Virus record (IMG/VR): IMGVR_UViG_3300031760_000016
Span: 43,455-107,454 of that record
Direction: 5' to 3' (one strand)
Origin: a virus
Lineage: Duplodnaviria > Heunggongvirae > Uroviricota > Caudoviricetes
DNA length: 64,000 nt
Shown here: piece after piece, positions 1 through 64,000 of the stretch
Position numbering within the stretch: position 1 is the stretch's first letter
How the letters are laid out: every line of letters begins with the position of its first letter
Translations under genes and position numbers: made by a program
The notes under the pieces: generated by a model
What the model was told of the DNA's origin: nothing
What the model saw: the letters and a program-made list of their open reading frames with translations, nothing else
The model's database searches: none

Positions 1-112
1 AAATGCCACAGATGTCGTTTACAATTACAACAGAACAAATATACCTGTTGACGCAGACGCAGTTAGCGTAAACTCCATCTACTATATCCAGGTCAATGAC
101 GCAACAATCAAT

Positions 113-1747
113 TTGCCTGACAGTGTGACGGGAAATAGTAAGGCCGGCTGGCTGATAACGGTTATTCGCTCGGCCAGTACTGCAATGCAATGCTTTGTGC
201 CGCTCACGATAGTCGGCGTTGTTTACCAGCGCATTAAGCGTTCGTCAACCTGGGGAGCCTGGCAGACCTGTTCATTTGTGGATCGTGACAGCATCGGGAC
301 ATTGCATACATCCAAACCTTACGACATGTCCGATATACGTCTTTACGCGTCCGCGCTGTACAGAGCAAACCAGTATATCCCGGCTGCGGAAAGCTTTAAC
401 AGCTCAAAATGGGATAAATTTGTTATCACGGACGAAATTCAGAACATCGAGCAGAACGCATATAACATGTCCAGTCTGTCTATGTTTACCAGGATTGGCG
501 CGGTGGGTGACAGCTTTACGGCAGGTTACCTGTACAACAAGGAAACCGAAAGTCACCCGATCGAGCAGGATTATCCGCAGGACGGAGCTTACCCGCAGAT
601 CGGCTGGCCTGCTGTGATGTCGCGGCTTTACGGCATCAAGGTCACGCCGTTCGCCAAGCCAGGAGCGACAACCAAGAGTTATATCGACGACGTGCTACCG
701 TCATTGCTGAAAAGTGGAGGTCAGCAGCTTTACATGCTTTGCCTCGGTCTCAATGATTACACCAAGGGACTTAGCAAGGGCGTCGAGGCTGATCTTGACG
801 CAACAACGACGCCTGATACTTCGCTCGGTTATTACGGTTACATCATTCGCAGTATCAAAACAAAGTTCCCGAACGCGAAATTTGTGATTTGCAAATCGTT
901 CTGGGTGTTGCGCGCTGGGAACCACGAAACGCAGCCCTATACCGTGACTAGCTATTACACCTATATTTCGGAACTGGCTGAGACGATCGGTTCACACTTT
1001 GACATCCCGGTGATTGAGACGCTGGGAGATCCGTTCTTCTGTGGCAAGCCCTATGTGGATGGGCTGCATGGTTTTCATCCGACCGCACCGCTTTACGCGG
1101 GTATGGCACGCAGACTGGGACAGCTGCTTGACAAGTGTATCATTGATAATCCGCAGTATTTTTACAACTTTAGCACCAACACTTCTGTTGGAGAACCTGT
1201 GCTGTATACTGATAATCAGAGCCTCACGGACGCACAGAAAACACAGGCGAGAAACAATATTGGGGCAGCCAACAATGATGTGGTTGAAGACAAGATCACA
1301 AGCATGAAAGCTGCGATACTTGATAGCATCGATAAGGTGTCCTGGTCTGATGAAGACAGAGCAAATCACATTGAGGCACTTGAGGAAGCGTTGTTCGGCG
1401 AGAAGCATCAGCTTATTGATAGCGAACAGGTCATTACCCAGGAGGCAGGCTATGACATTGAAGAACTGAATACAGGCAAATGCATGCTTTCTTATGAAGT
1501 TGAGACAGATGCGGATATTGCAGATGATGTGAACAGCATCAAGATACAATTCAGTACCATGAATTGGGAGGATAGTGTGGAAGTATACGAGCAGATCAAA
1601 GGTAAGGCTGCCTCTGGGCGAATCACCGGACTGCGCGTACCGCACGATAATACTTTTGTCTCTGTGCATGTATTTGGCAATTCGGTCGCGTCCTACCCGA
1701 TCCGTATTAAGAAACTGACGCTGTATCATGAGGGCGAAAATTCCTAA
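113..1747 (+). CDS. Tail-associated SGNH/GDSL-family hydrolase (esterase/lipase-like)
   Basis: 544-aa ORF. GDSFTAGY block is the SGNH block I motif; later GLND and DGLH-like blocks fit the fold. Sits just upstream of giant tail fibre genes. Confidence 0.55.
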   Translation: MPDSVTGNSKAGWLITVIRSASTAMQCFVPLTIVGVVYQRIKRSSTWGAWQTCSFVDRDSIGTLHTSKPYDMSDIRLYASALYRANQYIPAAESFNSSKWDKFVITDEIQNIEQNAYNMSSLSMFTRIGAVGDSFTAGYLYNKETESHPIEQDYPQDGAYPQIGWPAVMSRLYGIKVTPFAKPGATTKSYIDDVLPSLLKSGGQQLYMLCLGLNDYTKGLSKGVEADLDATTTPDTSLGYYGYIIRSIKTKFPNAKFVICKSFWVLRAGNHETQPYTVTSYYTYISELAETIGSHFDIPVIETLGDPFFCGKPYVDGLHGFHPTAPLYAGMARRLGQLLDKCIIDNPQYFYNFSTNTSVGEPVLYTDNQSLTDAQKTQARNNIGAANNDVVEDKITSMKAAILDSIDKVSWSDEDRANHIEALEEALFGEKHQLIDSEQVITQEAGYDIEELNTGKCMLSYEVETDADIADDVNSIKIQFSTMNWEDSVEVYEQIKGKAASGRITGLRVPHDNTFVSVHVFGNSVASYPIRIKKLTLYHEGENS

Positions 1748-1817
1748 TAACGACATAGGCAAGTAACAGAGGGGCAGCGAATCAGTTGCCCCTCAACATA
1801 ATGCCAAAGATGGAGGC

Positions 1818-4800
1818 ATGCAAATGAGTAAATCAAGATACCTTGGCCTGACTCTTGTCGGAACGAGCGAGTCAGAAGCAAAGCAAACTTTTCTACATTG
1901 GCGCACTGACATGAATGGAGAAGGAGAAGCCTCCAACATGCAAAGAATCGACAAAGCATACGGTGAGATGAGCGCCAACATCACGAACATCAGATCTCAT
2001 GTCGCCAATCAGGCAAACACTATCGGCGACATTGAGTCTCAGATGGAGCAGCAGAATGAGAAACTCAGCAAGGATATCGCTCTCAAGGGCGATAACCTCT
2101 GGTTTGACACTTCCACGAACCTTCTGTACCTGATGTCCGATGGCGAACCTGTCGGTGACGGCGTTGCCGTTGCTGCGAGTGGCGGCGGCGGTGGCGGTGG
2201 TGGATCCTCCAGCTCCTATACGCCGACGCTCACGAACAACATGGCTTCTCGAACCATCACCACATCAAATGACAGCCCTGTCTCTCTGGCGTTTACATAT
2301 CGCTCTGTGGACGGCGAGGGCGAAGATGACGGTCCTGGCGTTGGTTCGGTGACGATCAACAACGTTACCAAGAAAACCTTCACTGTGCAGCAGGGCGAAA
2401 ACACCGTCGACATCACCGATGTTCTGGGCGGCGGCACAAACAACGTTCGCATCAAGGTCGAGAATTCCGAGGGCGTTGCCAGAACCCTGGCATACACCGT
2501 TACGATCGTCTCTCTGAGCATGACCACCACCATGGACGAGATTGACGTCTACAATGGCGACGCGATGTTCAACTACACGGTGACCGGCGCTGGCGAAAAG
2601 ACCGTTCACTTCGTTTTGGACGGCACCGAGATCGGCACTGAGGTCGTCACCAGCTCTGGCCGCAGCCGCATCTATGTGATCGGCGAGCAGAGCCATGGCG
2701 CTCACGTACTGGAATGCTATGCGACCGCTGTTGCTGAGGGCAATGAGGTCACAAGTAACAAGATCCGTCTGAGCATGATCTGGGTGGGCGAGAGCTCTGA
2801 TCCGATCATCGCCTCGACGTTCAACACGCAGAATGTGGTTCAGGGCGACACGATCTCTATTTCCTATGAAGTGTATGATCCCGCTTCTGAGAGCGCAGAG
2901 GTCACCCTTTCCATCATCGACGAGAATGGCGATGTCTACAGCACGCAGACCGTGACACGCGACAGGACGGTGGGTGATCCGTGGAGCACGCAGAATTATC
3001 CCGCTGGCAACATCATCTTCCGCATCGGCTGCCGCGAAACTTACAAGGATTTCCCAGTGGCGGTTGAAGAGTATATCTTTCCGCTGGAGCCGATCTCCGA
3101 CAGCCTGGTGCTGGAATTCACCGCCGAAGGCCGCAACAACAACGAAGCAAACCCCGGCACCTGGTCTTACAGCGACATTGAAGCTGAATTCAATGGCTTC
3201 ACATGGGCGAACGCTGACGGCTGGATGCAGGACGAGGACAATGCGCCTGTTCTGCGCTTCCTGCCTGGCGACACGATGACGATTCCGTTCAAGCCCTTCG
3301 CGACGGATGCCCGTGAGACGGGTTATACCATCGAAGTTGAGATGGCCACACGCGATGTGCGCGACTATGAAAGCCTTGTTTTAACCTGCATGAATGGGGG
3401 TACGGGCTTCCAGATCGCCTCTCAGAGCGCCTCTCTGGCCTCTGAGCAGAGCTCTGTGTCCATGCTGTTCAAGGAGGACAGCCGGATCAACGTCACATTC
3501 GTGGTTGAGCAGAAGAACCTGAACCGCTTCATCTATATCTATATCAACGGCATCATGTGCGGCATCACTCAGTACGCCACCGCTGATAACTTCGCCCAGC
3601 CGAACCCGGTTGGAATTACCATCGGCGCGAACAGCTGCGGTCTGGATCTGTACCACATGCGCTTCTACAACAGGGGCCTGAATCGTGCGGAACAGCTGGA
3701 CAACTTCATTGTGAGCCGTACCACCCTGGCCGAGCGTCAGAACGCGTATGTCAGGAACAGCATCATGAACGAATCCGACGAGGTGGATGTTACCAAACTG
3801 CCGTCCACTCTGCCGTACATGGTGATCTCCTGCCCTGAACTGCCGCAGTCCAAGGGCGACAAGAAGACCGGTGTTTCGATTTCGTTCACCGACCCGGCGA
3901 ACAGTGCCAAGTCGTTCACCGCGACTGGCGCAGAAATCGACGTGCAGGGCACCAGCTCCGCCGTTTATCCTGTGAAGAACCTGAAGCTCAAATTCAAGGG
4001 CGGCTTTACCACCAACGGCCAGAGCTACAGCAAGTACGCACTGTTTAATGATTCGATCCCTGTCAGCACCTTCTGCATCAAGGTTGACTATGCCTCCTGC
4101 GAAGGCGCAAACAACGTGGAACTGGTCGAACTGTATGAGCGCGTATGCAAGGAACAGGGCATGCTGACTCCGCCTCAGGTGGAGAACGCGGCTGTGCGTC
4201 AGGGTATCTCCGGCCGGCCGATCGCGCTGTTCTGGCATGACACCGTGAACAACTCCACTGTTTTCGTTGGCAAGGCTAACTTCAATAACGACAAATCCAC
4301 TGAAAACGTGTTTGGATTTGACCAGTATCCCAACGCGGAGAGCTGGGAATTCCGTAACAACACGACCAACCGCTGCCTGTTCAAGAGCAACGACTTTACC
4401 TCCATGGGCACTGATAAGGACGGCAAACCGATTCCGGCCTGGCAGAATGACCTGGAGGCGCGTTATCCCGAAGACAGCACGGACTACACGCGGCTGAAGA
4501 GGGTGTTCGACTTCGTCGTTGCCCACGACCGTGATACCGTTACCACAGAAGAAGAAAAGCAGGCCATGCTGGATGACTTCGAGGAGCACTTCGAGGAATA
4601 CTTCGACAAAGACCTGACCCTGTTCTACTACCTGTTCACCGAGGTCTTCCTGATGGTTGACTCCCGTGCGAAAAACATGTTCCTTACCACCTTCGATGGA
4701 ACTCACTGGATGCCGATTCCTTACGACATGGATACGGCATTGGGAATCAATAACGAAGGCGAACTGAGCTTTGAGTATGATCTGGAAGACACTGACAGCG

Positions 4801-7163
4801 TGAACGGCGAGCAGGTGTACAATGGTCAGAGCTCTGTCCTGTGGAACAACGTTCGCGACGCGTTCGACTATGAGATCGGTCAGATGTACAACACCCTGCG
4901 CAGTGGCCAGGTGTTCAAGTACGAAGTTGTGCAGAAGCTATTTGAGGATCATCAGTCTGTGTGGCCGGAGCGCCTGTGGAACGAGGACGCGTACACCAAG
5001 TATCTGATTCCGTATCTGGTCAATGGCCAGGATTACCTGGACATGCTTCAGGGTGACAAGAGCGCCCAGCGCGACTGGTGGCTGTATAACGCCTTCAAGT
5101 ATCGCGATTCCAAGTACAAGACCGGCGACGCGAAGAAGAACTTCATAAACTTCCGCGCCTATACCGACGACAGTCATCCTATCAGCGAGGCGAATATTAC
5201 GATCACGCCGTACAGCCATATTTATGCTGCGGTTGAGTATGCTTCGACCTACACGCCGACCAAGCGGCTGAAGCGCAATGAGTCATTCACGTTCGTGAAC
5301 CCCATGGACAGAATGTGGGATACGGAAATCCATATTTATTCTGCTGACCGTCTGAGCGACGTTGGCGATTTGAGCGCCATGAACATCGGCTCCGCGGACT
5401 TCGGCGCTGCGACCAAGCTGCAGCGGCTGATCCTGGGTAAGGACAGCGCGAGCTATAGCAATACGCATCTGAACAGCCTGACAGTGGGTAGGAACGAGCT
5501 GCTGACGCTGGTGAACGTGTGCAACTGCTCTGCTCTGGCAACTTCACTGAATCTGAGCGGCTGTACGAGCATCGAGACCGTGCTGGCGAAGGGCTCCGCA
5601 ATTACCGGTGTTGACCTGCCTGCCGGCGGTCATCTGAAGAAACTGCAGTTGCCGGGCACCATTACAAACCTGACCATCCGCGATCAGAAGAATCTGACGG
5701 ATTATGAGGTGGCCGGGTATGACAACCTGAGCACGCTGCGTATTGAGAATACGCCGAACGTGCCGATTGAGACCGTCGTGAACAGCGCCAGCAAGCTGAA
5801 CCGTGCCCGCTTGATCGGCGTGGAGTGGACTGCCACAAATGAGGCGGCATTGAAGGCCACCATTGACAGGCTGGAGACGTGCACCGGTATTGACGCCAAC
5901 GGCAACAACACCGATCATTCTGTCGTGACAGGCCGCGTTAGTGTTGACACCATTTCTACCAGCCTGCTCGAACGGATTCAGGATTTGTTCCCGGATCTGG
6001 TCGTGGTTGTGAACGGCATTGCGCAGTATCTGGTGCGTTTTATGAATTATGACGGCACTGTGCTATACAAAGAAGTCATTGCTGCGGGCGGCAATGCCAC
6101 TGACCCTGTCACTACTGGCAGTATCAGCACACCTGAGCGTCCGGATGAAAACGGTATGTCATTCCAGTATCTTGGCTGGAGCGAAATCCCGACAAACGTG
6201 CAGAGCAATAAGGTGGTGACCGCGAGGTACAGAACAATGTGCCGTGTGCGTTACCTTGACTGGGATAATACTGTGCTTTACAGCGTTTATGTCGCTGAGG
6301 GAGGCAGTACGAATTTCTCTGGTGCGCTTCCTACAAGAGAACAGGATGCGCAGTACACCTATGTGTTCAGCGGGTGGAGCGGCAGTCAGACCAATATTAC
6401 TGAGAGCCGTGATATCGTAGCGCAGTACAGTACGACGCTCCGTAAATATACCATCACCTGGAAGAACAGTGATGGTACCACTCTGGAGACAGATAACGAT
6501 GTACCGTATGGTACAACTCCCGAGTATAACGGTGCCGCGCCGGTACATCCGACAGAACCCCAGGATATGCAGTTTAATGGTTGGAATCCTGCTATTGCGA
6601 CCGTTACGGGAGATATCACTTATACTGTGCAGTATCTGGATACTGGCTCTCAGTTCGTCAAGTATCTGAAACGCAACATGACAGCCTATACCAGCTCTAC
6701 AGCAACTAAGATTGCCGACAATGCGTTCTATAAAGCTGCTGCTCTGGTCAGCGTGGACACTACTGCTACGAGTATCGGCGCAAATGCATTTAACGGTGCA
6801 ACTGCATTGAAAACTGTTAACCTGCGCAGTACTGGGATCACTACCATTGCTGCGAGCGCTTTCAATGCCTGCACGACGCTAACTACCGTGGATATCGCTG
6901 GTATCGCGAGGCTTGCTTCTAACGCTTTCCACATTTGCAATAATCTGACAGCCTTGATCATCCGCGGAGACAGTGTCGCTACGCTGAGTGCCGTTGATGC
7001 ACTGCCTACCACGCCGTTTACCACTGGCGATGGTGTGATTTATGTCCCTGGAAATCTTGTTGACGCGTACAAGGCTGCTACCAACTGGAGCACGTTCGCT
7101 GATCGCATTTATCCGATCGACGCCTACCCTGTTACTGACTTTTCTACGAACAGTGGAACCTAA
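1818..7163 (+). CDS. Giant tail fibre / receptor-binding protein (CotH-like domain, Listeria-Bacteroides repeats, BspA-type LRR)
   Basis: 1781-aa ORF. Poly-Gly linker; Ig-like beta-rich region; central motif MPIPYDMDTALG resembles the CotH IPWDLDxSFG motif. Three ~70-aa repeats (YLGWS... / YVFSGWSG...) resemble the Flg_new Listeria-Bacteroides repeat. C-terminal AFNGATALKTVNL... resembles BspA-type LRRs. Confidence 0.65.
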   Translation: MQMSKSRYLGLTLVGTSESEAKQTFLHWRTDMNGEGEASNMQRIDKAYGEMSANITNIRSHVANQANTIGDIESQMEQQNEKLSKDIALKGDNLWFDTSTNLLYLMSDGEPVGDGVAVAASGGGGGGGGSSSSYTPTLTNNMASRTITTSNDSPVSLAFTYRSVDGEGEDDGPGVGSVTINNVTKKTFTVQQGENTVDITDVLGGGTNNVRIKVENSEGVARTLAYTVTIVSLSMTTTMDEIDVYNGDAMFNYTVTGAGEKTVHFVLDGTEIGTEVVTSSGRSRIYVIGEQSHGAHVLECYATAVAEGNEVTSNKIRLSMIWVGESSDPIIASTFNTQNVVQGDTISISYEVYDPASESAEVTLSIIDENGDVYSTQTVTRDRTVGDPWSTQNYPAGNIIFRIGCRETYKDFPVAVEEYIFPLEPISDSLVLEFTAEGRNNNEANPGTWSYSDIEAEFNGFTWANADGWMQDEDNAPVLRFLPGDTMTIPFKPFATDARETGYTIEVEMATRDVRDYESLVLTCMNGGTGFQIASQSASLASEQSSVSMLFKEDSRINVTFVVEQKNLNRFIYIYINGIMCGITQYATADNFAQPNPVGITIGANSCGLDLYHMRFYNRGLNRAEQLDNFIVSRTTLAERQNAYVRNSIMNESDEVDVTKLPSTLPYMVISCPELPQSKGDKKTGVSISFTDPANSAKSFTATGAEIDVQGTSSAVYPVKNLKLKFKGGFTTNGQSYSKYALFNDSIPVSTFCIKVDYASCEGANNVELVELYERVCKEQGMLTPPQVENAAVRQGISGRPIALFWHDTVNNSTVFVGKANFNNDKSTENVFGFDQYPNAESWEFRNNTTNRCLFKSNDFTSMGTDKDGKPIPAWQNDLEARYPEDSTDYTRLKRVFDFVVAHDRDTVTTEEEKQAMLDDFEEHFEEYFDKDLTLFYYLFTEVFLMVDSRAKNMFLTTFDGTHWMPIPYDMDTALGINNEGELSFEYDLEDTDSVNGEQVYNGQSSVLWNNVRDAFDYEIGQMYNTLRSGQVFKYEVVQKLFEDHQSVWPERLWNEDAYTKYLIPYLVNGQDYLDMLQGDKSAQRDWWLYNAFKYRDSKYKTGDAKKNFINFRAYTDDSHPISEANITITPYSHIYAAVEYASTYTPTKRLKRNESFTFVNPMDRMWDTEIHIYSADRLSDVGDLSAMNIGSADFGAATKLQRLILGKDSASYSNTHLNSLTVGRNELLTLVNVCNCSALATSLNLSGCTSIETVLAKGSAITGVDLPAGGHLKKLQLPGTITNLTIRDQKNLTDYEVAGYDNLSTLRIENTPNVPIETVVNSASKLNRARLIGVEWTATNEAALKATIDRLETCTGIDANGNNTDHSVVTGRVSVDTISTSLLERIQDLFPDLVVVVNGIAQYLVRFMNYDGTVLYKEVIAAGGNATDPVTTGSISTPERPDENGMSFQYLGWSEIPTNVQSNKVVTARYRTMCRVRYLDWDNTVLYSVYVAEGGSTNFSGALPTREQDAQYTYVFSGWSGSQTNITESRDIVAQYSTTLRKYTITWKNSDGTTLETDNDVPYGTTPEYNGAAPVHPTEPQDMQFNGWNPAIATVTGDITYTVQYLDTGSQFVKYLKRNMTAYTSSTATKIADNAFYKAAALVSVDTTATSIGANAFNGATALKTVNLRSTGITTIAASAFNACTTLTTVDIAGIARLASNAFHICNNLTALIIRGDSVATLSAVDALPTTPFTTGDGVIYVPGNLVDAYKAATNWSTFADRIYPIDAYPVTDFSTNSGT

Positions 7164-7327
7164 GCTGGTTCAACGGCTGGATGCTGGCTTTGCTCTGTAG
7201 TTTCAGCAGGAGCTTCTCCGCCTTGCAAGCTAAAACACTGATAGCAGTAATTCCGGCACCTGCAGTATATATGGCAATGTTTCTGGCCTATGTGCCAAGT
7301 TTTGCAGTGATGGTCATAAACTATAAT

Positions 7328-7351
7328 TCTGGCGGCCTTTGTGCCGCCAGA
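7328..7351 (+). terminator. Putative terminator hairpin after the giant tail fibre gene
   Basis: tctggcggc-ctttgt-gccgccaga, 9-bp stem, then AT-rich sequence. Confidence 0.4.
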
Positions 7352-7398
7352 ATACAATTTAACATACATCAAAATGTGTAACGGAGGCGAAAAAAGGA

Positions 7399-8505
7399 AT
7401 GACAGACTTTGTGAATACCAGAGAAGAAATGGGCGAAGCTGCAGCTCTCGATGCGGTGGTCGCCCGAACTCTGGCAGAGATAAAAGAGGATGGCGTCGCA
7501 AGTATTGGGTCTTATGCGCTATATAATAACCTCAGTCTGAAAAGGGTAAACTTTCCGGAGCTGACTGATATGGGCTCAGACGCCATGGAGGGGTGCACGA
7601 ACCTGGAGGTAGTTGATATCGGCAAGAAATGCACAATTGCTACGAAAGCTTTTAAGGGCAATTCGAGGCTGGCATCAATTATTTTGCGTGGGACGACAAT
7701 GAGCACACTCAGCAAAACTGATGCGCTGACTGGCGTGCCTATCAAATGGGGTATGGGTGGCGTGTACGTCCCGGCTGCTCTGCTCAATACATATAAAGCC
7801 GGTTCAAACTGGAGTGTGTATGCGGACAATATTTTCCCGATTGAGGATTATCCAAGAGCGGATTATAGTACCATCACTGATACATGGGAGCAGATTTTTG
7901 CCGCAGAGACCGATGGTACATATACGGGAAAGTATCATGTTGGTGACACCAAAACCTTAACTATGGGAAATAAGGTGGTTTATATGCAGGTCGCCGCGAT
8001 TGACGGAGACAATCTTGCTGATGGCTCTGGTAAGGCGAAAATAACATGGATCGCAAAGCATATTTACGATACACATGTAATATTGACGCCCCCATTTAAC
8101 GATGATAAAAGTTGGGCTAATTCTACGATGCGTTCGTATTTGATCAGTGATGTATTCACAGCGATACCAGCTGTCGTCCAGAATAATATCAAAGAGGTTG
8201 TGAAGACTTATTACGACAACAATTCGTCAAGCACGAAAACATCAAATGATAGGATCTGGATTCCATCTTATCGTGAGGTTATGCTTGGGACTGATAGAGA
8301 AGACAGCGGCGTGCAGTATTCTGCGTTATTCCCGGATAAATCATCACGAATCAAATACGACGCTGCTTCAGGAACTGCCGGAATATGGTGGCTTCGCACT
8401 GAACATCCTGGTATCAGTTATTATGAACATGTGCTAAGCACTGGAGGCAGTGGCTATGAGAGCGTCGGAGCTGCACAGGGCGTTGTTTTCGGTTTCTGCA
8501 CTTGA
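7399..8505 (+). CDS. Tail fibre-associated protein with BspA-type LRR and DUF6273-like C-terminal domain
   Basis: 368 aa. N-terminal LRR_5-like repeats resemble the C-terminus of the preceding gene. The C-terminus (WWLRTEHPG...) resembles a domain common in phage tail fibres. Confidence 0.5.
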   Translation: MTDFVNTREEMGEAAALDAVVARTLAEIKEDGVASIGSYALYNNLSLKRVNFPELTDMGSDAMEGCTNLEVVDIGKKCTIATKAFKGNSRLASIILRGTTMSTLSKTDALTGVPIKWGMGGVYVPAALLNTYKAGSNWSVYADNIFPIEDYPRADYSTITDTWEQIFAAETDGTYTGKYHVGDTKTLTMGNKVVYMQVAAIDGDNLADGSGKAKITWIAKHIYDTHVILTPPFNDDKSWANSTMRSYLISDVFTAIPAVVQNNIKEVVKTYYDNNSSSTKTSNDRIWIPSYREVMLGTDREDSGVQYSALFPDKSSRIKYDAASGTAGIWWLRTEHPGISYYEHVLSTGGSGYESVGAAQGVVFGFCT

Positions 8506-8570
8506 TCTTCGGCTTAATTGATTCGCAAATACGATTGTGGAATTTTAAAAATCATGGAGGGTAATCAAGT

Positions 8571-8819
8571 ATGATTATAGTTGAGTATTTTATGACCCGC
8601 AGGGACGGCGTTGAACTGTATCGTACCTATTCAAACGAAGGTTTTATGATTGAACGTGACGGCGAGCGTTACGAGGAAGCAATTGACCCGGCAGGCACGA
8701 ATCGCGTCTACACCGAGACCGATGAGAAGATCGAAGGCTGGGAGCCGCCGGTCGAAGAGTCCGGTGAGGAGCAGGAAGAGGATCCTGCTGAAGAACCCGT
8801 AGAAGTGTCTGCGGAATAA
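8571..8819 (+). CDS. Small acidic hypothetical protein
   Basis: 82 aa, Glu-rich C-terminus. RBS-like GGAGGG sits upstream of the ATG. Confidence 0.4.
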   Translation: MIIVEYFMTRRDGVELYRTYSNEGFMIERDGERYEEAIDPAGTNRVYTETDEKIEGWEPPVEESGEEQEEDPAEEPVEVSAE

Positions 8820-8831
8820 GAATCAGTTTCT

Positions 8832-8864
8832 GGCGGCTGTCCGTTTTGGATAGCCGCCATTTTT
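8832..8864 (+). terminator. Rho-independent terminator
   Basis: ggcggct...agccgcc stem followed by atttttg. Confidence 0.55.
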
Positions 8865-8876
8865 GAACTAGGAGGG

Positions 8877-9908
8877 ATGAAGATGGCAGAAAGAATGCCG
8901 ATCGGTCTGTTTGTTTCGGAGCTGAAGGCCGCTCTGGATCGCAAGGATGGATATATTATGTGTGCGCTGGGTCAAAATCCGAAGAAACTGAATTCCTGGT
9001 ATTTTGACCAGTACAAGGAATCACCGTATACGAAGAAGCAGTATCAGCAAGCTATTTACTGGCGGGATCATGCTGCCAGAGTATGGGACTGTAACGGCCT
9101 AAGTGAGGGTTTGTATAAGGATTACACTGGCGTTGACATCAATACGAAAGCCAGATATAATTACGCCAACTGGTGTGACCCCAAGGGCAAGGGTATGATC
9201 CCGGTGGAGTACCGCGTACCCGGCGCTGCTATTTTCTGGAGCGACAGCGGCGCGTCAAGCATCCATCACGTCGCGTATTTGTACGAGCCGGTTGACAAGA
9301 ACAACCCTGGCGGCGATTGGTACATCATCGAGGCGAGGGGCGTTATGTACGGCGTCGTAAAGACGAAGCTGTTTGCCAGAAAGCCGACACACTGGGGGCT
9401 TATGACCCGGTACTTCAATTACGACGATGCCAGTAGAGCCATTCACGCGACTGACTATCACCTTGGTGATCGCGTGCTGAAAAATGGGTGTGACGGCGCT
9501 GACGTGAAGGAAATGCAGAACAATCTGATCATACTTGGGTATGATTGTGGTAAGTACGGCGCGGACGGAGACTTCGGTGATTCAACTGAGATCGCAGTCA
9601 AGGCTTTCCAGAAAGACAATAAACTGTCCGTGGATGGCGAGTTCGGCCCGAAGTCATTGGCGGCAATGATGCAGCTGCTGACCACGGAATTCCGAACGGT
9701 TGTTGAAAATCCGAAGATCGTGCGTATTGTCGGCGGCCAGTGCTACGTCAGATCGGAACCCAGTACAGCAGGCAAGGTGTATGGTGTGGCGAAGGAAAAC
9801 TCTGAATTTGAATATAAGGGGCAGATGTCCGAGGGCGGATGGCTGAAAATTACCTACGAAGATGGGGAAGCCTGGGTCAGCGGAAAATACGGTAAGCTGA
9901 TCAGCTGA
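8877..9908 (+). CDS. Endolysin: Cys/His peptidase (CHAP or NlpC-P60-like) + PG_binding_1 + SH3
   Basis: 343 aa. N-terminus has WDCNGL Cys and IHHVAYLY His, a papain-like dyad. Middle LGDRVLKNGCDGADVKEMQNNLIILGYDCGKYGADGDFG matches the peptidoglycan-binding domain consensus. C-terminal SH3_3-like beta region. Confidence 0.65.
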   Translation: MKMAERMPIGLFVSELKAALDRKDGYIMCALGQNPKKLNSWYFDQYKESPYTKKQYQQAIYWRDHAARVWDCNGLSEGLYKDYTGVDINTKARYNYANWCDPKGKGMIPVEYRVPGAAIFWSDSGASSIHHVAYLYEPVDKNNPGGDWYIIEARGVMYGVVKTKLFARKPTHWGLMTRYFNYDDASRAIHATDYHLGDRVLKNGCDGADVKEMQNNLIILGYDCGKYGADGDFGDSTEIAVKAFQKDNKLSVDGEFGPKSLAAMMQLLTTEFRTVVENPKIVRIVGGQCYVRSEPSTAGKVYGVAKENSEFEYKGQMSEGGWLKITYEDGEAWVSGKYGKLIS

Positions 9909-9931
9909 CCCCTTATAGGAGATGATGAGGT

Positions 9932-10390
9932 GTGACTACTGGATCAATATGGGAACAGCTTGCCGGGCTACATATTGGTACCGTGCTTTCGTGGATTGCC
10001 GTGATTGGCGCAATCATTGGCACGATCAGCGGTGTTACGGTCAAGCTGTATAAGGTTTTTAACAAATACCAAAAGCTAAAAGACGACAACGAAAAACAGG
10101 TGAAGATGCTCAAGGAGCACGACGAGCTCATCAAGGACGTGAAAAAATCCCTCACAGAGATCAAAACGTCCTTAGACGAGCAGCGTGGTGTCAATCTGAA
10201 ACAGGTCAGATATAACATTGTTCATACGTGTGAGGATGCGTTGGAAGCCGGGCACATAACGATTGGCAAGCTGAAATCTCTGGAGGAAATGTTCCAAGAA
10301 TACACCGAGGTCTTTGACGGAAACGGGTACGTCAAGACGCTGATGAAGCGGGTCAGGGAGCTGCCGATCGTTGGGAAGCTGGATGAATAG
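9932..10390 (+). CDS. Putative holin
   Basis: 152 aa. Hydrophobic N-terminal TM (LHIGTVLSWIAVIGAIIGTISGVTV) followed by a charged coiled-coil tail. Lies between two lysin genes. Confidence 0.45.
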   Translation: MTTGSIWEQLAGLHIGTVLSWIAVIGAIIGTISGVTVKLYKVFNKYQKLKDDNEKQVKMLKEHDELIKDVKKSLTEIKTSLDEQRGVNLKQVRYNIVHTCEDALEAGHITIGKLKSLEEMFQEYTEVFDGNGYVKTLMKRVRELPIVGKLDE

Positions 10391-10444
10391 TGAATGGTAT
10401 GACGCCGGGCAGCACGCCCGGCTTTTTGTATTGGAGGCAAAGGG

Positions 10445-11068
10445 ATGACGGCAAATGAAAAAAGGCAGGCAGTGATTGAAAAATTTCAAACCATTATAGG
10501 AATAAATAAATATAGCCACCCGCTTAGGGACTATTGTTTCAATCCCTACACGGATGGCAAAACTTATTCTGACAGTTCGTCCAGCATAGCTTATTCATAT
10601 GCTGCAGCAGGACTTGGCTTCGGGGATATGGACGAGGTTGGCATGTATCAAACGGACAAGTTCGTTGACGTGGATGTGATTATCAGAAGCGGTGTGATCC
10701 GGAATCCAGAAGTGCTGAGAGTGGGGGATATCCTATTCTTCGCTGGGACGGACGATTCCAGACGTTATGTAAACTTTTGCAACAACGTTGAAATGATCTA
10801 TCACATTGATGACGAAATACTGATTTGCGGACACAGCTCCGGCCTACCGTCGCTCAAGGAACTGAACAAGTACTGCAAGTCCAGATACCACCGCAGAACG
10901 GCGACGGCGCTCGGAAATTGCGGACTGATCAAGGTGCGAAGGTTTATCCAGGACGATGCCATTGACCTGTCCAATGTCTCTACGGAAGACCTAAGGAACG
11001 AGCTAATGAGGCGTGGAGAACTGAACATAAGCGAAGAACGGGGTGGTGACAACGGCGAGAATAATTGA
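10445..11068 (+). CDS. NlpC/P60-like protein; predicted nucleophile position occupied by a Ser run
   Basis: 207 aa. YSDSSSSIAYSY aligns to the DCSGfvqyvy nucleophile block of NlpC/P60 but with Ser instead of Cys. GDILFFAG ... VEMIYHID matches the GDLVFF ... HVGIY His block. Confidence 0.35.
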   Translation: MTANEKRQAVIEKFQTIIGINKYSHPLRDYCFNPYTDGKTYSDSSSSIAYSYAAAGLGFGDMDEVGMYQTDKFVDVDVIIRSGVIRNPEVLRVGDILFFAGTDDSRRYVNFCNNVEMIYHIDDEILICGHSSGLPSLKELNKYCKSRYHRRTATALGNCGLIKVRRFIQDDAIDLSNVSTEDLRNELMRRGELNISEERGGDNGENN

Positions 11069-11894
11069 TGTGTCGAGGCATGACAAGACCATTGACTGGG
11101 ATAAAGCCAGGAAGGAACTGGACTTTGTCATCATCAGATCCAGCGTCGGGTTGAAGACCGACCCGCAGTTCGTACGAAACGCGCTTCTCTGTGGGATCCC
11201 GTTCGGCGTATATCATTACGTTGAAGCTGGGACGGCGGAAGCCGCTGAGAAGGAAGCAGAATACTTCTATCACGCGGCGCGAGGGTTTTCCGACGAAAAA
11301 ACCGTGTACGCCAAGAATAAAAAGCCGGCGATGGTTGCCAAAGAGGGAGATATTTCTCCGCTGTTCTGGGCGGTTGACATCGAAGCTGACGCGCAAACCC
11401 GCGAAACCACAGAGACTGTGACGCGTGCCTTCCTGGAAAAACTTCGCTCGTTTGGAGTGAGGAAGATTGGTCTGTATGCCAACACGCGCAGGAAGTACAT
11501 GAGCGACGAACTCGTGGCTTCGTTCGATTGGACGTGGGTGCCGCGATACGGCCCGGATGATGGTGAAGCCCACCCGGATGAATTTCCGCCTAAATACCCT
11601 TGTGATATCTGGCAGTATACTACGGTCGGTGCAATCGACGGTATTGACCATGATGTTGATCTGAATATGCTTTACGGCGAAAAACCTCTGGAGTATTTCA
11701 CTATGCGATCAGCTGTGAAAATTACCGGTGGATCTGTTAACGTAAGAGAATTCGCTGGGACGAGCAGCAAGATTGTTGGGGTTGCACATGCCGGCGATAT
11801 TTTGGAGCGAGTGGGCTTGGATGGATGGGTGCCGGTGGTGTGGAACGGCAGGATGTGCTGGGTTTCCTGGAAACATGCTGAGAGCGTGGACTAA
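11043..11894 (+). CDS. Endolysin: GH25 muramidase + SH3 domain
   Basis: 283 aa. IIDVSRHDKTIDWDKARKELDFVIIRSS, GVYHYVEA and DIWQYTTVGAIDGIDHDVDLNMLYG are GH25 family blocks. C-terminal SH3_3-like beta region. Confidence 0.8.
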   Translation: MVTTARIIDVSRHDKTIDWDKARKELDFVIIRSSVGLKTDPQFVRNALLCGIPFGVYHYVEAGTAEAAEKEAEYFYHAARGFSDEKTVYAKNKKPAMVAKEGDISPLFWAVDIEADAQTRETTETVTRAFLEKLRSFGVRKIGLYANTRRKYMSDELVASFDWTWVPRYGPDDGEAHPDEFPPKYPCDIWQYTTVGAIDGIDHDVDLNMLYGEKPLEYFTMRSAVKITGGSVNVREFAGTSSKIVGVAHAGDILERVGLDGWVPVVWNGRMCWVSWKHAESVD

Positions 11895-11928
11895 ACGAGA
11901 ACAGAGACAACCATCTATGCAAAAACCG

Positions 11929-11958
11929 TTGACGATCTGAGTGTTTTTTGAGTATAAT
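11929..11958 (+). promoter_or_regulatory. Sigma70-like promoter (TTGACG - 18 nt - TATAAT) upstream of the ToxI leader region
   Basis: ttgacg at 11929-34 and tataat at 11953-58; read directly from the sequence. Confidence 0.4.
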
Positions 11959-12128
11959 AACCTTAGCTTATGATACCAGAGCTCGTTCAGGGAGTGAAAG
12001 TGGAGGCTCTGAATGGGGTTAGCGCTTAGCCGTTGCCTGAATAGGGTCGCCGAAAAAGAAAAGCGTATATATGCACTGAGCAAGCGAAATTCATGAAAAT
12101 GGCATTCTACTTAACATTAAATTCGCCA

Positions 12129-12157
12129 TTGACATTTCGCATGCATTGGAGTATAAT
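12129..12157 (+). promoter_or_regulatory. Near-consensus sigma70 promoter (TTGACA - 17 nt - TATAAT) driving the ToxI-ToxN locus
   Basis: ttgaca at 12129-34 and tataat at 12152-57 with a 17-nt spacer, 25 nt upstream of the first repeat. Confidence 0.65.
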
Positions 12158-12182
12158 AGTCTTGTCGGAAGAGATTCCGATA

Positions 12183-12294
12183 GCGGTGCGCCACTACCAT
12201 ATAAGTGTGGACTCAAAAAAGCGGTGCGTCCCAACCATGATAGGGAACCGAAAAAAAGCGGTGCTCCCCAACCAATAATCGGGGATTAAAAACA
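12183..12294 (+). ncRNA. ToxI-like type III antitoxin RNA: about 2.8 tandem 37-38-nt repeats
   Basis: Units start GCGGTGC at 12183, 12221 and 12258. Each unit ends in an A-run and the middles have diverged. Spurious ORF 12093..12278 overlaps this region. Confidence 0.6.
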
Positions 12295-12319
12295 GGAGGC
12301 GTTATCGCCTCCATTTTTT
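12295..12319 (+). terminator. Rho-independent terminator between ToxI repeats and toxN
   Basis: ggaggcg-ttat-cgcctcc hairpin followed by tttttt. This is the layout seen in ToxIN-type loci. Confidence 0.6.
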
Positions 12320-12334
12320 ACAGGAGAGTATTGC

Positions 12335-12859
12335 ATGGATTTCTTCTACGTAAGCGATGAGTATATAACATTTTTGAAGCAATTTGATTCGACTGTGCCG
12401 AACAATTATGGTGGATCAAGACCATATATTGGCATTGTCATTGAAATTGATGAAATAAAATATTATGCTCCTCTCACATCTCCGAAACCAAAGCACTGCA
12501 AAATGAAAAATGATAAAGACTTTAGACGAATCGACGGTGGAAAGCTTGGTGCCATCAATTTCAACAATATGATACCAGTTCCGGACACGGCTATAATACC
12601 GATTATAATTAACGACGTGTCCGACGAGCAATATAAAAGATTGCTACAAAACCAATATGCATTTATCCAGAAGGATAAGGATGCAATTAAGCGAACTGCT
12701 ACAAATCTAAGAAGTCTCATTTTATCCTCTCCTGACGAACTGACGTCGCATGAAGAAGAAATAAAAAAGCGATCATGTAATCTGCCTGAGTTAGAAAGAG
12801 CTATGGAGGAATACATTTCTTCGAGTAAAAAGAATAGGGAGCCGCCTACAATTATGTAG
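12335..12859 (+). CDS. toxN: ToxN/AbiQ-family type III toxin (endoribonuclease)
   Basis: 174 aa. N-terminus MDFFYVSDEYITFLKQFDSTVPNN...RPYIGIVIEIDEIKYYAPLTSPKPKH parallels ToxN (MKFYTISSKYIEYLKEFD...FIGIV...YLAPLTSPK). RBS aggagag sits 6 nt before the ATG. Confidence 0.8.
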   Translation: MDFFYVSDEYITFLKQFDSTVPNNYGGSRPYIGIVIEIDEIKYYAPLTSPKPKHCKMKNDKDFRRIDGGKLGAINFNNMIPVPDTAIIPIIINDVSDEQYKRLLQNQYAFIQKDKDAIKRTATNLRSLILSSPDELTSHEEEIKKRSCNLPELERAMEEYISSSKKNREPPTIM

Positions 12860-13106
12860 ATGACTCCCTAATTTTTTAGCGAAGTGCCACAATTGAACAC
12901 GCCGCAACGAGCCGTGTATTCAATTCTGGTACCTCTGCTGGATAATAATTATGCATGCTGTGAAAAACGAATTTTGCTACCTTGTTTTTCGTTATCAACA
13001 CAAGATGTGGTGGGTTAGGACTCCTGATTGGTGCTATATATTGCGATATGAAGGTCTGCAAAACCTTCATTCTCCGGTCCGAATCCGGATGGCACCTCCA
13101 AACTTT

Positions 13107-13139
13107 GGGAGTTCTGTTGAAGCGGGGCTCCCTTTTTTT
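13107..13139 (+). terminator. Possible terminator at the convergent junction of plus- and minus-strand blocks
   Basis: gggag...ctccc stem followed by ttttttt (13133-13139). Confidence 0.35.
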
Positions 13140-13145
13140 GTGCAA

Positions 13146-14075
13146 TCAGCCGATGACGCTTCGCATCGCATCGAGCTCATTTCCGTATAAATGGATGTAT
13201 GTGTTGTATGTTATTGCAACATCTGCGTGTCCCAGCAGTTTTGACAAAATCTTAACATCACATCCGCGCTCGTAGCAGTTGGTGGCGAAGGTATGTCTGA
13301 ATGCGTGGAGACCTTTGTAATTTATAACCAAATGTTTACAAAGTGCCTTGACGTGGAACTCCACTGAGGAATAGCTGTATGGCATGGACGGGTCATCCTT
13401 TTTGGCAAAGATGTAACCAATCGTTCCTTTGATCTCCGCCAACTTCTTCAACACTGTCAGGGCGTTTTCGCTCAACGGGATCATCCGCTTGCTGGTTTTG
13501 CTCTTGGGTGTTTCCTGGACGTACGTCACAGTTTTGGTTGACATGCGGATGAGGGTGCGTCTGATCCGGACGGCTTTCCGGTTCCAGAGGACGTCCTCCC
13601 ACTTGAGCGCCAATGCTTCGCCGATCCTAAGGCCGGCTTCGAGCATGAGCACGACAACGCCATACTGCTCCTTTTCCAATGTCATGCATTTCTGCAGCAG
13701 CATCTTCTGTTCGAACTCCGTGTACGTTTCGATTTCCTTCTTTGGCTTCGCAATCGATTCTTCGATAGGCAGCTTTACGCCGAGGTATACCGGCGTGGGA
13801 ACCTGCCCCTGGCTCAGGGCGTGCTTCCAGTATGCGGTCAGAAGGTTGAACTGCTTTTTGACCGTGGACATCGAATACGAATCTTCCACGAGGCGAACAA
13901 GGTAGACCTGCATTTCATAGCAGCCGATGTCACAGACGTTCATTTCGGCGATGGCGTACTTGCACATCAGGTTGTAGGCGATCATCAGCCTGTCGAAGCT
14001 GAGAACCTTGACCGATTTTTTCTTGTACACATCGAGCCATTCTCTGACAGCGGTCTTTAATTGTCTTTCTTCCAT
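13146..14075 (-). CDS. int: Tyrosine site-specific integrase
   Basis: 309 aa. C-terminal HAFRHTFATNCYERGCDVKILSKLLGHADVAITYNTYIHL carries the R..H..R..Y catalytic signature. Confidence 0.85.
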   Translation of the reverse strand: MEERQLKTAVREWLDVYKKKSVKVLSFDRLMIAYNLMCKYAIAEMNVCDIGCYEMQVYLVRLVEDSYSMSTVKKQFNLLTAYWKHALSQGQVPTPVYLGVKLPIEESIAKPKKEIETYTEFEQKMLLQKCMTLEKEQYGVVVLMLEAGLRIGEALALKWEDVLWNRKAVRIRRTLIRMSTKTVTYVQETPKSKTSKRMIPLSENALTVLKKLAEIKGTIGYIFAKKDDPSMPYSYSSVEFHVKALCKHLVINYKGLHAFRHTFATNCYERGCDVKILSKLLGHADVAITYNTYIHLYGNELDAMRSVIG

Positions 14076-14193
14076 TAATGCCTCCTTCCGATAAAGAAAG
14101 ACAAGGTAGCACCTTAATTATAGCACTACCTTGCCTAATGGTCAAATCTAATCAAAGAATTATACCTGGGAATTCTTGAGGTGCTGCAGACTT

Positions 14194-14826
14194 TTATACC
14201 CACGACAAAATGGCCTCATTGTCTCTCGCTACATTCGGATTCTCCAAATTTTCTCTGGCCATTCTTGCGTAATCCTCAATGAGGCTGCTAGTTCTCGCTG
14301 TGCTGTCCGATGTTAAGTTTAGGGCGCTGGCAATATTCGAAATACTAGACCTTGTATCATACGTGACACCCGGCTCAATGGATGCATCGGTGAGCCAATT
14401 TGGTGAAATATAAGCTTCTGTGATGTTGGTATACCAACTTGGTGTGAATAATCTTGCCTCGCCACGTTCCAATGCAATTGCGTTTGCATCAATCCCGCTT
14501 CCTCTGAGGCACTTATCAACGATAGCAAGATCGCATGTATTGTGGACCCTCACGTTGCGAGTGTCGACCATGTCGGTGTTGATAAGATATACACAGCTGC
14601 CGTTGTACAGCCTGTATAGTGTGTGACCAAGGCGTACGGTTCGACATGCTACAGGCTTACCCGGGCCGTACATCGTTCTCATGTGCTTTAATACAGTGAC
14701 TGTCAATCTACTGAATTTCGCATTCCCGGAAACGTATATGGCAATTATGTAACCTGGCGAGTATTCGCATTTTTTTACCGCCCGTTTCAGCACATTGTTA
14801 CTTAGATAGAGCAAACCCATCACCAT
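14194..14826 (-). CDS. Hypothetical protein
   Basis: 210-aa ORF, no recognisable motifs. Confidence 0.4.
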   Translation of the reverse strand: MVMGLLYLSNNVLKRAVKKCEYSPGYIIAIYVSGNAKFSRLTVTVLKHMRTMYGPGKPVACRTVRLGHTLYRLYNGSCVYLINTDMVDTRNVRVHNTCDLAIVDKCLRGSGIDANAIALERGEARLFTPSWYTNITEAYISPNWLTDASIEPGVTYDTRSSISNIASALNLTSDSTARTSSLIEDYARMARENLENPNVARDNEAILSWV

Positions 14827-15232
14827 CTTTCTTTAGCTGACCGGTTCCGCGCAGCCATTCTGCGATGCGAATGTATTCCCTGTCCACAAGCTGTTCGTCG
14901 TTGACGGCGTCCTCGACGACAGCCCTGTCTTTAATCTTCGGATACCTTTGGGTGAGCGACTCAATGAACTTGTTCAAATCTCTATACGCATCTTGCCCAG
15001 CAAATGTTATGCTGCTGCTCTCGAGTGTTATATTTTTGCGCTCATGACAGTGGATACAGACATACGGTTCAACCATGCTGTACCTGAGGACGTACTTGTA
15101 CTGTGAGATCTTTTCGATGTTTGTCGGCAGATACCAATCAAAATCCTTCCACTTATGCTCGCAAGCCTTCACGATTGAAATAGGTCTGGGAGGTTCCTGC
15201 ACCGGCTTGTTGCCCCAAGGAAGCCATGTCAT
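14798..15232 (-). CDS. Hypothetical protein
   Basis: 144-aa ORF with CxxC...CxxC-like spacing (CEHKW...CIHCHERK). Confidence 0.4.
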   Translation of the reverse strand: MTWLPWGNKPVQEPPRPISIVKACEHKWKDFDWYLPTNIEKISQYKYVLRYSMVEPYVCIHCHERKNITLESSSITFAGQDAYRDLNKFIESLTQRYPKIKDRAVVEDAVNDEQLVDREYIRIAEWLRGTGQLKKDGDGFALSK

Positions 15233-15705
15233 CAGCTCACCTCCAGCTCTTCGTCTGTGGGTCTGATGAAATCCTTGCAGTCGCGCATCAGATGGCTGAA
15301 CCAGCGCGGTTCATTTGCGACAAGCTGCTCAACATCATACAGCATGACGTCGTCATACAGGTGGGTGACATCGCCGCGTACGTCGAACAGGTGCATGTCA
15401 AGAAGCTGGAAAGTGGGATCGGTCGTGATCGGCAGCCAGATCTGAAACAGAAAATGGCCGTCGACCGGCTCGTAAACGATGCTGCATTCATATCCGTCAC
15501 CAAACTCCGTTTCCAGAATGTGGGCGAACCAGTAGCAGCAGCCGTGGAGAAACGTATCCTCTGAGCCGGCAAAATGGCTGATGAATTGTTCTATATCATT
15601 GACGGTAATCATATGATCCTCCAACGAAAAACCTTGCGGCACATGGCCGCAAGGCAATTGATTATTTGACTTTAGTGTCCGTGTAACCGAAGCTGTACAC
15701 TGCAA
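15232..15705 (-). CDS. Hypothetical protein
   Basis: 157-aa ORF, start overlaps upstream stop. Confidence 0.4.
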   Translation of the reverse strand: MQCTASVTRTLKSNNQLPCGHVPQGFSLEDHMITVNDIEQFISHFAGSEDTFLHGCCYWFAHILETEFGDGYECSIVYEPVDGHFLFQIWLPITTDPTFQLLDMHLFDVRGDVTHLYDDVMLYDVEQLVANEPRWFSHLMRDCKDFIRPTDEELEVS

Positions 15706-15985
15706 TTTTGTCCGGGATCTCAGTTACGGCGAGTTCTGTGGTGAAAACCGTGCATACCAGCTTCTCCAATATGGATTCTGCAGCCTCCCGGCTTTCCGCC
15801 CTGGCGATTCCGTTTTCCTCTCGGAGTACGGTGTTGTCAGCGCTTATTTCAAGGCGGTGCGTAACTTTCCAGTGGTAGAGCATTTCGGGCACGGGTATCA
15901 CCTCAGATGTTTCTGGATACCATTGTAGCACAGAACCCACCTGGACGCGCGTAATAAAGCTATTAAGATTTACAGCCTGGGCTGA

Positions 15986-16573
15986 TTACGCTTCGCCCTG
16001 CACAGAAGTTCCGGTGATAAGTTCGGAATGGGGGAGCGTTTGAATCCATTCACATAGCTCACGCCATTCAGGGAGACGGTGATTCCTGCGCTGGCGGTAG
16101 ATGGTTTTGAGCTGTCGGTAGTTCGTGGTGATCCGCATGGTGTAGATGAACCCGGCCGGGTTCGAATACAAAACCCTGAGATAGCCCTCTTCTGTCGGGT
16201 TATCGTTGTATTCCTTGACCAGCTTCTTCATCCGGTTGATCATGACCGGGTCGACATATTGGCAATACGCCTTGTCAAGGTCAAATTTCGTGATGCGGTG
16301 CATTGTTGAGTTGCAGCTTATGATATCAAAGAAATGATATCTCTCGGCCTCCACCAGCGCCTTCGCTGTGAAGGACACGTCAAACGCCACCCGCACGCCG
16401 AGCAGCCAGTTGTCATGGCCTTCGCCAATTGCCGATCTGGCAAGTTTGGCGGCTGTGTCTGTCAACGTCCCGTCGGGGACGTCAGGGTTTATGCTCATCG
16501 GGAACTTGCTGGCGCGGATGGAATCCTCCAGGTCGTACACGCTTACGTTTCTAATATTTATAATAATGATCAC
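15986..16573 (-). CDS. Hypothetical protein
   Basis: 195 aa, no confident motif. Confidence 0.4.
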   Translation of the reverse strand: MIIIINIRNVSVYDLEDSIRASKFPMSINPDVPDGTLTDTAAKLARSAIGEGHDNWLLGVRVAFDVSFTAKALVEAERYHFFDIISCNSTMHRITKFDLDKAYCQYVDPVMINRMKKLVKEYNDNPTEEGYLRVLYSNPAGFIYTMRITTNYRQLKTIYRQRRNHRLPEWRELCEWIQTLPHSELITGTSVQGEA

Positions 16574-16583
16574 CGCCTATGTA

Positions 16584-17027
16584 TTATTGGACGCCGGTGC
16601 TGCCGAAGCCGCCGCGATCTTCATCGCCGGTGTGTTCAACTTCAGTCACCTTGACGTTTTTCATCTTCTTCATGATCCTGAACTGGCAGATGCGGTCGCC
16701 CCTGTTGATGACGGTGTCGCGCATTGCCAGGGCCGGGAACTTCCATATGTCGTTATCGCCGCTGTAGCTGTTGTCGATAACGCCGATAGAGTTGGTCTGA
16801 ATGATGCCCCAGGTCTTGAATGTTGAACTTCTGGGCGCGATGTGGGCTTCGTAGCCATCAGGGAGCTTTACCGAAATTCCCAGGGAAATCAGCCTGAAAT
16901 CAAATGCCTTCATTTCTACGGTTTCAGCGGCCCGAAGATCGATCCAGTCGGATTTTCCGTCTATAAAATCCAACTTTTGTATATCGGTGTGATATTTGAC
17001 TTTGATCTCTTTCATGCCGTCTTCCAC
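16584..17027 (-). CDS. dut: dUTP diphosphatase (dUTPase)
   Basis: 147 aa with all dUTPase motifs: [21 protein letters not shown] and the C-terminal RGGFGSTG. Confidence 0.85.
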
Positions 17028-17404
17028 TCCTTGTGTCGGTCGTCCCAGCTGTATTCAGCGTCGTCCTCCATCTTGATGAGGTACATGGTGCCAAAGCGCC
17101 GGATGTTCTTGGGGTCGTTGTAGAAGCTCATGGCGTCAGGCTCGTTCCTGAACGTCTTGATGGTGTCCCTGACCGGACCGGAGTCGCGATCAAAACCCGT
17201 TTCCTGGTAAATTTGATATTTACGCTTCATATGCTTCTCCTGTGCGTATTGCTTTTCTGTAATAATGTGGTATAATGAGGACGAGGCGCACCTTTTGCCA
17301 GCACATCCGAAACAGCCCTTAACTCTCAACCCTGGGCTGACTCGTTTCGAGAAGGGTGGCGATAATATGGCGAAGGTCAAAAGAGTTACCGTGCGGAAAC
17401 GCAC
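17012..17404 (-). CDS. Hypothetical protein
   Basis: 130 aa. Confidence 0.35.
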
Positions 17405-17660
17405 TGGTAGGGTGATTGTCTCCGTAAAGATCGTTCATAAGTAACATCTGGAGACAGGTGCGCCTCGTTTATAATATTGCGGACAGGGATTTTCACCCTG
17501 CATGTATTCAGAGAACCAGTGGCTTCACGGGATCGAACCGTGCCTGAATTCCTCGACTGCCCTGTCTAGCGTCTACTGACACATTATGCTCCGTGGAACG
17601 TCGCTCCTGTGCCCGCTGCCGGCTGCCCCGGCTCGCGTTTATTCCGCCACCGCAGTATTA

Positions 17661-17999
17661 TCAATCATGGATCACAAGGTTTTCCCACTTTTTATAGGCG
17701 TCCAGATAGGTCTCGCCCTTGTCGCCATTGTGGGTGATTTCGTAATACATCCCGTCAGGGATCGTTGTGCTTACCAGAGCCTTCCAGTTCTGGAGCGTCT
17801 TCGAGAACCACACGATATACACATCGTCCACGGTGATATGGACGTCATCCGTCTTATCAGCCCTGGCGTTGTAATAGCCTGTCACGATCTGCTTTGCACG
17901 CTCCATCATTGTTACATTGTTCAATGGGCTTCCCTCCATGATTAAAAAATGTCTGTGATCGTATCCACAATCTTGTCGCACACACCGTATTTCAGGCAC
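17661..17999 (-). CDS. Hypothetical protein
   Basis: 112 aa. Confidence 0.35.
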   Translation of the reverse strand: MPEIRCVRQDCGYDHRHFLIMEGSPLNNVTMMERAKQIVTGYYNARADKTDDVHITVDDVYIVWFSKTLQNWKALVSTTIPDGMYYEITHNGDKGETYLDAYKKWENLVIHD

Positions 18000-18586
18000 A
18001 TTTCGCTGTCCAGTTCCCAGTCGTTATTGCGCTTTTTGTTCAGCGTAGCGGATGGGATCTTGGTGTGCGAAATGATGTAGTTGCGCATTTTCTTGATCAT
18101 GACCTTGTAGCTTTCAGCCTGGTCGATGACCTTCACGGCGTCGCCGCCAATCTGGTTAGAACCCTCGTGAATTGTGACAGTCGCAGAGGGCATCATGAGG
18201 CGCTTGTGGCCGGCCATGAAGATGAGCGCGGCTGCGGACCCGCACTGTCCCATGTTGATGGTAATCACGGGCGTCAGGGATTTCTGTATGATATCCGTGA
18301 ACATCCACATGATGTCAGCAGATCCGCCGTAGTTGAAGAGGTAGATACGAATCGGCTTGCGTTCCTCGGGGGCGATGCTGGCGTCCTCGATATTCCACTG
18401 TATGATATACCGGGCATATTCCAGGACGTTTTCGTCAACCGCGAAGTCAATCCAGAAGCGCCTTTCTTTCAGGTTCTGATAGTAGGTCAGCAGACCGGGG
18501 TTCGGAATGGCCAGCGTTGACGGATCGGAAATGGATTCCATGATCTCCTGCAGCATTCCCTCAATGTAATTGTCCATATGTATCAC
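17942..18586 (-). CDS. ClpP-family (S14) serine protease-like protein
   Basis: 214 aa. RIYLFNYGGSADIMWMFTDII...ITINMGQCGSAAALIFMAGHKRLMMPSATVTIHEGS parallels ClpP blocks. Confidence 0.65.
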   Translation of the reverse strand: MIHMDNYIEGMLQEIMESISDPSTLAIPNPGLLTYYQNLKERRFWIDFAVDENVLEYARYIIQWNIEDASIAPEERKPIRIYLFNYGGSADIMWMFTDIIQKSLTPVITINMGQCGSAAALIFMAGHKRLMMPSATVTIHEGSNQIGGDAVKVIDQAESYKVMIKKMRNYIISHTKIPSATLNKKRNNDWELDSEMCLKYGVCDKIVDTITDIF

Positions 18587-18593
18587 CTCTCAT

Positions 18594-19361
18594 TTATAGT
18601 TCGTCAGCCTTTTCTGATATTCGGCTTCTGTAGCTCTGTGTCAAGCTGCAAACCCTGCACCACGGCTCGTTACGGAACAGTTCGATTGCCGGCACAAACC
18701 CGGAATCCTGCGGATATTTCAGGTCGCATTGCTTGTCCTGACCGATGACCACCGCGAAGCTGCCCTTGCCAACTCTGGTAAGAACTGTGCGCAGTGCCGG
18801 TCGTGTGAAGTTCTGCGCCTCATCGACGATCAGCATGACATGGCGTTCGTCGTCGCCGATGTTGATGCCGCGGATATAGGAGTCGGTTTGCGCTGAAATA
18901 CAGGCCGAACCGTCCTTTTGTGCCAGCACATAAGCGTCAGAGGTTATAACCCTGTCCGGGTCGTACCCGATTTTCAGCAGGGCTTGCCTCAGTGGGATCT
19001 GGAAAATTTGGTTTTTCTGTTCCAGATCGCCGGGCAAAAAACCCTGCTTGTGCTCGTATACGCCTGCGGCGCTCATGTACACAATGCCGTCGATAATGCC
19101 ATGCTCAAACATCAGCATGCCGGTAGAGACGGCGACCAGCGTTTTACCGCTGCCTGCCCTTGCATTCGCGAACACAATATCGATATCTCTATCCCAAATT
19201 GCGTCCCTGAAAACGGTTTGTTCGTCGCTGAGTGTCAGGCCATAGAAGATGTGGCCGTTCAGGTTTTCCGGGATATCCGGTTTCTCAACGACTTTCGGTG
19301 CTTTCTTTGCTGCCATATGCCATCCTTTCAGAGCGGGGCGTGCAGTTTCAATCACGCGCAT
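18594..19361 (-). CDS. phoH: PhoH-family ATPase
   Basis: 255 aa. Walker A GSGKTLVAV, Walker B/DEAQN box LIVDEAQNFTRP, and VIGQDKQCDL as in PhoH. Confidence 0.8.
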   Translation of the reverse strand: MRVIETARPALKGWHMAAKKAPKVVEKPDIPENLNGHIFYGLTLSDEQTVFRDAIWDRDIDIVFANARAGSGKTLVAVSTGMLMFEHGIIDGIVYMSAAGVYEHKQGFLPGDLEQKNQIFQIPLRQALLKIGYDPDRVITSDAYVLAQKDGSACISAQTDSYIRGINIGDDERHVMLIVDEAQNFTRPALRTVLTRVGKGSFAVVIGQDKQCDLKYPQDSGFVPAIELFRNEPWCRVCSLTQSYRSRISEKADEL

Positions 19362-19468
19362 CCGGCGTCGGATTGCAGCCCAGTTTTTTGTGTTGCTGTC
19401 CCACGTTGTTCCGCGTTATCCGGCTATATTTTCTTCTCGGCTGTTAATGCTTGCCTACCCGCTCGGTA

Positions 19469-19744
19469 TTATTCTCCGGTATTCTCGGTGGGTTCTTCAC
19501 CGTTATCTTCGGTGTTTCCCTCGTCCTCAGGCTCGGGAGCAAAACCCTTATCGGTAAGAATGGCAATGATTTTGTCCGCGCAGTCAAAACACAGATCGGC
19601 TGCCGAGACGGTGTGCTCTTCGGCGGCAATGCCCTTGCCGCACGGGCGCGTGACCGCGCCGTTGGTATTGGTGATGTTGAGTTTGCGCACTGCGGTCTTG
19701 TCAGTAATTTCAAGGCCGCAGGCGTCACAGATGAGTTTGATCAT
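19469..19744 (-). CDS. Small zinc-ribbon protein
   Basis: 91 aa, CDACG...CGKG...CFDCADK. Confidence 0.35.
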   Translation of the reverse strand: MIKLICDACGLEITDKTAVRKLNITNTNGAVTRPCGKGIAAEEHTVSAADLCFDCADKIIAILTDKGFAPEPEDEGNTEDNGEEPTENTGE

Positions 19745-19772
19745 GAATAATATGCTCCTCTCTCATTCTTTC

Positions 19773-21278
19773 TCACTCGCATCGCGACCAGCCGCAGGAC
19801 TTGCAGACGTCGCAGCCGCCCTCATGGACGATCTCGTTCCCGCACTTTGGACACAGGTGCTTTTCGCCCTTTGCGGGCTTGACCGTATCTTCGTGAACAT
19901 GCGGCTTGTGAGGATCGCAAACCTCAGGGGTTTCAGGCGATCCGATCTCAGACTGCATTTCCGTCCACATATCCATGAGCGCGTTACCAATGGCTACGGG
20001 GCAGCATGAACCCTTGGACGTGTCGTGCTTGGTGGCGGAGCGCACAGCGTAAGAGGGGCAGACGCCGCAGCTGTGAAGCTGGTCTACGATGGCGAATATA
20101 TCGCACCCGGATCTGGCGGCGAGTGAAATCATCCGGCTGAGGCCGACCATGTAATTGTTGCAGCCGCCGGAGGATCCCTTGCTGAGATAGGTTTCCAGAA
20201 GGTCGCCGTTTTCCGGGTCAAAGAATGCAGTACAATGCAGAGATCCGCACCCCGTGGTGAGCTTGCGCTTCTTGCCGACCACATTATCGGACGATTCGAT
20301 GACCGCGCCGCGAGGGAGTACGTCGATCTCATTGAGTTTTTCGCTCTTGGGAGTGGGTTCTGGAGCTGGATTTTCCTCTTTCTTCGTCTCGGTCGTCAGT
20401 ATGCCGGCCCGGCGGCAACCGTTTCTGAAGACGGTGATGCCCTTCAGGCCATTTTCCCAGGCGTCGAAATAGATCTTTTCAACGTCTTCAACCGTCGCTT
20501 CGAACGGAAGGTTGACGGTAGAAGAAATTGAGGCGTCGATGTAGCGCTGCCATGCCGCCTGCATGAGCACGCGGTCGTGCGGAGCGATGTCCGCCGAGGT
20601 CACGAAGAAATCCGGAAGTTCAGAGTCGTCCTTGAGGTTGTGGGCTTCCATGTAGGTTTTTACAATGGGAGTGTAAACCTTGTACTCCTTCGCCTCTTCG
20701 TACAGGCTTTCAGTTTTACGGGTGTAGAAGTTGGCAAAGATGGGCTCCAGGCCACCCGACACGCCGATCATCGTTGACAGGGTGCCGGTGGGCGCGATCG
20801 TCAAGAGCTGGCTGTTTCTCAGGCCATACTCATGTATGTATTTTTTGTTGTCTTCGGAGATATTCAGGGAGTAGAACGGTGACTTCGCAAGTTTTTGCTC
20901 GTCGTACATGGGGAACGGGTCGTCCTGCGCTGCGAGATTTGCCGAAGCATATACAGCGGAATTGAGGATGGTGTCGGCAACCGAACGGCAAATATCAATG
21001 GATTCAGGGCTGCCATACCTCACGCCCATTTTGATGAGCATGTCGGCAACGCCCATGACGCCGAGGCCGATCTGTCTCCAGTCCCTCACGCTGTCGCGCT
21101 GCTCCTGCAGCGGGTGGAGGGGAAGACCCTCATCGAGTACGTCGTTCAGGGCTACAGTCGCGATGAATGCGGCCTCGCCGAGTTCTTCAAAGTCAAGGTT
21201 GCCGTTTGAGTCAACAAATTCGGCGAGATTCAAACTACCGAGCAGGCAGCTCCCGCCGGGCGGCAACGGTTCCTCTGC
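19773..21278 (-). CDS. nrdJ: Class II (B12-dependent, NrdJ-like) ribonucleotide reductase, exon 2
   Basis: Begins AEEPLPPGGSCLLGSLNL, the RNR active-site loop following NPC. Contains TIAPTGTLS and a C-terminal 4-Cys ribbon (CPKCG...CDVCKSCG). No small subunit nearby. The ORF-track start at 21281 is an artificial TTG. Confidence 0.7.
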   Translation of the reverse strand, partial: AEEPLPPGGSCLLGSLNLAEFVDSNGNLDFEELGEAAFIATVALNDVLDEGLPLHPLQEQRDSVRDWRQIGLGVMGVADMLIKMGVRYGSPESIDICRSVADTILNSAVYASANLAAQDDPFPMYDEQKLAKSPFYSLNISEDNKKYIHEYGLRNSQLLTIAPTGTLSTMIGVSGGLEPIFANFYTRKTESLYEEAKEYKVYTPIVKTYMEAHNLKDDSELPDFFVTSADIAPHDRVLMQAAWQRYIDASISSTVNLPFEATVEDVEKIYFDAWENGLKGITVFRNGCRRAGILTTETKKEENPAPEPTPKSEKLNEIDVLPRGAVIESSDNVVGKKRKLTTGCGSLHCTAFFDPENGDLLETYLSKGSSGGCNNYMVGLSRMISLAARSGCDIFAIVDQLHSCGVCPSYAVRSATKHDTSKGSCCPVAIGNALMDMWTEMQSEIGSPETPEVCDPHKPHVHEDTVKPAKGEKHLCPKCGNEIVHEGGCDVCKSCGWSRCE

Positions 21279-22164
21279 CAAAGAGGTATTTAGACTATAT
21301 CTTCACCCTACGCACACATCTGTAGGGGGTTCGCACTCTTCAAATCGACCTGTATAGACCATAATTCATCGGACATCCATGCCGGTTGGCATTCATATCC
21401 GAGGTAAGCCTTATACAGCATTGAAGGGACGAGATAGGGGATGATCAAACTGAAGAAAATGTTGTAGCTCTCCTTCTTGATTCTGAGCCTTGTGAATTTC
21501 CCGCGCTTGACCAATGAGGTTTTGATGTCATAGTTTTCCAGAAGAGCATCCTGAATGGTCTTGATGTCGTCGTATGTATATCGGTCTGTGCAGAAATCAA
21601 CGCGCCTGTCGGTGATTGTACCTTTACTCCGTCCGACCAGGCAGACGTAACCGTCTGACATGTACCAGTTTGCCAGACCGTACGGCGTGAGCCAGTCGAG
21701 CGCTTCCCGGGTGATTATTCTGTGGCGGTAATCATCATAGAAGTTGTTGTATATTTTGGTAAAATACGGATGGGCGAGTATTATGTATTCCCAGTTCTCC
21801 TGATGATTGCACCAGCCTGAATAATGCTCCGGCGTGTAAATGACTTTGGATTTAAAACCCGAGCAGCTTTCGATTTCCTCTGCGATATTATTGATGAAGT
21901 CCTGATGAATGCTCTTGATTCTGAATGCCCGCTTATGGACACCCTTGTCTATCATCCCGTCACCGAGTATTAGTCCTGTTAAGAACCCTCTTAACTCTGA
22001 ACTGTTCATATGTTATAGCCCCCTATAACTGTTTTTTCGATTTGATTTTAGTCGTTGAACCTTCCTCATATTTCTGAGGCTTGGCTGCTGATTGCCTTTC
22101 GGTTTCCAGCAATTCGCGAACGATTGTTTTCATGAGATTGCTCTCAAGCCCTGCGCAAAAGTTC
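21279..22164 (-). mobile_element. Group I intron in nrdJ carrying a LAGLIDADG homing endonuclease ORF
   Basis: Exon 1 stops reading 5 codons after NPC; exon 2 resumes in frame after a G. Minus strand shows Q-like AAUCAGCAGCCAAGCC, R-like AAGGUUCAACGACUAA and, near the 3' end, S-like GAAGAUAUAGUC. The HEG ORF sits between them. Confidence 0.7.
21308..22009 (-). CDS. LAGLIDADG-family homing endonuclease (intron-encoded)
   Basis: 233 aa. GFLTGLILGDGMIDKG is a LAGLIDADG motif. Own start and stop inside the intron. Confidence 0.6.
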   Translation of the reverse strand: MNSSELRGFLTGLILGDGMIDKGVHKRAFRIKSIHQDFINNIAEEIESCSGFKSKVIYTPEHYSGWCNHQENWEYIILAHPYFTKIYNNFYDDYRHRIITREALDWLTPYGLANWYMSDGYVCLVGRSKGTITDRRVDFCTDRYTYDDIKTIQDALLENYDIKTSLVKRGKFTRLRIKKESYNIFFSLIIPYLVPSMLYKAYLGYECQPAWMSDELWSIQVDLKSANPLQMCA

Positions 22165-22971
22165 ACAGGGATTTGTGCCAGCGTATTCAAAGTTCTCATA
22201 TTCACTCAGCAGGTTCCAGCTGGAGATCATGTCCCAGAACAGCATTCCGGGTTCTCCCATGTCCCAGTTGTTCTCCGCGATGTGATGGAACAGCTGCCTT
22301 GCGTTTACGGTTTTGCGAATGGTTTCGCCGGTTTCGGAGCGCGTGAACCTGAGTTCAAACGGCTCATCGTTTTCCACGGCCTGCATGAATTCATCGGACA
22401 TGCGGACGGAAATGTTGGCTTTGGTGACGCGATCGAGATCCTTCTTGATGTCCACGAATTCCTCGATGTCCGGGTGATCACAGCTCAGAGAGAGCATCAG
22501 CGCACCGCGCCGGCCATTCTGGGAAATCAGCCCGGTAACCATGGAATACAGATCCATGAACGACACCGCGCCGGAACTCGCCTTTGCCGCGTTTCTCACG
22601 ACCGCGCCCCTGGGTGCCAGCTTTGACAGGTCAGTGCCGCATCCTCCGCCGTACGAATACGTGCGAGCCAGCTTCTTGGCGCAATCAAAGATGGATTCGA
22701 GGTTGTCCTCAGGAGGCGTGACGACATAGCAGTTACTATAGCTGATTTTCTTTCCTTCTTTTGTGAGTCCGCGGTTGGCGAGGATGCGCCCTCCAAACAG
22801 GAATTTCTTTTCCAGAATCAGGCGTTTGACCTGAGGGTCATTACCGCTCACTCTGGTCACCCATTCCAGAAAGCTTTCGCCATCATTGCGGTATTTCTGC
22901 TCCCAGATGTTTATGCCGATCTGATTATCAGCGCCGAGCCAATCCTGTACCGTCATTTCTCTGGCATCCAA
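22165..22971 (-). CDS. nrdJ: Class II ribonucleotide reductase, exon 1
   Basis: Blocks IWEQKY...LEWVTRVS, SNCYVV and GGGCGTDLSKLAPRGA; ends ...YAGTNPC at the intron insertion point. Confidence 0.7.
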
Positions 22972-23519
22972 GTTGTATTTCCCTCCTCCTGCTTCAGCAA
23001 ATTCCTGACGATACCCATCAGCTTGCGCGTCAGATCGACGAGTGTACCGTCGTTGTCGATGGTGATGTCCGGGTTCATGGATTCAATGAGCGTCTCCGAG
23101 GAGTGCGCTCGCTGCTCCTCCGTCAGGCCGTTGTCATAGTTGTCGCGCACGAGTTTGATGTGTGTGACGTCATAGCCCTGCTTCTTCAAAAGTGTGATTT
23201 CGTTCGGGAATCTGCAGTCCGGAATCAGAACGAAATCCCATTTATCCGGGAAGAACTGCAGCATCTGGGCAATGAACCCCACCCAGTAATCCGGGTTTTG
23301 CGCCCGGATGGACTCCGTCCCGACGGTCTGGAGCAGTGAGCGCCCGTACTCGTCCTTACGTCCGTCCCAGCCGAACAGCTGCCTGCAGACGAACTTCAGA
23401 AGATCTGCGTTGTGGATGATGAGCACGCGCTTGCCATCACCCCATAGCATTTTGCGAATGATTTCAGCGGAAGTGTCTTTTCCGCTTTGAGCGGTACCTG
23501 AGATGCATATGATTTTCAT
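22953..23519 (-). CDS. Deoxynucleoside monophosphate kinase (T4 gp1-like)
   Basis: 188 aa. MKIICISGTAQSGKDTSA vs T4 gp1 MKLIFLSGVKRSGKDTTA; FVLIPDCRFPNE vs YYIVPDTRQDHE. Confidence 0.7.
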   Translation of the reverse strand: MKIICISGTAQSGKDTSAEIIRKMLWGDGKRVLIIHNADLLKFVCRQLFGWDGRKDEYGRSLLQTVGTESIRAQNPDYWVGFIAQMLQFFPDKWDFVLIPDCRFPNEITLLKKQGYDVTHIKLVRDNYDNGLTEEQRAHSSETLIESMNPDITIDNDGTLVDLTRKLMGIVRNLLKQEEGNTTWMPEK

Positions 23520-23520
23520 G

Positions 23521-23775
23521 TCACTCGTCCGCCTTGGAAACCACTTCGCCCTTGCTGTTCTTGACAGTTAGGGACGGAATGCAGAACTGACGAATGCTTT
23601 CCAGCCGCTCTTCCGGAGTTTTCGTTTCGTCCTTGGTTTTGTCGTACACGATCTTGAGCGCCGCGTACATTCCCTGGGCAAGCCCGCTTTTGAATTGCTC
23701 CTCCAGCCTGAGCCGGAATGACATTTTGAGCTTGTCCTGGAACTCCTTATCGTTGTGTTTGGCCAATAGAACCAC
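23521..23775 (-). CDS. Hypothetical protein
   Basis: 84 aa. Confidence 0.35.
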   Translation of the reverse strand: MVLLAKHNDKEFQDKLKMSFRLRLEEQFKSGLAQGMYAALKIVYDKTKDETKTPEERLESIRQFCIPSLTVKNSKGEVVSKADE

Positions 23776-23778
23776 CTC

Positions 23779-24162
23779 TTAATTCATGTCAAATATGATT
23801 TTGTGCTTGCATTCCTTGGCAAGATTGTCGATCAGATTGTCAAAGCACTTGCAGCAGAACCGTGCCTTGATGAACTCTCCGTCGTGCGCGGAGCCGTATC
23901 CCACGTTGTAGATGAAACCGAACCCCTCCTGCTCATCCCAGAAATCCAGGTCGTTACCACAGAGAGAACACTTCGGAGCCGGGTGCTCCTCAGCCCAGGA
24001 CATGATGGCCTTTTCAATTCGGTCGGGATACGCCTCAAGAACCTCAAGACACGGCTTATGTATGCCCTGAAACTGCCTGCCAACCGGGCAGTTTTCACAG
24101 TCATTATTCACTGACATGCACATGCGGTTGCGCTCGCGGACGACTTTCTTAAACTCTGCCAT
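23779..24162 (-). CDS. Cys-rich hypothetical protein
   Basis: 127 aa with multiple CxxC pairs. Confidence 0.4.
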   Translation of the reverse strand: MAEFKKVVRERNRMCMSVNNDCENCPVGRQFQGIHKPCLEVLEAYPDRIEKAIMSWAEEHPAPKCSLCGNDLDFWDEQEGFGFIYNVGYGSAHDGEFIKARFCCKCFDNLIDNLAKECKHKIIFDMN

Positions 24163-24374
24163 TTTTCTTAACCTCTCTTATCCTTTTTCGCAGATAGGTG
24201 TTCTCTTTCTCCAGCCTGAAGCATTTCCAGGTTATTGTGTTGTGCCACCATCTCCGGGTGCACCTTATGACCCTGGGAACCGTGCGGATTAGCAGGAATT
24301 CCACCAGGCCGATCACCAGCATCGCCAGCACCATGAGCAGGTTCGGAAGCGCACGAATGAGATCAAGCATTGCG

Positions 24375-24794
24375 TTAACCCCCCGATTCTTCGGACTGTT
24401 CGGTCTCAACGGGAACCGCGTCCCCTTCTTCGCTGTTGAGCTGATCGAGAGTGCTCCAGCCGCATATGCCATCCTCCTGCACGGTAAGGTGCTTCACCTT
24501 CATGCACTTGTCTGGCTGTACCGGAGTCGTTTTGAATTCCCACCATTCTGAGCCGTCGTATTCCTGGCGCTCAAGCCACCCGCCGTTGCACATTACCACC
24601 AGGTCTTTGGCAACTTCCTGCCAGCCAAAGCCCGGGTAATAATCCGTGGCCTCGATCAGTTCGAGGAAATTGTCGATGGGTATGTAGTAATCTTCGCCAC
24701 CGACCCAGATGATGTCGTTCAGCGTGCGTTCGTGCTGCGCGAGCACAGCGACGAGCTCTGTTTTCATATTGATGTCGTGACAATTGCAGCTCAT
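24375..24794 (-). CDS. Hypothetical protein
   Basis: 139 aa. Confidence 0.35.
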   Translation of the reverse strand: MSCNCHDINMKTELVAVLAQHERTLNDIIWVGGEDYYIPIDNFLELIEATDYYPGFGWQEVAKDLVVMCNGGWLERQEYDGSEWWEFKTTPVQPDKCMKVKHLTVQEDGICGWSTLDQLNSEEGDAVPVETEQSEESGG

Positions 24795-25027
24795 CTCTTG
24801 CCTCCTTCAGTAAACATGGCGTAGATCACAACGCCGATGAGGATCAGAATGAGAAGTGCAAGCGGAGCCCAGATAGGGGCCGTGACCCACCACCAGCTCC
24901 AGTCGATCACGCCGCACAGCTTCAGGATGATGAAAGCTGTGCCCAGAAGATTGGAAGTACTTATTGCGGCTGGCATGTTGTAGCTTCTGTCTTTCGTTTG
25001 AACCACTCCCTTATCATTCAAGCTCAT
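24791..25027 (-). CDS. Small membrane protein
   Basis: 78 aa with two hydrophobic helices. Confidence 0.35.
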   Translation of the reverse strand: MSLNDKGVVQTKDRSYNMPAAISTSNLLGTAFIILKLCGVIDWSWWWVTAPIWAPLALLILILIGVVIYAMFTEGGKR

Positions 25028-28000
25028 CCATCAGGTCTTCATCGACCCGGATCAGCTTGTATTTTTCCAATGTGAAATATCCCTTTGAATCTCTGGAATA
25101 TCTCAGACACCTGATTATGTCGCCCTTCTTGATCGGCTCCAGATTGAATGCCCTGTTGAAGACGGTAAACCGGCTCTCGATCCCGCTGCCGATGGACTGT
25201 GTGAGCACGTTGTAGCCGAACTGAGCGCCGTCGCGCTTCCGCTTCACCGGGTAGACGTCCTTGATGTAGAGCATCGATCGCTCGTCGTCATTCCCTGAGA
25301 CATATCCGCTGTAGCCCATCGCTTCATTAAAATGCCTGACCTTGGTGACCACGCCGTAGTCGCTGAGGTTCAGAGATAAAACCTTGCGCTCGCAATCCCG
25401 GATGATTTGGGGTGTATCTGTGAGCGTGTAGTTCGCGGCGTCCTTGCCATCCTTCGTCTTTCCGGTGCTGTATTTCTGGACGATCGGCTCTATGTACGAC
25501 CCGGCGATCCGCTCCTTCTTGATCTGCTTGGCGCCGCCCTGTTTGAACAGTTCCCAGAAAAAGACGATGTTCTCCAGTTCCCGCTGATTTCCAAACCCTG
25601 AGAAAAAGTCAATGTGAATAAGAATTTTCAGCTGGCGGGCGTCGAGGCCAACGACGTTGGTCATGTCCGTCAGCAGGTCAGAAAAGTACTCGTACTGGTG
25701 GTCACGCGACAGCTGATACAGCTTTCTGGCAACCTTATCGCCGATGAACTTGATGGATGAAAGTCCTTTGGCTATGGTCTTGCTGTCTGGATCACAGGAG
25801 TATTCGCTTTGCGAGATGGAGTACTTTGGAGGGGTCACCGATATGCCGTACTGTTTCGCCAGTATCGTGCCGTTCTTGATATCGTCATCGTTTGCGGCGT
25901 TATTCAGAAAGGCTGTGATGAATTGAACCGGATAGTAAAACCTGTAATAGGCGCAGAGATATCCGAGCAGGCAATACGCTATGCTGTGGTTGTAGCCAAA
26001 CATATAAGAACTTGCGTCCTCGATGATCTGCAGGAACTCTCCGCATTCCTTTTCAGCGACTTCACGCGGCTTGTCGGACTTGGAGCAGTACCCGTCCAGA
26101 ATCTTTGGTAAAGCTTCTTCAAGGATCTCTGGTTTTTTACGGGCTATGCCGCGGCGAACGGTGTCAGCGTAAGAACCGCTCAGACCGCAGACCTTTTGAA
26201 GAAACGCTATGATGTCCTCTTGGTACGTCAGATATCCAAGGTTGTCAGACAGCAATTCGTCGATCAATTCAGACGGATTGTGATGTTTTTTGTGCGCCAA
26301 TAGCGCGTCCCTGTACGACGCTCCAGACGGACGAATGCATGCTGTAACAAGCGACATATCAAAGATGCTATTGGGTTGAAATTGTTTAAGACTTTTGAAG
26401 GCATATTCACCCTCGAACTGGAACACGGCTCCAGGATATTTGATCATATCCGACCAGACCTTTTCGTCGTCCCAGTTGATTTCATAGGTTCTTGGATACG
26501 GAACCCCGATCAGCTTGCACGTGTCGCGGATGACCTGAACCGTTTTCAAAACCAGAAAGTCATACTTTGCCGCGCCAACCTCGTGGAGCTCCTCCATGTC
26601 AATGACCAGGCAGCGCTCGCTGTCCTTGTCGAAAACGCCGTATTCCTCGTCGAGATCGATGGGGGAGATCACCATCCCGGCGGGGTGGACGGACTGAGAA
26701 ACCTTCGTTCCCAGCAGGCCGTCAAAGTAGTAAAACAGTTCGGGGTACTTGCCCTTGGCAGCTTCCGGATTTGAGTTGTACTCGGTCTTGATCTTGTCGA
26801 TCTTCTTCAACGCCCAAGGATTCTCGCTCTGCTCCGCATCCGGATGCGCGGCCTCCCACATAGACCTCAGAGCGCCGCCGGCGTCGTCGATGGTTCCCAG
26901 TTCGGCGATCGTGCCGAACGACGCCACACGCGCCGTGTGGTTCGTGCCGAACCTTTGCATGATGTATTGGAAAATTGCTGGACGGTCTGATTCAACCACG
27001 TCGATATCTATATCTCCAATTTCCGTCCTGTCCTCGTTCGCAAAGCGTGAGAACACGGTGTGCCATTGCTCGGGGTTCAGGTCGATGATGTCGGTGACGT
27101 AGGCCACTCTCGACCCGCCGACCGATCCTCTCGCGGTTCCGATCGCCATGCCGTGTTCCTTGCACCACGAGACGAGCTCGCTCATACTGAGCATAAACCC
27201 GCACATTTTCAGCTTGCTGAAAACGCGGAGTTCTTCAGAAATCGCTTCTCTGAAAGCATCCTCCTGATCTCTCGGTATGATGCCGTTTTCCAGCTTCTCG
27301 TCCAGCTTTTGCCAGGTCAGTTCAATGTACTTGCGTTCATCCGCTTCGGCAGAGCCGTAAAGGATGGGATATTTGATGCTGCGGTCGAGTTCAAAATCCT
27401 CAACCGTGTCCGCCATCCTGTTCGTGTTTTCGATCGCCTCAAGAAAAACCTCTTCCGGCAGCGCGGCCTGTCTGCGGAACATCTCCACGAATTCATTGTA
27501 GTTTTTCCAGGTCAGATCAAGGCTGTCCTCGTCGCCGTAATTCTTTTTCTTCCGGATCATCAGAATGCTCCTGCACTCGGCCTTGTACTTGGACGAGTTA
27601 TGTGTGTCTGTCCCGGCGATCAACGGCTTCCCGATCTTATGCGACAGCGCGAAAAGCCGGCGGTTGAAATTCACCTGATCTTCGCAATTGTGCGCCTGAA
27701 TCTCCAGGTAGTCATAGTGCTGAGCCAGTTCCATGTACCTTGGGTGGTCGTCCGGCAGCCTGTTCAGCGGCGAAGCCAGACACGCGCTGGTCTTGATGAT
27801 GTTGTCAGATATGTTCAGGAACTCATCAAATGAGATCCTGTTCGTGTAGTAGAAGTGTTCTGGATTGCTTGACAGCCCGATGAGCCGGTTCAATTCGTGA
27901 ACGCCATCGAGGTTTTTGGCAATCAGAACCGTGTGATAGTTATCCCTGACCTTCGGTTCAAGCTGCTCGGTGAGGTAGATTTCCACACCGTGCATGAATT

Positions 28001-28304
28001 TGATTCCATGCGCCTCGCAGTACAGCTTCTTGCTGACCCAGCCGAGCGGCTTGCCGTGTTCGGTGGAAGCGATGGCTTTCATGCCCTGCTCGGCGGCGAG
28101 GTCGACGTAATCCTCAAACTTTGAGCAGCTGTCCAGGAGCGAATAGTCAGAGTGAAGATGGTATACGGTGTAATTTCCAGATGGCATTCCCGACCTCCTT
28201 AACTGAGCCGTTCGCGCGATTCGTACAACCTTTCCCAGATCTCTCTGCCCTGATCCACAGGGCTGTCCTTTGGCAACAAGAGGCTGTCGCGGTTCTTGAC
28301 CCAT
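25014..28304 (-). CDS. dnaE: DNA polymerase III alpha subunit (DnaE family) with N-terminal PHP domain
   Basis: 1096 aa. N-terminus YTVYHLHSDYSLLDSCSKFEDYVDLAAEQGMKAIASTEHG is a PHP domain. Length and central polymerase blocks fit the DnaE family. Confidence 0.8.
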   Translation of the reverse strand: MGQEPRQPLVAKGQPCGSGQRDLGKVVRIARTAQLRRSGMPSGNYTVYHLHSDYSLLDSCSKFEDYVDLAAEQGMKAIASTEHGKPLGWVSKKLYCEAHGIKFMHGVEIYLTEQLEPKVRDNYHTVLIAKNLDGVHELNRLIGLSSNPEHFYYTNRISFDEFLNISDNIIKTSACLASPLNRLPDDHPRYMELAQHYDYLEIQAHNCEDQVNFNRRLFALSHKIGKPLIAGTDTHNSSKYKAECRSILMIRKKKNYGDEDSLDLTWKNYNEFVEMFRRQAALPEEVFLEAIENTNRMADTVEDFELDRSIKYPILYGSAEADERKYIELTWQKLDEKLENGIIPRDQEDAFREAISEELRVFSKLKMCGFMLSMSELVSWCKEHGMAIGTARGSVGGSRVAYVTDIIDLNPEQWHTVFSRFANEDRTEIGDIDIDVVESDRPAIFQYIMQRFGTNHTARVASFGTIAELGTIDDAGGALRSMWEAAHPDAEQSENPWALKKIDKIKTEYNSNPEAAKGKYPELFYYFDGLLGTKVSQSVHPAGMVISPIDLDEEYGVFDKDSERCLVIDMEELHEVGAAKYDFLVLKTVQVIRDTCKLIGVPYPRTYEINWDDEKVWSDMIKYPGAVFQFEGEYAFKSLKQFQPNSIFDMSLVTACIRPSGASYRDALLAHKKHHNPSELIDELLSDNLGYLTYQEDIIAFLQKVCGLSGSYADTVRRGIARKKPEILEEALPKILDGYCSKSDKPREVAEKECGEFLQIIEDASSYMFGYNHSIAYCLLGYLCAYYRFYYPVQFITAFLNNAANDDDIKNGTILAKQYGISVTPPKYSISQSEYSCDPDSKTIAKGLSSIKFIGDKVARKLYQLSRDHQYEYFSDLLTDMTNVVGLDARQLKILIHIDFFSGFGNQRELENIVFFWELFKQGGAKQIKKERIAGSYIEPIVQKYSTGKTKDGKDAANYTLTDTPQIIRDCERKVLSLNLSDYGVVTKVRHFNEAMGYSGYVSGNDDERSMLYIKDVYPVKRKRDGAQFGYNVLTQSIGSGIESRFTVFNRAFNLEPIKKGDIIRCLRYSRDSKGYFTLEKYKLIRVDEDLMDELE

Positions 28305-29197
28305 TCGACCCGTGCGTAAGACTGGAGTTTTTTGATGTTGTCATCCTTGAGAATGTTGATATCGGAATCCAGCGCGAAGACGATTCTCGTGCGATAGTAG
28401 CTGCATAGCTGAATGAGAAACCTGAACTGGAGAACGGACAGATGTGATGTGAGCAGAGCGCCTGTGTTTTGAAAACCCCATTCCTCCGCCTTCATGCAGC
28501 TCTTTGCGCCCTCAAACAGAATGAATTCCCCGGCCTTCAGGATCGCCTCGCGGTTGTCAGAATAGCCGTAGATGGTATCGAGAGTACCGATCTGCTGTTT
28601 ATAGGTGTACTTTCGCAGCTTCTTTGCCTTGTAATCCGGGTCGCAGGTTCTGCCGCAGACCGAAATGATATTGCCGTAGTAATCCTTGATGGGGTAGACG
28701 ATCCTGTCGTCGAAGGCATCGTATCGGACACCGTACTTCTTCAGCGTTTCCCAGCTGATGCCCTCATTGACCCAGAGCTGCAGTTTATCCTTTCGGAATT
28801 CATACTGCATCATCACGTCATCCGGAAGCGGTTTCGCAATCATTTCCGGAATTTTCTTGTGGCTGCCGCGATATTTCTTGGCAATGCGCGTGGCTTCAAG
28901 CCGCGTGACGACATGCCCGCTTTCGTCCTCGACGATGTGGGCGTAGCGCTTGAGAATGCGTACGGCCTTTCCAACGTCCACATTGTCGTGGAGCATCACA
29001 AACTCCACGATGTTCCCGCCCTTGGAGGTCGAGAAACAATACCAGTACTTTTTGTCCGGGTCTACGGAAAATGACGGCGTTTCATCCACCGAGAAACAGC
29101 TCCTGCCCCAGTACTCCCGGCCTCGCTGTTCGAGGTCAATGTACTGTGATATGTATTCGACGATGTCGATTGCGTCGATGATTTCCGATACGTCCAT
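28199..29197 (-). CDS. dnaG: DNA primase (DnaG-like, CHC2 zinc finger + TOPRIM)
   Basis: 332 aa. CFSVDETPSFSVDPDKKYWYCFSTSKGGNIVEF is the CHC2 zinc finger; downstream TOPRIM-like acidic blocks. Confidence 0.75.
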   Translation of the reverse strand: MDVSEIIDAIDIVEYISQYIDLEQRGREYWGRSCFSVDETPSFSVDPDKKYWYCFSTSKGGNIVEFVMLHDNVDVGKAVRILKRYAHIVEDESGHVVTRLEATRIAKKYRGSHKKIPEMIAKPLPDDVMMQYEFRKDKLQLWVNEGISWETLKKYGVRYDAFDDRIVYPIKDYYGNIISVCGRTCDPDYKAKKLRKYTYKQQIGTLDTIYGYSDNREAILKAGEFILFEGAKSCMKAEEWGFQNTGALLTSHLSVLQFRFLIQLCSYYRTRIVFALDSDINILKDDNIKKLQSYARVEWVKNRDSLLLPKDSPVDQGREIWERLYESRERLS

Positions 29198-29206
29198 ATG
29201 CCCTCC

Positions 29207-29527
29207 TTAGTAGGGCTCAAAGGGGCTGTGTTGCGTTGCCTCCTCGTACAGAATCTTGTCGCCTTGGAAGTTCACGTCTATGTACTCGCCCTCGTTCATT
29301 TGCGGTCCGTTGCGGTTGAATCGAACGAACAGCTTTTTGTTTCCGCAGACAGTCCCGTCTCGCTGAATCTCTTCTGGGGACTTGTCCTGAATCATGATGA
29401 TTGTGCTCGCATTTCTGGCAATCTTGGCGCTGTCCGCGAGGCGGCCTGTTGAGGTGGCCTGCGCCGCGCCGATGCCGGCGATGTTGAGTTCACCACACAA
29501 TTTGTTCTTGACCGTCAGTGTGTTCAT
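29207..29527 (-). CDS. dnaB: Replicative helicase DnaB, exon 2 (C-terminal segment)
   Basis: 106 aa. LCGELNIAGIGAAQ ~ LAKELNVPVIALSQ; GRLADSAKIARNAS ~ SDLRESGSIEQDAD; VRFNRNGP ~ AKQRNGP in E. coli DnaB. The 5' boundary is approximate. Confidence 0.6.
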   Translation of the reverse strand: MNTLTVKNKLCGELNIAGIGAAQATSTGRLADSAKIARNASTIIMIQDKSPEEIQRDGTVCGNKKLFVRFNRNGPQMNEGEYIDVNFQGDKILYEEATQHSPFEPY

Positions 29528-29791
29528 CTGCTTTCACAGATGCCTGGACTATATCATCGCTGCTTTCAGCGCCGACCGCTTAGTCTCTGAACCTTCCCCT
29601 GTTCGGGGCTTGGCTGCTGATTGCCCATTGAATCGCGCTTAGGATTTGACCGTACGCTATCCCGTGAATTCTTTCCGCTTTCGCCGCCTTCGCGCTCACA
29701 ACTTTCGCTGTCACGCTTTGGCTTCACGGGCTTTAGGGTTTTCCAGCAATTCGATCGGTTTTTCACGGCATTGCTACCGTGGGACTGGCCA
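29528..29791 (-). mobile_element. HEG-less group I intron splitting dnaB
   Basis: About 264 nt between the two DnaB exon ORFs. Minus strand carries Q-like GGGCAAUCAGCAGCCAAGCC, R-like AAGGUUCAGAGACUAA and S-like GAUGAUAUAGUCC. It shares 19-nt and 16-nt blocks with the nrdJ intron. Exact splice junctions are not determined. Confidence 0.6.
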
Positions 29792-30832
29792 TCAATCCAC
29801 GATTGAACCTAGGGAGGAGTACACGGCGTAGGCGTCCATATCGGACCCCGTGCCCTTGAAGTAATCGATGATCAGGACGTCAATGCCCTGCGTGTGAAAG
29901 ACGCGCTTGACGTTTGTGTACATCGTGCTTTCATCGAAGATCGGCATGTACAGATGCGTAAAGCTCTGCTGTTTCAGCCATGCGATCGCCTCGCTGATTT
30001 TCGCGGCTTCCGCGTCGTCATATCTGCCGGATCGCAGACGTTGAAACTCGATTCCCGTCAGATGGGAAATCATACGACATGTGAAAAGCTTGCTGTTCAG
30101 TTCGCTGTCGATATAAAAAACCTTGCGGCCGGCGCGGAGAAGATCCACCGCGCAATTGAGCAGCATCATTGACTTGCCTTGCTTCTGTTCAGCACCGAAA
30201 ATGATGAGCTCGCCGCGCTCGATCATCACGTAGTTGTTCAGCGTCGGAAATTTGAACGGGAAAACCGCTGCCATGTCGGGATTCTGCCGGGCTTCGATTT
30301 CCGTCCAGTACTTCTCGATCACGTCTTTGTACTGCGGAATCTCGTTCGTTGTGGAAAACTCCATGATGACGTTGTCGAGCAGCGACGTGATCTGCTGTTC
30401 AATGTTGCTGCATTCGGAGTTAAAGCAGATGTTCTCGCACTCCACGAGCCTTTGGTAAGTGTGCCTCCTGAACGCCGCATCGATCACGGCGTTCGCGACC
30501 ATCATATAATCCTCCGGCTCGCTTCTGGCGATCAGCGACGCGTTGTCGAAGAGTTCCTGAAGCGACTGGTTGGTGATGATCGAGTTGACGTTCTCGCTCA
30601 CGTGCTCGGTGCCGCGTTTCATGTTGAGAAAGTTGATGATGTTGTAGGCGTCGATCTGCTCGATGCCCTTCTTGGCGAGTTCGCAGACGGCGTAGTAGAT
30701 GTAGGCGTTCTGCGGATTGGTAAAGTAGTTCGGTTTGAGTTGTTCTGAATGGAATGTCAGTTCCGGCGTCATGACCACCGAGGCGATTACGCCCGCCTCG
30801 GCTTCGACATTCTTGATGTCACCTACTGTCAA
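29792..30832 (-). CDS. dnaB: Replicative helicase DnaB, exon 1 (N-terminal domain + Walker A/B)
   Basis: 346 aa. GELIIFGAEQKQGKSMML (Walker A) and VLIIDYFKG (H2). The ORF terminates where DnaB should continue; the rest is in ORF 29207..29527. Confidence 0.7.
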   Translation of the reverse strand: MTVGDIKNVEAEAGVIASVVMTPELTFHSEQLKPNYFTNPQNAYIYYAVCELAKKGIEQIDAYNIINFLNMKRGTEHVSENVNSIITNQSLQELFDNASLIARSEPEDYMMVANAVIDAAFRRHTYQRLVECENICFNSECSNIEQQITSLLDNVIMEFSTTNEIPQYKDVIEKYWTEIEARQNPDMAAVFPFKFPTLNNYVMIERGELIIFGAEQKQGKSMMLLNCAVDLLRAGRKVFYIDSELNSKLFTCRMISHLTGIEFQRLRSGRYDDAEAAKISEAIAWLKQQSFTHLYMPIFDESTMYTNVKRVFHTQGIDVLIIDYFKGTGSDMDAYAVYSSLGSIVD

Positions 30833-31609
30833 TCAATCACCACCAGACATATTGAAGTACTCGCATTGCTCGTGCATCTCGCACAGGTTCTTGCAAGTCC
30901 ACCATTGTAGATTTGGTTTCCATTCCCTTTCATTCCGTATTTGCTGGATAGAATCCAACGCCCAGCGCTGTGCGGCCTCAAAATCCTGCTGACAAAATTG
31001 GTCTTTTATACAGACCCCGTTTCGGTAACAATTGAGCTCAAGAAAACCCGGAGTTTTCGAGTATTTGTTTTTGACCGGAATCGCGTACAAGTACAATTGT
31101 TGGAAATATTCGTCCAAAATCTTGTCATTTGCAGTTTTTTGGGATTTTTTGCTTCTCGGCTTCAGTTCGCGCGATTTGTGGTCGCGAATGACGAGTTCGC
31201 CGTCCCGGTCGTGGTAGATGCAGTCGATGAAGCCGACGAAGGGGAAATCTCCGACCTGGAAGAATACCTTTTCCTCGACGGCGTCGACGCTCCCGTCCAG
31301 CGGCGTCAGATCGCGGATGCATTGCAAACCCTTGCTGTAATAACTCTTGAAGATATCGTAGGAAGGCGGCCTCCCGACCACCTTCCCGCGAAAATCACAC
31401 AGGTATCTGGCTACCAGTTCTTCCTTGGTCGCCTTGCCAGAGTAATACTGGGCGAGCAGTTCATGCACGAACGACCCAAAATCCGAGAAAAACATTGGAC
31501 TGGCTGGCGTTGGATCTATGTACTTCATATAGAACCTGTATGGACAGTCGTTGTACGCTTTGATGCGGCTGTAGCTCCATACCATCTGATCAACCAGATA
31601 GTTGCTCAT
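30833..31609 (-). CDS. PD-(D/E)XK nuclease, Cas4/RecB-like with Cys cluster
   Basis: 258 aa. N-terminal YSRIKAYNDCPYRFYMKY Cys plus C-terminal CKNLCEMHEQC fit the Cas4-like 4-Cys arrangement around a RecB nuclease core. Confidence 0.55.
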   Translation of the reverse strand: MSNYLVDQMVWSYSRIKAYNDCPYRFYMKYIDPTPASPMFFSDFGSFVHELLAQYYSGKATKEELVARYLCDFRGKVVGRPPSYDIFKSYYSKGLQCIRDLTPLDGSVDAVEEKVFFQVGDFPFVGFIDCIYHDRDGELVIRDHKSRELKPRSKKSQKTANDKILDEYFQQLYLYAIPVKNKYSKTPGFLELNCYRNGVCIKDQFCQQDFEAAQRWALDSIQQIRNEREWKPNLQWWTCKNLCEMHEQCEYFNMSGGD

Positions 31610-31611
31610 GA

Positions 31612-31983
31612 TCAGAACGGCGGCTCTTCGTCAACGTCGCCCTCGACCGGATTGCAATCCGGCGCCTGAGACTGGGCGCGAGGGGCGGGGGAGTCGTCCG
31701 CGAATTCAAAGTCAAAGCACTTGTAGTCGATGTACTCCCGGTTGCGTTCCTTGTCGTAGCGGTTGCTCACGTCGACCTCGAGCAGCTTGATACGGTCGCC
31801 CTCCTTGAGGCGCTGGCTCTTGGCGTGCGCGTTGCCGATCATCATGACGAAGCCGGAAAAATCCTGCTCGTATTCTCCGGTGTCCCTGTTTTTGCGGCTG
31901 ACGGACATCCGGACGCGGGTAAAGTTACCCTTGCCGGGTTCAATCTGCCAGCACTTCGCGTAAGTGTTAATACGAAAACCCAA
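31612..31983 (-). CDS. ssb: Single-stranded DNA-binding protein
   Basis: 123 aa, OB-fold-like N-terminus and acidic tail ending DVDEEPPF (cf. SSB DDDIPF). Confidence 0.6.
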   Translation of the reverse strand: MGFRINTYAKCWQIEPGKGNFTRVRMSVSRKNRDTGEYEQDFSGFVMMIGNAHAKSQRLKEGDRIKLLEVDVSNRYDKERNREYIDYKCFDFEFADDSPAPRAQSQAPDCNPVEGDVDEEPPF

Positions 31984-32000
31984 TGATATCGCCTCTTTCG

Positions 32001-32726
32001 TTATGCCGTCTTCGGCACATATTGATTATTCAGCTCGTCCAGAAGCTTCCTTGCGACCTCCGGATCGCTGATGACCTTGGGGTTCGGACTCGGTTTGCCC
32101 TTGTCCTTGGCGTACTTCTTGACCAGCTTGATGATGTTGTCGCGATCATCCGGGTGCGTTTCAAGACGCGCGTTGATGATCTCAAGGCACTGATCCGTGA
32201 TGCCATCCGCGATGACCTTGTTCTCGGCGACTTCGGCTTCACGCTGCTTGCTGCGGTATTCCTCGATCTGATCGGTCTGGCCGATCTGGAAATAAGCGGT
32301 CAGGAACTGACGCTGCGTGTATGTGAGGCCGGCACCCATCGCCTGAGCGGGGTCTGTCATGGAGGCCACGACGCACCACGGAACCTCGATCTTTTCCTCG
32401 GGCTTGTCATCGTTGACCCAAGTCCAGAACATATCGGCCTTGAAAAGCATTTCCGTGGCGACGCTCTCAAGGCGGTCGCCCGTTTTGCTGTACTTGACGC
32501 TGGTGATGACGTTCTGGCTGATCTCCGAGGTGCCCGGCGTGATCGACGGGATTAGGGAGACGCCGTACTTCTTCATGCCGGCCGTCACCTTGGAGAGAAT
32601 TTCCAGGATGTCGGTATAGGTGTAGTTGTAGCCCCGCTTGTCCTTCTTGGCAACGTCGCAAATTGCGCGTACCTTCGCCAGTTTCTGATACAGGTTCAGA
32701 TCGTTCGCTTCGCCCATGGGCATCAC
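32001..32726 (-). CDS. ERF-family single-strand annealing protein
   Basis: 241 aa. N-terminus LYQKLAKVRAICDVAKKDKRGYNYTYTDILEILSKV fits the ERF signature. Sits next to SSB and the nuclease. Confidence 0.6.
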   Translation of the reverse strand: MMPMGEANDLNLYQKLAKVRAICDVAKKDKRGYNYTYTDILEILSKVTAGMKKYGVSLIPSITPGTSEISQNVITSVKYSKTGDRLESVATEMLFKADMFWTWVNDDKPEEKIEVPWCVVASMTDPAQAMGAGLTYTQRQFLTAYFQIGQTDQIEEYRSKQREAEVAENKVIADGITDQCLEIINARLETHPDDRDNIIKLVKKYAKDKGKPSPNPKVISDPEVARKLLDELNNQYVPKTA

Positions 32727-33259
32727 TCCTTCTTGTTATTGTCGCCGAACAGGGACTTTGCCAGCTGCGCCATCAGGGAGTTTTGAACGGTCTCCTTGAT
32801 GTACTTTTCAATGCCGCTGTCGACGTTGTTTGAAACATAGCGCTCAAGTTCCTTTATGTACGCGTCAACGCTGCGCCGCGCTTCGGCGGCATATGTTCGC
32901 ACCGGTGAAAGCACGTCTTCAACCGCCTCTTTGACCGTGCCCGGCGAGATTTTCATCTCAACGATTTGATCGTTGATCTTACTGAACAGGGCTTTTCTGC
33001 AGTCGCTCCATCCCCACGAGTTCATGCCCTTTTCGAAGGCTCGCGTATAGTTCTCAACCTGGGTCTTGACGGCCTGCTGGATGATCACCTTGGCCTGTTT
33101 ATCGACCTCAGAAGCTACCATCTCGCGAATCTTCCCCTTCAGGATCTGGATCGTGGCGTCATCGAGCATCTGTTCGTTGATCTCCAGCGTGAAATTGATC
33201 TTATTCAAGTTCTTCCTCCTTGTACTCCTTCCAGAACCAGTGCCACACGAACGGATCAC
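32723..33259 (-). CDS. Hypothetical protein
   Basis: 178 aa. Confidence 0.4.
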   Translation of the reverse strand: MIRSCGTGSGRSTRRKNLNKINFTLEINEQMLDDATIQILKGKIREMVASEVDKQAKVIIQQAVKTQVENYTRAFEKGMNSWGWSDCRKALFSKINDQIVEMKISPGTVKEAVEDVLSPVRTYAAEARRSVDAYIKELERYVSNNVDSGIEKYIKETVQNSLMAQLAKSLFGDNNKKE

Positions 33260-33475
33260 TTGACTGGACGGTGGTGTTCAGATAGTGGTCGAGAACCTCA
33301 CCGTCCATAGTCCATCCCGTGCCGACACAGAGGACGCTGATGGAAATATCCGGCTTGTTGTCGTCAATCGCTGCCCACAGGAACGGCTCCCCGCCCTGAA
33401 AATCCACGCGGAGCGGCTTTACGATGGGCGCTGTGACGACGAGCGATTCGCCCAGCGGGTACTTATAGATGCGAA

Positions 33476-34507
33476 TCACTCCGTATCACCCCCGGACAGA
33501 AAACCCTTGATGATGTCCGTGTAATTGGTGAAGCCGATGCCGCTGTTGCCAAAGGAAGGAATCAGCTTGCCGTCCCACTTCTCAATCCAAAGCTGCTGGA
33601 TCACATAGTCATTGATGCCAGCGGCCTTCGCCTCCAGTTCAGCTTTTTCCGCTTCGGCCTGAGCCAGCCGCGCGTCACGCTGCGCTTCCGCCTGCGTTCT
33701 GGTAACATAGGCGTTGTTCTCAGCGTTGATCCTGTCGGTCTCGGCCTTGGCCTCCGCCTGTGCGATCGCGATTTCATTGGCGTTTTCGGCCGCGATGCGC
33801 TGGGTTTCGGCGGTGCGCTCGGCTTCCTTGACAGCGACGTCATACTGCGTCTGCGCCGCGATGGTCTGGTTCTTCTGCTCCAGTTTGTTATTTTCCAGCT
33901 GCGCGTTCAGCAGCGCACGCTGTTCCAGAATGGCTGTATACTCCGGCGAAAAATCGTAGGTCACCATGTTGACCCGGATGATGTTGATGCCGAGCGGAAC
34001 CGTAACGCTTTCGATTTTCTCCTTCAGCTGTGGCGGAATTTCACTCTTGTGCGTGACGATTTCCTCAGCGTTGTAGGAAGCGAAAACCTCCTTGATGAAC
34101 TGCAGCGAATTGGAAATAAGCAGCGTCTTTTCGTAGTCCGTGCCGTAATTCCGGTAGACCTCATAGGACATCGTGGGATTGAGCTGGTACTGGATTTCAA
34201 ATTTGAACGTGGGCAGCAGCTGCTGATCCTTGGTCTCCGCCGTGTCCGTCGTGGTGGCGTCCTTTGTGCCTGCCGCAATCACCAGCGTGTTGACGTGGTT
34301 GTCCATGATGACGATCTTTTGGAAAGGCTTCTTGAAGTGCAGGCCGGAGGTCAGGTATGTATTTTCGACCTCGCCATAAGTGGTGAGAATGCCGGTGCAG
34401 CCGGCGGGAACCGAGGTCATGATGGAAACCCCAGGCGGCAGGATGCCGATCAGAAGCAAAACCAGGATGACCGCAACAGCGATGAGAACGATATGGTTAC
34501 CTTTCAT
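33476..34507 (-). CDS. SPFH/band-7 (prohibitin-like) membrane protein
   Basis: 343 aa. N-terminal TM, SPFH-like core, then a long Ala/Glu/Gln coiled coil (AQAEAKAETDRINAENNAY...). Confidence 0.65.
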   Translation of the reverse strand: MKGNHIVLIAVAVILVLLLIGILPPGVSIMTSVPAGCTGILTTYGEVENTYLTSGLHFKKPFQKIVIMDNHVNTLVIAAGTKDATTTDTAETKDQQLLPTFKFEIQYQLNPTMSYEVYRNYGTDYEKTLLISNSLQFIKEVFASYNAEEIVTHKSEIPPQLKEKIESVTVPLGINIIRVNMVTYDFSPEYTAILEQRALLNAQLENNKLEQKNQTIAAQTQYDVAVKEAERTAETQRIAAENANEIAIAQAEAKAETDRINAENNAYVTRTQAEAQRDARLAQAEAEKAELEAKAAGINDYVIQQLWIEKWDGKLIPSFGNSGIGFTNYTDIIKGFLSGGDTE

Positions 34508-34896
34508 TCAGTGAGCTCCTTTTCTAAAGTGGGTTGGTCGTATTGATAGAAGCCCAGGCGGATTTCGCTGAGCTTGTAGTAGTCGATGCAGCGAGGCTCG
34601 TCTGTATCGTCGTCCTCGCAATCCTCGTATACGGTCTGAAAGCCGAGCAGATAGTCGCCGTCGTTCAACATGATGCACTCCCGGATGATTCCGAGCGTGC
34701 AGTGCGTACTCTCAAACTGGCTTTCGTCGATGTACTTCTCCGCCATTTCCAGCGGCGTGAACATGCGTTTGAAAACCCAGAAGCGGAAAACGCGGTCTCT
34801 GTTGTCCAGCAAAAAAGTTTCGAAATCACCGTATAATTCCATGTGGGCATCACCTCCAAAAAATTGTTCTACTGAGACGGGCGCAACAATTGACAC
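34504..34896 (-). CDS. Hypothetical protein
   Basis: 130 aa. Confidence 0.35.
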   Translation of the reverse strand: MSIVAPVSVEQFFGGDAHMELYGDFETFLLDNRDRVFRFWVFKRMFTPLEMAEKYIDESQFESTHCTLGIIRECIMLNDGDYLLGFQTVYEDCEDDDTDEPRCIDYYKLSEIRLGFYQYDQPTLEKELTE

Positions 34897-34966
34897 ACCT
34901 CCAGAACCAAAATGTGTATATAAAAAAGCAATGGGCGATTAACCCATTGCTTCTGAACGTTCTTTC

Positions 34967-35992
34967 TTACTTGCCGTAGAATGCCTGTTTCCAGTTGTTG
35001 TAGTCCGCAGTGTATATCCGCTTGAATTTAGCGATCACGGATGACATTGGGAAGTTCTTGCTCGTCTTGTAGGGCTTGCCTTCGGCTTCGCGCTGGGCGA
35101 CAATGTCCTGAACGAAGCCGTCAATGTCCGGTTTTCTGCCGGCCTGCTCTTCGGTGTACCAGCGGTAGAACAGGCCGGACAGCCTGATCCTGTCAAAGGT
35201 CAGGGCGTGGGGGACATCATCTGTCAGAGCGCCGGCTTGTTCCGCATTCCGCATCAGCTTTGTCCAGGTGGGCATGAACGTGCTGGCGACCCAGCGGTCC
35301 GGGGAGACCTGGCGCTTGTTCAGCTTTCCACGCAGGATTTGATTGCCATCCGCCCGCTCGTAGCTCCGCGTGAAGCTGGAACTGCCGTTGACGCAGGGTT
35401 CTTCGAAGAGTGTCGCGTCGCAGGCGATCCTGAAGTCCATGAGGGAGGGGGAGTACATCGGGTAGGTCTTGCCGTTGTACGTGATCTGCTGTGTCACGAA
35501 GTTGACGTTCTCTTTGGTAACGAACGGAACGTCTTTGGAGTCAAAACCCATGAAGGCCAGCCACATGAAGACCCTGTAGATGACGTCGACGGTTCCGAGA
35601 AACGACGGCCTTGTGGTACAGTTCAGCGCCTTTTCCAGATGCTCCGGGGATGAAACCATTTCCCTGCGGATACCCTGTGAGTTGTCGACGACGACCTTGT
35701 GGATGCTGCTTCTGGTTTTGTCCAGACCGTTGCGCATGCGCCACGTAGCGTATTCCTTGTACTCCGACAGGAGCATGACGGCGTAAGCATGCTTGGAGCC
35801 GACAATCAGGTTGAAGGCATCCTGAAGGATGGTCAGTGGCTGCCGGGTGAAATCGGTGCCCCAGACCTTTTCGAACGGGACGAAATACTCGAGCGCCATG
35901 ATGGCCGTGTTTCGCGTCTTTGTCGACTTTTTGCCCTCCCGGTAGACGTCCTCGATAAACCGCTGCTGATCCGGATTGAGATCCTGAGGCAT
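34967..35992 (-). CDS. Hypothetical protein (start coupled to the MazF-like gene; weak resemblance to recombinase C-terminus)
   Basis: 341 aa. Its ATG overlaps the stop of the upstream MazF-like ORF (ATGA). Confidence 0.4.
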   Translation of the reverse strand: MPQDLNPDQQRFIEDVYREGKKSTKTRNTAIMALEYFVPFEKVWGTDFTRQPLTILQDAFNLIVGSKHAYAVMLLSEYKEYATWRMRNGLDKTRSSIHKVVVDNSQGIRREMVSSPEHLEKALNCTTRPSFLGTVDVIYRVFMWLAFMGFDSKDVPFVTKENVNFVTQQITYNGKTYPMYSPSLMDFRIACDATLFEEPCVNGSSSFTRSYERADGNQILRGKLNKRQVSPDRWVASTFMPTWTKLMRNAEQAGALTDDVPHALTFDRIRLSGLFYRWYTEEQAGRKPDIDGFVQDIVAQREAEGKPYKTSKNFPMSSVIAKFKRIYTADYNNWKQAFYGK

Positions 35993-36432
35993 TACGCAGG
36001 CACCCCCTCGTCATTCAGTTCCACGGCGCGTTGCCAAGCCTGAATAATTGATTCCATATCCATGAACGAGATGGCCGACGAAGCCATGATGCTTGATGCG
36101 GCGATCTGCTTCATGTATTTGCCAGAAAGGGTGGTGATGTAATCGCCCAGGTCGTCCTTTGAGATGCATTGCGGATTCTCGCAGAGCACCATGCTGTCCA
36201 TCGGAAGGCCGCTGTCGTGAGAAGAAATGAGGACGTGCGTGGGAAGCTCGAGCCGTTTCAGGCGGCTGGTCAGCGGCAAAACCACCAGGTTGGGACTATA
36301 CATGTTTCCTTTGTTGTTCTGGAAAATGACTGCCGGTCTGTTTCCGGACTGAACGCTGCCAGATCCGGTGAAAGTGGCGTAATAGACGTCGCCGATCCTT
36401 GGGATTCTGTTCAGAGTTGCCATTAACCTCAC
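35992..36432 (-). CDS. MazF/PemK-family toxin-like protein with about 35-aa C-terminal extension
   Basis: 146 aa. RIGDVYYATFTGSGSVQSGNRPAVIFQNNKGN...VVLPLTSRLKRLELPTHVLI parallels PemK/MazF (GDIYwvdf...G.E..G.RPalVvsnd...vvvvPlTS..k..lPthV). Confidence 0.65.
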   Translation of the reverse strand: MRLMATLNRIPRIGDVYYATFTGSGSVQSGNRPAVIFQNNKGNMYSPNLVVLPLTSRLKRLELPTHVLISSHDSGLPMDSMVLCENPQCISKDDLGDYITTLSGKYMKQIAASSIMASSAISFMDMESIIQAWQRAVELNDEGVPA

Positions 36433-36464
36433 CTCACACCAAATAATTTATACAGTATGTACAC

Positions 36465-36493
36465 AGTATACACTTCGGTGGGAGAAAAGTCAA
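36465..36493 (-). promoter_or_regulatory. Strong sigma70-like promoter (TTGACT - 17 nt - TATACT) with ATACTGT direct/inverted repeats, upstream of the MazF-like gene
   Basis: On the minus strand, ttgact is at 36493-88 and tatact at 36470-65. The overlapping element TATACTGTGTACATACTGTATA is operator-like. RBS GAGGTGAGG precedes the ATG. Confidence 0.55.
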
Positions 36494-36587
36494 TGGTAAC
36501 TTGAGAAAGTTTACGTGACCGCCCTTACGAGTAGCCCGTGACCAGCCCGCTCAAACAGACTGAAATTGAAAACACGATTTGCACCTC

Positions 36588-36830
36588 CTATGATTCATTG
36601 CCGTTGATCGCTTTGTTGATGCTCTCTGTTGCGTCCTCGAGGCTTGAGATGGCGTCCTCAAGAGAGTCGATCGCGTCCTCCATGCTCGTATATCTCTCGG
36701 TGCTCTGGAGGTTTTCGGGGATGTTGTCCATAGAATCAGATTCTTCGTCCCTGACCTCTTCTACGATTTCAATGGCCTGTCTGATCCTGAACAGCGCCGT
36801 CTCAAGTGATGTCCTTCGCTTCTTGTTCAT
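36588..36830 (-). CDS. Small acidic protein
   Basis: 80 aa, Asp/Glu/Ser-rich. Confidence 0.35.
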   Translation of the reverse strand: MNKKRRTSLETALFRIRQAIEIVEEVRDEESDSMDNIPENLQSTERYTSMEDAIDSLEDAISSLEDATESINKAINGNES

Positions 36831-36834
36831 GCTG

Positions 36835-37200
36835 TCACTCGCTTTTCAGATTTGATTTGGGATCCTCCGGAACGTTCTCGGTCTCTCCCTCAGGGCATTG
36901 CCAAGCCCATGCACAATAGGCATATTCGCCCTGTGTGGCTGTCTCTGGAAACGCCTGCGCCATGACCTCGCCCCACATTCGCATGGATACCATGAAGCAC
37001 ATGCCGTCGTCAAACATCGGGACACCGTGGTCGCCGTACTGATGATAATTGCCGGTGAATCTGTAGTTTTTCCGCCTGAGCTCCCGGACAACCTCCTTCC
37101 AGCGCTCGTAGAAAAGCTCGTCTTTTTCCGCGAATTTGAATCGGTTGTCATCCCAATCGACCCAGCTTACGATTTCCAAAGGCATCACCTCCGAATACAA
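36835..37200 (-). CDS. Hypothetical protein
   Basis: 121 aa. Confidence 0.35.
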   Translation of the reverse strand: MYSEVMPLEIVSWVDWDDNRFKFAEKDELFYERWKEVVRELRRKNYRFTGNYHQYGDHGVPMFDDGMCFMVSMRMWGEVMAQAFPETATQGEYAYCAWAWQCPEGETENVPEDPKSNLKSE

Positions 37201-37228
37201 TTGCTATATCGCACTGCGATATAATTAG

Positions 37229-37301
37229 AGCTGCCAACAGGAATCGAACCTGCAACACCCGGTTTACAGGACCGGTGCTCTGCCTGTTGAGCTATGGCAG
37301 C
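37229..37301 (-). tRNA. tRNA, anticodon loop CCUGUAA (probably Thr-UGU; position 33 is C, which is atypical)
   Basis: Manual fold: acceptor GCUGCCA/UGGCAGC, D arm GCUC/GAGC, anticodon stem CCGGU/ACCGG, T arm GCAGG-UUCGAUU-CCUGU. No encoded CCA. Confidence 0.55.
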
Positions 37302-37428
37302 ATAATCACTGTCTCCAACCTTTCCGACACCGCCATGGTTCAGCGCCTTACTCGTGAAGAGACAGTGATGACGGTTGTCGTTCTCTGTGGGGCGTCAGCC
37401 CACATCATCCAGCCGCAACGACTGGCGC

Positions 37429-37503
37429 TGGTGGAGAATATCGGATTCGAACCGACAGCCTTTAGCTTGCAAAGCTACTGCGCTACCGCTGCGCCAATTC
37501 CCC
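37429..37503 (-). tRNA. tRNA-Ala (UGC)
   Basis: Acceptor GGGGAAU/AUUCUCC with G3:U70, anticodon loop UUUGCAA, T loop UUCGAAU, encoded CCA. Confidence 0.7.
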
Positions 37504-37529
37504 AGAGGCTCCCGGTTTGGGAGCCATGT

Positions 37530-38648
37530 TTAAACTGTGAACCTGATCGGTCCGGTTTCCGGACACTTCTTGAGAACTACGCGGACAACGGGGTTTGAAT
37601 TCTCGGCCTCAGCTGCAGCGGCTCGTTTTTCCTCAGGGAGCTCATAGAAGTCATCTTCGTCCCATTTATCCATGTCGATGCCGTCCGTGACGACATACTC
37701 GCCGTCTACAATTGTTGCAAGAGCCGGCGTGAATGAAAAACCGAACTGATGTTTGCGTTCAAAGTTTCTCACGCTTACCCATTTGACGCTATTCATGTCA
37801 GTCATGTAGATCTTTTCGCGCCAGGCTTCATAGACAGAACCGTCCTTGCGAATGGCCATGATGTCGAAATAGAGGCAATCCGCCCTGGAAATATTCAGGT
37901 CGTTCAGGGTTTCCTTGAGCGTGTAGCCCTGATTGAGTTCAAAGGCGATGGCTCGGAGGTAGTCGTACGGCATGTCGACCGCGCCGGAAAGCGCAACCAG
38001 CTGGTCGATTTCTTCGGAATATTTGGGGTCGACCGTGTCTGTCAGGTACTCGCGAACCTCATCCTGACTGGGTGCTGTCATGGAGAAATGGTAGTGAAAG
38101 CGGCCCGGGCGGTTGAGCATGTAGGGACTCAGGTCGCTAAGGTTGTTGCAGGTGACGATGAAGAGCTTATGACCGCCCTCGATGCCGTCAAAGAGCGTCA
38201 ACATTTCGTCCTGCGGATTGTATTCCTTGGTTTTGGCAAAGGTCTTTTCGAACTCATCGAAGATGACCACGCAGTTCTGATCGATTGACGACAAAAAGTC
38301 AGAGATGCCCGGGATTGCCGTGTTCACGACGATGACCGGAAGCCCCTCCTGAATGGCGGCCTGAGCGAGCAGGCGGACGAACAGGCTCTTGCCAATGCCC
38401 TTCTGGCCGGACAGGAGCACGCCGAAGTTCCGCTTTGCGATGTGATAGGAACGCAAAACCTTGGCGACCTTCTCGTTGGACTTGCCGTAGATCTTTTCCT
38501 CTGTAACCGCCAGATCGTCGCGGTGGGTAAGGAAAAACCCCGACATATCGCTGAACTGGACGCCATATGAGGCGACCGGAAGTGCGTGATAGGTCTTTAC
38601 GGCGTCACCGTAGACCTGGAAACGGTTGCCGGAATTGACGATGTTCAT
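37530..38648 (-). CDS. AAA-family ATPase
   Basis: Walker A GQKGIGKS, Walker B VVIFDEFE, and NRPGRFHYHF (AAA second region of homology). Start moved to the internal ATG at 38648 (RBS AAGGAG 9 nt upstream) because the ORF-track start overlaps tRNA-Lys. Confidence 0.6.
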   Translation of the reverse strand: MNIVNSGNRFQVYGDAVKTYHALPVASYGVQFSDMSGFFLTHRDDLAVTEEKIYGKSNEKVAKVLRSYHIAKRNFGVLLSGQKGIGKSLFVRLLAQAAIQEGLPVIVVNTAIPGISDFLSSIDQNCVVIFDEFEKTFAKTKEYNPQDEMLTLFDGIEGGHKLFIVTCNNLSDLSPYMLNRPGRFHYHFSMTAPSQDEVREYLTDTVDPKYSEEIDQLVALSGAVDMPYDYLRAIAFELNQGYTLKETLNDLNISRADCLYFDIMAIRKDGSVYEAWREKIYMTDMNSVKWVSVRNFERKHQFGFSFTPALATIVDGEYVVTDGIDMDKWDEDDFYELPEEKRAAAAEAENSNPVVRVVLKKCPETGPIRFTV

Positions 38649-38671
38649 AGGCAAAAACTCCTTTATTTGAT

Positions 38672-38746
38672 TGGTGCGCCAGGTGGGAATCGAACCCACT
38701 GTGCCGGGATTAAAAGTCCCGTGCCTTACCGGTTGGCTACTGGCGC
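38672..38746 (-). tRNA. tRNA-Lys (UUU)
   Basis: Acceptor GCGCCAG/CUGGCGC, anticodon stem CGGGA/UCCCG with loop CUUUUAA, T arm GUGGG-UUCGAUU-CCCAC, encoded CCA. Confidence 0.7.
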
Positions 38747-38780
38747 GAAAGTGGAGGGCTTTTAAGCCCTCCGGGTAAAG

Positions 38781-38865
38781 CGGTCGTGGTAGGATTCGAA
38801 CCTACGGACGGTTTCCCGCCGGCAGTTTTCAAGACTGCTGTCATAAACCGCTCGGCCACACGACC
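38781..38865 (-). tRNA. tRNA-Ser (UGA), class II with long variable arm
   Basis: Acceptor GGUCGUG/CACGACC, D region GCCGAGCGGUU, anticodon stem GCAGU/ACUGC with loop CUUGAAA, long variable arm, T arm GUAGG-UUCGAAU-CCUAC. Confidence 0.65.
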
Positions 38866-39168
38866 CTACGCGGCCATCTTGCTGATGGTGGATTCCAGCC
38901 GCCTGACGATTTCATGGCCGTTCAGATTGGTCAGGTTGGCAAAGTATTCGGATTCGAAAAACTCCCGGAAATAGTTGTAGCGATCGGCGTGATCCTTGTT
39001 ACCGGGATCGCGGAGATGGGCGATGTACGCCGACTGAAACTCGTTTGACAGGCTTTTGAGAAATGCCTCGAGGACGGCGATGCAGCCCTCATCGGTGATA
39101 TCGTTGATCGTCATCCTGCGCTCGACGTCAATCATCCGTATGTACCCTGCCTTTCTGATTATGTTCAA
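38866..39168 (-). CDS. Hypothetical protein
   Basis: 100 aa. Confidence 0.35.
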   Translation of the reverse strand: MNIIRKAGYIRMIDVERRMTINDITDEGCIAVLEAFLKSLSNEFQSAYIAHLRDPGNKDHADRYNYFREFFESEYFANLTNLNGHEIVRRLESTISKMAA

Positions 39169-39508
39169 ATCTGTAGCTCTGTGACTTCATGAAAGCACCG
39201 ATGTTTGCGGGATATATTTCATGAAACGAGGAGAAGGAATCGTGCTCCCTGACCATTTGGTCGAGCGTGATAATGAGTTTTATGCACGGCCCTGACCTAA
39301 GACAGCTGACCATGATATGGTAGTAGCTCCGCGGCTTCAGTTCGTCGGCAAAGTCTGACATGCCGCTCGGCGCATACTTTGCCGGGTGCACCTTCACATA
39401 CGGCATCGCCTTGATGATCTGCAGGTATTTCTGGTAAGCATACCACGGCAGGCGAACGGCAAAATATCTTCTGTATCTCCAGTCCATCAGATCACCTCCA
39501 TTCCCCAA
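39128..39508 (-). CDS. Hypothetical protein
   Basis: 126 aa. Confidence 0.35.
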   Translation of the reverse strand: MGNGGDLMDWRYRRYFAVRLPWYAYQKYLQIIKAMPYVKVHPAKYAPSGMSDFADELKPRSYYHIMVSCLRSGPCIKLIITLDQMVREHDSFSSFHEIYPANIGAFMKSQSYRFEHNQKGRVHTDD

Positions 39509-39687
39509 ATTCTGCGGCTACCCCAACGCCACCGCAGTGCCCCGGTCGCCCAAATGTGAAAACTGTGCGCCAACGAATTGACGCACAGGGCTGCAGGCTT
39601 CGCAAGTTTCTGCGGCGCGATCACTTATCACCGGCTGAGAGCCGGGCCGGAGTCCCACATATTGATTATCGGTTATTCAGTCGGATT

Positions 39688-40173
39688 TCAGCCGACCTTT
39701 TTCTCCCTATCGGTGCAGTAGAAGATGCCATCATGCTCGCCGAACACATCCTTGGCGATATCCTGATACAGTGTGGTGCAGTTGCCGTAGACATCGTTGA
39801 GATTGTCATTCCAGAACTGCACGACCTTGTTCTGGAACACCACGTAGGCGATTGGGTTGGAGAAAACACCCGGCACGCTCTTGGTGAACGCGAGCACGGG
39901 ATTGTTGGCAAAGGCCGCCTCGAAGAGGGATTCGGGGGTCGCCTCGACCGTGTTTCCGGGAATGATATTCACGCGGATGGTGACATTGCCGAACGTGCGC
40001 TCCGGCGGCAGCAGCTGGGTCATGGCGTCGGCCTTGGACGGATTGTCCACATACAGATTGATGATGTTCTCATCCTCATCGTAGATGATGCCGATGTCGG
40101 GATCGCGACCAAAGAGCGCCTCGATCTCATGATAAAAGGTGACCCAGGGTGGAGAGACTTTGAGTTTTGCCAT
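39688..40173 (-). CDS. Hypothetical protein
   Basis: 161 aa. Confidence 0.4.
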   Translation of the reverse strand: MAKLKVSPPWVTFYHEIEALFGRDPDIGIIYDEDENIINLYVDNPSKADAMTQLLPPERTFGNVTIRVNIIPGNTVEATPESLFEAAFANNPVLAFTKSVPGVFSNPIAYVVFQNKVVQFWNDNLNDVYGNCTTLYQDIAKDVFGEHDGIFYCTDREKKVG

Positions 40174-40230
40174 AGTGAAAAACCTCCTAGTGTTGTATTT
40201 CTAAACCGCTGCCTTTGGCAATGGAATAGT

Positions 40231-40647
40231 TCAGTATGCGATGTGCCTGAAGAGTTCTGGCTCTTCGCTTTCGAAAAAACCCTGACGCTCTTCGTTCCAG
40301 AGAAAATAGATGCGAGCTTCCGGACCGGCCGACTGGTACAGGCCGGGGAAGCGGCAGAGAATGAAACCGGCGTGAAAAACCGTTTCCTGGATGTCAAGCC
40401 AGTTCCCGTTCATGGCGCTGACGGCGGAATAGAGTTCGTAGTAGAAACCCATGCTGTTCAGGTTTGCGTCCGGGAACCCGGACGGGATGTCCTCGCCGTT
40501 GCGATGGTAGATCAGTTCTTTGCAGGGATGCTCAAACAGCACGATTTCGTAGATGGGCGGCTGGCTTTCATTGTGGAGGTTCTGGTATTGCTCGACGTAT
40601 TCGATGATTCGCTCGCGACCGTCAACTGGCATTTTTGTGTCTTTCAT
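40231..40647 (-). CDS. Hypothetical protein
   Basis: 138 aa. Confidence 0.4.
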   Translation of the reverse strand: MKDTKMPVDGRERIIEYVEQYQNLHNESQPPIYEIVLFEHPCKELIYHRNGEDIPSGFPDANLNSMGFYYELYSAVSAMNGNWLDIQETVFHAGFILCRFPGLYQSAGPEARIYFLWNEERQGFFESEEPELFRHIAY

Positions 40648-40680
40648 TTTCTTATGCTCTCCGTTTACACTTCTTTGGTT

Positions 40681-41112
40681 TTACCAGTTACTCGTATCAG
40701 TGATGTCGTACTCAGCGCCACAAATTGGACATATGACGGTTGTGGAAATTCCGATACCTGTACCAAACTGCTTTACATACGGGAATCTACCGCTATCAAT
40801 CTTGTAACCTTTACCACAATTTTCATGCTCAGCAATAAATTGCTTATATCGCTCCAGCTCCAGGTCAGAACCCAGTACCACCACAGCATATTTCAGCTTG
40901 TTTTTGAGAATACGGTTTTCTGATTCATATTCATTTATTGTGTCTGCCCTGACCTCTTCGCGCGTCTTTTGAGCTTGCTTACGAGCGGAATCTGCCTTGC
41001 GCTCATAGTATTCTACAGAATCCTTTACAAGCCTGGAGAGATCATCAGCGCTATAAACATGCGTCAAAAAACGGTTGTCATACCTGTCCAAGAAAATTGA
41101 ACTAATGATCAT
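40681..41112 (-). CDS. Coiled-coil protein with C-terminal zinc ribbon
   Basis: C-terminal CPICGAEYDITDTSNW. Start trimmed to the internal Met at 41112 because the longer ORF overlaps the upstream gene by 245 nt. Confidence 0.4.
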   Translation of the reverse strand: MIISSIFLDRYDNRFLTHVYSADDLSRLVKDSVEYYERKADSARKQAQKTREEVRADTINEYESENRILKNKLKYAVVVLGSDLELERYKQFIAEHENCGKGYKIDSGRFPYVKQFGTGIGISTTVICPICGAEYDITDTSNW

Positions 41113-41143
41113 CACCACCAATATTGAATACTGCTTTATTGGA

Positions 41144-41635
41144 TCAAAACCAAAATCTCCACCATTCTTCAATAAATTCAAAGATTTTGGTCTTACCTTC
41201 AAAATCTTGTGCTGCTTCTTTAACTGTGCAATGAACATCATCGATATAGTCGGCATAATGCCAGAATTGATTGATCTTTGGATACCATTGATACTTTTCA
41301 ATATCATCCCCCAAGTCTTTTTCAATTTCATCCAGCATAAAATAGAAGGACTGGTACAGGAAGCTCTGGAATCCAACTTCGTTGACAACGGCGTCCCAGT
41401 CGTTCTTTGCTTCCATATCGACCAGTTTGTTATGAATGCGATCGAGAAGCTCGTTGCATTCCTTTGCAGTGATGTCCTCCATTTTCAGCCAGTCATTTCG
41501 GTTCATTTGCATTGCCTCTCTTTCAATTTGGCACTGGCGGCAGGATTTGCACCTGCGAAATCTCCCTGGAAAAACCGGTTGATTCGGGCGCATGCAGTGT
41601 TTGCAGCTCACCCGAGGGGTTTGGCTCCTTCCCAC
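41144..41635 (-). CDS. Hypothetical protein
   Basis: 163 aa, ends in FIEEWWRFWF. The true start may be an internal Met. Confidence 0.35.
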   Translation of the reverse strand: MGRSQTPRVSCKHCMRPNQPVFPGRFRRCKSCRQCQIEREAMQMNRNDWLKMEDITAKECNELLDRIHNKLVDMEAKNDWDAVVNEVGFQSFLYQSFYFMLDEIEKDLGDDIEKYQWYPKINQFWHYADYIDDVHCTVKEAAQDFEGKTKIFEFIEEWWRFWF

Positions 41636-41682
41636 TTACGCCAATGAAAATTGCTTTATGAAAAACCTCTTTTATGTTTATT

Positions 41683-42177
41683 TCAGTTCCACCTTGGCGG
41701 GTATTCGCACAGAAGGACTTCTCTCTCGCCGAGTACATCATTTATCATGGGAAGAATTTTGCCTTCCCAGTCGCCGTTGCCTCTCGCACAGCCAATTCTG
41801 TAAGGCATTGCGATCGTCCAATTGTTCACTGAAGTCAGATCGGCGAGCTGGTGCAGGCACTGATTGAAGGCCGCATAGTTTGTGTAAACCCTGCTGTGGT
41901 CACGACCATAATCATACTGCGCAAACATGTTTGCGACAAAAACCCTTGGTGTTTTATCAGCGTCGAACAATGCAGGACAGAGTTGGACGTGTCCAAGCAA
42001 CTTTATTCTGTCGCTTTCATAGCAATCGCACATATATTTGTACGCGCTGTATACGTCCGGGAAGTTTTTCTTGACTTGGCCTGCAACGCCGCTGCCCATG
42101 ACGCCCATGCAGTTTACCTGATGCGCGATGATCCTTGCGTATGTTTCGAAAACGCTGCACTGAAGGTGACGAATCAT
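41683..42177 (-). CDS. Macro-domain protein (ADP-ribose binding or processing)
   Basis: 164 aa. IIAHQVNCMGVMGSGVAGQVKKNFPDVYSAYK matches the macro-domain N-terminal glycine-rich ADP-ribose pocket (VNaAN..l.gGgGVagAI..aaG). Confidence 0.6.
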   Translation of the reverse strand: MIRHLQCSVFETYARIIAHQVNCMGVMGSGVAGQVKKNFPDVYSAYKYMCDCYESDRIKLLGHVQLCPALFDADKTPRVFVANMFAQYDYGRDHSRVYTNYAAFNQCLHQLADLTSVNNWTIAMPYRIGCARGNGDWEGKILPMINDVLGEREVLLCEYPPRWN

Positions 42178-42629
42178 AGCTGACTCCCAATTGAACCGAG
42201 CTTGAGTTCAGGCGTTTCTTCCGCCTTCGCCTGTTCTGAGACCCAAAGGTCATAAATCAGGTTTGCAGCCCGGTTCAGGACGGCGTCGGATTCCTTCTCG
42301 GGGTCTTTATCTGCGTAGCAGGTGCGATCGATGATGTCCGTCAGCCACATGACCGGGATTACAGGAACGTTGCGAGCCTCCTTGATCAGTTTCCGAACGC
42401 GGCGTGTGACATCCTGAGCGCTCATTCCGTCCAGTTTTCCACGGAAGACGCATTCGAAATTAGCCTTGAAGTCATCGCGGCTTATCAGGTCGTACACCAA
42501 ATTCACCTCCGGATTGATTTTTGGCACAACAAAAGAGACGGCGTGTCGCCGTCCCATCAAAGTGCCCTGCCTATAGATCTTTCTTGTCCAGGTTAAAACG
42601 AATTCTGTATTCCTCTTTGATCTCCGCAA
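42174..42629 (-). CDS. Hypothetical protein
   Basis: 151 aa. Confidence 0.35.
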   Translation of the reverse strand: MRRSKRNTEFVLTWTRKIYRQGTLMGRRHAVSFVVPKINPEVNLVYDLISRDDFKANFECVFRGKLDGMSAQDVTRRVRKLIKEARNVPVIPVMWLTDIIDRTCYADKDPEKESDAVLNRAANLIYDLWVSEQAKAEETPELKLGSIGSQL

Positions 42630-43062
42630 TCTTATCTTCGCGCCATGCCCTCAGTGCAACTGGTCGCGAAACGCTGTCAAGCTCCGGGTCAAGACTCTGG
42701 TTGGTTTTAATTTTGTAAGCACGAATGGTCTCTTCGTCAGGCTCCGGAAGTTTCTCAGCTTTTATTCTGAAGCAGTCTTCATAATCTTTCATGGAATTCT
42801 GCCATTTATTACGCTGACGCATATTATCAAAATGAGGATATGCAAACATTATTACAATATGTACTATCAGCATAACACAACCGAGTACGGAAACAACTTG
42901 ATTTTCAGAATCCATCAGATTACGCCATAATGCATACGGCCCAAGGAAGACCAACATAGAAACAAAGAACGATTTGAAACCGTCCGGTTCTTCTTTATAT
43001 AGCTTGTAGAAAAAGTATATTATCCCAGCAACGATTGTTATGATGGAAACCACGATGTCCAC
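42571..43062 (-). CDS. Multi-pass membrane protein
   Basis: 163 aa with several hydrophobic helices. Confidence 0.4.
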   Translation of the reverse strand: MDIVVSIITIVAGIIYFFYKLYKEEPDGFKSFFVSMLVFLGPYALWRNLMDSENQVVSVLGCVMLIVHIVIMFAYPHFDNMRQRNKWQNSMKDYEDCFRIKAEKLPEPDEETIRAYKIKTNQSLDPELDSVSRPVALRAWREDKIAEIKEEYRIRFNLDKKDL

Positions 43063-43625
43063 TACAAGTACCCCTTAGTCAATAATATGCCTATGATGTA
43101 ACTATTCTATTACGCTTCTGGCTGTTTGTCAACCGCCTTGCTTTTGTAGTGCTCCTTGGTTATGTCAGCCATGGCGTGGTATGAAGCTTCTACGCCTTCC
43201 TTCCAGCCCCTATCATAATCCCCGAAGTACTTTGAAGCGGCGTTCCAGCCCTCCGTCCAGCCCTGCGACCACGGGCTGCCTTCGCGGTATTGCGTGAAAC
43301 ATATGACGATGCCTGCCGAGATAGCTCCGCCCGCGAAGCAGATGAAATTCAGCATTGCCCCTGACATGACCACCCGTCCTTTACCGGTTCAAAGGTGTAG
43401 ATCGAGTTCAGAGTGTGAACTACGACGGAATCAGCGGACATGTCGAATTCCGTCACGGTCGAGGTGCTCATCCAGCCATCGTTGGGCGTGCCGTCCGCGT
43501 TCTCATAATACTGGACGACCAGCCGTCGTTTAGTATGCACACCGAGTGGAAACCAACAGACGCGGCCGATCCTCATGGGATAGCGGCCGTCATCCCTGTC
43601 GTAGCCATCGAGATCCGTGATGGAT

Positions 43626-44111
43626 TTAATCCTGTAGAACTTCGCCATCAGAATGCACCTCCGGATTTCCAGAGCACTGGTTCAATTCATTGAACAAACT
43701 GACCGTGACGTTCATTTCCTCCATGAGCCGGTGGCCGAGCTGTCCGACGAACGTGTCCAAATCTGCATATATCTTCGCGAGCTTGTCGGTGACGTCGGAC
43801 TGGAGCTTGATCTTGGCCTTCTTCAGCGCGATCTGCTTGCCGACCTCCACATCGAAGGTGTCGCGCTTATCGCAAATAGCCTTGCCGATGTAGTAGGGTT
43901 TTACAGACGCGTTCTGGTTGAAGGAGTAGAGTGCCCAGAGCAGACCAATCTTGCTGGTCGAGCTGTGCCGGCGGCACAATGCGTCGAGAATCGCGCGGGG
44001 TTCGTCGGGGTCGGTGTTGAGGCGGGCGACGACCGTCCGCTTCTCTTCGTTGATGAAAAACCTGACATTTCCGCCTTTGGAAACTTCTGTGATGGTGGAC
44101 ATTGGCAACAT
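43626..44111 (-). CDS. Hypothetical protein
   Basis: 161 aa. Confidence 0.35.
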   Translation of the reverse strand: MLPMSTITEVSKGGNVRFFINEEKRTVVARLNTDPDEPRAILDALCRRHSSTSKIGLLWALYSFNQNASVKPYYIGKAICDKRDTFDVEVGKQIALKKAKIKLQSDVTDKLAKIYADLDTFVGQLGHRLMEEMNVTVSLFNELNQCSGNPEVHSDGEVLQD

Positions 44112-44126
44112 CCTTTCATTCTGAAA

Positions 44127-44762
44127 TCAGTGCTGATTGAAAACCACGCAGTCGCCACAGCCGCGCTTCAAGTCCCAGCAGGAGTTCCCTGTCTGGACAC
44201 AAGCGCCGCAGTAGCCGCTGCACTGGTGGGCGTTCTCGGGGATATGGGTTTCCGTGTTCTTAAAGCGTATGTAGGCGACGGGCAGGTTGTAGGGGTTTTC
44301 AGGCATAAAATCGCCCCAGGCGCTGAACACCATGTTCAGGTTGCTGGGGAGGTCGGTTCCGTCAGGGGTCTTATGGGCGGCGATGTAATCGTTGACAAGT
44401 TCAAATTTCTTGGTGAAGCAGAGGAAGCTGGTGTGGGGGCAGCTGTTGGCCACGCGAACCATCATGTCCAGGTACTTGGCATCCGGAATGTCCCCGGCGC
44501 TGTGATACCTGAAAAACCTCGAGGTGTACGCCGCGATGGTCACATCGCGCTCAAAGCCATCGGGATCGTCTTGCCAGATATCCAGGTTCTGCTGGAGCAG
44601 ATCCTTGTTGTGCTGGAAACGGAAGCGCCCCTTGCGAGCGTAGCACTCCTTGAAGCAGGGCGCATCAGGCCGGCAGGTCACGACCGGCGGAACGCTGACG
44701 GACGGAATCGCATCTCCGAGCTTGGTGACTCCTCTGGAAATATGAACGTGCTCTGACATCAA
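44127..44762 (-). CDS. Cys-rich hypothetical protein (possibly metal-binding)
   Basis: 211 aa. C-terminal CSGYCGACVQTGNSCWDLKRGCGDC cluster. Confidence 0.4.
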   Translation of the reverse strand: MMSEHVHISRGVTKLGDAIPSVSVPPVVTCRPDAPCFKECYARKGRFRFQHNKDLLQQNLDIWQDDPDGFERDVTIAAYTSRFFRYHSAGDIPDAKYLDMMVRVANSCPHTSFLCFTKKFELVNDYIAAHKTPDGTDLPSNLNMVFSAWGDFMPENPYNLPVAYIRFKNTETHIPENAHQCSGYCGACVQTGNSCWDLKRGCGDCVVFNQH

Positions 44763-45027
44763 TATACATCGCTCCTTTTCATCACGCTTCGACTATGGTT
44801 CTGGGCTGCTTCTGAAACCCGTTGAATTCGGCAACCTCGACGTTGCAGTTCCACGAATAGTTCGTATTTTTCTTCATCGCCTTGAGCGCCTTCTCGGCGT
44901 CCTTGGCGCTGTCGTACAGCTGGACGTCGCAGTCATACCCGACGATCCAGCCGACTTTTCCATCCTCATGCAAAACCCGGATACCGAACTTCACGGCATC
45001 CGGGCTTTCTTTGATTCTCCTGGCCAT

Positions 45028-45492
45028 TTAGTCCTCCGGCAATCCGGGGTAGGTGATCATGCCTGCATACTCAGTGAGCGTCTTCCCGTCGAAGTACCAG
45101 CACCAGTAGTTGCCGTCGGTGTCCTCAAGGAAAACCTTGGCACCCGGCTCGACAAACGGCGCGATGGCATTCATCCATCCTCCGGATTCATCGTTCTCAG
45201 GGCTATCGACTTCCCAGCCGAGGCGTCCGTTCTCAAGGCTGATGTCGGTGACATTGCCTTCGCTGTCCGTATACACCTGCCATTCCTTAGCCTCAAGCTC
45301 ATCCTCAAGCGTATCGTGCTCGGGGACCGGATGACGCCGGTACCATGCGTACTTCTCAGTCATGCGCCGTTCGAAATCCTGAATGGCGGCCAGAGCGGCG
45401 GCCTTGTTGGACGCTCTGATTCTGAAATTCACGCTGCCGGCAAAGACATCGCAACCCATATCATCACCACTTTCTCCATTTGAAGACTTCAA
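45028..45492 (-). CDS. Hypothetical protein
   Basis: 154 aa. Confidence 0.35.
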   Translation of the reverse strand: MKSSNGESGDDMGCDVFAGSVNFRIRASNKAAALAAIQDFERRMTEKYAWYRRHPVPEHDTLEDELEAKEWQVYTDSEGNVTDISLENGRLGWEVDSPENDESGGWMNAIAPFVEPGAKVFLEDTDGNYWCWYFDGKTLTEYAGMITYPGLPED

Positions 45493-46294
45493 TTTTGGGA
45501 TGAGAACCCGTGTACACGCTGTCCGTCGTGAACAGCCGGTCGATCAGACCCTCCGTCGTAAGCAGTTCGCTCTTCAGCACGGAATTCTCACAGTGCGAAC
45601 AGTAGGCGAAGACGCCTTTGACGCCCATGCGCCGCAGCGTCATCGCAGAGTAGTAGAACGTGTCGCCGTTGGTACAGATGTCATCGATCATGAGCACCGA
45701 TTTGCCGGTGATGTCCATTCCCTCCGGCACGATGACCTGAAGTCCGATGATCTTACCGGTTTCCCATATTCGCTCCTTGTCGCCAAAGGCGTAAACCTCT
45801 CCCGCATCGGCGTAGCGGCGAACCGCGCCCTTGTCGGGATAGTAGGGGAGGATGTCCTCCGCGCCGATCTGTGCACAGGCTTTGGCAATGTAGAAGCTGG
45901 GCTTGTCGACCATGATATTGTCGATCACCCCGGCGACCACGTCGGAATGGGGGTCAAAAACCCTGACGCAATGGAAGTTGAGGGAGTTGATGAATTTGCC
46001 AAAATACTTGAGGGTGAAAACCTCATCGTTGCTGCGGATGCGATCCATCCTGGCATTGGGAACATAGGGCAGTTCAAGGTCGATGGTCTCGAAGCGGTGG
46101 CCGCGAAGCCAGCCGACCACGTAGAACAGCGCCGCCATTTCTTCTTCGCCCTGATAGTTCCATCTCACGACGGGCGTGAAAATCTCGGCGGTTTCAACGA
46201 CGGACTTGATCGCGTCCTCGTTGATCTTCAGGTTCAGAGTGCCGTCCGGAAAGTGCTTGGAACAGTCGATGGGATACCCGTTGAGTGAAATCAT
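45464..46294 (-). CDS. Ribose-phosphate pyrophosphokinase (Prs)-family protein; candidate ADP-ribose pyrophosphokinase-like enzyme
   Basis: 276 aa. LPYVPNARMDRI ~ Prs IPYFGYARQDRR; SVLMIDDICTNGDT ~ CVLVDDMIDTGGT (PRPP-binding loop); VFAYCSHCE ~ VFAYATHPI. Confidence 0.65.
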   Translation of the reverse strand: MISLNGYPIDCSKHFPDGTLNLKINEDAIKSVVETAEIFTPVVRWNYQGEEEMAALFYVVGWLRGHRFETIDLELPYVPNARMDRIRSNDEVFTLKYFGKFINSLNFHCVRVFDPHSDVVAGVIDNIMVDKPSFYIAKACAQIGAEDILPYYPDKGAVRRYADAGEVYAFGDKERIWETGKIIGLQVIVPEGMDITGKSVLMIDDICTNGDTFYYSAMTLRRMGVKGVFAYCSHCENSVLKSELLTTEGLIDRLFTTDSVYTGSHPKIEVFKWRKW

Positions 46295-46303
46295 GCCAGC
46301 CTC

Positions 46304-46837
46304 CTAGTCTGCGTTGATGACGTCGATGCAGCACTGCTTCATGATTTGCAGCGCGGCCTTGTGGTTGTCTTCGGTGGTTCCGGCGCAGCAGGACGCGTCC
46401 ACGGCGATGGGAACGTCGGGATAGTGCGCCCGCAGCAGAAGCGCATTGGAAACCACACAAATATCCGTGCAAAGACCGATGATTTCGATGCGGTCGTAGT
46501 GCTCCTGATCGCAGATGTAGTTCGCCAGATTGACGCTGCCGAAGGTGCCCTTCAAAAACCCGTCGGCGGATTCCGGCAGGGCTTCCATGACGCGATGGTC
46601 AAGCTGCCAGCCCGGCGAGCGAACGACGCAGTGCTCGACCGGAATGTGTTCGCCCTCAAGCGTTTCCAGATAGTCGTCAAAGTGCGTGTCCTTCGTGTAG
46701 AACACATCGCCGTCCCAATCGCGAATCTTATCGCAAACCCTGGGGACGATGGCTTCCGCCTGCGCAGACCCCAGCGGACCGGAGATGAAGTCGTTCTGCA
46801 TGTCCACGACAATGAGCAGGTTGTGGCTCAAAAGCAT
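46304..46837 (-). CDS. Isochorismatase-family hydrolase, nicotinamidase (PncA)-like
   Basis: 177 aa. LIVVDMQNDFISG (catalytic Asp block) and IEIIGLCTDICVVSNALL (catalytic Cys block) as in PncA/isochorismatase. Confidence 0.65.
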   Translation of the reverse strand: MLLSHNLLIVVDMQNDFISGPLGSAQAEAIVPRVCDKIRDWDGDVFYTKDTHFDDYLETLEGEHIPVEHCVVRSPGWQLDHRVMEALPESADGFLKGTFGSVNLANYICDQEHYDRIEIIGLCTDICVVSNALLLRAHYPDVPIAVDASCCAGTTEDNHKAALQIMKQCCIDVINAD

Positions 46838-46948
46838 CAGTCCTTTCTTTCTTTTTTGGTAATGGTCATGCCATCCACAGAGCGCCGAAGCCTAAATTGA
46901 TGCGAGGCGCTGTGCCCTCAGAGCCGAGCTGCTTGGAAAATTAAACTG

Positions 46949-46981
46949 ATAAACTCAAGTTATTCCTTAACTTGAGTTTAT
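46949..46981. repeat. Perfect 14-bp inverted repeat with 5-nt spacer
   Basis: ataaactcaagtta-ttcct-taacttgagtttat. Confidence 0.8.
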
Positions 46982-47809
46982 TGGGTTAACTTTACAAGCA
47001 GTGAGCAGGGGGCGGAGCTTTACTTCGGATGTCATCGCGAAGCCTCGGTATCGAGCGTCTATGTATCAGACCGGAAATCAAAACACCTCATCACGAACGG
47101 TGCGCATAAGACGCGGGGCGTCAGCATTCATCTGCAGCTGGCCGGCGCTCTTCATCAATCGCCGCGCCTCTTACGGCTTTCTTAGCAATGCACATAATGT
47201 TCGAAACAAAGCGCCTTTCAATCCCTCAACACCGGAATCTGCATGGCATGTTGTGTGGCGAACGGATATATCTCTGTGTAATTCAAATTCGTTATTCGTA
47301 TATCCGCTGTTAATTTGTATGTCCGCCACATTGCTACAACGGCGTTGCCGCCGGTATAACCGCATCAGGTTGGTCGTGCTTTCCCTTTGGAAACAAAAAC
47401 TTGGTCTTGCATACATGGCAGCCACGTGGAGAACCGCTGCCCAATCTGCTTTTAATGGCGAACCTGAACCCGTGGATTTGCGTAGTGCATAACCCATAGT
47501 GGATACTCAGTATTGAATAGGAACAAACTGCCCGAGGGCTCAATCAATAGTCAATGCTGAATATTCAGTCAATCAATGGCAAATAGTCAATGAGAAAACG
47601 TCGGGACTTCGGCAGCGAATATTTCTACAGCCTTCGCTGCGGGAGCAGCCCGATCACAATCTTAACATTTCTTCATATTTACCTTGAAGAATATCGGGTA
47701 TCACCCGTCATATTAGCGGTGCTTTGTTTTGTTTTTTACTTCAGTCAGAGCACCGAATGACAGAAGAAAAGCAGGAATGCGGTTTTCGCCACATATGCAA
47801 GACCTTTAT

Positions 47810-47885
47810 TGGTTGCGGGGGAAGGATTCGAACCTTCGACCTTCGGGATATGAACCCGATAAGCTGACCGCTGCTCTACCCCGCA
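47810..47885 (-). tRNA. tRNA-Met (CAU)
   Basis: Acceptor UGCGGGG/CCCCGCA, D arm GAGC/GCUU, anticodon stem UCGGG/CCCGA with loop UUCAUAU, T arm GAAGG-UUCGAAU-CCUUC, encoded CCA. Confidence 0.65.
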
Positions 47886-47908
47886 GTGGGAGCCGGGGAA
47901 AGCCCGGC

Positions 47909-48577
47909 TCAGTATGTAACCTCGATGACGGTGGTGGCGTTGGCAACCTGAATGGCCGCGTCCACCCTGGACTCAAAGTCCGTGATTTCCTTTTCCAGAG
48001 CCAGAATGACCTCGTGGATGCCCAGCGGGTCGACCAGCTCCAGCTCGTGATTGCGCTTGTACTCCTCGATGCCGCTGTTGTACGCGGCAGCGTCAGCCTT
48101 CTCCTTGGAACCGTACAGGCTGTTCATGGCGTTCTCGGCGCGGTCGTTGAGCTCCTTGCCGTTGGCGCGTTCGATTGCTGCAACCGCCTTGGAATACAAA
48201 ACCGTATACAGCCGCAGAAGCTCACGCTTTTCTTCCGTGCCGTGGTGCATCATCCATATAGCCTGTGCGATGGAATAATCCTTGCCGGCCACGGTGATGA
48301 TCTTCTCGGCGTTGTAGTGGTTGATCGCCGATTTGATGGCCGCCTGCCTGCGGATCAGGTCTGTGGCGGACTGGTGGGAGCTGATCGCCCGATCCTTGAA
48401 TTCCGCCATCGTCATGCTGTTCACCTTCTGGGAACTGTGTTCCTTGGTTGCGACGGGCACGCAGTTGTTGATGGCACTGTCGATGCGCTTACCGAGCGTT
48501 TTCAGCTCGCACAGCGCTTCATGCACCGTCATGGTTTCGCGGACATTGGATTCCATTTCAACACCTCTCATAGTCAT
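47909..48577 (-). CDS. Hypothetical protein
   Basis: 222 aa. Preceded by repeat element A. Confidence 0.45.
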   Translation of the reverse strand: MTMRGVEMESNVRETMTVHEALCELKTLGKRIDSAINNCVPVATKEHSSQKVNSMTMAEFKDRAISSHQSATDLIRRQAAIKSAINHYNAEKIITVAGKDYSIAQAIWMMHHGTEEKRELLRLYTVLYSKAVAAIERANGKELNDRAENAMNSLYGSKEKADAAAYNSGIEEYKRNHELELVDPLGIHEVILALEKEITDFESRVDAAIQVANATTVIEVTY

Positions 48578-48746
48578 TATTGATTGGGTTTGGTTTCACA
48601 ACCTGAATAGCTCTGAGGCAGGGTTTTACCAGGATCTGCGATCCGGATACCTGAAGTGCGCCGGAGCTTGTATCACATGAACTCGAACTTGTCAAGTCCT
48701 GTGAAGGATTTCTTGTCAGGATGACCATTAAGATTTGCGCTCTGAT

Positions 48747-48950
48747 GGAGCTTGGATTGCGAAATCTTCACTTGGTCGGAGCTGGGTACGGGGTCGCACG
48801 GCTGCAGTGATCTGCATGCGGCGTGCCCGCTGCTCGCCGAACTCTGGCGCCGTCGGTGCCCGTCGTCATCTCGGGTCCCTCCGTCGTCCCGACAATTTGT
48901 TACTCTGGATATGATCGCAGAGCACTCGCAAAGAGTAATGCGTTGTGAAA
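48747..48950 (-). repeat. Non-coding element A (paralog of element B upstream of the RT)
   Basis: Shares ggagcttggat at one end and tcccgacaatttgttactcYggatRtgatcRcagagca at the other with 53263..53450. The interior has diverged. Confidence 0.6.
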
Positions 48951-49475
48951 CGATAGTTTTGTTGTCTCCTTGCATAAATATAGAATCTGACAGCACCCCT
49001 GAAACAGCGGATGTCTCCGGCGTTTCAGCTATGCTCTAAACGCAGAATTTCGATTTTACCTTGACTTTACATTGAAAAACCTCCTTCGCTGAGTCGAAAA
49101 GCTGGCCTGTCGCGGCACCTGCACAGCGGAACATTCTTGAGTGATGAATGCGGAGCTGTGTACATCAGGGAGGTTAAAAGGAACCGTAGGTTCCTTTGAA
49201 AACCCTGACTATGCGTCACTCCGGTGAAGCACGCAGAGCTGCGTCTCAGAGGATATGTACTGATCCGCAAATGTTCGTGCCGCGACCTGCCGTGTCTGTC
49301 ATCTGCGTTTACCAGGGCTTTGAACCTGCTGCATTGTCCCGGGAATGCAGGCCGCATTACAGATTGCGGATGGGGAAGGGGAAAACCATCCGCAAAATGC
49401 CAGCTGGTCTGGAAACCTGATCACACGCCAGATGGAACGCTGTGAAGGCTTGGCGCATGTACCAGGGTGGAAAAG

Positions 49476-49943
49476 TCAGTCGTTGAGCAAGGCGATGCAC
49501 CTGTCAACAATCTCACGGGTCAGGCCGGTATTGAAATCCGTCTTGACCAGATGCTCCATGTGATCGCCCATATCGGAATCGTCGTCGAGTATGACATAGC
49601 GTTCTGTGTTGGGGTGGCGACTGAACCATGCGGTAATGTCGTCGCCGCGCTCGCTTCCGACATAAGGCGTTTGATCCGCCACCTCGATGCCGTGATGATG
49701 AAGCTGAGTGATCAGGTTGTCATATGCCGTAGGAATTCTGCGCCATGCGGATGAGATGACGATCCTCGCGCCGGTCTCATCCACCAACAGCTTGAGCAGG
49801 CGGAGCGCCCGGTCTTCCAACAGATCCTCTGCGTAGACCCGGACGCCCTCCTCTTTATACATTCTCTGTGCCCAGGTGCCGTTGTTCAAAACGCCATCGA
49901 CATCCAGGAAGATAACTTTTTCCAAACCCTCCAGTGGGATCAC
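49476..49943 (-). CDS. HAD-superfamily phosphatase-like protein
   Basis: 155 aa. VIFLDVDGVLNNG (HAD motif I DxDGT/V), then ISSAWR and ILDDDSD blocks. Confidence 0.5.
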   Translation of the reverse strand: MIPLEGLEKVIFLDVDGVLNNGTWAQRMYKEEGVRVYAEDLLEDRALRLLKLLVDETGARIVISSAWRRIPTAYDNLITQLHHHGIEVADQTPYVGSERGDDITAWFSRHPNTERYVILDDDSDMGDHMEHLVKTDFNTGLTREIVDRCIALLND

Positions 49944-50135
49944 CCCTTGATGCCGTACTTTTCGCAGTACGCTTCAATGAACTTGATCATTTCCTCTTCC
50001 TCGGGGAAGAAGGGGTCGCGGCCGTTTGCCGCCATTTCGCCGAGGGCGTTCGACATGAGCTGCCCGAATCGCCAGTCGGGCAGCCTCCTCCACGCCTTTG
50101 CCAGGCGGTTGCAGAACGCCTGAATGCGATCGGGA

Positions 50136-50546
50136 TCACGCACGGATCTCAACCCCTTTCACATACTCGGTGCTGACCTTCAGCACGATCGGAATCTCGT
50201 AGACGCCGGCGGGAATGTTGATGATCGCGGGAGCCACAGCGGCAGTGTCGTCATGCTCCACAACGGCCTCCGGACGGCTCTCAGCGGCTGCCTGAGCGGC
50301 CGCAATCTCGTTCGCAGCTTCTTCCTTGGCAACGGATTCGACCGCCTCAGCGGCCTCCTGAGCGGCCTGAGCGGCAGCGATTTCACGCTGCATCTTTTCT
50401 TCTGCGTGAAGCTTGGTGAAGAAGTTGTAGATTGTGGTCGGCGCATAACCCAGAGCTACTGCGATCTGCTTGACGGTCGCACCGCGCTTGCGCATTTCCA
50501 GGATCATGGTGGCGTCGTTCTTGATACCGTTGTACTTGCAATTCAT
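50136..50546 (-). CDS. HTH DNA-binding protein
   Basis: 136 aa. RGATVKQIAVALGYAPTTIYNF is a helix-turn-helix; Ala/Glu-rich linker. Confidence 0.45.
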   Translation of the reverse strand: MNCKYNGIKNDATMILEMRKRGATVKQIAVALGYAPTTIYNFFTKLHAEEKMQREIAAAQAAQEAAEAVESVAKEEAANEIAAAQAAAESRPEAVVEHDDTAAVAPAIINIPAGVYEIPIVLKVSTEYVKGVEIRA

Positions 50547-51489
50547 ATTATGTACCTCCTACATATTCAATAGTGTTGGTGTGGATTTGGATTACATCAG
50601 AAACCCGGCGGTAACGAAAACCTCGTTGCCGCCGGAAACGCCGGTGATGTGCTCGCCGGTGAACTGGAATACCGCCTGATCCAGTTCCTCAAGGGAACCG
50701 ATGTCGTCGCCGCTGCCCAGCGGCATGGTGACGAAGTAGTGACGGTCGCAGAGAAACAGGATGAACTGGTTCGTGGTCGCTTCCAGGACGCCACAGTAGG
50801 ACTCGGTGCGGAACGAGCGCACTTTGTCAAATCCCATGCCGTTGACCGGGATCAAAAGCCGCTTAACCTCTACCATGCATATCCCCTCCTTGAACTGCTC
50901 TGAAATGGTCGGTCCTCATTGTGGAAAAGTAGCGAAAACCCGAGAAGCTGGTCTGGTCGGTCACGAAGAAGTCCCCGAGCTCAATACCTGAGCTGTCGCG
51001 GAACAGCGTATCGGAATCGATCCAGAAACGCTTTCCGATGGAGACCTGCTTCGGAAACGTGGGGCGGGCCAGAACGCATTCGACTTCAATCACTTTTACC
51101 TCCTTATAAAGTGTCGGTTATTGCCATCACCCGCAGATTTTGCCGGTGACGATGTCCACGTCAAAGCTGTCGCAGTGGCCGTCCAGATCCGGAATGGACG
51201 CGACCACCGAGACGACCTTGTGGAATTTGTTCCACGTTTCAGACTGATGCATGACGGGCTTCTGCGCCATGACATGCCATTCACGCACCGCGCCCTCCTT
51301 CAGGACGATCGCTCTGACGGATTCAGTGACGCTGCGCGGCAGTTTCCTTTTGCGCACTCTGTTCAGCCTCCTCGCTAATGTACTCGTGGTAATCGGATTC
51401 GGACGCGAAGAGCATCTTCATCCCGTTGGGAAGAAACCCGATGTAACCGGTGTCCGTCCAGAAACCCTTCATAGAGCACCTCCGTAAGT

Positions 51490-51690
51490 TCACACCCAGC
51501 GGCGGTTCACAGCGCCGCAGTACGGGCAGGGGATGATGGCGTAATCGCCTTCGTACTTGAGCCATTTGTAATCCACGGCGAAGATGCACTTGCACCGCAT
51601 GCAGCCGATCTCGGTCAGATCGGCTTCCTCGACCACGTAGTGCTTGGTGAAGTATTTGCTGCGCGGCCGTTCCGATTCAGGTTTTGCCAT
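51490..51690 (-). CDS. Small zinc-ribbon protein
   Basis: 66 aa, CMRCKC...CPYCG. Confidence 0.35.
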   Translation of the reverse strand: MAKPESERPRSKYFTKHYVVEEADLTEIGCMRCKCIFAVDYKWLKYEGDYAIIPCPYCGAVNRRWV

Positions 51691-51956
51691 TGCGCCCCTC
51701 CAGGATTTCGTTGTGCTTCGGCTTGATGACGCGCCACGCCATCAGCGTGTCCTCGATCCCGTCGTAAAGCTCTCCGTAGTCGGAACCGTAGATGATCGCG
51801 GCGTCGGCGTCCTCATAACGCTCATCATTGGCGATGGAAATGTCACGCTCCTCAAGAAAATCCTCGAAGATGTCAATGACCTGCCCGATGAATTCGTGCA
51901 GGTCACTTTCGCTCTGAATGCAATTCTTTGCCAAATCGATTCCCTCCCATCGGCGT

Positions 51957-53102
51957 TCAGGACTGTTCCTCAGATCTCAGCACGCTGCGGATCATCTTCA
52001 TGACGTTGACCCCGTGCTTTTCGTTAAACCACTTGATGAACTCCTCGACGTACTTCTTTTCGACCATCTTGTAGTAGCTGATCTGGCCGGAAAGCACATA
52101 GACGTCGTGGATATCCCACTTATCACCGCTCTGGTAATCCCTTATGAAGCTGGTGAGCGCCGCCTTGAGCTGGAGCTTCTTCTTGCGGCCGATGGTGATC
52201 TGATTGTCCCTGTTGAGCATGACGCCCAGATTCCAGTTCCTTCCGGCGCTGGATCCGTAGCGCGTCTTTTCGTCCTTCAGCTGGAACGGGGCGTTGAAGC
52301 TTGCCAGAACGGAATTGATATAGTCGCACATCTCCTTCGGATCGAAATCCTGCCTGTGCGAAAGCTGGATGTCATCGGCATACCGGGTGTAGACAAAACC
52401 CTTCTTGACCACGTCATTCATGATGCGGTGGTCGATGGGAACCATCATCAGGTTTGTCAGGGTGGGGGAGATCGGCGTTCCCTGCGGAAGCCCGCCGTCG
52501 AGGAAACACAGGCTCAGGGCTTTGGCAAGTTCATCCCTGCCGCCGGGAGCTTTGACGACTTCGCTGAACGGGAAGATGCGGGAAACCATATCGAACAGGA
52601 ATTCCTCAGTGGTGCTGCCGAAGAAATTGGAGAAATCCGTTTTCAGGAACCACCGGCTTTTGTTCTGCTGGTGGCGCTTGATGGCGTCGATGGTACTGCG
52701 CCCCTTGACGTAGGCGAAAGCCGCCGTGTGATACAGCGCACCGAAGTTGTTTTCCAGAATCGTGCGGAGCGTGCGCAGAGCGCCCATCAGTTCCGGCAGC
52801 GGTTCATCGATCTTGCGGTAACCCTTGGTGCGCTTGGGGATGTAAAACGTGTGGTAGAGCGAATGGCGATCCTTTTCAAACAGAAAAGCATAGGACGTAT
52901 TGAACGTGTGCAGAAGGCTGATGAGACCGGGGACGTTGAGATTGCGGGTGTAAGCCGGGCTGACCCAGTTCACCAGATGAGTCACCGTGCCGGTGATCTG
53001 GTGCTTGGGCGTGTCCCAGCCAAGCGGAACCCTGCCGAGAAGCACATCCTCAAACGAAAGCTGATGTGTTCTCGGCGTTTGCATGACGGTGATGTACGGC
53101 AT
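51957..53102 (-). CDS. Reverse transcriptase (retron/defense-RT-like, no maturase or endonuclease domain)
   Basis: RT motifs FLKTDFSNFFGS (motif 2), GLPQGTPISPTLTNL (motif 4), VYTRYADDIQL (YADD, motif 5), NLGV...ITIGRKKK (motifs 6-7). Start set to the ATG at 53102 with AAAGGAG 6 nt upstream; the ORF-track TTG start is at 53129. Confidence 0.75.
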   Translation of the reverse strand: MPYITVMQTPRTHQLSFEDVLLGRVPLGWDTPKHQITGTVTHLVNWVSPAYTRNLNVPGLISLLHTFNTSYAFLFEKDRHSLYHTFYIPKRTKGYRKIDEPLPELMGALRTLRTILENNFGALYHTAAFAYVKGRSTIDAIKRHQQNKSRWFLKTDFSNFFGSTTEEFLFDMVSRIFPFSEVVKAPGGRDELAKALSLCFLDGGLPQGTPISPTLTNLMMVPIDHRIMNDVVKKGFVYTRYADDIQLSHRQDFDPKEMCDYINSVLASFNAPFQLKDEKTRYGSSAGRNWNLGVMLNRDNQITIGRKKKLQLKAALTSFIRDYQSGDKWDIHDVYVLSGQISYYKMVEKKYVEEFIKWFNEKHGVNVMKMIRSVLRSEEQS

Positions 53103-53262
53103 ACGAACTCCTTTCTGATTGATCTGCAATCTGAATGCAGTGCGCGGTCTTCAGGGTAACCAGGAAGAGCTGAGGGATGTGATGATTGGGAGTCGAAACC
53201 CTGCCTGCTGAATCTCGCCGACTGCTGATGTGTCGGGAAAATGCGATCTTTTTCGACCTGTT

Positions 53263-53450
53263 GGAGCTTGGATGACCTAGAAGTGGTGGCTTTCAAGCTC
53301 GGACCGGTCGTCGCCGGATCAGCACCTGGGAGGAGAGCTCGATCGGCCGCCTTCCGCCGGCTGCCGCGGGTCGCCCCGTCTTCCCGACAATTTGTTACTC
53401 CGGATGTGATCACAGAGCATTGGGAAACCCAATAATGCATTGCAGACTTG
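53263..53450 (-). repeat. Non-coding element B, within the structured leader upstream of the RT
   Basis: Paralog of element A. Followed on the minus strand by hairpins, e.g. GCCCGCC-GGAA-GGCGGGC at 53450-53467 and AUUGGG-UUU-CCCAAU. Confidence 0.6.
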
Positions 53451-53472
53451 CCCGCCTTCCGGCGGGCTTGAA

Positions 53473-54237
53473 TCACATTTGAATCATGGACCGGAACAGT
53501 TCCAGAAGACCTTCGTGCTCATGGGTTTTTGAGGTTTCCAGACACCAGATGTGCTCGCCGGAATCAATTTCGATCACAGGGGCGTCCGGCTTGATGCGAA
53601 TCATGGGGTGGATGAGAAACACATCCCGGCACAAACCATGTGTCATGGAGCCAAAGTTGTATATGAGGATATGCCCTGCGTCCGAAACCCCGGTTCGAGT
53701 CATGATGTTCGAGTGGGGAACTTCGCCGATGGCCTGACTGAGCGCCGGGAGATACTCACCGTCCGGAACCTCGGGTACATCCACAAGCTCAGACTCGCTG
53801 GGGATCGAAACCTTGCAGGTGACCGTCTGCGCCCTGCCAAATTCCTTAATACTTCCGGGCGGAACGGCGATCGGAACCTCTCGGTCGATCAGCATGGCCA
53901 GCTCTTCGTCGTCAAAGAAGGTAAGGAAGCCGTCATACACGCCGTCCGGGCATCTGTCATACTGATGCATCGGAGTGTATGTAAAATCCTTGCCGCCGTT
54001 CAGCCACTGGAAGAGGTTGGAATGGGGAAAGTAGTTGTTGCCATAAGCGCGTTTTGCGGAAGACGGGCTTTCGAATTCGCGCCTGTCGAAGGAACGCCTG
54101 CCGACAGACCTCATGGCGAAAAGGTCATTGGAATCGGAAACCTTTTTCCAGAGAATGTCATCGTTGTTATCACCCAGATTGACGCCGATGTTCAGCTTGG
54201 TTCCCAGCGGCAGTTCACTGATCGTCAATATGCTCAC
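53473..54237 (-). CDS. Hypothetical protein
   Basis: 254 aa, no recognisable motif. Lies between the E1-like gene and the RT leader. Confidence 0.45.
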   Translation of the reverse strand: MSILTISELPLGTKLNIGVNLGDNNDDILWKKVSDSNDLFAMRSVGRRSFDRREFESPSSAKRAYGNNYFPHSNLFQWLNGGKDFTYTPMHQYDRCPDGVYDGFLTFFDDEELAMLIDREVPIAVPPGSIKEFGRAQTVTCKVSIPSESELVDVPEVPDGEYLPALSQAIGEVPHSNIMTRTGVSDAGHILIYNFGSMTHGLCRDVFLIHPMIRIKPDAPVIEIDSGEHIWCLETSKTHEHEGLLELFRSMIQM

Positions 54238-54259
54238 CTCCTTCGAGAATCGGGATTGA

Positions 54260-54955
54260 TCAGAACGCGTCCAGCTGGTAGGTGAAGGCGTCCAACAGGA
54301 TCAGCTTCTTGATGCCGTTGCCCTTGGCAAAGTTAATGAAGTTGGAAACCCCCAGCGCCACGATCGCCTTGACCGTGGAGCAGACGGACAGGGTCAGGTT
54401 GCAGGCGGAAACCGGCGTTTCGGCCTTGGCTTCATCGTGGGTGAACTGCATCGAGTTCAGAAACGCTTCCACCATCCTGCGATCCTCCCAGTTGGCGGCG
54501 TAATGCTGGGCGTCGGTCAGCCGCATCCGGAAGTCGAACATGCCCTTGATGAACAGGTTGTCCTTGTTGGCGGTGGCGATCTCGCGGCGCAGATCGATGT
54601 TGTCCACGCAGAGGAACACATAGCCGCTCAGCTTCTGGCCGACATAGCCCTTCTCAACCAGTTTCAAATCCCGGTCGATATCGGGATTTATCTTGTGCAG
54701 ATACTCGGCCAGCGCCTGAACCTTGGTCTTGCCGATGTCTTCCTGAGTGAACAGCTGGTTGGCAATGTTGTGGGGCTCGACGAAATCGAAGTCGTACAGG
54801 GTGATGCGGGTGACGCCGTAGCGCACCAGATTCTCAGCGACCGTGGAGCCGATCGCGCCGCAGCCGATGATGTGGATGCGCTCAGGGCACTTTTCAGGCT
54901 GGAAAAACTCGTAGCTCTTTGCCAAATCGATCATGAATTCAATCCTCCCTGTCAA
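54260..54955 (-). CDS. ThiF/MoeB/E1-like adenylyltransferase
   Basis: 231 aa. IHIIGCGAIGSTVAENLVRYGVTRITLYDFDFVEPHNIANQ is the Rossmann GxGxxG plus the D.D.VE.SNLNRQ ThiF signature. Confidence 0.7.
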   Translation of the reverse strand: MTGRIEFMIDLAKSYEFFQPEKCPERIHIIGCGAIGSTVAENLVRYGVTRITLYDFDFVEPHNIANQLFTQEDIGKTKVQALAEYLHKINPDIDRDLKLVEKGYVGQKLSGYVFLCVDNIDLRREIATANKDNLFIKGMFDFRMRLTDAQHYAANWEDRRMVEAFLNSMQFTHDEAKAETPVSACNLTLSVCSTVKAIVALGVSNFINFAKGNGIKKLILLDAFTYQLDAF

Positions 54956-55856
54956 ATCCGATCTTGGACTTCTTGCCGAAGATCATTTCGTCGTAGTCGG
55001 TCTCATCGTCCAGATAGAGGCCGGGGTACTGGCCGCTGCCGCCGAAATCCTTTTTCTGCTTGGATTTGGATTTCTTGCTGGTCGGGTAGTTCGGTACATT
55101 CGTACGGGGATAGTCATATCCGCCATAGTTACCATAGACGCCGTAGTTGCCAGAGCCATAGTTGTACGCGGAGTTGATCGAAGCGACATTCCCGGTGGTC
55201 TTGGCGGCCGGCGTGCTGACCTTGACCACGTCCTTGGCGTCGCTCAGGAACGCATCGAAATCGCAATCCTCATCGTAGATTCCGATGTCGACGTCCTTGT
55301 CCTCATACAGGGTGTTGTTCTTCAGGTCGTAAACCTTGATGTTGCGCTCGTTGCGCTTGTTGAAGATGCCGAAGATGTAGAATGCGTCCTCAGCGACCTG
55401 AGCCAGAATGCTTTCCCGGTGCTGATCGTCCACAGCGGACGGGCTGGTGGCCATGTTGACGTGGGAATGCCCATGGAATCGGATCGCGTTCGCGGTATCG
55501 TCATCCATCTCCATGAGCCACTTGGTGTAGCCTTCGAAATCCGTGTTGACCGTCGTCCCGGTCACCACCTGAGGGTAAACCATGATGTCGTGAATGACGA
55601 AGCAGTCGTCGGCCAGGCGCTCCACGGTGCCATGCCAGCCAACCTCGCTGGTAAAGCTGTCGACCAGCGTCTTCATCTTGATATAAGCCCGGGGCGTAAA
55701 CAGAACGGAAACCCCGGTGTCATCCGCGCCCTGATAGGTGAAGTTCTTCTTGTAGTTGATGCTGCCGTCGCTCATGCGGTGCTTGCGCAGCATCTCGTTG
55801 AACTCCTGGGTCATCTGGGCGATCAGTGCCTCAGTGAACTTGATCGGCTTGGACAT
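54939..55856 (-). CDS. JAB/MPN(+) metalloprotease-like protein with Gly/Tyr/Asn-rich low-complexity tail
   Basis: 305 aa. HSHVNMATSPSAVD fits the JAMM zinc motif HxHx7Sx2D. C-terminal region GNYGVYGNYGGYDY is low complexity. Confidence 0.6.
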   Translation of the reverse strand: MSKPIKFTEALIAQMTQEFNEMLRKHRMSDGSINYKKNFTYQGADDTGVSVLFTPRAYIKMKTLVDSFTSEVGWHGTVERLADDCFVIHDIMVYPQVVTGTTVNTDFEGYTKWLMEMDDDTANAIRFHGHSHVNMATSPSAVDDQHRESILAQVAEDAFYIFGIFNKRNERNIKVYDLKNNTLYEDKDVDIGIYDEDCDFDAFLSDAKDVVKVSTPAAKTTGNVASINSAYNYGSGNYGVYGNYGGYDYPRTNVPNYPTSKKSKSKQKKDFGGSGQYPGLYLDDETDYDEMIFGKKSKIGFDRED

Positions 55857-57337
55857 TATTCGTTGCCTCCTTCTGCATTCTCATTCGAATTGGGATCCTG
55901 AGCGTTCAGCCACTCGACGGCTTCCTGAGGGGAGACGTTCTTGCCGTCGGGAAGTTCGATAACCTTCTCAGACGTGGTGAACAGCTGGTCGAGGAACGGA
56001 CCGAAGGTGACGCCTTCGGCGATGTTGATGCTGCCGGCGGAAGCGATGCACTGCATGATCGCGCCGATCGGATCGCCATCGCGAAGTCTTTCCTCGATCA
56101 GCGGGCGATTATTCCCGATGCAGGAGTGCCGATTGAGATGGGTATTGGGAATATAGGAGTTATAATCATCGCCGAAGTAGTGGTTGCGCTCGGTGTCAAC
56201 CATGCCCCGCATATCGATGGCAAAGTAGGCACACATGCGAACCTTGAGGACGGGCTCATCGCTGAAGAGCGCATCCATGAGCTTGCGGCGAACGGCTTTC
56301 TCTCTGAAGAACGGACTGTAGTCGCGTTCATTCCAGATGTGGGAGAAGTTGTTATCAACGAACCGGGAATACATTTCCGGATCGAAATTTACGAGGTAGG
56401 TCTTGATGTGGAAATGGATCATCTGCTCGTACGTGTTGATGATTTCCACGGATTTGTTTCCGATGAAAAACTCTGCGAGCTCATTGGACTCGCAGCCCTG
56501 AGCAATGATGGCCTTCAGGCCGGTCTGGGTGATCCGATAATCTTCGAGCTGCTTGATCAGCCTGCGATAGTTTGCAATAATATCATCGATCTGTACGTTG
56601 GTGTTGTCGATGTCACGCTCAATGGACTGCAAGCGGGCACGATTAGCACGCTTTTCAAAACCGTTGAGCATGCTGCGGATGAGCGTTTCACGCAGGTTGA
56701 AGTTGTCAGCGATGGCAGCCATGGTTTCAATGAAACTCTGAGATCCTTTCTTCTGAAGCGATTCCAGAAGCGAAATCTCAATGGCTTCCAGGGGCTTGTC
56801 CTTGAAATACCAGGGCATGTAGCGGGGAATGAAGGACTGGATGGCGTGGTAACTCTTTATCGTCATCCGCTTCACGAAGATGTAGGAGAGCTTGACCTCG
56901 GGGACGATGAACACAACGGTCGTGATGCCGAGCTTTTCGAAATACTGCTCGACGTCTACCAGTTCCTCTGCGGAATTGAAACCCGTTCGATTGAGTCCCT
57001 TGAAATTCTTGCGGATGCAATCCAGAGCGAATTCCGGATCGTCGTTGTCAACGGACACGGCGTAGACCGTATCCGAACGGTTCCTGGAACCGAAGATGGC
57101 GTCGAAGATGCGGTAGAAGGGGTTGTTTTCGTAGTCGTACTTGGTGTAGCCAGCGCGGAGATTGCGGAACGTAACCCGGTTGTTGCCCAATTCGATGCGC
57201 TTGAGCAGAAGTGCCCGCAACACCGCTACAAAGGTCACATCTTCGCGATACAGGTCACCTCCGACGGACTCGAACAGATTGCCGGCGTGTTCGGAAGTGA
57301 GCATGAGCTCGCTGCTTCTGATGCACTGATTGAACAT
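55856..57337 (-). CDS. Hypothetical protein (493 aa)
   Basis: Long ORF with no recognised motif. Its start overlaps the stop of the JAB gene. Confidence 0.45.
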   Translation of the reverse strand: MFNQCIRSSELMLTSEHAGNLFESVGGDLYREDVTFVAVLRALLLKRIELGNNRVTFRNLRAGYTKYDYENNPFYRIFDAIFGSRNRSDTVYAVSVDNDDPEFALDCIRKNFKGLNRTGFNSAEELVDVEQYFEKLGITTVVFIVPEVKLSYIFVKRMTIKSYHAIQSFIPRYMPWYFKDKPLEAIEISLLESLQKKGSQSFIETMAAIADNFNLRETLIRSMLNGFEKRANRARLQSIERDIDNTNVQIDDIIANYRRLIKQLEDYRITQTGLKAIIAQGCESNELAEFFIGNKSVEIINTYEQMIHFHIKTYLVNFDPEMYSRFVDNNFSHIWNERDYSPFFREKAVRRKLMDALFSDEPVLKVRMCAYFAIDMRGMVDTERNHYFGDDYNSYIPNTHLNRHSCIGNNRPLIEERLRDGDPIGAIMQCIASAGSINIAEGVTFGPFLDQLFTTSEKVIELPDGKNVSPQEAVEWLNAQDPNSNENAEGGNE

Positions 57338-57418
57338 TTTTTGTCACCTCTGCTTCATTAAGAATGCCCCCGGAGACGAGTCCGGGGGCAGTGCGAATGG
57401 GAATCGAAACCAGATCCC

Positions 57419-58060
57419 TTACAGAACCTGGATGTTGTCGCGGATCGCGGCCAGCTCGGCTTCGATCTCAGCGGCGGCGGCGGCGAACTGGGCTTCCACC
57501 TTGTTCAGCTGCAGGATGCCGGTGCCGATGGTCTCCTCAGCCCACTTCTTGGCGTCGGTGACGTCCTCGGGCAGGAGCATGGTCACGATGGCCTTGCCGT
57601 CAGCGTTGGCCTGAGGGGCGAAGCTCACGCCGATGGGGTTGATGCTGCCGGTGCCCTTGCTGGTCACACCCACACGGAAAACCTCCTGCTTGGTGCTGCC
57701 CTCGGTCTCGAACAGCTTCAGGGCGTTGGGGCGGTACTTGCCCAGGGTCTTGATGGAATCCAGATCCGCATCGGATTCCACGACCACGGCGCGGCCGGCG
57801 ACCTTGATCTTGGCAGCGTTGTCGGCCTTGACGACGCTCAGCAGGTAGCAGCTGGTGGTGATGCCCAGATCGGCGAAGGTGCGATCCAGCATGCCGGGCT
57901 GCAGAGTAGCGCCGTCCAGCATCAGCTGACCCATGGAGTAGTCGACACCGTTCTCTTCCAGAGCCTGGCGCAGGGTGTTGTTCTCGTCGACGATGACACG
58001 GTTGCGATTGGTGGTGTTGCCGATGGTGACATTGATCATACTATGTACCTCCGTAATCAA
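57419..58060 (-). CDS. Hypothetical protein with possible N-terminal ubiquitin-like beta-grasp domain
   Basis: 213 aa. First ~75 aa (MINVTIGNTTNRNRVIVDENNTLRQALEENGVDYSMGQLMLDGATLQ...CYLLSVVKADNA) have ThiS/MoaD/ubiquitin-like periodicity. The C-terminus is Ala-rich. Confidence 0.3.
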   Translation of the reverse strand: MITEVHSMINVTIGNTTNRNRVIVDENNTLRQALEENGVDYSMGQLMLDGATLQPGMLDRTFADLGITTSCYLLSVVKADNAAKIKVAGRAVVVESDADLDSIKTLGKYRPNALKLFETEGSTKQEVFRVGVTSKGTGSINPIGVSFAPQANADGKAIVTMLLPEDVTDAKKWAEETIGTGILQLNKVEAQFAAAAAEIEAELAAIRDNIQVL

Positions 58061-58893
58061 TTCGTTTTTGGATTTGGAAACAGATTGGAAACCCGGATTC
58101 TCAGACCGTCGGTGCTCTTACTCTTTTCATTGGAATTCCCTTCCTTTCTGGCGATTGACTCGCGCCCTTCAATTCGTACCGCATTTCTCAGCCGCATTTC
58201 TGCGTTGCCCGCTCTGAACCACGTGGAGGTGAATGCTTTTCTACTTCTCAGAGCATTTGGGCAGCGTTTCCCACGCGCTGCCCTGAAAGGAGGAGACCAT
58301 GAAGAATTTCATTTTAATTTCAAAATCCGTTTGCCGCTTAAAGCGTTGCCCGCCCTGAACCGCGTGGAGGTTGGATTACTCAGGGCATTTAGGCGGCGTC
58401 CCCGCAAACGCCGCCCAGGAACGAGGGGGAAAGGAGGAACCCCCTGTCCCTTAGTTGTAAGTGTCGAAGATGGAAGGTACCATGATCTCGGTCCCATCCG
58501 AAATGGGAATCATGGTCGGACGGTAGATCGTGATTCCGTGCTCATGCAGGATGTCTTCGATCTGATCCTCAATGGCTTCCAGAGTTTTAGTGTCTATGCC
58601 GATGTCTTCCAGTGAAATGTCATCTGGCTCGACACCGATCAACCTGCAGATGAATTCGTGGGTGTACTGGTCGATGTCGTCCTGCCGGCGGATGACCTCT
58701 TCGTAGTCATCCGAATTCTCGGCCATATTGAATTCCTCTTCATCATCCTCGATCTCGATGGTGAGAGAATCCGCGTCGATCACCGGCTCAGAAACCGGTG
58801 GGGGAGTGTTGCCAGTGTAGGCAACGATCGTTTTTTCCTTCAAAAGACGGCACCTCCGCTATGTAATCACAACCGGATTGAAAACCGGCGCTG

Positions 58894-59295
58894 TCACTGT
58901 CGCATCAGAATGGAATTGAAAAGTGGAAGCAGTTCAGATTCAGAAGGAAGATCCTTCTCGGGTTCCGGGTGCTTGAGCATACCCGGGCTGAAGAGGTAGT
59001 CATGGGGTTCGACGGTCACGACGATGCCGTTTCGTTCGAAACCCTTGATGGTGAAGATCAGACCGCAGTATTTCTGCATGCAATCCAGAAACATGAGATC
59101 ACCGCAGTCGATGCCTCCGTCGGAATAACCGAATTCCTCGCCCATTTCCTCATATTCCTTGACCTGGACGAGGTCACCGACCTTGAAATTGTGTTTGGGT
59201 TTGATTTCAAATCCCTCCTTCGTAGTTATTAACCGCAGGCCGGACTTATCGGGTTCAGATTCCCTGCCGTCCGCCTTGGCCGGAGCGGATGCCAT
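58894..59295 (-). CDS. Hypothetical protein
   Basis: 133 aa. Confidence 0.35.
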   Translation of the reverse strand: MASAPAKADGRESEPDKSGLRLITTKEGFEIKPKHNFKVGDLVQVKEYEEMGEEFGYSDGGIDCGDLMFLDCMQKYCGLIFTIKGFERNGIVVTVEPHDYLFSPGMLKHPEPEKDLPSESELLPLFNSILMRQ

Positions 59296-59832
59296 CCAGC
59301 CTGCGGCTATGCGCTTTTTCTGGCGGGTTCAACGCATGAACCACGATGTGGTACTAGGGAAGCCGGAAGTGTACATTTCCTCCCCCCTTTCAATTGGAAT
59401 CAAAAAGCACCACCCTGCGATTGGGCGGTGCTATACGCCGAGGACATGCTTGAAGTCTGAAAAGTCTGTCGGTTTAAATTCCGGTTCAGAACTTTCAGTG
59501 ACTGGCTCAAAGAAGCTTTTGTGCCAGAAGTACATGTCGAAATCTTCGGGATCCGGAACCTTTTCCCTGACATCATCCGCATTCGGAATCAGTTCCCCGT
59601 CGTCGTCGATGTGATCGACTCTGAACACAAGACCCGAGAACTGCGACATATCCGGAACGAAGTTGTCAACATCCGTTGACCAAATCGAACCGTCATTGGA
59701 AATCCCATACTCTTCCGCAAGGGAATCCCAAGTGCGAACCCGGACGAGTTCGCCTTCAGCGAAATCCAGAATCGGAATCAAAACCATCTCCTTTCTGTAA
59801 GATAAAAGCGCCCTTTTGAAGGGGCGCTTAGG

Positions 59833-60219
59833 TCAGGTCTTTTCGACGAATATGCCTGGGATCGTGCAGGAAATGGAAACCTCTCCAGAATCGGTGGCAT
59901 CCATACTGACAGCGGAGCACTCGCGGAGCACATCGCAGAACTTCTTCACCTCGTCGCCGAACAGATCGAAAACGATGAAGTTTGCGGTTATTCCGCACGG
60001 TGGAACGAGCGGATCAAGATCAACCGAAACGATTTTGCCGCCCAAATCCTTGGCTGCCTTGTCAAAGAACATCGCGAGCTTCTTCAGCTTTTCGAGCTGA
60101 ACCTCATCGACTTCGAAATCCTCAGGTTTCATGTTCTGCATTTCGAGGTCGAAAGCTGCAACGAGCTTTCTGGCAAATTCTTTGTCGGTCATGTTGCTGT
60201 CAAAGAAGCTATCAGTCAT
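59833..60219 (-). CDS. Hypothetical protein
   Basis: 128 aa. Confidence 0.35.
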   Translation of the reverse strand: MTDSFFDSNMTDKEFARKLVAAFDLEMQNMKPEDFEVDEVQLEKLKKLAMFFDKAAKDLGGKIVSVDLDPLVPPCGITANFIVFDLFGDEVKKFCDVLRECSAVSMDATDSGEVSISCTIPGIFVEKT

Positions 60220-60239
60220 TATGTTTGCAACACCTCTTT

Positions 60240-60971
60240 CTAATCTGATTTCAAAACTCCATTGCCGGAGTTATTGAAGCTGTGTTGAGTCGCATCGCGG
60301 GTATATCTCAAACCACGATACAGTTTTCTCATGTCATACTGCGGATTAGATTGCTTGTCGAGTTGAGCGAATACTCTTTCCATGATGGGCAAAACCGATT
60401 CGTCGTTAATTGTCTGCCCTTTTGTCGCGAGATCAAAAACCCCATCAACAAACTCGGGTACAGTTAACCAGTGTTCAGTATATATTGCCTTCATGGAAAG
60501 CTTTCTGTACACAAATCGCGGTTGAATCACTTTCTGCCTTATAGTTAAGCCGTTGTCAAAACCTGAATCGTTTTTTGATTCGAGATTTCCAACACCAGAC
60601 TCAACTTGTTCAACCGCCCTGATTAACTGATTGATTGCCTTCCTGGCGTGATACAGGTCGTAATACTGTTCTCCGTTGTTCTTCCTCTCGACCATGGTTG
60701 GATAGATATCCTCCATGATACTAAGAGTTACTTGGTAATCAATTACAACCGATTTCTGAACCAATTCAAAAACCCTGTCAACAAACTCTGGTATGGTCAA
60801 CCAGTATTTAGTGCATGTTTTACTTATCGGTAATCTCCAGTACAGAAAATGCAGTCGCTCAGCTTTCTCCCTTGTACTCGTCACCTCGTTCACTGGCAAA
60901 TCACCTCCGGTTTCAAATCCCGAGGTGATTATACCATTTTCCAGCCCGCTTTTCAACAGGCGATGCTGCAA
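60240..60971 (-). CDS. Hypothetical protein with internal ~90-aa tandem duplication
   Basis: 243 aa. Two copies of a (T)xYWLTIPEFVDxVFxL...IMExIFxxL module. Confidence 0.4.
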   Translation of the reverse strand: MQHRLLKSGLENGIITSGFETGGDLPVNEVTSTREKAERLHFLYWRLPISKTCTKYWLTIPEFVDRVFELVQKSVVIDYQVTLSIMEDIYPTMVERKNNGEQYYDLYHARKAINQLIRAVEQVESGVGNLESKNDSGFDNGLTIRQKVIQPRFVYRKLSMKAIYTEHWLTVPEFVDGVFDLATKGQTINDESVLPIMERVFAQLDKQSNPQYDMRKLYRGLRYTRDATQHSFNNSGNGVLKSD

Positions 60972-61404
60972 TCGGAATTGAAACCGATTCTGATTTCGAT
61001 TCCGGGACGGCTGCCAATGACGTCATCCATGGTCGCCATCACCAGCTTATGGGCTTCTGCGATCGCGCACCGATCGCATTCGATATGCATGCCCCGCATG
61101 CAGCAGATGTTGCAGGAATTGCTGAAACTCTTTTCAGCCTGAAACCTCGTGGAGGCTTCGATTTGGCGATTCACGCCAATCTGTTCGAATTTGGTCATGA
61201 TATTATTACCTCACTATCGCGGCTACAATGACGGAACCGAAGATGATTATGATTGTCCCCATGGCCGCAATCAGATTAGGAATGAAAACCTTGATCGCAT
61301 TAGCGGTCATATGTACCGAACACTTAAAAACCCGGATAACCTTGGCACGCTGTCTTCTGCGTTGAGCGGCCTGCCTGCGCTCAAGGTACGTCACTCCATC
61401 ACCT

Positions 61405-62200
61405 CCAAATCCAAATCAGATTCGATTCCAGACCTTCAGATGCCCATGGCGAGCATCGTGAAAGCCCTTCTGCCGCGGTGCCAGACTTCGACGTCCAAAC
61501 CGCTTTTGTACCAGCGCATCGCTACGCTGCGAGACTTCGTGGTTTCCTGAGTCTCGCAGTTCACGTAGAAACTGCCTTTCAGGATCAAGTCGAAAAACCT
61601 CCATTCATTTTGGATTTCAAACCCTTGACTCTGCGTTTACACGGGCTTGTCACCGTCAGAGGCCGCATTAAGGGAGGCGCAGTCAATGTCAAGTAGTCGG
61701 CCAAATGCTTTGTACAGACGCTGCGCCCAGCCGTCTGGACAGTTCTTTGACCCGCGTGGATTATGCACCAACACGCTGGTGCTCGCGGAGAGTTTGAGTA
61801 TCACCACCTTAAAAACCCAAATTGGATTCAATTCCAGATCCTCAGGTGTGCCCGCTTTTTCTGGGACACCCAGCCCAAGAGCCTGAGCCGCTCTCGCTCT
61901 TTGCTCCACCGGAACTTTGGCCTACCCGATGGCATAGGCGAAAAACCCAAATCAGATTCGATTCCAGACCCTCAGCAGAACGACCATACACCGAGATCGG
62001 TATTGCGACTGAGCTGCACAGATCCGTCAGTTGCAGACAGGACATCGTGGATCCCAGCGTAATCGGGATTGCTGTCGATCTTGGTGGCCAGTTCGGCCTT
62101 TTCACACAGGGTCAGTTCGTGGGTGACCCAGATGATTCCATCAGTGAACATTTTCCACCTCGCTTGATTCAGATTCAATTCCAGACCCTCACGGTCTGGA
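61405..62200 (-). repeat. Four dispersed copies of a ~35-nt motif (minus strand CTGAGGGTCTGGAATCGAATCTGATTTGGGTTTTT) in a ~900-nt region without credible genes
   Basis: Cores at 61417-61434, 61821-61838, 61953-61970 and 62170-62187. The listed ORFs across them are translations of the repeat (ELNPIWVF / ESNLIWVF). Confidence 0.7.
61622..61672. repeat. Element X (ccttgactctgcgtt...ggcttgtcacc...gccgcattaagg), paralog of 63731..63792
   Basis: Three conserved blocks shared with the second copy. Confidence 0.6.
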
Positions 62201-62296
62201 GCCTACCAGCATCGCAGACAGAGCTCACAAGACTTTGCATCTATTGACTCTTTGGCTCAGATGTGATGCTGGCGGGCATTCTGGGCAGATGCCGCG

Positions 62297-63163
62297 TTAC
62301 GCGGCGGTTTCTTCAGCAGGCTGTTCCTTGGTGACCACGATGGTCTCGGTCGCAGCCTCAGCGGGGGCAACCTCAGGCTTCTTCGCCTTCTTGGCAGCCT
62401 TCTCGCCATCGGGCTTGACCATCTTGTAATCGACGGAATACACCAGATCGTTCGTGAGACGGTAGAGGACTTCGGCAACCAGCCGGGTGACGGTGCTGGT
62501 ATTGGCAACCTTCAGGGTCAGCTTCTGGCTGCCGCGGCGGGTGTAGGAGTAAAGCAGATACTTCACGTCGAAGTTGTTGATCTTGTAGACGTTCTTGCCA
62601 TTGCCATCGTCCACGAACAGGATGGAGTCGATGACAGTCTGGAGCAGCTTGGTCATCTGCGAGTTGGAGACGGGAGTTCCGCCCATATCCAGCTCACGGG
62701 CCTTGTCGGACATGCGGTAGGTGGTGGCAACCTTCTGGGCAACTTCCTTGCCCGAGTGACCGAGATCGTCATGGATGCGGATGCAGAGCAGCTCACCCAT
62801 CTTTTCGACCTTGTACTTCCAGAGGGTGTCCTTCTGAAAGAACTTGAACAGAGCGGCCAGGTCGATCTGCTTCTCAGCATCCTCGACCAGTTCCATACCG
62901 AGGATGACGTCGCCGTCACGGTTGATCTTGTGGCGGAGAACCGGGAACCAGCCGCGCTTGATGCCCGCGAGAATCGGGTTCTCAGCGTCGCGGCACTCGC
63001 CGAAGGTATCCAGCTGGGACTGCTGAGCGTATTCCTTCTCAGCGTCCTTGACAGCACTTTCGGCCTTGTTGATGGCTTCGAGGTTCTTGTCATTTACGGC
63101 CTTGTTGTAGGCCGCGATTGCGGCGACAACCTTCGCCTTAGCTTCCATACCGAGTTTCGTCAT
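62297..63163 (-). CDS. Hypothetical protein with Lys/Ala/Pro/Glu-rich histone-H1-like tail
   Basis: Start set to the ATG at 63163 (RBS AAGGGGG). C-terminus KPDGEKAAKKAKKPEVAPAEAATE is low complexity. Confidence 0.45.
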   Translation of the reverse strand: MTKLGMEAKAKVVAAIAAYNKAVNDKNLEAINKAESAVKDAEKEYAQQSQLDTFGECRDAENPILAGIKRGWFPVLRHKINRDGDVILGMELVEDAEKQIDLAALFKFFQKDTLWKYKVEKMGELLCIRIHDDLGHSGKEVAQKVATTYRMSDKARELDMGGTPVSNSQMTKLLQTVIDSILFVDDGNGKNVYKINNFDVKYLLYSYTRRGSQKLTLKVANTSTVTRLVAEVLYRLTNDLVYSVDYKMVKPDGEKAAKKAKKPEVAPAEAATETIVVTKEQPAEETAA

Positions 63164-63730
63164 GAGAAATACCCCCTTTTTATTGTTCTGCCGTTCAGTC
63201 GAAGACGTCCACACCACGGGAAGGCGGCAGAATCGTGGACATTAACGGCGCGAGCAGTCGAATGACCAGCCCGCGCCGCGTTTTATGTTATTCTGCACTT
63301 TGGCAAATTGCCGCCATGCAAGGTTGTATTACTCACACATCAATTCACAGTCGCTTCATGACACCTAGCAGAATCACCCTTACCCGCTTGGAGCTCGGGC
63401 AATTATCCCAGACTTGATACGATCTCATCACTTTTCATGCTTCATTCTATCAGTGCCCACTTGGAGCGTACTGAGTAAGCGAAATCCACACGAGGGTGCA
63501 TTAGTGCCAATCCACTTCAATGATTGACATATCCTTCACCTTCCGCAAGCCACGTTTAGAGGGGTGAAGCTACCCTGTTGCCGCAATCTACTATCCGGCA
63601 CGCCAGCCGTCTACACCAGCTGACGCCATAGGACGTACCATGAGACCAGAATGCCCCATTTGGGAACACCCCAGTACTTCAATCGACCTATGGAACCGAC
63701 GACCTGCCTTGTGTCATTAGGTTGCAGGTA

Positions 63731-63792
63731 CCTTGACTCTGCGTTAGGGGCTTGTCACCCGCCAGCGTTGTTCACACTGGGCCGCATTAAGG
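63731..63792. repeat. Element Y, second copy of the X element, immediately preceding the terminal tandem array
   Basis: Same three blocks in the same order. Confidence 0.6.
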
Positions 63793-63808
63793 TGGATTTT
63801 TCCTCTGG

Positions 63809-64000
63809 CTGCGGGGGGCGTTGCCGTCCGTCCGTTCTTTGTGCGGGGGGCGTTGCCGTCCGTCCGTTCTTTGTGCGGGGGGCGTTGCCGTCCGTCCGTT
63901 CTTTGTGCGGGGGGCGTTGCCGTCCGTCCGTTCTTTGTGCGGGGGGCGTTGCCGTCCGTCCGTTCTTTGTGCGGGGGGCGTTGCCGTCCGTCCGTTCTTT
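63809..64000. repeat. Perfect 32-nt tandem repeat (GTGCGGGGGGCGTTGCCGTCCGTCCGTTCTTT), 6 units, truncated by the window edge
   Basis: Units at 63809 (first 2 nt differ), 63841, 63873, 63905, 63937 and 63969. All others are identical. Confidence 0.9.

Follow-up and report, generated by a model that had tools for sequence, protein, structure and literature searches.

The window analysed here, a 64,000-nt stretch of phage DNA, carries at 41683..42177 on the minus strand an ATG-to-stop open reading frame (ORF) of 164 aa. It is a macrodomain gene, and its product is hereinafter called the macro protein. The original prediction placed the gene in a "moron region"; it lies instead inside a long co-directional early/accessory block, one that includes tRNAs, of a large phage genome. 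The features to which we refer below are, in order of position:

35992..36432: MazF-like toxin
41683..42177, minus strand: macrodomain ORF, 164 aa, with H19, N22, loop 1 (G25-A32), Q87 and loop 2 (P125-W137)
42174..42500, minus strand: preceding ORF, 108 aa by the calls on related contigs; the longest ORF extends to 42629
42185..42189, minus strand: GGGAG ribosome-binding site, 7 nt 5' of the macro ATG, read from the sequence
43104..43132, minus strand: promoter-like site TTGACA-17-TAGAAT, 11/12 consensus matches, a consensus match only
45464..46294, minus strand: Adps-type Prs-like protein, 276 aa (E 2e-88 with an HMM built from Adps-like neighbours)
46304..46837, minus strand: isochorismatase-family protein, nicotinamidase-like, 177 aa (E 5e-79 with an HMM built from PncA-like neighbours)
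49476..49943: RNA-repair HAD domain

The macro ATG and the stop codon of the ORF before it share the tetranucleotide ATGA (42174..42177), which suggests that the macro gene is translationally coupled to that ORF. The preceding ORF, taken at its full length (42174..42629), has no Pfam or other family match. We considered it as a functional partner of the macro protein and set it aside, because it has no family matches and is present only in near-identical contigs. The promoter-like site precedes the genes for a 163-aa protein, the 108-aa protein and the macro protein, and provides weak evidence that the macro gene may have a promoter-like site of its own. The macro ORF is a genuine gene, far beyond a chance ORF. 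An identical protein is recorded on contigs of one public sequencing run and of one JGI metagenome, a 96% identical protein is encoded on a 116-kb contig whose gene order matches the window, and 54-60% identical proteins are encoded on related 57-kb and 123-kb contigs.

The plus strand of the window encodes, at 1-12 kb, a 1781-aa protein of the uncharacterised phage family phrog_14959, endolysins and a Hoc-like protein, and an integrase comes next. The minus strand then encodes ribonucleotide reductase, a 1096-aa DNA polymerase, a primase, a DnaB-type helicase, an exonuclease and many small genes. There are six tRNA genes in the window. An AAA ATPase with flanking tRNAs, a GP88-family protein and a reverse transcriptase are also encoded near the macro gene. 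A near-identity DNA search with the 36-48 kb region against 50,697 phage records gave no match, indicating that the window phage is no known cultured phage.

Pfam Macro (PF01661) scores the macro protein at 19.6 bits (E 9e-4), below the gathering threshold of 22; because this match alone is sub-threshold, the macrodomain assignment rests on other evidence. The protein matches phrog_335 with E 8.9e-39, and a search with the single sequence already reaches solved macrodomains. A profile built from 69 homologs was used for the PDB search, the conservation count and the AlphaFold2 model. With this profile, the PDB matches are BT1257 (E 9e-21), SCO6735 (2e-18), Mycobacterium tuberculosis DarG (2.6e-18), Poa1p (3.5e-15) and TARG1 (2e-10); MacroD/nsP3-type macrodomains reach only about 5e-3. 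The AlphaFold2 model (pLDDT 96.0, pTM 0.91) has the three-layer α/β/α macro fold. Its top Foldseek matches in the PDB are BT1257, Poa1p, DarG, SCO6735 and TARG1, all of them macrodomains with a probability of 1.0, and the target-normalised TM-score of the model versus solved macrodomains is 0.76-0.85. Many phage macro proteins in BFVD also match the model, one of them a tk.4 product. The initial identification of a macro-domain protein at this position is thus confirmed, and the ORF is exact.

MacroD enzymes are characterized by the catalytic motifs Nx6GG[VLI]D and G[VIA][YF]G. Loop 1 of the macro protein reads N22-CMGVMGSGVA and is without GG[VLI]D. MacroD-type identity was rejected because the motifs are absent and the MacroD/nsP3 profile matches are weak. 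By its closest sequences and structures, the macro protein belongs to the ALC1-like class (TARG1, DarG, SCO6735, Poa1p). Identity as a DarG antitoxin was also rejected. The macro protein has Gln in place of the catalytic Lys and is devoid of the C-terminal DarT-binding domain, which makes it a Q-type protein, not a DarG. Its score with NCBIfam DarG (NF048014), 50.5 bits, is far below the cut-off of 250, with profile positions 4-148 of 338 matched, and the PADLOC DarG model covers the macro part only (positions 1-145 of 329, E 1.2e-14). No darT-like or toxin-sized neighbour was found: the preceding ORF (42174..42629) and the second ORF downstream (40681..41388) have no match in Pfam, and the first ORF downstream (41144..41635) has none in PHROGs.

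Q87 sits at the position of DarG catalytic K80 and TARG1 Lys84, both when it is aligned by HMM with M. tuberculosis DarG and in a multiple alignment. It aligns with Q85 of SCO6735, and BT1257 carries Gln there too. Similarly, the published structure-based alignment of SCO6735 equates its Gln with that same catalytic-Lys position (PMC9411070). With Q85A or Q85E, SCO6735 no longer takes ADP-ribose off thymidine in DNA; the Gln is proposed to place the substrate and a water network, and SCO6735 rescues cells from DarT (PMC9411070).

Across the 69 homologs, H19, N22, C23, G25, G30, A32, Q87, G91, P125 and W137 are invariant, and G28, S29, N83, F85, G129 and C130 are at least 90% conserved. Both glycine-rich ADP-ribose-binding loops are conserved in this set. 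The original prediction had staked its reading on the glycine-rich pocket, which is retained (G25, G30 and A32 invariant; G28, S29, G129 and C130 at least 90% conserved). It had also left the choice between MacroD, ALC1-like and DarG-like types to structure and catalytic residues, and both point to the ALC1-like type with Q87 for the catalytic Lys. The residues on which catalysis depends in SCO6735 (H24, N27 and Q85) have equivalents that are invariant across the phage family. The macro protein is a "Q-type" variant of the ALC1-like class and, by homology, should be catalytically competent.

Macrodomains bind ADP-ribose derivatives, and some defence effectors use them as sensors. On these grounds the macro protein might be a non-catalytic binder, or sponge, of ADP-ribose-derived immune signals, for example those of Thoeris. 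However, the invariance of the SCO6735 H24, N27 and Q85 equivalents argues against this, as does the fact that both tested phage members of the family are enzymes, and we regard a sponge as highly improbable.

SCO6735 (PDB 5E3B) and Bacteroides BT1257 (2FG1/2AFC) are the closest solved structures and sequences, and the Gln-for-Lys active site is common to both and the macro protein. Unlike the macro protein, they are cellular proteins, and they are only ~30% identical to it. SCO6735 de-ADP-ribosylates both proteins and DNA, the latter at thymidine (PMC9411070), and its DNA-positioning Lys34 and Lys89 correspond to Ser29 and Gly91 in the macro protein. The DarG macrodomain (PDB 5M3E, 5M3I) and PhiKZ gp104 resemble the macro protein in fold, in class, in the conserved N22 equivalent and in a strikingly similar loop 1 (VNCVGVMGKGIA versus VNCMGVMGSGVA), but they have a catalytic Lys (K80 or K78) where the macro protein has Gln. 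DarG further differs by its C-terminal DarT-binding domain and the adjacent darT gene. Yeast Poa1p (PDB 6LFQ), an ADP-ribose 1''-phosphate phosphatase, has the same fold (Foldseek E 1.7e-11), and its H23 corresponds to H19. Other than that, Poa1p has Ser at the Gln/Lys position, and its S30 and F152 are conserved neither in the macro protein nor in the Adpp of phage Gary described below. Cellular homologs in Lacrimispora, Paenibacillus and Bacillus have housekeeping neighbours (NUDIX, 5'-3' exonuclease) and no toxin partner, a setting that gives no hint of the function.

Using tblastn, we found macro homologs in 1,533 of 50,697 phage records, including T4-like phages (tk.4), PAK_P1-like Pseudomonas phages and large Bacillus phages. 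A transposon screen (HIDEN-SEQ) singled out tk.4 as the one T4 gene required on cells with DarTG2, and T4 becomes sensitive to DarTG2 when tk.4 is cleanly deleted; its authors called the gene adfM (bioRxiv 10.1101/2025.11.20.689424). Like the macro protein, Tk.4/AdfM is a stand-alone phage macrodomain of ~160 aa whose gene does not adjoin NARP1 genes. The two proteins have the motifs HxxNC, MGSGVAGQ, N-x-x-x-Q and IGCxxxGGDW in common, and both carry Gln at the catalytic-Lys position (NLYTQYEPG in Tk.4 of T4-like phage PP01). They differ in that Tk.4 of PP01 is only 26% identical to the macro protein (BLASTP E 6e-15), the Tk.4 loop after the Gln is shorter, and the host phylum is another. K-type PhiKZ gp104, also named AdfM, removes DarT2 ADP-ribose from DNA (PMC13309987), and matches the macro protein with E 1e-11.

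Other members of the family act on a small molecule. One such member is Adpp, a Poa1p-like macro protein that 15% of NARP1 operons encode. In Vibrio phage Gary, Adpp takes the phosphate off the ADPR-1''-phosphate that the NAD+ phosphorylase aRES produces, and this step lets Adps and Namat rebuild NAD+ in the pathway NARP1-AP (bioRxiv 10.64898/2026.01.28.702374). Gary Adpp (gp137), whose sequence we took from the supplementary table of that preprint, is Poa1p-like and Q-type (FNVYGQYHW) and is 30% identical to the macro protein (E 1e-13). Of the reference proteins, the one that matches best pairwise is the NARP1-linked macro protein of phage PAK_P1 (31% identity, E 5e-24), in which the loop QY[ND]YGR..RVYT is nearly identical. 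The two roles that had been foreseen for the locus, reversal of DarT-type ADP-ribosylation and processing of NADase products, are thus the roles of two same-family proteins, T4 Tk.4/AdfM (bioRxiv 10.1101/2025.11.20.689424) and Gary Adpp (bioRxiv 10.64898/2026.01.28.702374), respectively.

T4-like Tk.4 and Gary Adpp are 39% identical (E 1e-26), closer to each other than either is to the macro protein, and in a neighbour-joining tree Tk.4 falls among NARP1-linked Adpp proteins; sequence therefore cannot separate the AdfM role from the Adpp role. Net charge was rejected as a discriminator between DNA and small-molecule substrates, because T4 Tk.4 is acidic (residues counted by hand) yet active against DarTG2. 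The simplest view of these sequences is that AdfM and Adpp are one family, which would hydrolyse whatever the C1'' of ADP-ribose carries. As both functions occur in proteins inseparable by sequence, annotation pipelines should assign neither AdfM nor Adpp by homology alone. Work of 2025-2026 had already described the family, its two functions and its occurrence in phages. New here are a lineage of gut and rumen Bacillota phages (putative hosts), the view of AdfM and Adpp as one family, and a reduced NAD module. The phage "ADP-ribose eraser" macrodomain family (AdfM and Adpp, with two defences defeated) would thereby extend to large gut and rumen Bacillota phages.

To place the gene among its relatives, we surveyed the 80 closest IMG/VR loci (35-45% identity), clustered the neighbour genes and annotated the clusters. 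A gene for a 496-aa protein lies directly upstream of the macro gene in 64 of ~80 loci, the NAD synthase gene NadE lies directly downstream in 67, and Adps-like and nicotinamidase-like genes lie within 1-4 kb on the same strand in 66. The 496-aa protein is Namat, matching the SPbetaL1 Namat structures 9W5W and 9W5X with E 5e-116 versus ~1e-43 for canonical Nampt. Dereplicated at 70% identity, the loci fall into 26 lineages. All four genes accompany the macro gene in 13 of them, giving a cluster of PncA-like, Adps-like, Namat, macro and NadE genes, and NADAR is nearby in four. Like Adpp, these relatives of the window gene sit in an NAD cluster, between Namat and NadE. Adpp has been assigned to genes within two genes of an Adps-Namat pair (bioRxiv 10.64898/2026.01.28.702374). 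Such a pair was found at this distance in 13 of the 26 related lineages; the window macro gene, unlike these, has none, and Namat was not found in the searched DNA.

In the tree, the window macro protein nests inside the NAD-cluster clade, and Adpp ancestry is indicated because the commonest setting of that clade is the NAD cluster. Its own subclade has lost the arrangement. Specifically, on the sister contigs L005 and L006 (54-60% identity) the macro gene is intact and Namat is absent within 8 kb on either side. L006 retains, of the cluster genes, the nicotinamidase-like gene only. On L005 a NADAR gene (AdfN enzyme class) comes immediately after the macro gene, a Pnkp/RNA-ligase gene comes next, and NadE is 7 kb away. 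The macro-NADAR adjacency is not independent evidence, because NADAR also ends full NAD clusters (L030, L101). In the cultured Bacillus phage PBC2, the macro gene adjoins RecJ and lies 39 kb from Adps and Namat, so gene separation alone is no proof of absence. Among the 66 loci with an Adps-like gene, Namat is missing at only two, the window phage's own and that of its near-identical contig.

The window itself retains the Adps-like and PncA-like genes in canonical order, 3.3 kb upstream of the macro gene on the same strand, the Adps-like gene being eight genes away. The 276-aa Prs-like protein has no C-terminal PRPS module and falls under all PRPS family cut-offs (TIGR01251: 78 versus 113 bits), consistent with the report that a missing C-terminal PRPS module is the Adps signature (PMC13586617). 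The best PDB matches of the 177-aa nicotinamidase-like protein are Pyrococcus horikoshii and M. tuberculosis PncA. A six-frame profile HMM search detected neither Namat nor NadE in any frame of the 64-kb window, nor in the 4.4 kb past its right end, which hold a 745-aa gene and a second integrase. By tblastn and HMM, no homologs of NADAR, Pnkp/Rnl, Thg1, NadE, RtcB or Namat were found in the window. The link that had been drawn from the macro gene to the Prs-like and nicotinamidase genes thus holds as synteny in 13 of 26 lineages, but the core Namat was not found in the window.

These loci bear directly on an Adpp role, in which the macro protein would convert ADP-ribose-1''-phosphate, made by RES-domain NAD+ phosphorylases (aRES), to ADP-ribose, and the Adps-like protein together with an NAD-rebuilding route (NARP1-AP or a variant of it) would recycle the product. 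Gary Adpp, a same-family Q-type macrodomain, converts ADPR-1P to ADPR, and the NARP1-linked protein of PAK_P1 is the best reference match. The retention of intact Adps-like and PncA-like genes in canonical order points the same way, as does the presence, in 64 of the ~80 closest loci and 13 of 26 lineages, of Namat directly upstream and an Adps-like gene within 1-3 kb. Against this, NARP1 cannot do without Namat, yet neither the window nor the 4.4 kb beyond it has that gene, the macro gene is eight genes from the Adps-like gene behind its own promoter-like site, and sister lineages retain the macro gene without Adps or Namat nearby. We therefore consider an Adpp role possible but rather unlikely.

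The macro protein is probably an active ADP-ribose C1''-hydrolase used in counter-defence. Its main substrate may be DarT2-modified DNA, in a stand-alone AdfM-like role; we tentatively lean towards this reading over Adpp, and the two are not exclusive. Both catalytic activity and substrate we infer from experiments on homologs. Several observations favour the stand-alone role. Namat nearly always adjoins Adps, yet it was not found in the window, and ADPR-PP is without a known use where Namat is missing. The macro gene and all catalytic residues are kept down to 54% identity without nearby NARP1 core genes. For family members that stand alone, protection against DarTG2 is the sole function demonstrated, and among solved Q-type enzymes the closest removes ADP-ribose efficiently from DNA thymidines. 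On weak evidence, the macro gene also has its own promoter-like site.

Other observations speak against the AdfM-like role. The case for Tk.4 was made by genetics, in a preprint, and Tk.4 is only 26% identical to the macro protein. The Adps-like and PncA-like genes are retained 3.3 kb upstream on the same strand, and the best reference match, by sequence, is the NARP1-linked PAK_P1 macro protein. Lys34 of SCO6735, which is important for DNA substrates, is Ser29 in the macro protein, as it is Ser in Tk.4 too. In addition, Namat could lie in the ~50 kb of the phage genome beyond the searched DNA; towards that part of the genome, an exact look-up of the 1781-aa protein gave no record, and an exact 31-mer from the left end of the window matched no JGI metagenome contig.

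In the proposed mechanism, the glycine-rich loops (residues 22-32 and 125-137) together with H19 and N22 would hold ADP-ribose, and Q87 would place the distal ribose and a water network. The attachment at C1'' would then be hydrolysed off, releasing free ADP-ribose. In the AdfM-like role the enzyme would act like an orphan antitoxin and erase the ADP-ribose that DarT2-type toxins attach to thymidines in the ssDNA of the replicating phage. Because the lineage has NAD-cluster ancestry, some activity on ADPR-1''-phosphate would be expected as well, on the side.

The same chemistry could be directed at other ADP-ribose conjugates, namely proteins or RNA mono-ADP-ribosylated by host toxins or phage ADP-ribosyltransferases, or O-acetyl-ADP-ribose. 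SCO6735 and TARG1, of the same class, also de-modify proteins, and some sources label homologs as O-acetyl-ADP-ribose deacetylase. However, those deacetylase annotations are automatic, no ADP-ribosyltransferase or sirtuin was noticed among the genes neighbouring the macro gene, and activity of this kind is not known for any phage member of the family. Such a role appears improbable.

The Namat of the related clusters is itself altered. Of 64 proteins, 59 have Ala and the other 5 have Ser in place of Asp215, while Namat of SPbetaL1 and PBC2, which has no nicotinamidase or NadE neighbours, keeps the Asp. Asp215 hydrogen-bonds the nicotinamide amide, and D215A cuts NAD+ output ~8-fold (PMC12774641). 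The altered position 215, the constant nicotinamidase-like gene and NadE together suggest a nicotinic-acid route at the related loci, though not in the window. Specifically, nicotinamide would be converted to nicotinic acid, nicotinic acid and ADPR-PP to NaAD, and NaAD by NadE to NAD+. In the literature searched we found no description of this five-gene cluster.

The ancestral state may have been a five-gene nicotinic-acid NARP1-AP (PncA-like, Adps-like, Namat, macro/Adpp and NadE), of which the window phage would be a reduced form that lost Namat and NadE, a scenario we regard as doubtful. If it is true, either host enzymes complement the missing steps or the macrodomain was re-purposed as a stand-alone ADP-ribose eraser, and, as a corollary, AdfM (T4 Tk.4) and Adpp (Gary) would be one bifunctional enzyme family under two names. 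At the related loci, the conserved NAD cluster with its altered Namat may rebuild NAD+ via nicotinic acid, which would extend the phage-bacteria arms race over NAD+.

Tk.4 of the T4-like phage PP01 (L001:2498-2977) aligns with Adpp of Vibrio phage Gary, taken from a preprint supplement, at 39% identity (E 1e-26). The Q-type, with Gln at the catalytic-lysine position, is common to AdfM (Tk.4) and Adpp. The anti-DarTG2 role of AdfM and the ADPR-1''-P phosphatase activity of Adpp may be two activities of one family.

Outside the window, genes for PncA-like, Adps-like, Namat, macro, and NadE proteins form a conserved five-gene cluster in gut-phage contigs (L007-L086, L089, L102, and L172), of which we found no description in the literature searched. 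Specifically, position 215 of Namat, the nicotinamide-binding Asp215, is Ala in 59 of the 64 proteins from related clusters and Ser in the other five. The cluster with its altered Namat may represent a version of NARP1-AP that runs through nicotinic acid. In two clusters (L030 and L101), a NADAR gene comes after NadE. In the sister phage contig L005 (L005:8494-8967 and L005:8964-11159), a NADAR-domain gene of the same enzyme class as AdfN directly follows the macro gene, and is followed in turn by a gene whose 731-aa product is a repair protein with kinase, phosphatase, and RNA-ligase parts.

Cellular homologs of the macro protein (L100-L168; 34–42% identity) lie in housekeeping neighbourhoods on chromosomes of Lacrimispora, Enterocloster, Paenibacillus, and Bacillus, with no toxin partner beside them. 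In many Lachnospiraceae, the homolog adjoins proteins that, judged by eye, resemble a NUDIX hydrolase and a 5'-3' exonuclease.

Further features were located in the window and just past its right end:

13030..14075, tyrosine integrase adjoining a complete tRNA-Cys gene
19773..22971, minus strand, ribonucleotide reductase (RNR) large-subunit ORF, then a LAGLIDADG homing endonuclease ORF
35992..36432, minus strand, phage-encoded PemK/MazF-like toxin (Pfam, E 2.8e-21)
37228..38865, minus strand, AAA ATPase (phrog_2376, E 1e-104)
46946..46984, inverted repeat, stem of 17 bp, upstream of the nicotinamidase-like gene in the gap there
51957..57337, minus strand, conserved block with a reverse transcriptase, also in L006 and L169
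L169:795-1613, second integrase, just past the right end of the window

The profile match of the RNR ORF is confined to the C-terminal half of the family profile and the LAGLIDADG ORF comes next, which suggests that the RNR gene is interrupted by an intron or intein. No antitoxin was identified among the annotated neighbours of the PemK/MazF-like toxin gene, which is kept in related contigs. The AAA ATPase gene has two tRNA genes on either side (Thr and Ala; Lys and Ser), and in 24 related loci a homologous ATPase gene is found close to the NAD cluster. Apart from the inverted repeat, the region from 46.9 to 47.8 kb contains no convincing ORF.

The reverse-transcriptase block encodes an RVT_1 reverse transcriptase, a DUF6273-like protein, a ThiF/E1-like protein, and two proteins of 305 and 493 aa without family matches. 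Possible identities for the block are a retroelement and a counter-defence module. Assemblies of this phage are prone to break at the site of the second integrase.

Follow-up and report, generated by a model that had tools for sequence, protein, structure and literature searches.

Retrons are bacterial anti-phage systems in which a reverse transcriptase (RT) is accompanied by one non-coding RNA (ncRNA); to our knowledge, several ncRNAs per RT are not a feature of the described retrons. Engineered retron arrays termed multitrons reportedly provide a retron RT with several template RNAs for multiplexed single-stranded DNA (ssDNA) production. DRT2 systems are said to carry an ncRNA upstream of a non-LTR prokaryotic RT of the UG2 class, with a stem that unites the ends of the template.

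In the ncRNA of Retron-Eco1, the priming guanosine directly follows the a1 strand, and stem-loop P3 holds the RT recognition motif (PMC11754653). Mutational analysis of this ncRNA showed that the priming G, P3 and the msd flank of a2 are intolerant of changes, whereas P2 and the msd stem are tolerant (PMC11754653). In type VI retrons, one structured transcript, the hyRNA, is both the RT template and the carrier of the downstream coding sequence, and cDNA synthesis derepresses translation; the system is a bacterial defence operon encoding a small toxin and an HTH protein (bioRxiv 10.1101/2025.10.22.683967). Rolling-circle reverse transcription of the DRT2 ncRNA is mentioned in PMC12483538. In the full texts that we searched, we found no description of phage-encoded retron RNAs or of natural retron RNA arrays; an earlier description may exist outside this incomplete set.

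Here, we describe a family of structured elements with conserved invariants that is strictly linked to, and co-oriented with, a retron-lineage RT gene of phages. Two of its full copies, A and B, are located in the 64-kb stretch of phage DNA analysed in this work, hereafter the window. The window encodes a family-B-like DNA polymerase, a primase, a DnaB-like helicase, RNR, an endolysin and tRNAs and contains group I introns, and all of the credible genes in the element region are located on the minus strand.

The phage reverse transcriptase

The RT gene (51957..53102, minus strand) encodes a 381-aa protein with a YADD motif. We placed its start at ATG 53102, which is preceded by AAAGGAG; a TTG start at 53129, giving a 390-aa ORF, was rejected because this TTG lies inside the 3′ closing strand of element B. 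The protein matched Pfam RVT_1 (1.6e-17), while its best match in PADLOC was retron RT_II-A (2.8e-49) and its best match in NCBIfam was retron_St85_RT, with 185.7 bits, below the cut-off of 235. The best PDB matches were all retron RTs, i.e., Ec83 (8e-25) followed by Ec78, St85, Ec67 and Ec86. A group II intron RT structure matched at 1e-7, and the NCBIfam Drt2 model scored 45 bits against a cut-off of 390. Judged by these matches, the phage RT is in the retron lineage, as a retron-like enzyme and not as a member of a named type.

The phage enzyme differs from the RTs of retrons in an N-terminal extension of ~75 aa and in scores below the curated thresholds. Retron RTs carry a VTG motif, at the place of which the phage RT, inspected by eye, reads NLG. 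Additionally, PADLOC identified no retron effector among the RT neighbours in the window.

Homologues of this RT (~378 aa) are numerous in metagenomes, many of them on contigs of 50-300 kb, and the best 120 are 54-67% identical to it. From IMG/VR, 186 RT relatives were confirmed and 80 loci were kept; the GTDB genomes yielded 64 RT loci, all on MAG contigs, mostly binned with gut Clostridia. The match found in the GenBank phage collection was only 38% identical and unannotated, and no cultured phage there carries the RT. At the DNA level, only a tRNA was matched in the GenBank phages and an exact 18-mer had 0 matches in IMG/VR; the relatives were reached only through the RT protein. In five of the loci (L145, L148, L149, L155 and L156), the RT match spans 1359-1410 nt, compared with ~1134 nt, and no Rfam family was matched; these longer spans suggest an insertion or an intron in the RT gene.

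Extent and anatomy of the two elements

The original prediction described A and B as paralogous plus-strand units of ~200 nt that begin with GGAGCTTGGAT and end with TCCCGACAATTTGTTACTC, about 250-300 nt upstream of minus-strand genes, one of them in the RT leader. The repeat itself is real: the window contains exactly two occurrences of GGAGCTTGGAT, at 48747 and 53263, and two of TCCCGACAATTTGTTACTC, at 48887 and 53382, and no dispersed repeat in the 64 kb is stronger than the shared 3′ block (48872-48932 and 53367-53427), whose 61 nt are 85% identical (self-BLAST E 5.6e-12). Nevertheless, the ~200-nt spans cover only a part of a longer unit, which was recognised by reading the RT-strand region upstream of the RT in the relatives and which extends over 53122-53447 in B and 48593-48951 in A. 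Both elements run 5′ to 3′ on the minus strand, as do the genes; the presumed end is the conserved 5′ domain, and the presumed beginning, which reads ATCCAAGCTCC on the minus strand, belongs to the interior. The spacing from the genes had been overestimated, since B stops 19 nt and A 15-36 nt before the start codons. B occupies the gap up to the RT ribosome-binding site, and A likewise occupies the gap before the 215/222-aa gene. Single-sequence folds of the originally noted spans on both strands were uninformative, with z-scores of -1.4 to 0.

Element B (326 nt) is located directly upstream of the RT gene, and a covariance model (CM) built from the element 5′ domain, R1, matched it at 53364-53458 with 69 bits (E 2e-14). 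All of its parts are given here as read on the minus strand. Its a1-like 5′ closing strand, GUCUGCAAU (53439..53447), pairs with the a2-like 3′ closing strand, AUUGCAGAU (53122..53130), over 9 bp that include one G-U pair. The 5′ strand is directly followed by an unpaired G at 53438, which corresponds to the invariant column G21 of alignment A3 and is the candidate priming guanosine. Then follow hairpin 1 (AUUGGG UUU CCCAAU; 53419..53433), variable in sequence, hairpin 2 (CUCUG U GAU CAC AUC CGGAG; 53398..53417), whose apical part is genome-specific, and a conserved single-stranded tail, UAACAAAUUGUCGGG (53383..53397), which is identical in A and B. The variable interior (53136..53382), a putative template or msd-like region, contains GGAGCTTGGAT at 53263-53273 and AAACCCTGCCT at 53196-53206, and it is joined to the 3′ closing strand by the junction UUCAG (53131..53135).

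Element A (359 nt, minus strand) is the second copy; it has no RT of its own and was matched by R1 at 48869-48961 (70 bits, E 1e-14). Its 5′ closing strand, GUUUCACAAC (48942..48951), pairs with GUUGUGAAAC (48593-48602) over 10 bp, and the invariant G is located at 48941. Hairpin 1 (ACUC UUUGC GAGU; 48924..48936) is fully compensatory relative to its counterpart in B (AUUGGG/CCCAAU). The further parts of A are hairpin 2 (CUCUG C GAU CAU AUC CAGAG; 48903..48922), the tail UAACAAAUUGUCGGG (48888..48902) and the 3′ junction UUCAG (48603..48607). The gene downstream of A (47909..48577, minus strand) encodes 222 aa from ATG 48577 or 215 aa from ATG 48556, the latter having the better Shine-Dalgarno sequence; the product matched PHROG 1491 (E 3e-44) and no Pfam family above cut-off.

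Over the 64 kb of the window, the CM identified exactly two full copies, A and B, and two weak partial matches, all on the minus strand and all within 6.5 kb of the RT. One of the partial matches is a third copy at 47020..47055 (minus strand; 18 bits, E 0.026), which consists of hairpins 1 and 2 and UAA only, without the G junction; its hairpin 2 bears the window-specific GAU...AUC motif, and it precedes the isochorismatase gene (46304-46837). Directly after this copy and ahead of the isochorismatase gene, a 34-bp inverted repeat (46929-47001; 85% complementary, 5-nt loop) is terminator-like on both strands. The other weak match (49203-49257) falls in a short conserved unit at 49172-49294 (minus strand), directly after a twister-like ribozyme. 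In this unit, a hairpin-2-like stem (CUCUG..CCGGAG UGAC) comes before a terminator-like hairpin, AAAGGAACC UAC GGUUCCUUUU. Its counterpart at L163 9690-9815 has 78% identity to it and a CM score of 25 bits. The unit may represent a small RNA akin to the elements.

Conserved structure and invariants of the element family

Across the related phages, the family members are predicted structured RNAs of 270-370 nt on the gene strand. The 5′ strand has the consensus YUGYAAU and pairs with a strand that follows at a distance of 173-397 nt (median 283), a little upstream of the next ribosome-binding site. The closing helix is 9-15 bp long, with a perfect 7-bp core in 124 of the 140 unique elements, although a 7-bp match alone could occur by chance over such a span. 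Positions -8 and -9, which flank the core and were unused in the choice of the partner, are paired in 87% and 79% of the elements, compared with 49% and 48% after shuffling. The 3′ strand is preceded by G at -1 in 70 and by A at -2 in 63 of the 77 non-redundant elements. Since the unselected flanks pair and AG precedes the partner, we consider this partner to be a fixed site. A G directly follows the 5′ strand in all of the non-redundant elements (83/83), and it is followed by N-A-U.

The 14 pairs of hairpins 1 and 2 are paired in 89% of the cells of a MAFFT alignment that was not fitted to the structure, compared with 65% in shuffled and 34-53% in slid controls, and the same alignment holds 237 doubly compensated cells, compared with 78. 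Over the 123 distinct CM-aligned copies, pairing reaches 94%. In hairpin 1, each of the six pairs shows double compensatory changes, with 78% (MAFFT) or 88% (CM alignment) of the cells paired. In hairpin 2, the proportion of paired cells is 97-99%, seven of the eight pairs show double changes and many G-U pairs are found. The abundance of G-U pairs and the rarity of non-pairs indicate folding of the RNA of this strand instead of a DNA duplex site. Compensatory base changes, which the original prediction had left to be looked for, are thus present in the hairpins as well as in the closing helix.

The two hairpins differ in how their sequences are distributed. Hairpin 2 has an identity of 0.83 between copies of the same genome and 0.57 between genomes, and its apical motif is GAUCAYAUC in the window and AUUGUAAAU in L013; such a pattern would be expected if the hairpin is recognised by a factor that the genome itself encodes. 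Hairpin 1 varies freely, with identities of 0.43 within and 0.33 between genomes. Hairpin 2 is followed by a conserved GUAAC..UUG tail, whose GU next to the hairpin and whose UUG guanosine show little or no variation in alignment A3, and then by a purine-rich tract.

No Rfam 15 family, including msr and the known ribozymes, matched A or B, either at gathering thresholds over the whole window or at E<=10 over 48400-53700, and the elements were likewise unmatched in 15 related loci. In a scan for sigma-70 promoters and terminators, the counts equalled those expected by chance. Apart from a mild A-richness, the sequences preceding the elements show no positional conservation and no conserved promoter, suggesting that the elements are probably internal to longer transcripts.

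Distribution and linkage to the RT gene

Further copies, whose absence from related genomes would have refuted the original prediction, exist in relatives, where the CM located them beside homologous RT genes. In total, 222 matches were found, of which 126 are in the window and 49-50 IMG/VR loci and the other 96 are spread over 43 MAG loci. All of them are on the RT strand, with 0 inverted, and within the RT-flanking DNA that was searched, all 222 are <=10 kb from a retron-type RT gene. An element is also present beside the 38%-identical RT of MT835544.

In the usual layout, one copy precedes the RT start by 200-400 nt, and one to three copies closely follow the RT stop. A copy starting 200-400 nt upstream of the RT start was counted in 33 of the 43 MAG loci, and 45 unique elements of the IMG/VR set are directly followed by the RT gene. 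The number of copies per RT ranges from one to eight. In the locus with eight copies (L016), several are arranged in tandem at intervals of ~400 nt, and no credible ORF separates them, which argues that the elements are not merely leaders; this array, downstream of the RT, also contains an RNase H gene (11783-12250; Pfam 4.7e-44). The 3′ end of most copies is 15-40 nt away from the following ribosome-binding site or start codon. The genes that follow vary and include the RT, a 224-233-aa protein, RNase H, a Macro-domain protein and a PD-(D/E)XK nuclease; the 224-233-aa protein has phosphoesterase-like motifs by eye and no Pfam match.

The closest relatives (RT 66-67% identical) have the gene order of the window. 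The orthologue of B is located upstream of the RT in L162, L163 and L164, and that of A is syntenic in L163 and L164, upstream of a gene for a 212-aa homologue of the 222-aa protein of the window; the A orthologues show compensatory changes in their distinctive GUUUCAC closing helix. Ahead of the isochorismatase gene, the syntenic site carries a truncated copy with only hairpins 1 and 2 in L163 (at 11665-11708) and L164 and a full copy in L162. In several relatives, the RT and its elements adjoin dense RNA-gene clusters, with up to 17 tRNAs, a tmRNA and a drum RNA within a few kb (L013 14211-14629 and L045 12682-12787; tRNA arrays in L006, L007, L010 and L013).

The variable interior

The interior of the elements comprises 150-250 nt, T-poor and purine-rich and then A/C-rich, and is poorly alignable between phages. 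Constrained MFE folds placed GC-rich hairpins after the purine tract and showed neither a common long msd hairpin nor a common global fold of the interior. The only small ORF seen by eye in the interior was a 10-codon frame in B. Copies of the same genome have completely different interiors.

Between close phage pairs, the identity is 93-96% in the 5′ domain, 66-88% at the 4-fold sites of the adjacent RT gene and 68-83% in the interior, whose identity is equal to or below that of the 4-fold sites. Comparison with these sites suggests that the interior sequence is essentially unconstrained, diverging at about the neutral rate, though its length and composition are kept. Evolution faster than neutral was considered and rejected; it appeared relative to all third codon positions, and relative to 4-fold sites the difference was small and confounded by alignment quality. 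If the interior is a template, its sequence would hardly matter.

Two motifs of the interior had drawn attention in the original prediction. The sequence GGAGCTTGGAT (ATCCAAGCTCC on the RNA strand) is common to A, B and the RT-upstream copy of L006 and is probably shared through common descent. The occurrence of AAACCCTGCCT in both elements in opposite orientation holds (53196; reverse complement at 48616); its reading as modular binding sites is not supported. An 11-nt complementary match of this kind arises in 21 of 2000 shuffles (~1%), and same-genome element pairs showed no enrichment for such matches. Pairing in trans of the A and B RNAs via AAACCCTGCCT, being neither general nor far from chance level, looks like chance.

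Proposed function and alternative explanations

With moderate confidence, we read A and B as retron-type primer-template RNAs, several of which would be served by one phage RT. This reading is based on the retron lineage of the RT, the closing helix, the invariant G, the AG junction, the covarying hairpins and the strict linkage to the RT gene. It is also based on a pattern of constraint that mirrors the mutagenesis of Retron-Eco1: the G, hairpin 2 and the 3′ junction are conserved here, and hairpin 1 and the interior are free. We also counted the RNase H gene inside the L016 array in its favour.

In the proposed mechanism, the elements would be transcribed from the minus (gene) strand and the closing helix would unite the 5′ and 3′ ends of the RNA, so that the 2′-OH of the invariant G would come to lie next to the conserved (U)AG before the 3′ strand. 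The enzyme would recognise the genome-specific hairpin 2, as the counterpart of stem-loop P3 of Retron-Eco1, prime from the G and copy the variable interior into ssDNA. B would act in cis and share a transcript with the RT, as in msr-msd-ret operons, whereas A, and up to seven further copies in other phages, would be extra templates served in trans. As for the products, our guess is that ssDNAs or RNA-DNA hybrids act as decoys or regulators during infection; an alternative guess, by analogy with the type VI retron hybrid RNA, is RT-gated control of the gene after each element.

Some observations count against a retron reading, i.e., the long putative template (~200-250 nt) without a common msd hairpin, the sub-threshold RT scores, the NLG motif, the lack of an adjacent effector and the presence of several ncRNAs per RT. 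Apart from the template length and NLG, these points, together with the phage host, also count against membership of the retron family proper. Since most copies end just before a ribosome-binding site, a leader function would also suit them. In such a case, the elements would be RT-independent cis-acting modules of 5′ UTRs or intercistronic regions, controlling the stability, processing or translation of the next gene, and their closeness to the RT would merely reflect a shared early or accessory gene cluster. The spacing of 15-40 nt to the Shine-Dalgarno sequence and start codon of varied genes fits this explanation, as does the location of all copies on the coding strand, probably within longer transcripts given the lack of a conserved upstream promoter. 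Nevertheless, it does not account for the tandem copies without an ORF between them, for the 222 of 222 CM matches <=10 kb from a retron-type RT in the RT-flanking DNA searched or for the clustering of full and partial window copies within 6.5 kb of the RT, and neither the junction with the invariant G nor a genome-specific hairpin 2 has an obvious role in a plain leader; we regard it as unlikely. Of the three RNA roles suggested in the original prediction, retroelement-associated RNAs fits the retron-type RT and the retron ncRNA architecture, and shared riboregulatory leaders is the weaker rival. We consider it quite unlikely that the RNAs are bound by the RT or another phage protein and not reverse transcribed, serving as translational operators, scaffolds or enzyme-titrating decoys. 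The genome-specific hairpin 2, the unconstrained interior and the truncated copies with hairpins 1 and 2 only, kept at conserved syntenic sites (window 47020-47055, L163 11665-11708), speak for binding, but the closing helix, the invariant G and the far-3′ AG, which together match a priming geometry, are left unexplained by it.

Two further explanations have less in their favour. A new self-cleaving or self-processing RNA, with a core formed where the closing helix meets hairpins 1 and 2, is suggested by the multi-helix junction with invariant unpaired nucleotides and by the twister-like ribozymes nearby (window 49295-49363; L162 795-846 and 1401-1463); it is very unlikely in view of the lack of a match to any known ribozyme family even at E<=10, the unexplained strict association with the RT and an unconstrained insert of 200-250 nt, which would be atypical. 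Explanations at the DNA level, i.e., invertible promoters, MITE-like elements, recombination sites with inverted repeats or the template repeat of a diversity-generating retroelement (DGR), could draw on the inverted repeats of 9-15 bp that flank a ~300-bp segment, on the adjacent RT and on the DUF6273 gene upstream of B. They are largely refuted and hardly credible to us, since 0 of the 222 copies are inverted, the internal hairpins covary with many G-U pairs, the interiors of same-genome copies are completely different and the RT is retron-type and not DGR-type. A DGR was also rejected after a one-base-type mismatch scan and a sensitive self-BLAST, which found no TR/VR pair with base-specific mismatches in the window.

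Returning to the reading as primer-template RNAs, the likeness to the ncRNA of retrons such as Retron-Eco1 (Ec86) extends over the whole element. Both are located directly upstream of a retron-lineage RT in the same orientation and have an a1/a2-type helix with a conserved G right behind its 5′ strand. Of their two msr-like hairpins, the first tolerates change, whereas the second is conserved and specific; a variable template region and a conserved flank of the 3′ strand complete the likeness. In contrast, the phage elements are 270-370 nt long instead of ~150-250 nt and have no common long msd hairpin, and their junction reads AAU|G.AU instead of UAGC. Unlike retrons, the phage system has 1-8 RNAs per RT, some in tandem, and no recognisable effector, and it belongs to phages with their own replication genes. 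Most phage elements abut the ribosome-binding site of the next gene, a position that recalls the type VI hyRNA and keeps a leader-type function in view; unlike the hyRNA, they precede diverse genes, and some have no downstream ORF. Multitrons and the phage arrays would have in common several templates per RT, the former being synthetic and the latter natural and phage-encoded. The phage elements also resemble DRT2 in an ncRNA upstream of the RT with a stem bringing its ends together, and no repeat motif for DRT2-type template jumping was found in them. With DGRs they have in common a non-coding region directly upstream of a phage RT, but here there is neither a variable repeat nor adenine-specific mismatches.

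More tentatively, it is possible that a large clade of uncultured phages of gut Clostridia took over retron machinery, so that one RT with natural arrays of 1-8 templates would produce several msDNA-like ssDNAs in the course of infection, for counter-defence or gene control and not for host immunity. If this is true, viruses would use retron-type reverse transcription for their own ends, and the arrays would be natural examples of one RT with many templates, relevant to multiplexed retron editing. The elements would amount to a new family of structured RNAs, whose G, hairpin 2 and AG junction are clear invariants open to testing. Through them, an RT family that has many homologues in metagenomes but lacks a cultured representative becomes accessible by way of a linked function.

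Other features of the region

The Twister-P1-like ribozyme of the window (minus strand) is located ~350 nt upstream of A and scored 59.1 bits (E 7.5e-12), below the gathering score of 67.2; the two twisters of L162 are also sub-threshold. Kinship between twisters and the elements was considered because the twister 5′ end, TCTGTAATGC, resembles the element junction; the L162 twisters share only their own UAAUGC core, so the resemblance was taken as coincidence.

Directly upstream of B is the gene for a 254-aa DUF6273-domain protein (53473-54237, minus strand), and a GC-rich hairpin without a U-tract (~53450-53467) lies between the stop codon of this gene and the element. A ThiF/E1-like gene (54260-54955) precedes the DUF6273 gene, and this gene order is kept in L162-L164.

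The two group I introns of the window are located at 29525-29804 and 21269-22174, both on the minus strand; one lies between the primase and DnaB-like helicase ORFs, and the other adjoins the RNR large-subunit ORF. A 32-nt tandem repeat, TGCGGGGGGCGTTGCCGTCCGTCCGTTCTTTG, occupies 63778-64000 with six full units and a partial seventh and runs past the window end; its copies are perfect except for the diverged first unit. Finally, three to four copies of the intergenic motif CCAAATCAGATTCRATTCCAGA were found at 61407-62192 (plus-strand coordinates), where 0 are expected by chance. Its gene-strand form, GGATCTGGAATCGAATCTGATTTGG, is found again in the relative L162 (720-1090), upstream of ribosome-binding sites, and the motif may be a phage promoter or operator.

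What the first reader, a model, noticed from the sequence alone, without database searches (positions are those of the whole stretch)
51957..53472. Reverse transcriptase with a ~340-nt structured non-coding leader in a phage replication-block moron
A 381-aa RT with clean motifs 2, 4, 5 (YADD) and 6-7 but no maturase or endonuclease domain and no template repeat or variable region. It has a proper RBS/ATG and sits after a 340-nt gene-free stretch rich in hairpins (GCCCGCC-GGAA-GGCGGGC, AUUGGG-UUU-CCCAAU, CGGG-GCGA-CCCG). That is the architecture of retrons or ncRNA-dependent defense RTs (DRT2- or DRT9-like) rather than a group II intron or DGR. The leader has a paralog (element A) upstream of an unrelated 222-aa gene. 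This points either to a shared regulatory leader or to two ncRNA copies. A defense-type RT with its ncRNA carried by a phage, next to E1/JAB genes, is not a described arrangement.
Basis: partly seen in the sequence, partly recalled or inferred. Interest (0 to 1): 0.85.

Follow-up and report, generated by a model that had tools for sequence, protein, structure and literature searches.

The report
Phage retron with several template RNAs
A large gut phage carries a retron-type reverse transcriptase served by two or more copies of a conserved, previously uncatalogued structured RNA, always encoded next to a ubiquitin-like conjugation gene set, an arrangement not found in the literature or in Rfam.

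Summary
Window 51957-53102 (-) encodes an intact 381-aa reverse transcriptase (RT). Its best matches are all retron RTs, not group II intron, DGR or DRT enzymes.

The 370-nt gene-free leader holds a 326-nt RNA unit (53122-53447, -) with retron msr-msd anatomy:
- a 9-bp terminal helix (a1/a2);
- an invariant unpaired G right after a1;
- two covarying hairpins and an invariant GUAAC;
- a long, hypervariable, U-poor body;
- a conserved AG before a2, which ends 20 nt before the RT start codon.

"Element A" (48593-48951, -) is a second complete unit with compensatory a1/a2 changes.

In 80 related viral contigs a covariance model finds 194 units, all on the RT strand. The usual layout is one unit upstream and one or two directly downstream of the RT. 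No Rfam family matches them.

The RT always follows a conserved cassette of a Ubl-like protein, an E2-like protein, a JAB peptidase and an E1 enzyme. This order holds even at 38% RT identity.

Most likely the RT primes from the invariant G and makes two or three different RT-DNAs. That step is inferred, and the biological role is unknown. I class it as a new variant of a known kind.

The parts
51957..53102 (-). Retron-clade reverse transcriptase, 381 aa, with YADD and a family-specific N-terminal extension of about 60-70 aa
   Evidence: ORF and RBS. RVT_1 64 bits. PADLOC RT_II-A 166 bits. NCBIfam retron_St85_RT 185.8 bits, below the 235 cut-off. Best PDB matches are retron Ec83, Ec78, St85-family, Ec67 and Ec86 RTs.
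53122..53447 (-). ncRNA unit 1 (326 nt), a retron-like msr-msd. a1 53439-53447; predicted priming G 53438; hairpin 1 53419-53433; hairpin 2 53398-53417; invariant GUAAC 53394-53398; variable U-poor body; CAG 53131-53133; a2 53122-53130.
   Evidence: Covariance model R1 70.6 bits, E 5.5e-15. The MFE fold closes with a1/a2. Covariation. a1/a2 search. Base counts before a2.
53450..53467 (-). GC-rich hairpin (GCCCGCC-GGAA-GGCGGGC) immediately 5' of unit 1 and 3' of the upstream gene's stop codon. Possibly a terminator or processing or protective hairpin. It is not part of the conserved unit.
   Evidence: Sequence. Analogous hairpins are visible before the a1 of many units in other loci. It was not called as an intrinsic terminator because it lacks a T run.
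48593..48951 (-). ncRNA unit 2 ('element A', 359 nt). a1 48942-48951 (GUUUCACAAC); G 48941; a2 48593-48602 (GUUGUGAAAC), preceded by CAG.
   Evidence: R1 66 bits, E 7.3e-14. The MFE fold closes with a1/a2, z -4.2. a1/a2 is compensatory relative to unit 1.
49203..49255 (-). Possible degenerate third unit, with a hairpin-2-like element and GUGAC in place of GUAAC
   Evidence: R1 12.8 bits, E 0.58, which is not significant. By-eye comparison with the consensus. No matching a2 was found.
49295..49363 (-). Twister-P1 self-cleaving ribozyme candidate, same strand, about 340 nt upstream of unit 2
   Evidence: Rfam RF03160 59.1 bits (gathering score 67.2), E about 1e-12, full-length match with the conserved core.
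54260..54955 (-). E1-like ThiF-family adenylyltransferase (231 aa), conserved directly upstream of the ncRNA and RT
   Evidence: Pfam ThiF 86 bits. PADLOC E1-E2 models up to 69 bits. Present in 76 of 80 RT loci at 50-75% identity. 34 of 34 ThiF-seeded loci carry the RT.
54939..55856 (-). JAB/MPN+ metallopeptidase-like protein (305 aa)
   Evidence: The HSHx7SxxD motif is read directly from the translation. Conserved in 74 of 80 loci and at 38% identity in the distant locus L174. No HMM hit.
55856..57337 (-). Conserved 493-aa protein with a possible UBC/RWD (E2-like) fold and an invariant Cys406
57419..58060 (-). Conserved 213-aa protein whose N-terminal ~75 aa look ThiS/MoaD/ubiquitin-like
   Evidence: Translation, judged by eye only. 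Found in 69 of 80 loci. No HMM hit.
53473..54237 (-). 254-aa DUF6273 protein lying between the E1 gene and the ncRNA. It is a variable insert, present in only 33 of 80 loci.
   Evidence: Pfam DUF6273 27.7 bits. Distribution.

Best explanation
This is a phage-borne retron-like element. One catalytically intact retron-clade RT is served by several co-oriented msr-msd-type RNA units: two clear units in this window, and usually three in relatives.

Each unit has these parts, in order:
- an 8-13-bp terminal helix formed by its 5' and 3' ends (a1/a2);
- an invariant unpaired G immediately 3' of a1;
- a conserved recognition module of two hairpins plus GUAAC;
- a 180-290-nt fast-evolving, U-poor, weakly structured body;
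- a conserved (U/C)AG just before a2.

Inferred mechanism: the RT binds the conserved 5' module, uses the 2'-OH of the invariant G as primer, and copies the body starting next to a2. Each unit would then yield its own G/T-rich RT-DNA (msDNA) joined to the RNA.

Shown here: RT family placement, RNA structure and covariation, copy architecture, strict RNA-RT linkage, and synteny with the Ubl/E2-like/JAB/E1 cassette.

Inferred only: priming at the G, cDNA synthesis and its end points, and any function. My best guess at the role is that the RT-DNAs act during infection or lysogeny in phage-host or phage-phage conflict, as a decoy or sensor, possibly together with the adjacent Ubl-conjugation genes.
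For: RT placement:
- PADLOC's best hits are all retron RT models, 166 to 94 bits.
- NCBIfam's best hit is retron_St85_RT for all 28 family members.
- The 12 best PDB sequence matches are retron RTs.
- The most conserved residues of retron regions X (H) and Y (G) are retained (definitions in PMC7736814).

RNA structure:
- The 5' module is 90% paired, 13 of 14 pairs have compensatory changes, and slide controls give 37-50%.
- a1/a2 is 95% paired, 10 of 10 pairs are compensatory, and slide controls give 31-40%.
- Contiguous a1/a2 pairing averages 9.1 bp against 5.9 bp for shuffled a1.
- The base after a1 is G in 88 of 91 units.
- The base before a2 is G in 87 of 91 and the one before that is A in 75 of 91. 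These bases were not used to find a2.
- For the upstream units examined, a2 ends 5-20 nt before the RT start codon.

Linkage to the RT:
- All 194 model hits in 80 loci are on the RT strand.
- 42 of 43 IMG/VR stretches found by an RNA-only pattern are genuine, RT-associated units; the two without RT or ThiF in the stored stretch are L190 (real units, RT beyond the stretch end) and L200, the chance match.
- The design persists at 38% RT identity and in six loci the model cannot reach.
Against: - No RT-DNA has been observed.
- The RT scores below NCBIfam's curated cut-off (185.8 against 235).
- The retron signature triplets differ: NAXXH is AIKRH and VTG is NLG.
- The template body is longer than usual and shows no conserved long msd hairpin. 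Partner search gives 6.2 bp against 6.2 bp for the control. Mean folding z is only -1.2. RNAalifold predicts no body pairs.
- No known retron effector is adjacent.
- More than one ncRNA per RT was not found described for retrons in the papers searched.
Confidence: 0.7

Rival explanations
1. The RT and RNA units work as a non-retron templated cDNA system. One version is DRT2-like repeated or rolling-circle copying of the long body, producing a new gene or a repetitive DNA, rather than a branched msDNA.
For: The body is long (180-290 nt), weakly structured and compositionally biased, unlike a canonical msd hairpin. Sense-strand open frames are slightly longer than in shuffles, 0.78 against 0.69 of body length.
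Against: Drt2 HMM scores 45 bits against a cut-off of 390, while retron models score 166-186 bits. Only 19 of 91 bodies have a fully open sense frame (13 of 91 antisense). Orthologous bodies differ by many indels, which argues against coding. The a1/a2 helix with a flanking invariant G is the retron priming geometry.
Confidence: 0.1
2. The units act as RNAs only and are never reverse-transcribed. They could be cis-regulatory 5' leaders, or protein-binding or scaffold sRNAs of an RNA-gene island.
For: Unit 1 and unit 2 each end just upstream of an ORF. Downstream units sit in a region rich in tRNA genes, a tmRNA and a drum RNA.
Against: Downstream units are often directly tandem, with no ORF between them; a2 of one lies about 15 nt from a1 of the next. 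Phages with a homologue of the 222-aa gene lack a unit before it. Units occur only with this RT. The RT active site is invariant across the family, which argues for a templated substrate.
Confidence: 0.1
3. The RT belongs to a group II intron or a diversity-generating retroelement (DGR).
For: A weak group_II_RT_mat match of 81 bits. GenBank 'retron-type' labels are often wrong for intron RTs (PMC12350094).
Against: 81 bits against a cut-off of 300, and well below the retron scores. No group II intron RNA family matches at the Rfam gathering threshold in the window, or at E<=5 around the RT. Neither unit has a TR/VR pair anywhere in the 64-kb window. The C-terminal region aligns to retron RT thumb regions.
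Confidence: 0.02
4. The units are non-autonomous mobile retroelements that the RT copies and re-inserts, which would explain the variable copy number (1 to 8) and scattered positions.
For: Copy number and spacing vary between phages; L012 has 8 units and L007 has 5. A twister ribozyme lies next to unit 2.
Against: Copies within one genome have highly diverged bodies, so they are not recent insertions. Position-specific signatures are shared across phages, which points to old, maintained paralogues. All copies keep the RT's orientation and lie within a few kb of it.
Confidence: 0.03

Closest known systems
Bacterial retrons, especially the St85/Sen2 (type II-A) and Ec78/Ec83 (type I-A) RT lineages
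   Same: The RT is closest to these families. The ncRNA is on the same strand and ends just before the RT start. The RNA ends are complementary (a1/a2) with a conserved unpaired G after a1. Short covarying msr hairpins are present. The H of region X and the G of region Y are conserved.
   Different: - It is encoded in the conserved backbone of ~100-130-kb gut phages, not in a bacterial defence island or a P2/P4 hotspot.
- Each RT has 2-3 (up to 8) ncRNA units, lying on both sides of the gene.
- Units are 250-375 nt long, with a weakly structured hypervariable body instead of a long msd hairpin.
- VTG is replaced by NLG, and NAXXH by AIKRH.
- The RT has an N-terminal extension of about 60-70 aa.
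- No ATPase/HNH or nucleoside deoxyribosyltransferase effector is present.
- The RT scores below the curated family cut-off.
Stand-alone (msr-msd)-RT cassettes of retron RT clades 2 and 11 (Mestre et al. 2020, PMC7736814)
   Same: A retron RT plus ncRNA without a recognisable retron effector.
   Different: Those cassettes are described with a single ncRNA in bacterial genomes. Here there are multi-unit arrays in phages, with an invariant neighbouring Ubl/E2-like/JAB/E1 cassette.
RT-1 to RT-19 RNA motifs (Weinberg et al. 2017, PMC5737381; included in Rfam)
   Same: Structured RNA motifs found next to bacterial RT genes, some of which were proposed to be retron RNAs.
   Different: None of them matches these units even at E<=5-10. 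[quoted passage not shown]
Bil and CBASS-type bacterial ubiquitin-like conjugation modules (E1, E2, JAB, Ubl), compared with the neighbouring cassette
   Same: An E1-like ThiF protein, a JAB motif protein, a protein with weak UBC/RWD-fold similarity (including BilB E2), and a possible Ubl, all in one co-oriented cassette.
   Different: The cassette is phage-encoded. The E2-like protein is 493 aa with extra domains and a long coiled coil. No PADLOC or NCBIfam model other than E1 matches. It is strictly followed by an RT with ncRNAs, a combination that none of the literature searches I ran turned up.

Membership tests
Retron (RT + msr-msd ncRNA) | The RT falls in the retron/retron-like clade | tested here: met
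   The best HMMs and the best solved structures are all retron RTs. The scores are below NCBIfam's curated cut-offs, so it is an outlying lineage. No tree was built.
Retron (RT + msr-msd ncRNA) | [quoted passage not shown] | tested here: inconclusive
   The alignment to Ec83 RT places AIKRH opposite NAKIH. H144 is invariant in the family, but N and A are not kept.
Retron (RT + msr-msd ncRNA) | [quoted passage not shown] | tested here: not met
   The aligned triplet is N291-L292-G293, invariant in the family. Only the G is retained.
Retron (RT + msr-msd ncRNA) | A contiguous same-strand ncRNA whose 5' and 3' ends pair (a1/a2) | tested here: met
   Pairing of 8-13 bp, 95% of cells paired, 10 of 10 pairs compensatory. 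Also seen in loci beyond the model's reach.
Retron (RT + msr-msd ncRNA) | A conserved unpaired branching G at the 3' end of a1 | tested here: met
   G follows a1 in 88 of 91 non-redundant units and is invariant in the 40-sequence alignment. Its use as a primer is not testable here.
Retron (RT + msr-msd ncRNA) | msr folds into short stem-loops | tested here: met
   Two hairpins, with 13 of 14 pairs covarying.
Retron (RT + msr-msd ncRNA) | msd folds into one or two long stable hairpins | tested here: not met
   No conserved closing stem. Body folding z averages -1.2. No consensus body pairs among 11 orthologous units.
Retron (RT + msr-msd ncRNA) | Produces msDNA joined by a 2'-5' bond to the msr G | not testable with these tools
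   Needs expression and nucleic-acid analysis.
Retron type II-A (St85/Sen2-like) | Associated nucleoside deoxyribosyltransferase-like effector, and an RT above the family threshold | tested here: not met
   No PADLOC, Pfam or NCBIfam hit of that kind in any neighbouring gene. The RT scores 185.8 bits against a cut-off of 235.
DRT2 | Drt2-family RT, and an ncRNA whose concatenated cDNA encodes a stop-free ORF | tested here: not met
   Drt2 HMM scores 45 bits against 390. Only 19 of 91 bodies have a fully open sense frame (13 of 91 antisense).
DGR | Template repeat and variable repeat pair with adenine-specific differences | tested here: not met
   Neither unit has a second copy of its body in the 64-kb window, at word sizes 7-11. 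The rest of the 116-kb genome was not examined.
Group II intron | Intron RNA domains flanking the ORF, and an RT/maturase above threshold | tested here: not met
   No group II family in the Rfam scans. group_II_RT_mat scores 81 bits against 300.
Bil-like Ubl conjugation system (neighbouring cassette) | E1 adenylating enzyme | tested here: met
   ThiF 86 bits. PADLOC E1-E2 models match residues 24-96.
Bil-like Ubl conjugation system (neighbouring cassette) | JAB/MPN+ peptidase | tested here: inconclusive
   The HxHx7Sx2D motif is present and conserved, but no profile hit was found.
Bil-like Ubl conjugation system (neighbouring cassette) | E2 (UBC fold with a catalytic Cys) and a Ubl substrate | tested here: inconclusive

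The most novel reading that the evidence does not exclude
The Ubl/E2-like/JAB/E1 cassette, the RT and its array of RNA units form one phage-encoded system. In it, RT-made DNA is functionally coupled to ubiquitin-like conjugation. For example, an RT-DNA/RT complex could sense or recruit a target for the conjugation machinery, or could regulate that machinery. The system would serve counter-defence or exclusion of competing phages. If so, it would be a retron type with a new effector class, and the first natural retron to use several templates.
Probability: 0.2. Interest if true: 0.9.

Novelty: new variant of a known kind. Interest (0 to 1): 0.72.

Why it matters
Retrons are known as bacterial anti-phage systems with one RT, one template RNA and one toxic effector. 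This lineage is abundant: more than 5000 homologues at E<=1e-10, over 180 IMG/VR stretches and 59 MAG contigs. The sources named in the records are animal digestive tracts.

It puts the retron design in the conserved backbone of large phages. It multiplies the template RNA to 2-3 or more units with long, fast-evolving bodies. It also replaces the known effectors with an invariant neighbouring ubiquitin-like conjugation cassette.

If the units are reverse-transcribed, three things follow:
- A natural case of one retron RT using several templates, which bears on multiplexed, long-donor retron editing.
- A testable question of what phages do with RT-DNA: decoy, sensor, or weapon against other phages.
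- A possible link between two immune-type modules, a retron and Bil-like conjugation.

It also adds a well-supported RNA family that is missing from Rfam.

Tried and rejected
- **Near-identical phages in INPHARED:** none. The best protein match there is 38% identical.
- **Rfam:** gathering and permissive scans of the window and 12 loci found no family for the units.
- **A conserved long msd closing stem:** pairing of the purine-rich segment after GUAAC..UUG is no better than for shuffled sequence. The helix that the MFE fold of unit 1 shows there is therefore not a family feature.
- **Body structure by z-score:** weak.
- **Stop-free frames in the body (DRT2-like):** no convincing signal.
- **TR/VR or any target of the bodies within the window:** none.
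- **A mid-body motif** (CCAACAG / CACAAY, with ATTG..CACAAT in some unit classes): present in subsets, but not enriched overall against shuffles, so I do not rely on it.
- **Promoter and terminator scan:** not above background.
- **Unit as a leader of the 222-aa gene:** rejected.
- **Literature:** four full-text searches for phage-encoded or multi-ncRNA retrons and one for an RT with E1/JAB found no description. A sixth search failed on a term-length error. Subscription-only papers are not covered.
- **Isolate genomes:** the GTDB scan for a chromosomal or isolate context returned only MAG contigs with inconsistent bin taxonomy. The host therefore remains unassigned, with Clostridia suspected.
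Full report
**Observation.** On the minus strand, 51957-53102 encodes a 381-aa protein that starts at an ATG 8 nt after an AGGAG. Pfam finds only RVT_1, at residues 88-283. The upstream gene, a 254-aa DUF6273 protein, stops at 53473. That leaves 370 nt (53103-53472) with no plausible ORF. Gene callers on three public copies of this contig also left the stretch empty. The reported paralogue exists: 48872-48932 matches 53367-53427 at 85% identity (alignment). It lies inside a ~900-nt gene-free stretch, just upstream of the 222-aa ORF 47909-48577.

**What the RT is.** PADLOC's 25 best models are all retron RTs: RT_II-A 166 bits, then III-A 148 and I-A 147. NCBIfam's best model is retron_St85_RT at 185.8 bits, under its cut-off of 235. 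The rival families score far lower:

| Model | Bits | Cut-off |
|---|---|---|
| retron_St85_RT | 185.8 | 235 |
| group II RT/maturase | 81 | 300 |
| Drt2 | 45 | 390 |

All 28 aligned family members behave the same way. Against PDB sequences, the 12 best matches are retron RTs: Ec83, Ec78, the St85 family, Ec67, Ec86 and Kva2.

In those alignments the retron region X motif NAXXH reads AIKRH, and the region Y triplet VTG reads NLG. The residues that Mestre et al. call the most conserved (H and G; PMC7736814) are kept, but the full signatures are not. A-D-D of YADD is invariant and the Y nearly so. The first ~60-70 residues are a family-specific extension.

I therefore treat this as an outlying retron-clade lineage, not a member of a curated retron type.

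**What the leader is.** A core of the leader recurs about 300-390 nt upstream of the RT start in related viral contigs, and again just downstream of the RT. A 40-sequence alignment (A3) shows, in order:
- a variable 8-13-nt segment;
- an invariant G;
- a variable hairpin;
- a GCU-closed hairpin;
- an invariant GUAAC followed by A-rich UUG.

On the two hairpins, 90% of cells pair and 13 of 14 pairs show changes on both sides. Slid-partner controls give 37-50%.

A covariance model built from this alignment (R1) scores the leader 70.6 bits and element A 66 bits. Nothing else in the window is significant apart from a 19-bit fragment at 47020-47055.

**Terminal helix.** The variable segment before the G pairs with a segment 250-375 nt downstream.
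- In unit 1, GUCUGCAAU (53439-53447) pairs with AUUGCAGAU (53122-53130).
- In element A, GUUUCACAAC (48942-48951) pairs with GUUGUGAAAC (48593-48602).

This is a fully compensatory change between the two copies.

Across 141 distinct units, contiguous pairing anchored at the G averages 9.1 bp, against 5.9 bp for shuffled a1. On a 60-sequence a1/a2 alignment, 95% of cells pair and 10 of 10 pairs are compensatory; slide controls give 31-40%.

That count is partly circular, because a2 was located by its complementarity to a1. Two features were not used in the search and are still conserved. The base before a2 is G in 87 of 91 units and the one before that is A in 75 of 91. The base after a1 is G in 88 of 91.

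For the upstream units examined, a2 ends 5-20 nt before the RT start codon. Six loci that the model cannot reach still show a1-G ... (U/C)AG-a2-RBS-RT. So does the most distant phage relative, at 38% RT identity.

This matches the defining anatomy of a retron msr-msd RNA as summarised in PMC8632793 and PMC7736814.

**Copy architecture.** In 80 IMG/VR loci, R1 finds 194 hits, all on the RT strand.
- 39 loci have three units and 26 have two.
- One locus has eight units, and seven have none detectable by the model.
- The common layout is one unit at -290 to -390 of the RT start, one at +4 to +50 after the RT stop, and a third about 290 nt further on. In that layout the last two are directly tandem.
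- Position-specific signatures are shared between phages. One group has a1 CUGUAAC upstream, CCUGUAAU first downstream and UUUGCAAU second downstream. The copies therefore look like old, maintained paralogues.

In this window, the second unit is separated from the RT by about 3 kb of small genes. A weak, non-significant third unit-like stretch (49203-49255) and a twister-P1 ribozyme candidate (49295-49363) lie upstream of it.

A scan of IMG/VR with an RNA-only pattern returned 43 stretches. Forty-two are genuine units and one is a chance match inside a coding region. RT or ThiF lies next to the match in 41 of the 43; in L190 the units are real but the RT would lie beyond the end of the stored stretch.

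The only relatives with a homologue of the 222-aa gene have no unit in front of it. Together with the tandem copies, this rules out a shared regulatory leader.

**The body.** Between GUAAC..UUG and the AG-a2 end lie 180-290 nt. This stretch is U-poor (10-20% U) and G/C-rich at first, then A/C-rich. It is highly variable and full of indels, even among orthologous units. I found:
- no conserved closing stem;
- only weak excess folding energy, mean z -1.2;
- no consensus body pairs;
- no stop-free frame signal;
- no similarity to anything else in the window.

Here the element departs from canonical retrons, whose msd forms a long hairpin.

**Context.** The window is a phage. It has a DNA polymerase, an intron-containing ribonucleotide reductase, an endolysin, an integrase, tRNAs and two group I introns. 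The source contig is 116,091 bp. RT relatives in the GTDB genome set are all MAG contigs from gut, rumen, termite, chicken or rabbit samples, and their bin taxonomy is mutually inconsistent. None is in an isolate genome.

**Neighbouring cassette.** Upstream of the RT, and co-oriented with it, lies a cassette found in 69-76 of 80 loci:

| Protein | Window coordinates (-) | Assignment | Evidence |
|---|---|---|---|
| p213 | 57419-58060 | N-terminus looks ThiS/Ubl-like | by eye only |
| p305 | 54939-55856 | JAB/MPN+ peptidase | HSHx7SxxD motif |
| p231 | 54260-54955 | ThiF/E1 | Pfam 86 bits; PADLOC E1-E2 |

All 34 loci seeded with the E1 protein carry the RT downstream. The order E2-like, JAB, E1, ncRNA, RT also holds in MT835544.1, where the RT is only 38% identical. 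No known retron effector is present.

I cannot tell whether this linkage is functional or only reflects a conserved phage backbone. I found no member of the lineage without it, but every example belongs to one phage group.

**Comparison with what is known.**
- Rfam 15, which includes the RT-1 to RT-19 motifs, matches none of the units even at E<=5-10.
- Four full-text searches for phage-encoded or multi-ncRNA retrons, and one for an RT together with E1/JAB, found nothing comparable. The library lacks many subscription papers.

**Verdict.** The DRT, 'moron' and shared-leader options are not supported. The most likely mechanism is G-primed reverse transcription of two or three distinct templates by one RT. 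This rests on anatomy and family placement only. The function is open.

I rate it a new variant of a known kind and of high interest, because of three features:
- the phage setting;
- the multi-template arrays with atypical long bodies;
- the invariant ubiquitin-like conjugation neighbours.

Noticed in passing
window 49295-49363 (-): Twister-P1 self-cleaving ribozyme candidate (RF03160). It scores 59.1 bits, just under the gathering score of 67.2, with E about 1e-12, a full-length match and a conserved core. It lies on the same strand, between the HAD gene and ncRNA unit 2, so it might set a 5' end for the downstream RNA.
   Followed up: partly
window 54260-58060 (-): A conserved four-gene cassette: a Ubl-like protein, a 493-aa possible E2-like protein of otherwise unmatched fold, a JAB-motif protein and a ThiF/E1. 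It looks like a phage-encoded Bil-like conjugation system. It precedes the RT in nearly every relative.
   Followed up: partly
window 29525-29804 (-) and 21269-22174 (-): Two group I introns at the Rfam gathering threshold. The second lies among ribonucleotide reductase ORF fragments (19773-21281, 22144-22971) and contains a 233-aa ORF (21308-22009), possibly a homing endonuclease.
   Followed up: no
window 46838-47812 (-): About 970 nt without a convincing gene. It holds an R1 fragment hit (47020-47055, 19 bits, E 0.016; hairpin 1 and 2-like plus GUAA), a 34-nt near-perfect inverted repeat (46929-47001), and a weak RAGATH-27 match (47717-47800, 29.8 bits) beside a tRNA (47813-47885).
   Followed up: partly
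window 45464-46837 (-): An isochorismatase-family protein (Pfam 76 bits) next to a 276-aa protein with a weak phosphoribosyl-synthetase-associated match. The pair is conserved downstream of the RT region in about 21-24 relatives. It is reminiscent of phage NAD-salvage or anti-defence gene pairs, but this was not tested.
   Followed up: no
window 49476-49943 (-): A 155-aa HAD_SAK_2 protein (the HAD domain of 'Swiss Army Knife' RNA repair proteins, Pfam 104.6 bits) between the RT and unit 2. It is absent from the 80 related loci.
   Followed up: no
window 47909-48577 (-): The 222-aa gene after unit 2 matches phrog_1491, annotated 'tail fiber protein' (152 bits). It sits in a non-structural region, and homologues occur in only two related loci. 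The PHROG label may be unreliable.
   Followed up: partly
L124, L127, L128, L133 (match spans 8001-9359, 1275-2657, 8001-9383, 8001-9410): In four MAG contigs the RT match spans 1359-1410 nt instead of about 1135 nt. This suggests an insertion, possibly an intron, inside the RT gene.
   Followed up: no
L012 5504-10775; L064 5451-6000: L012 carries eight ncRNA units spread over about 5 kb around its RT. L064 has two divergent tandem units upstream of its RT. Copy number is therefore plastic.
   Followed up: partly
L002 10211-10629; L040 8682-8787; the tRNA hits in the 11 loci: The region downstream of the RT and ncRNA array is an RNA-gene island in relatives. It holds clusters of tRNAs, a tmRNA (L002) and a drum RNA (L040). 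The window's tRNAs (37229-38865 and 47813-47885) fit the same layout.
   Followed up: no
window 13146-14075 (-): A tyrosine integrase (phrog_1, 172 bits). The phage may therefore be temperate, which bears on whether the RT element acts in lysogens.
   Followed up: no
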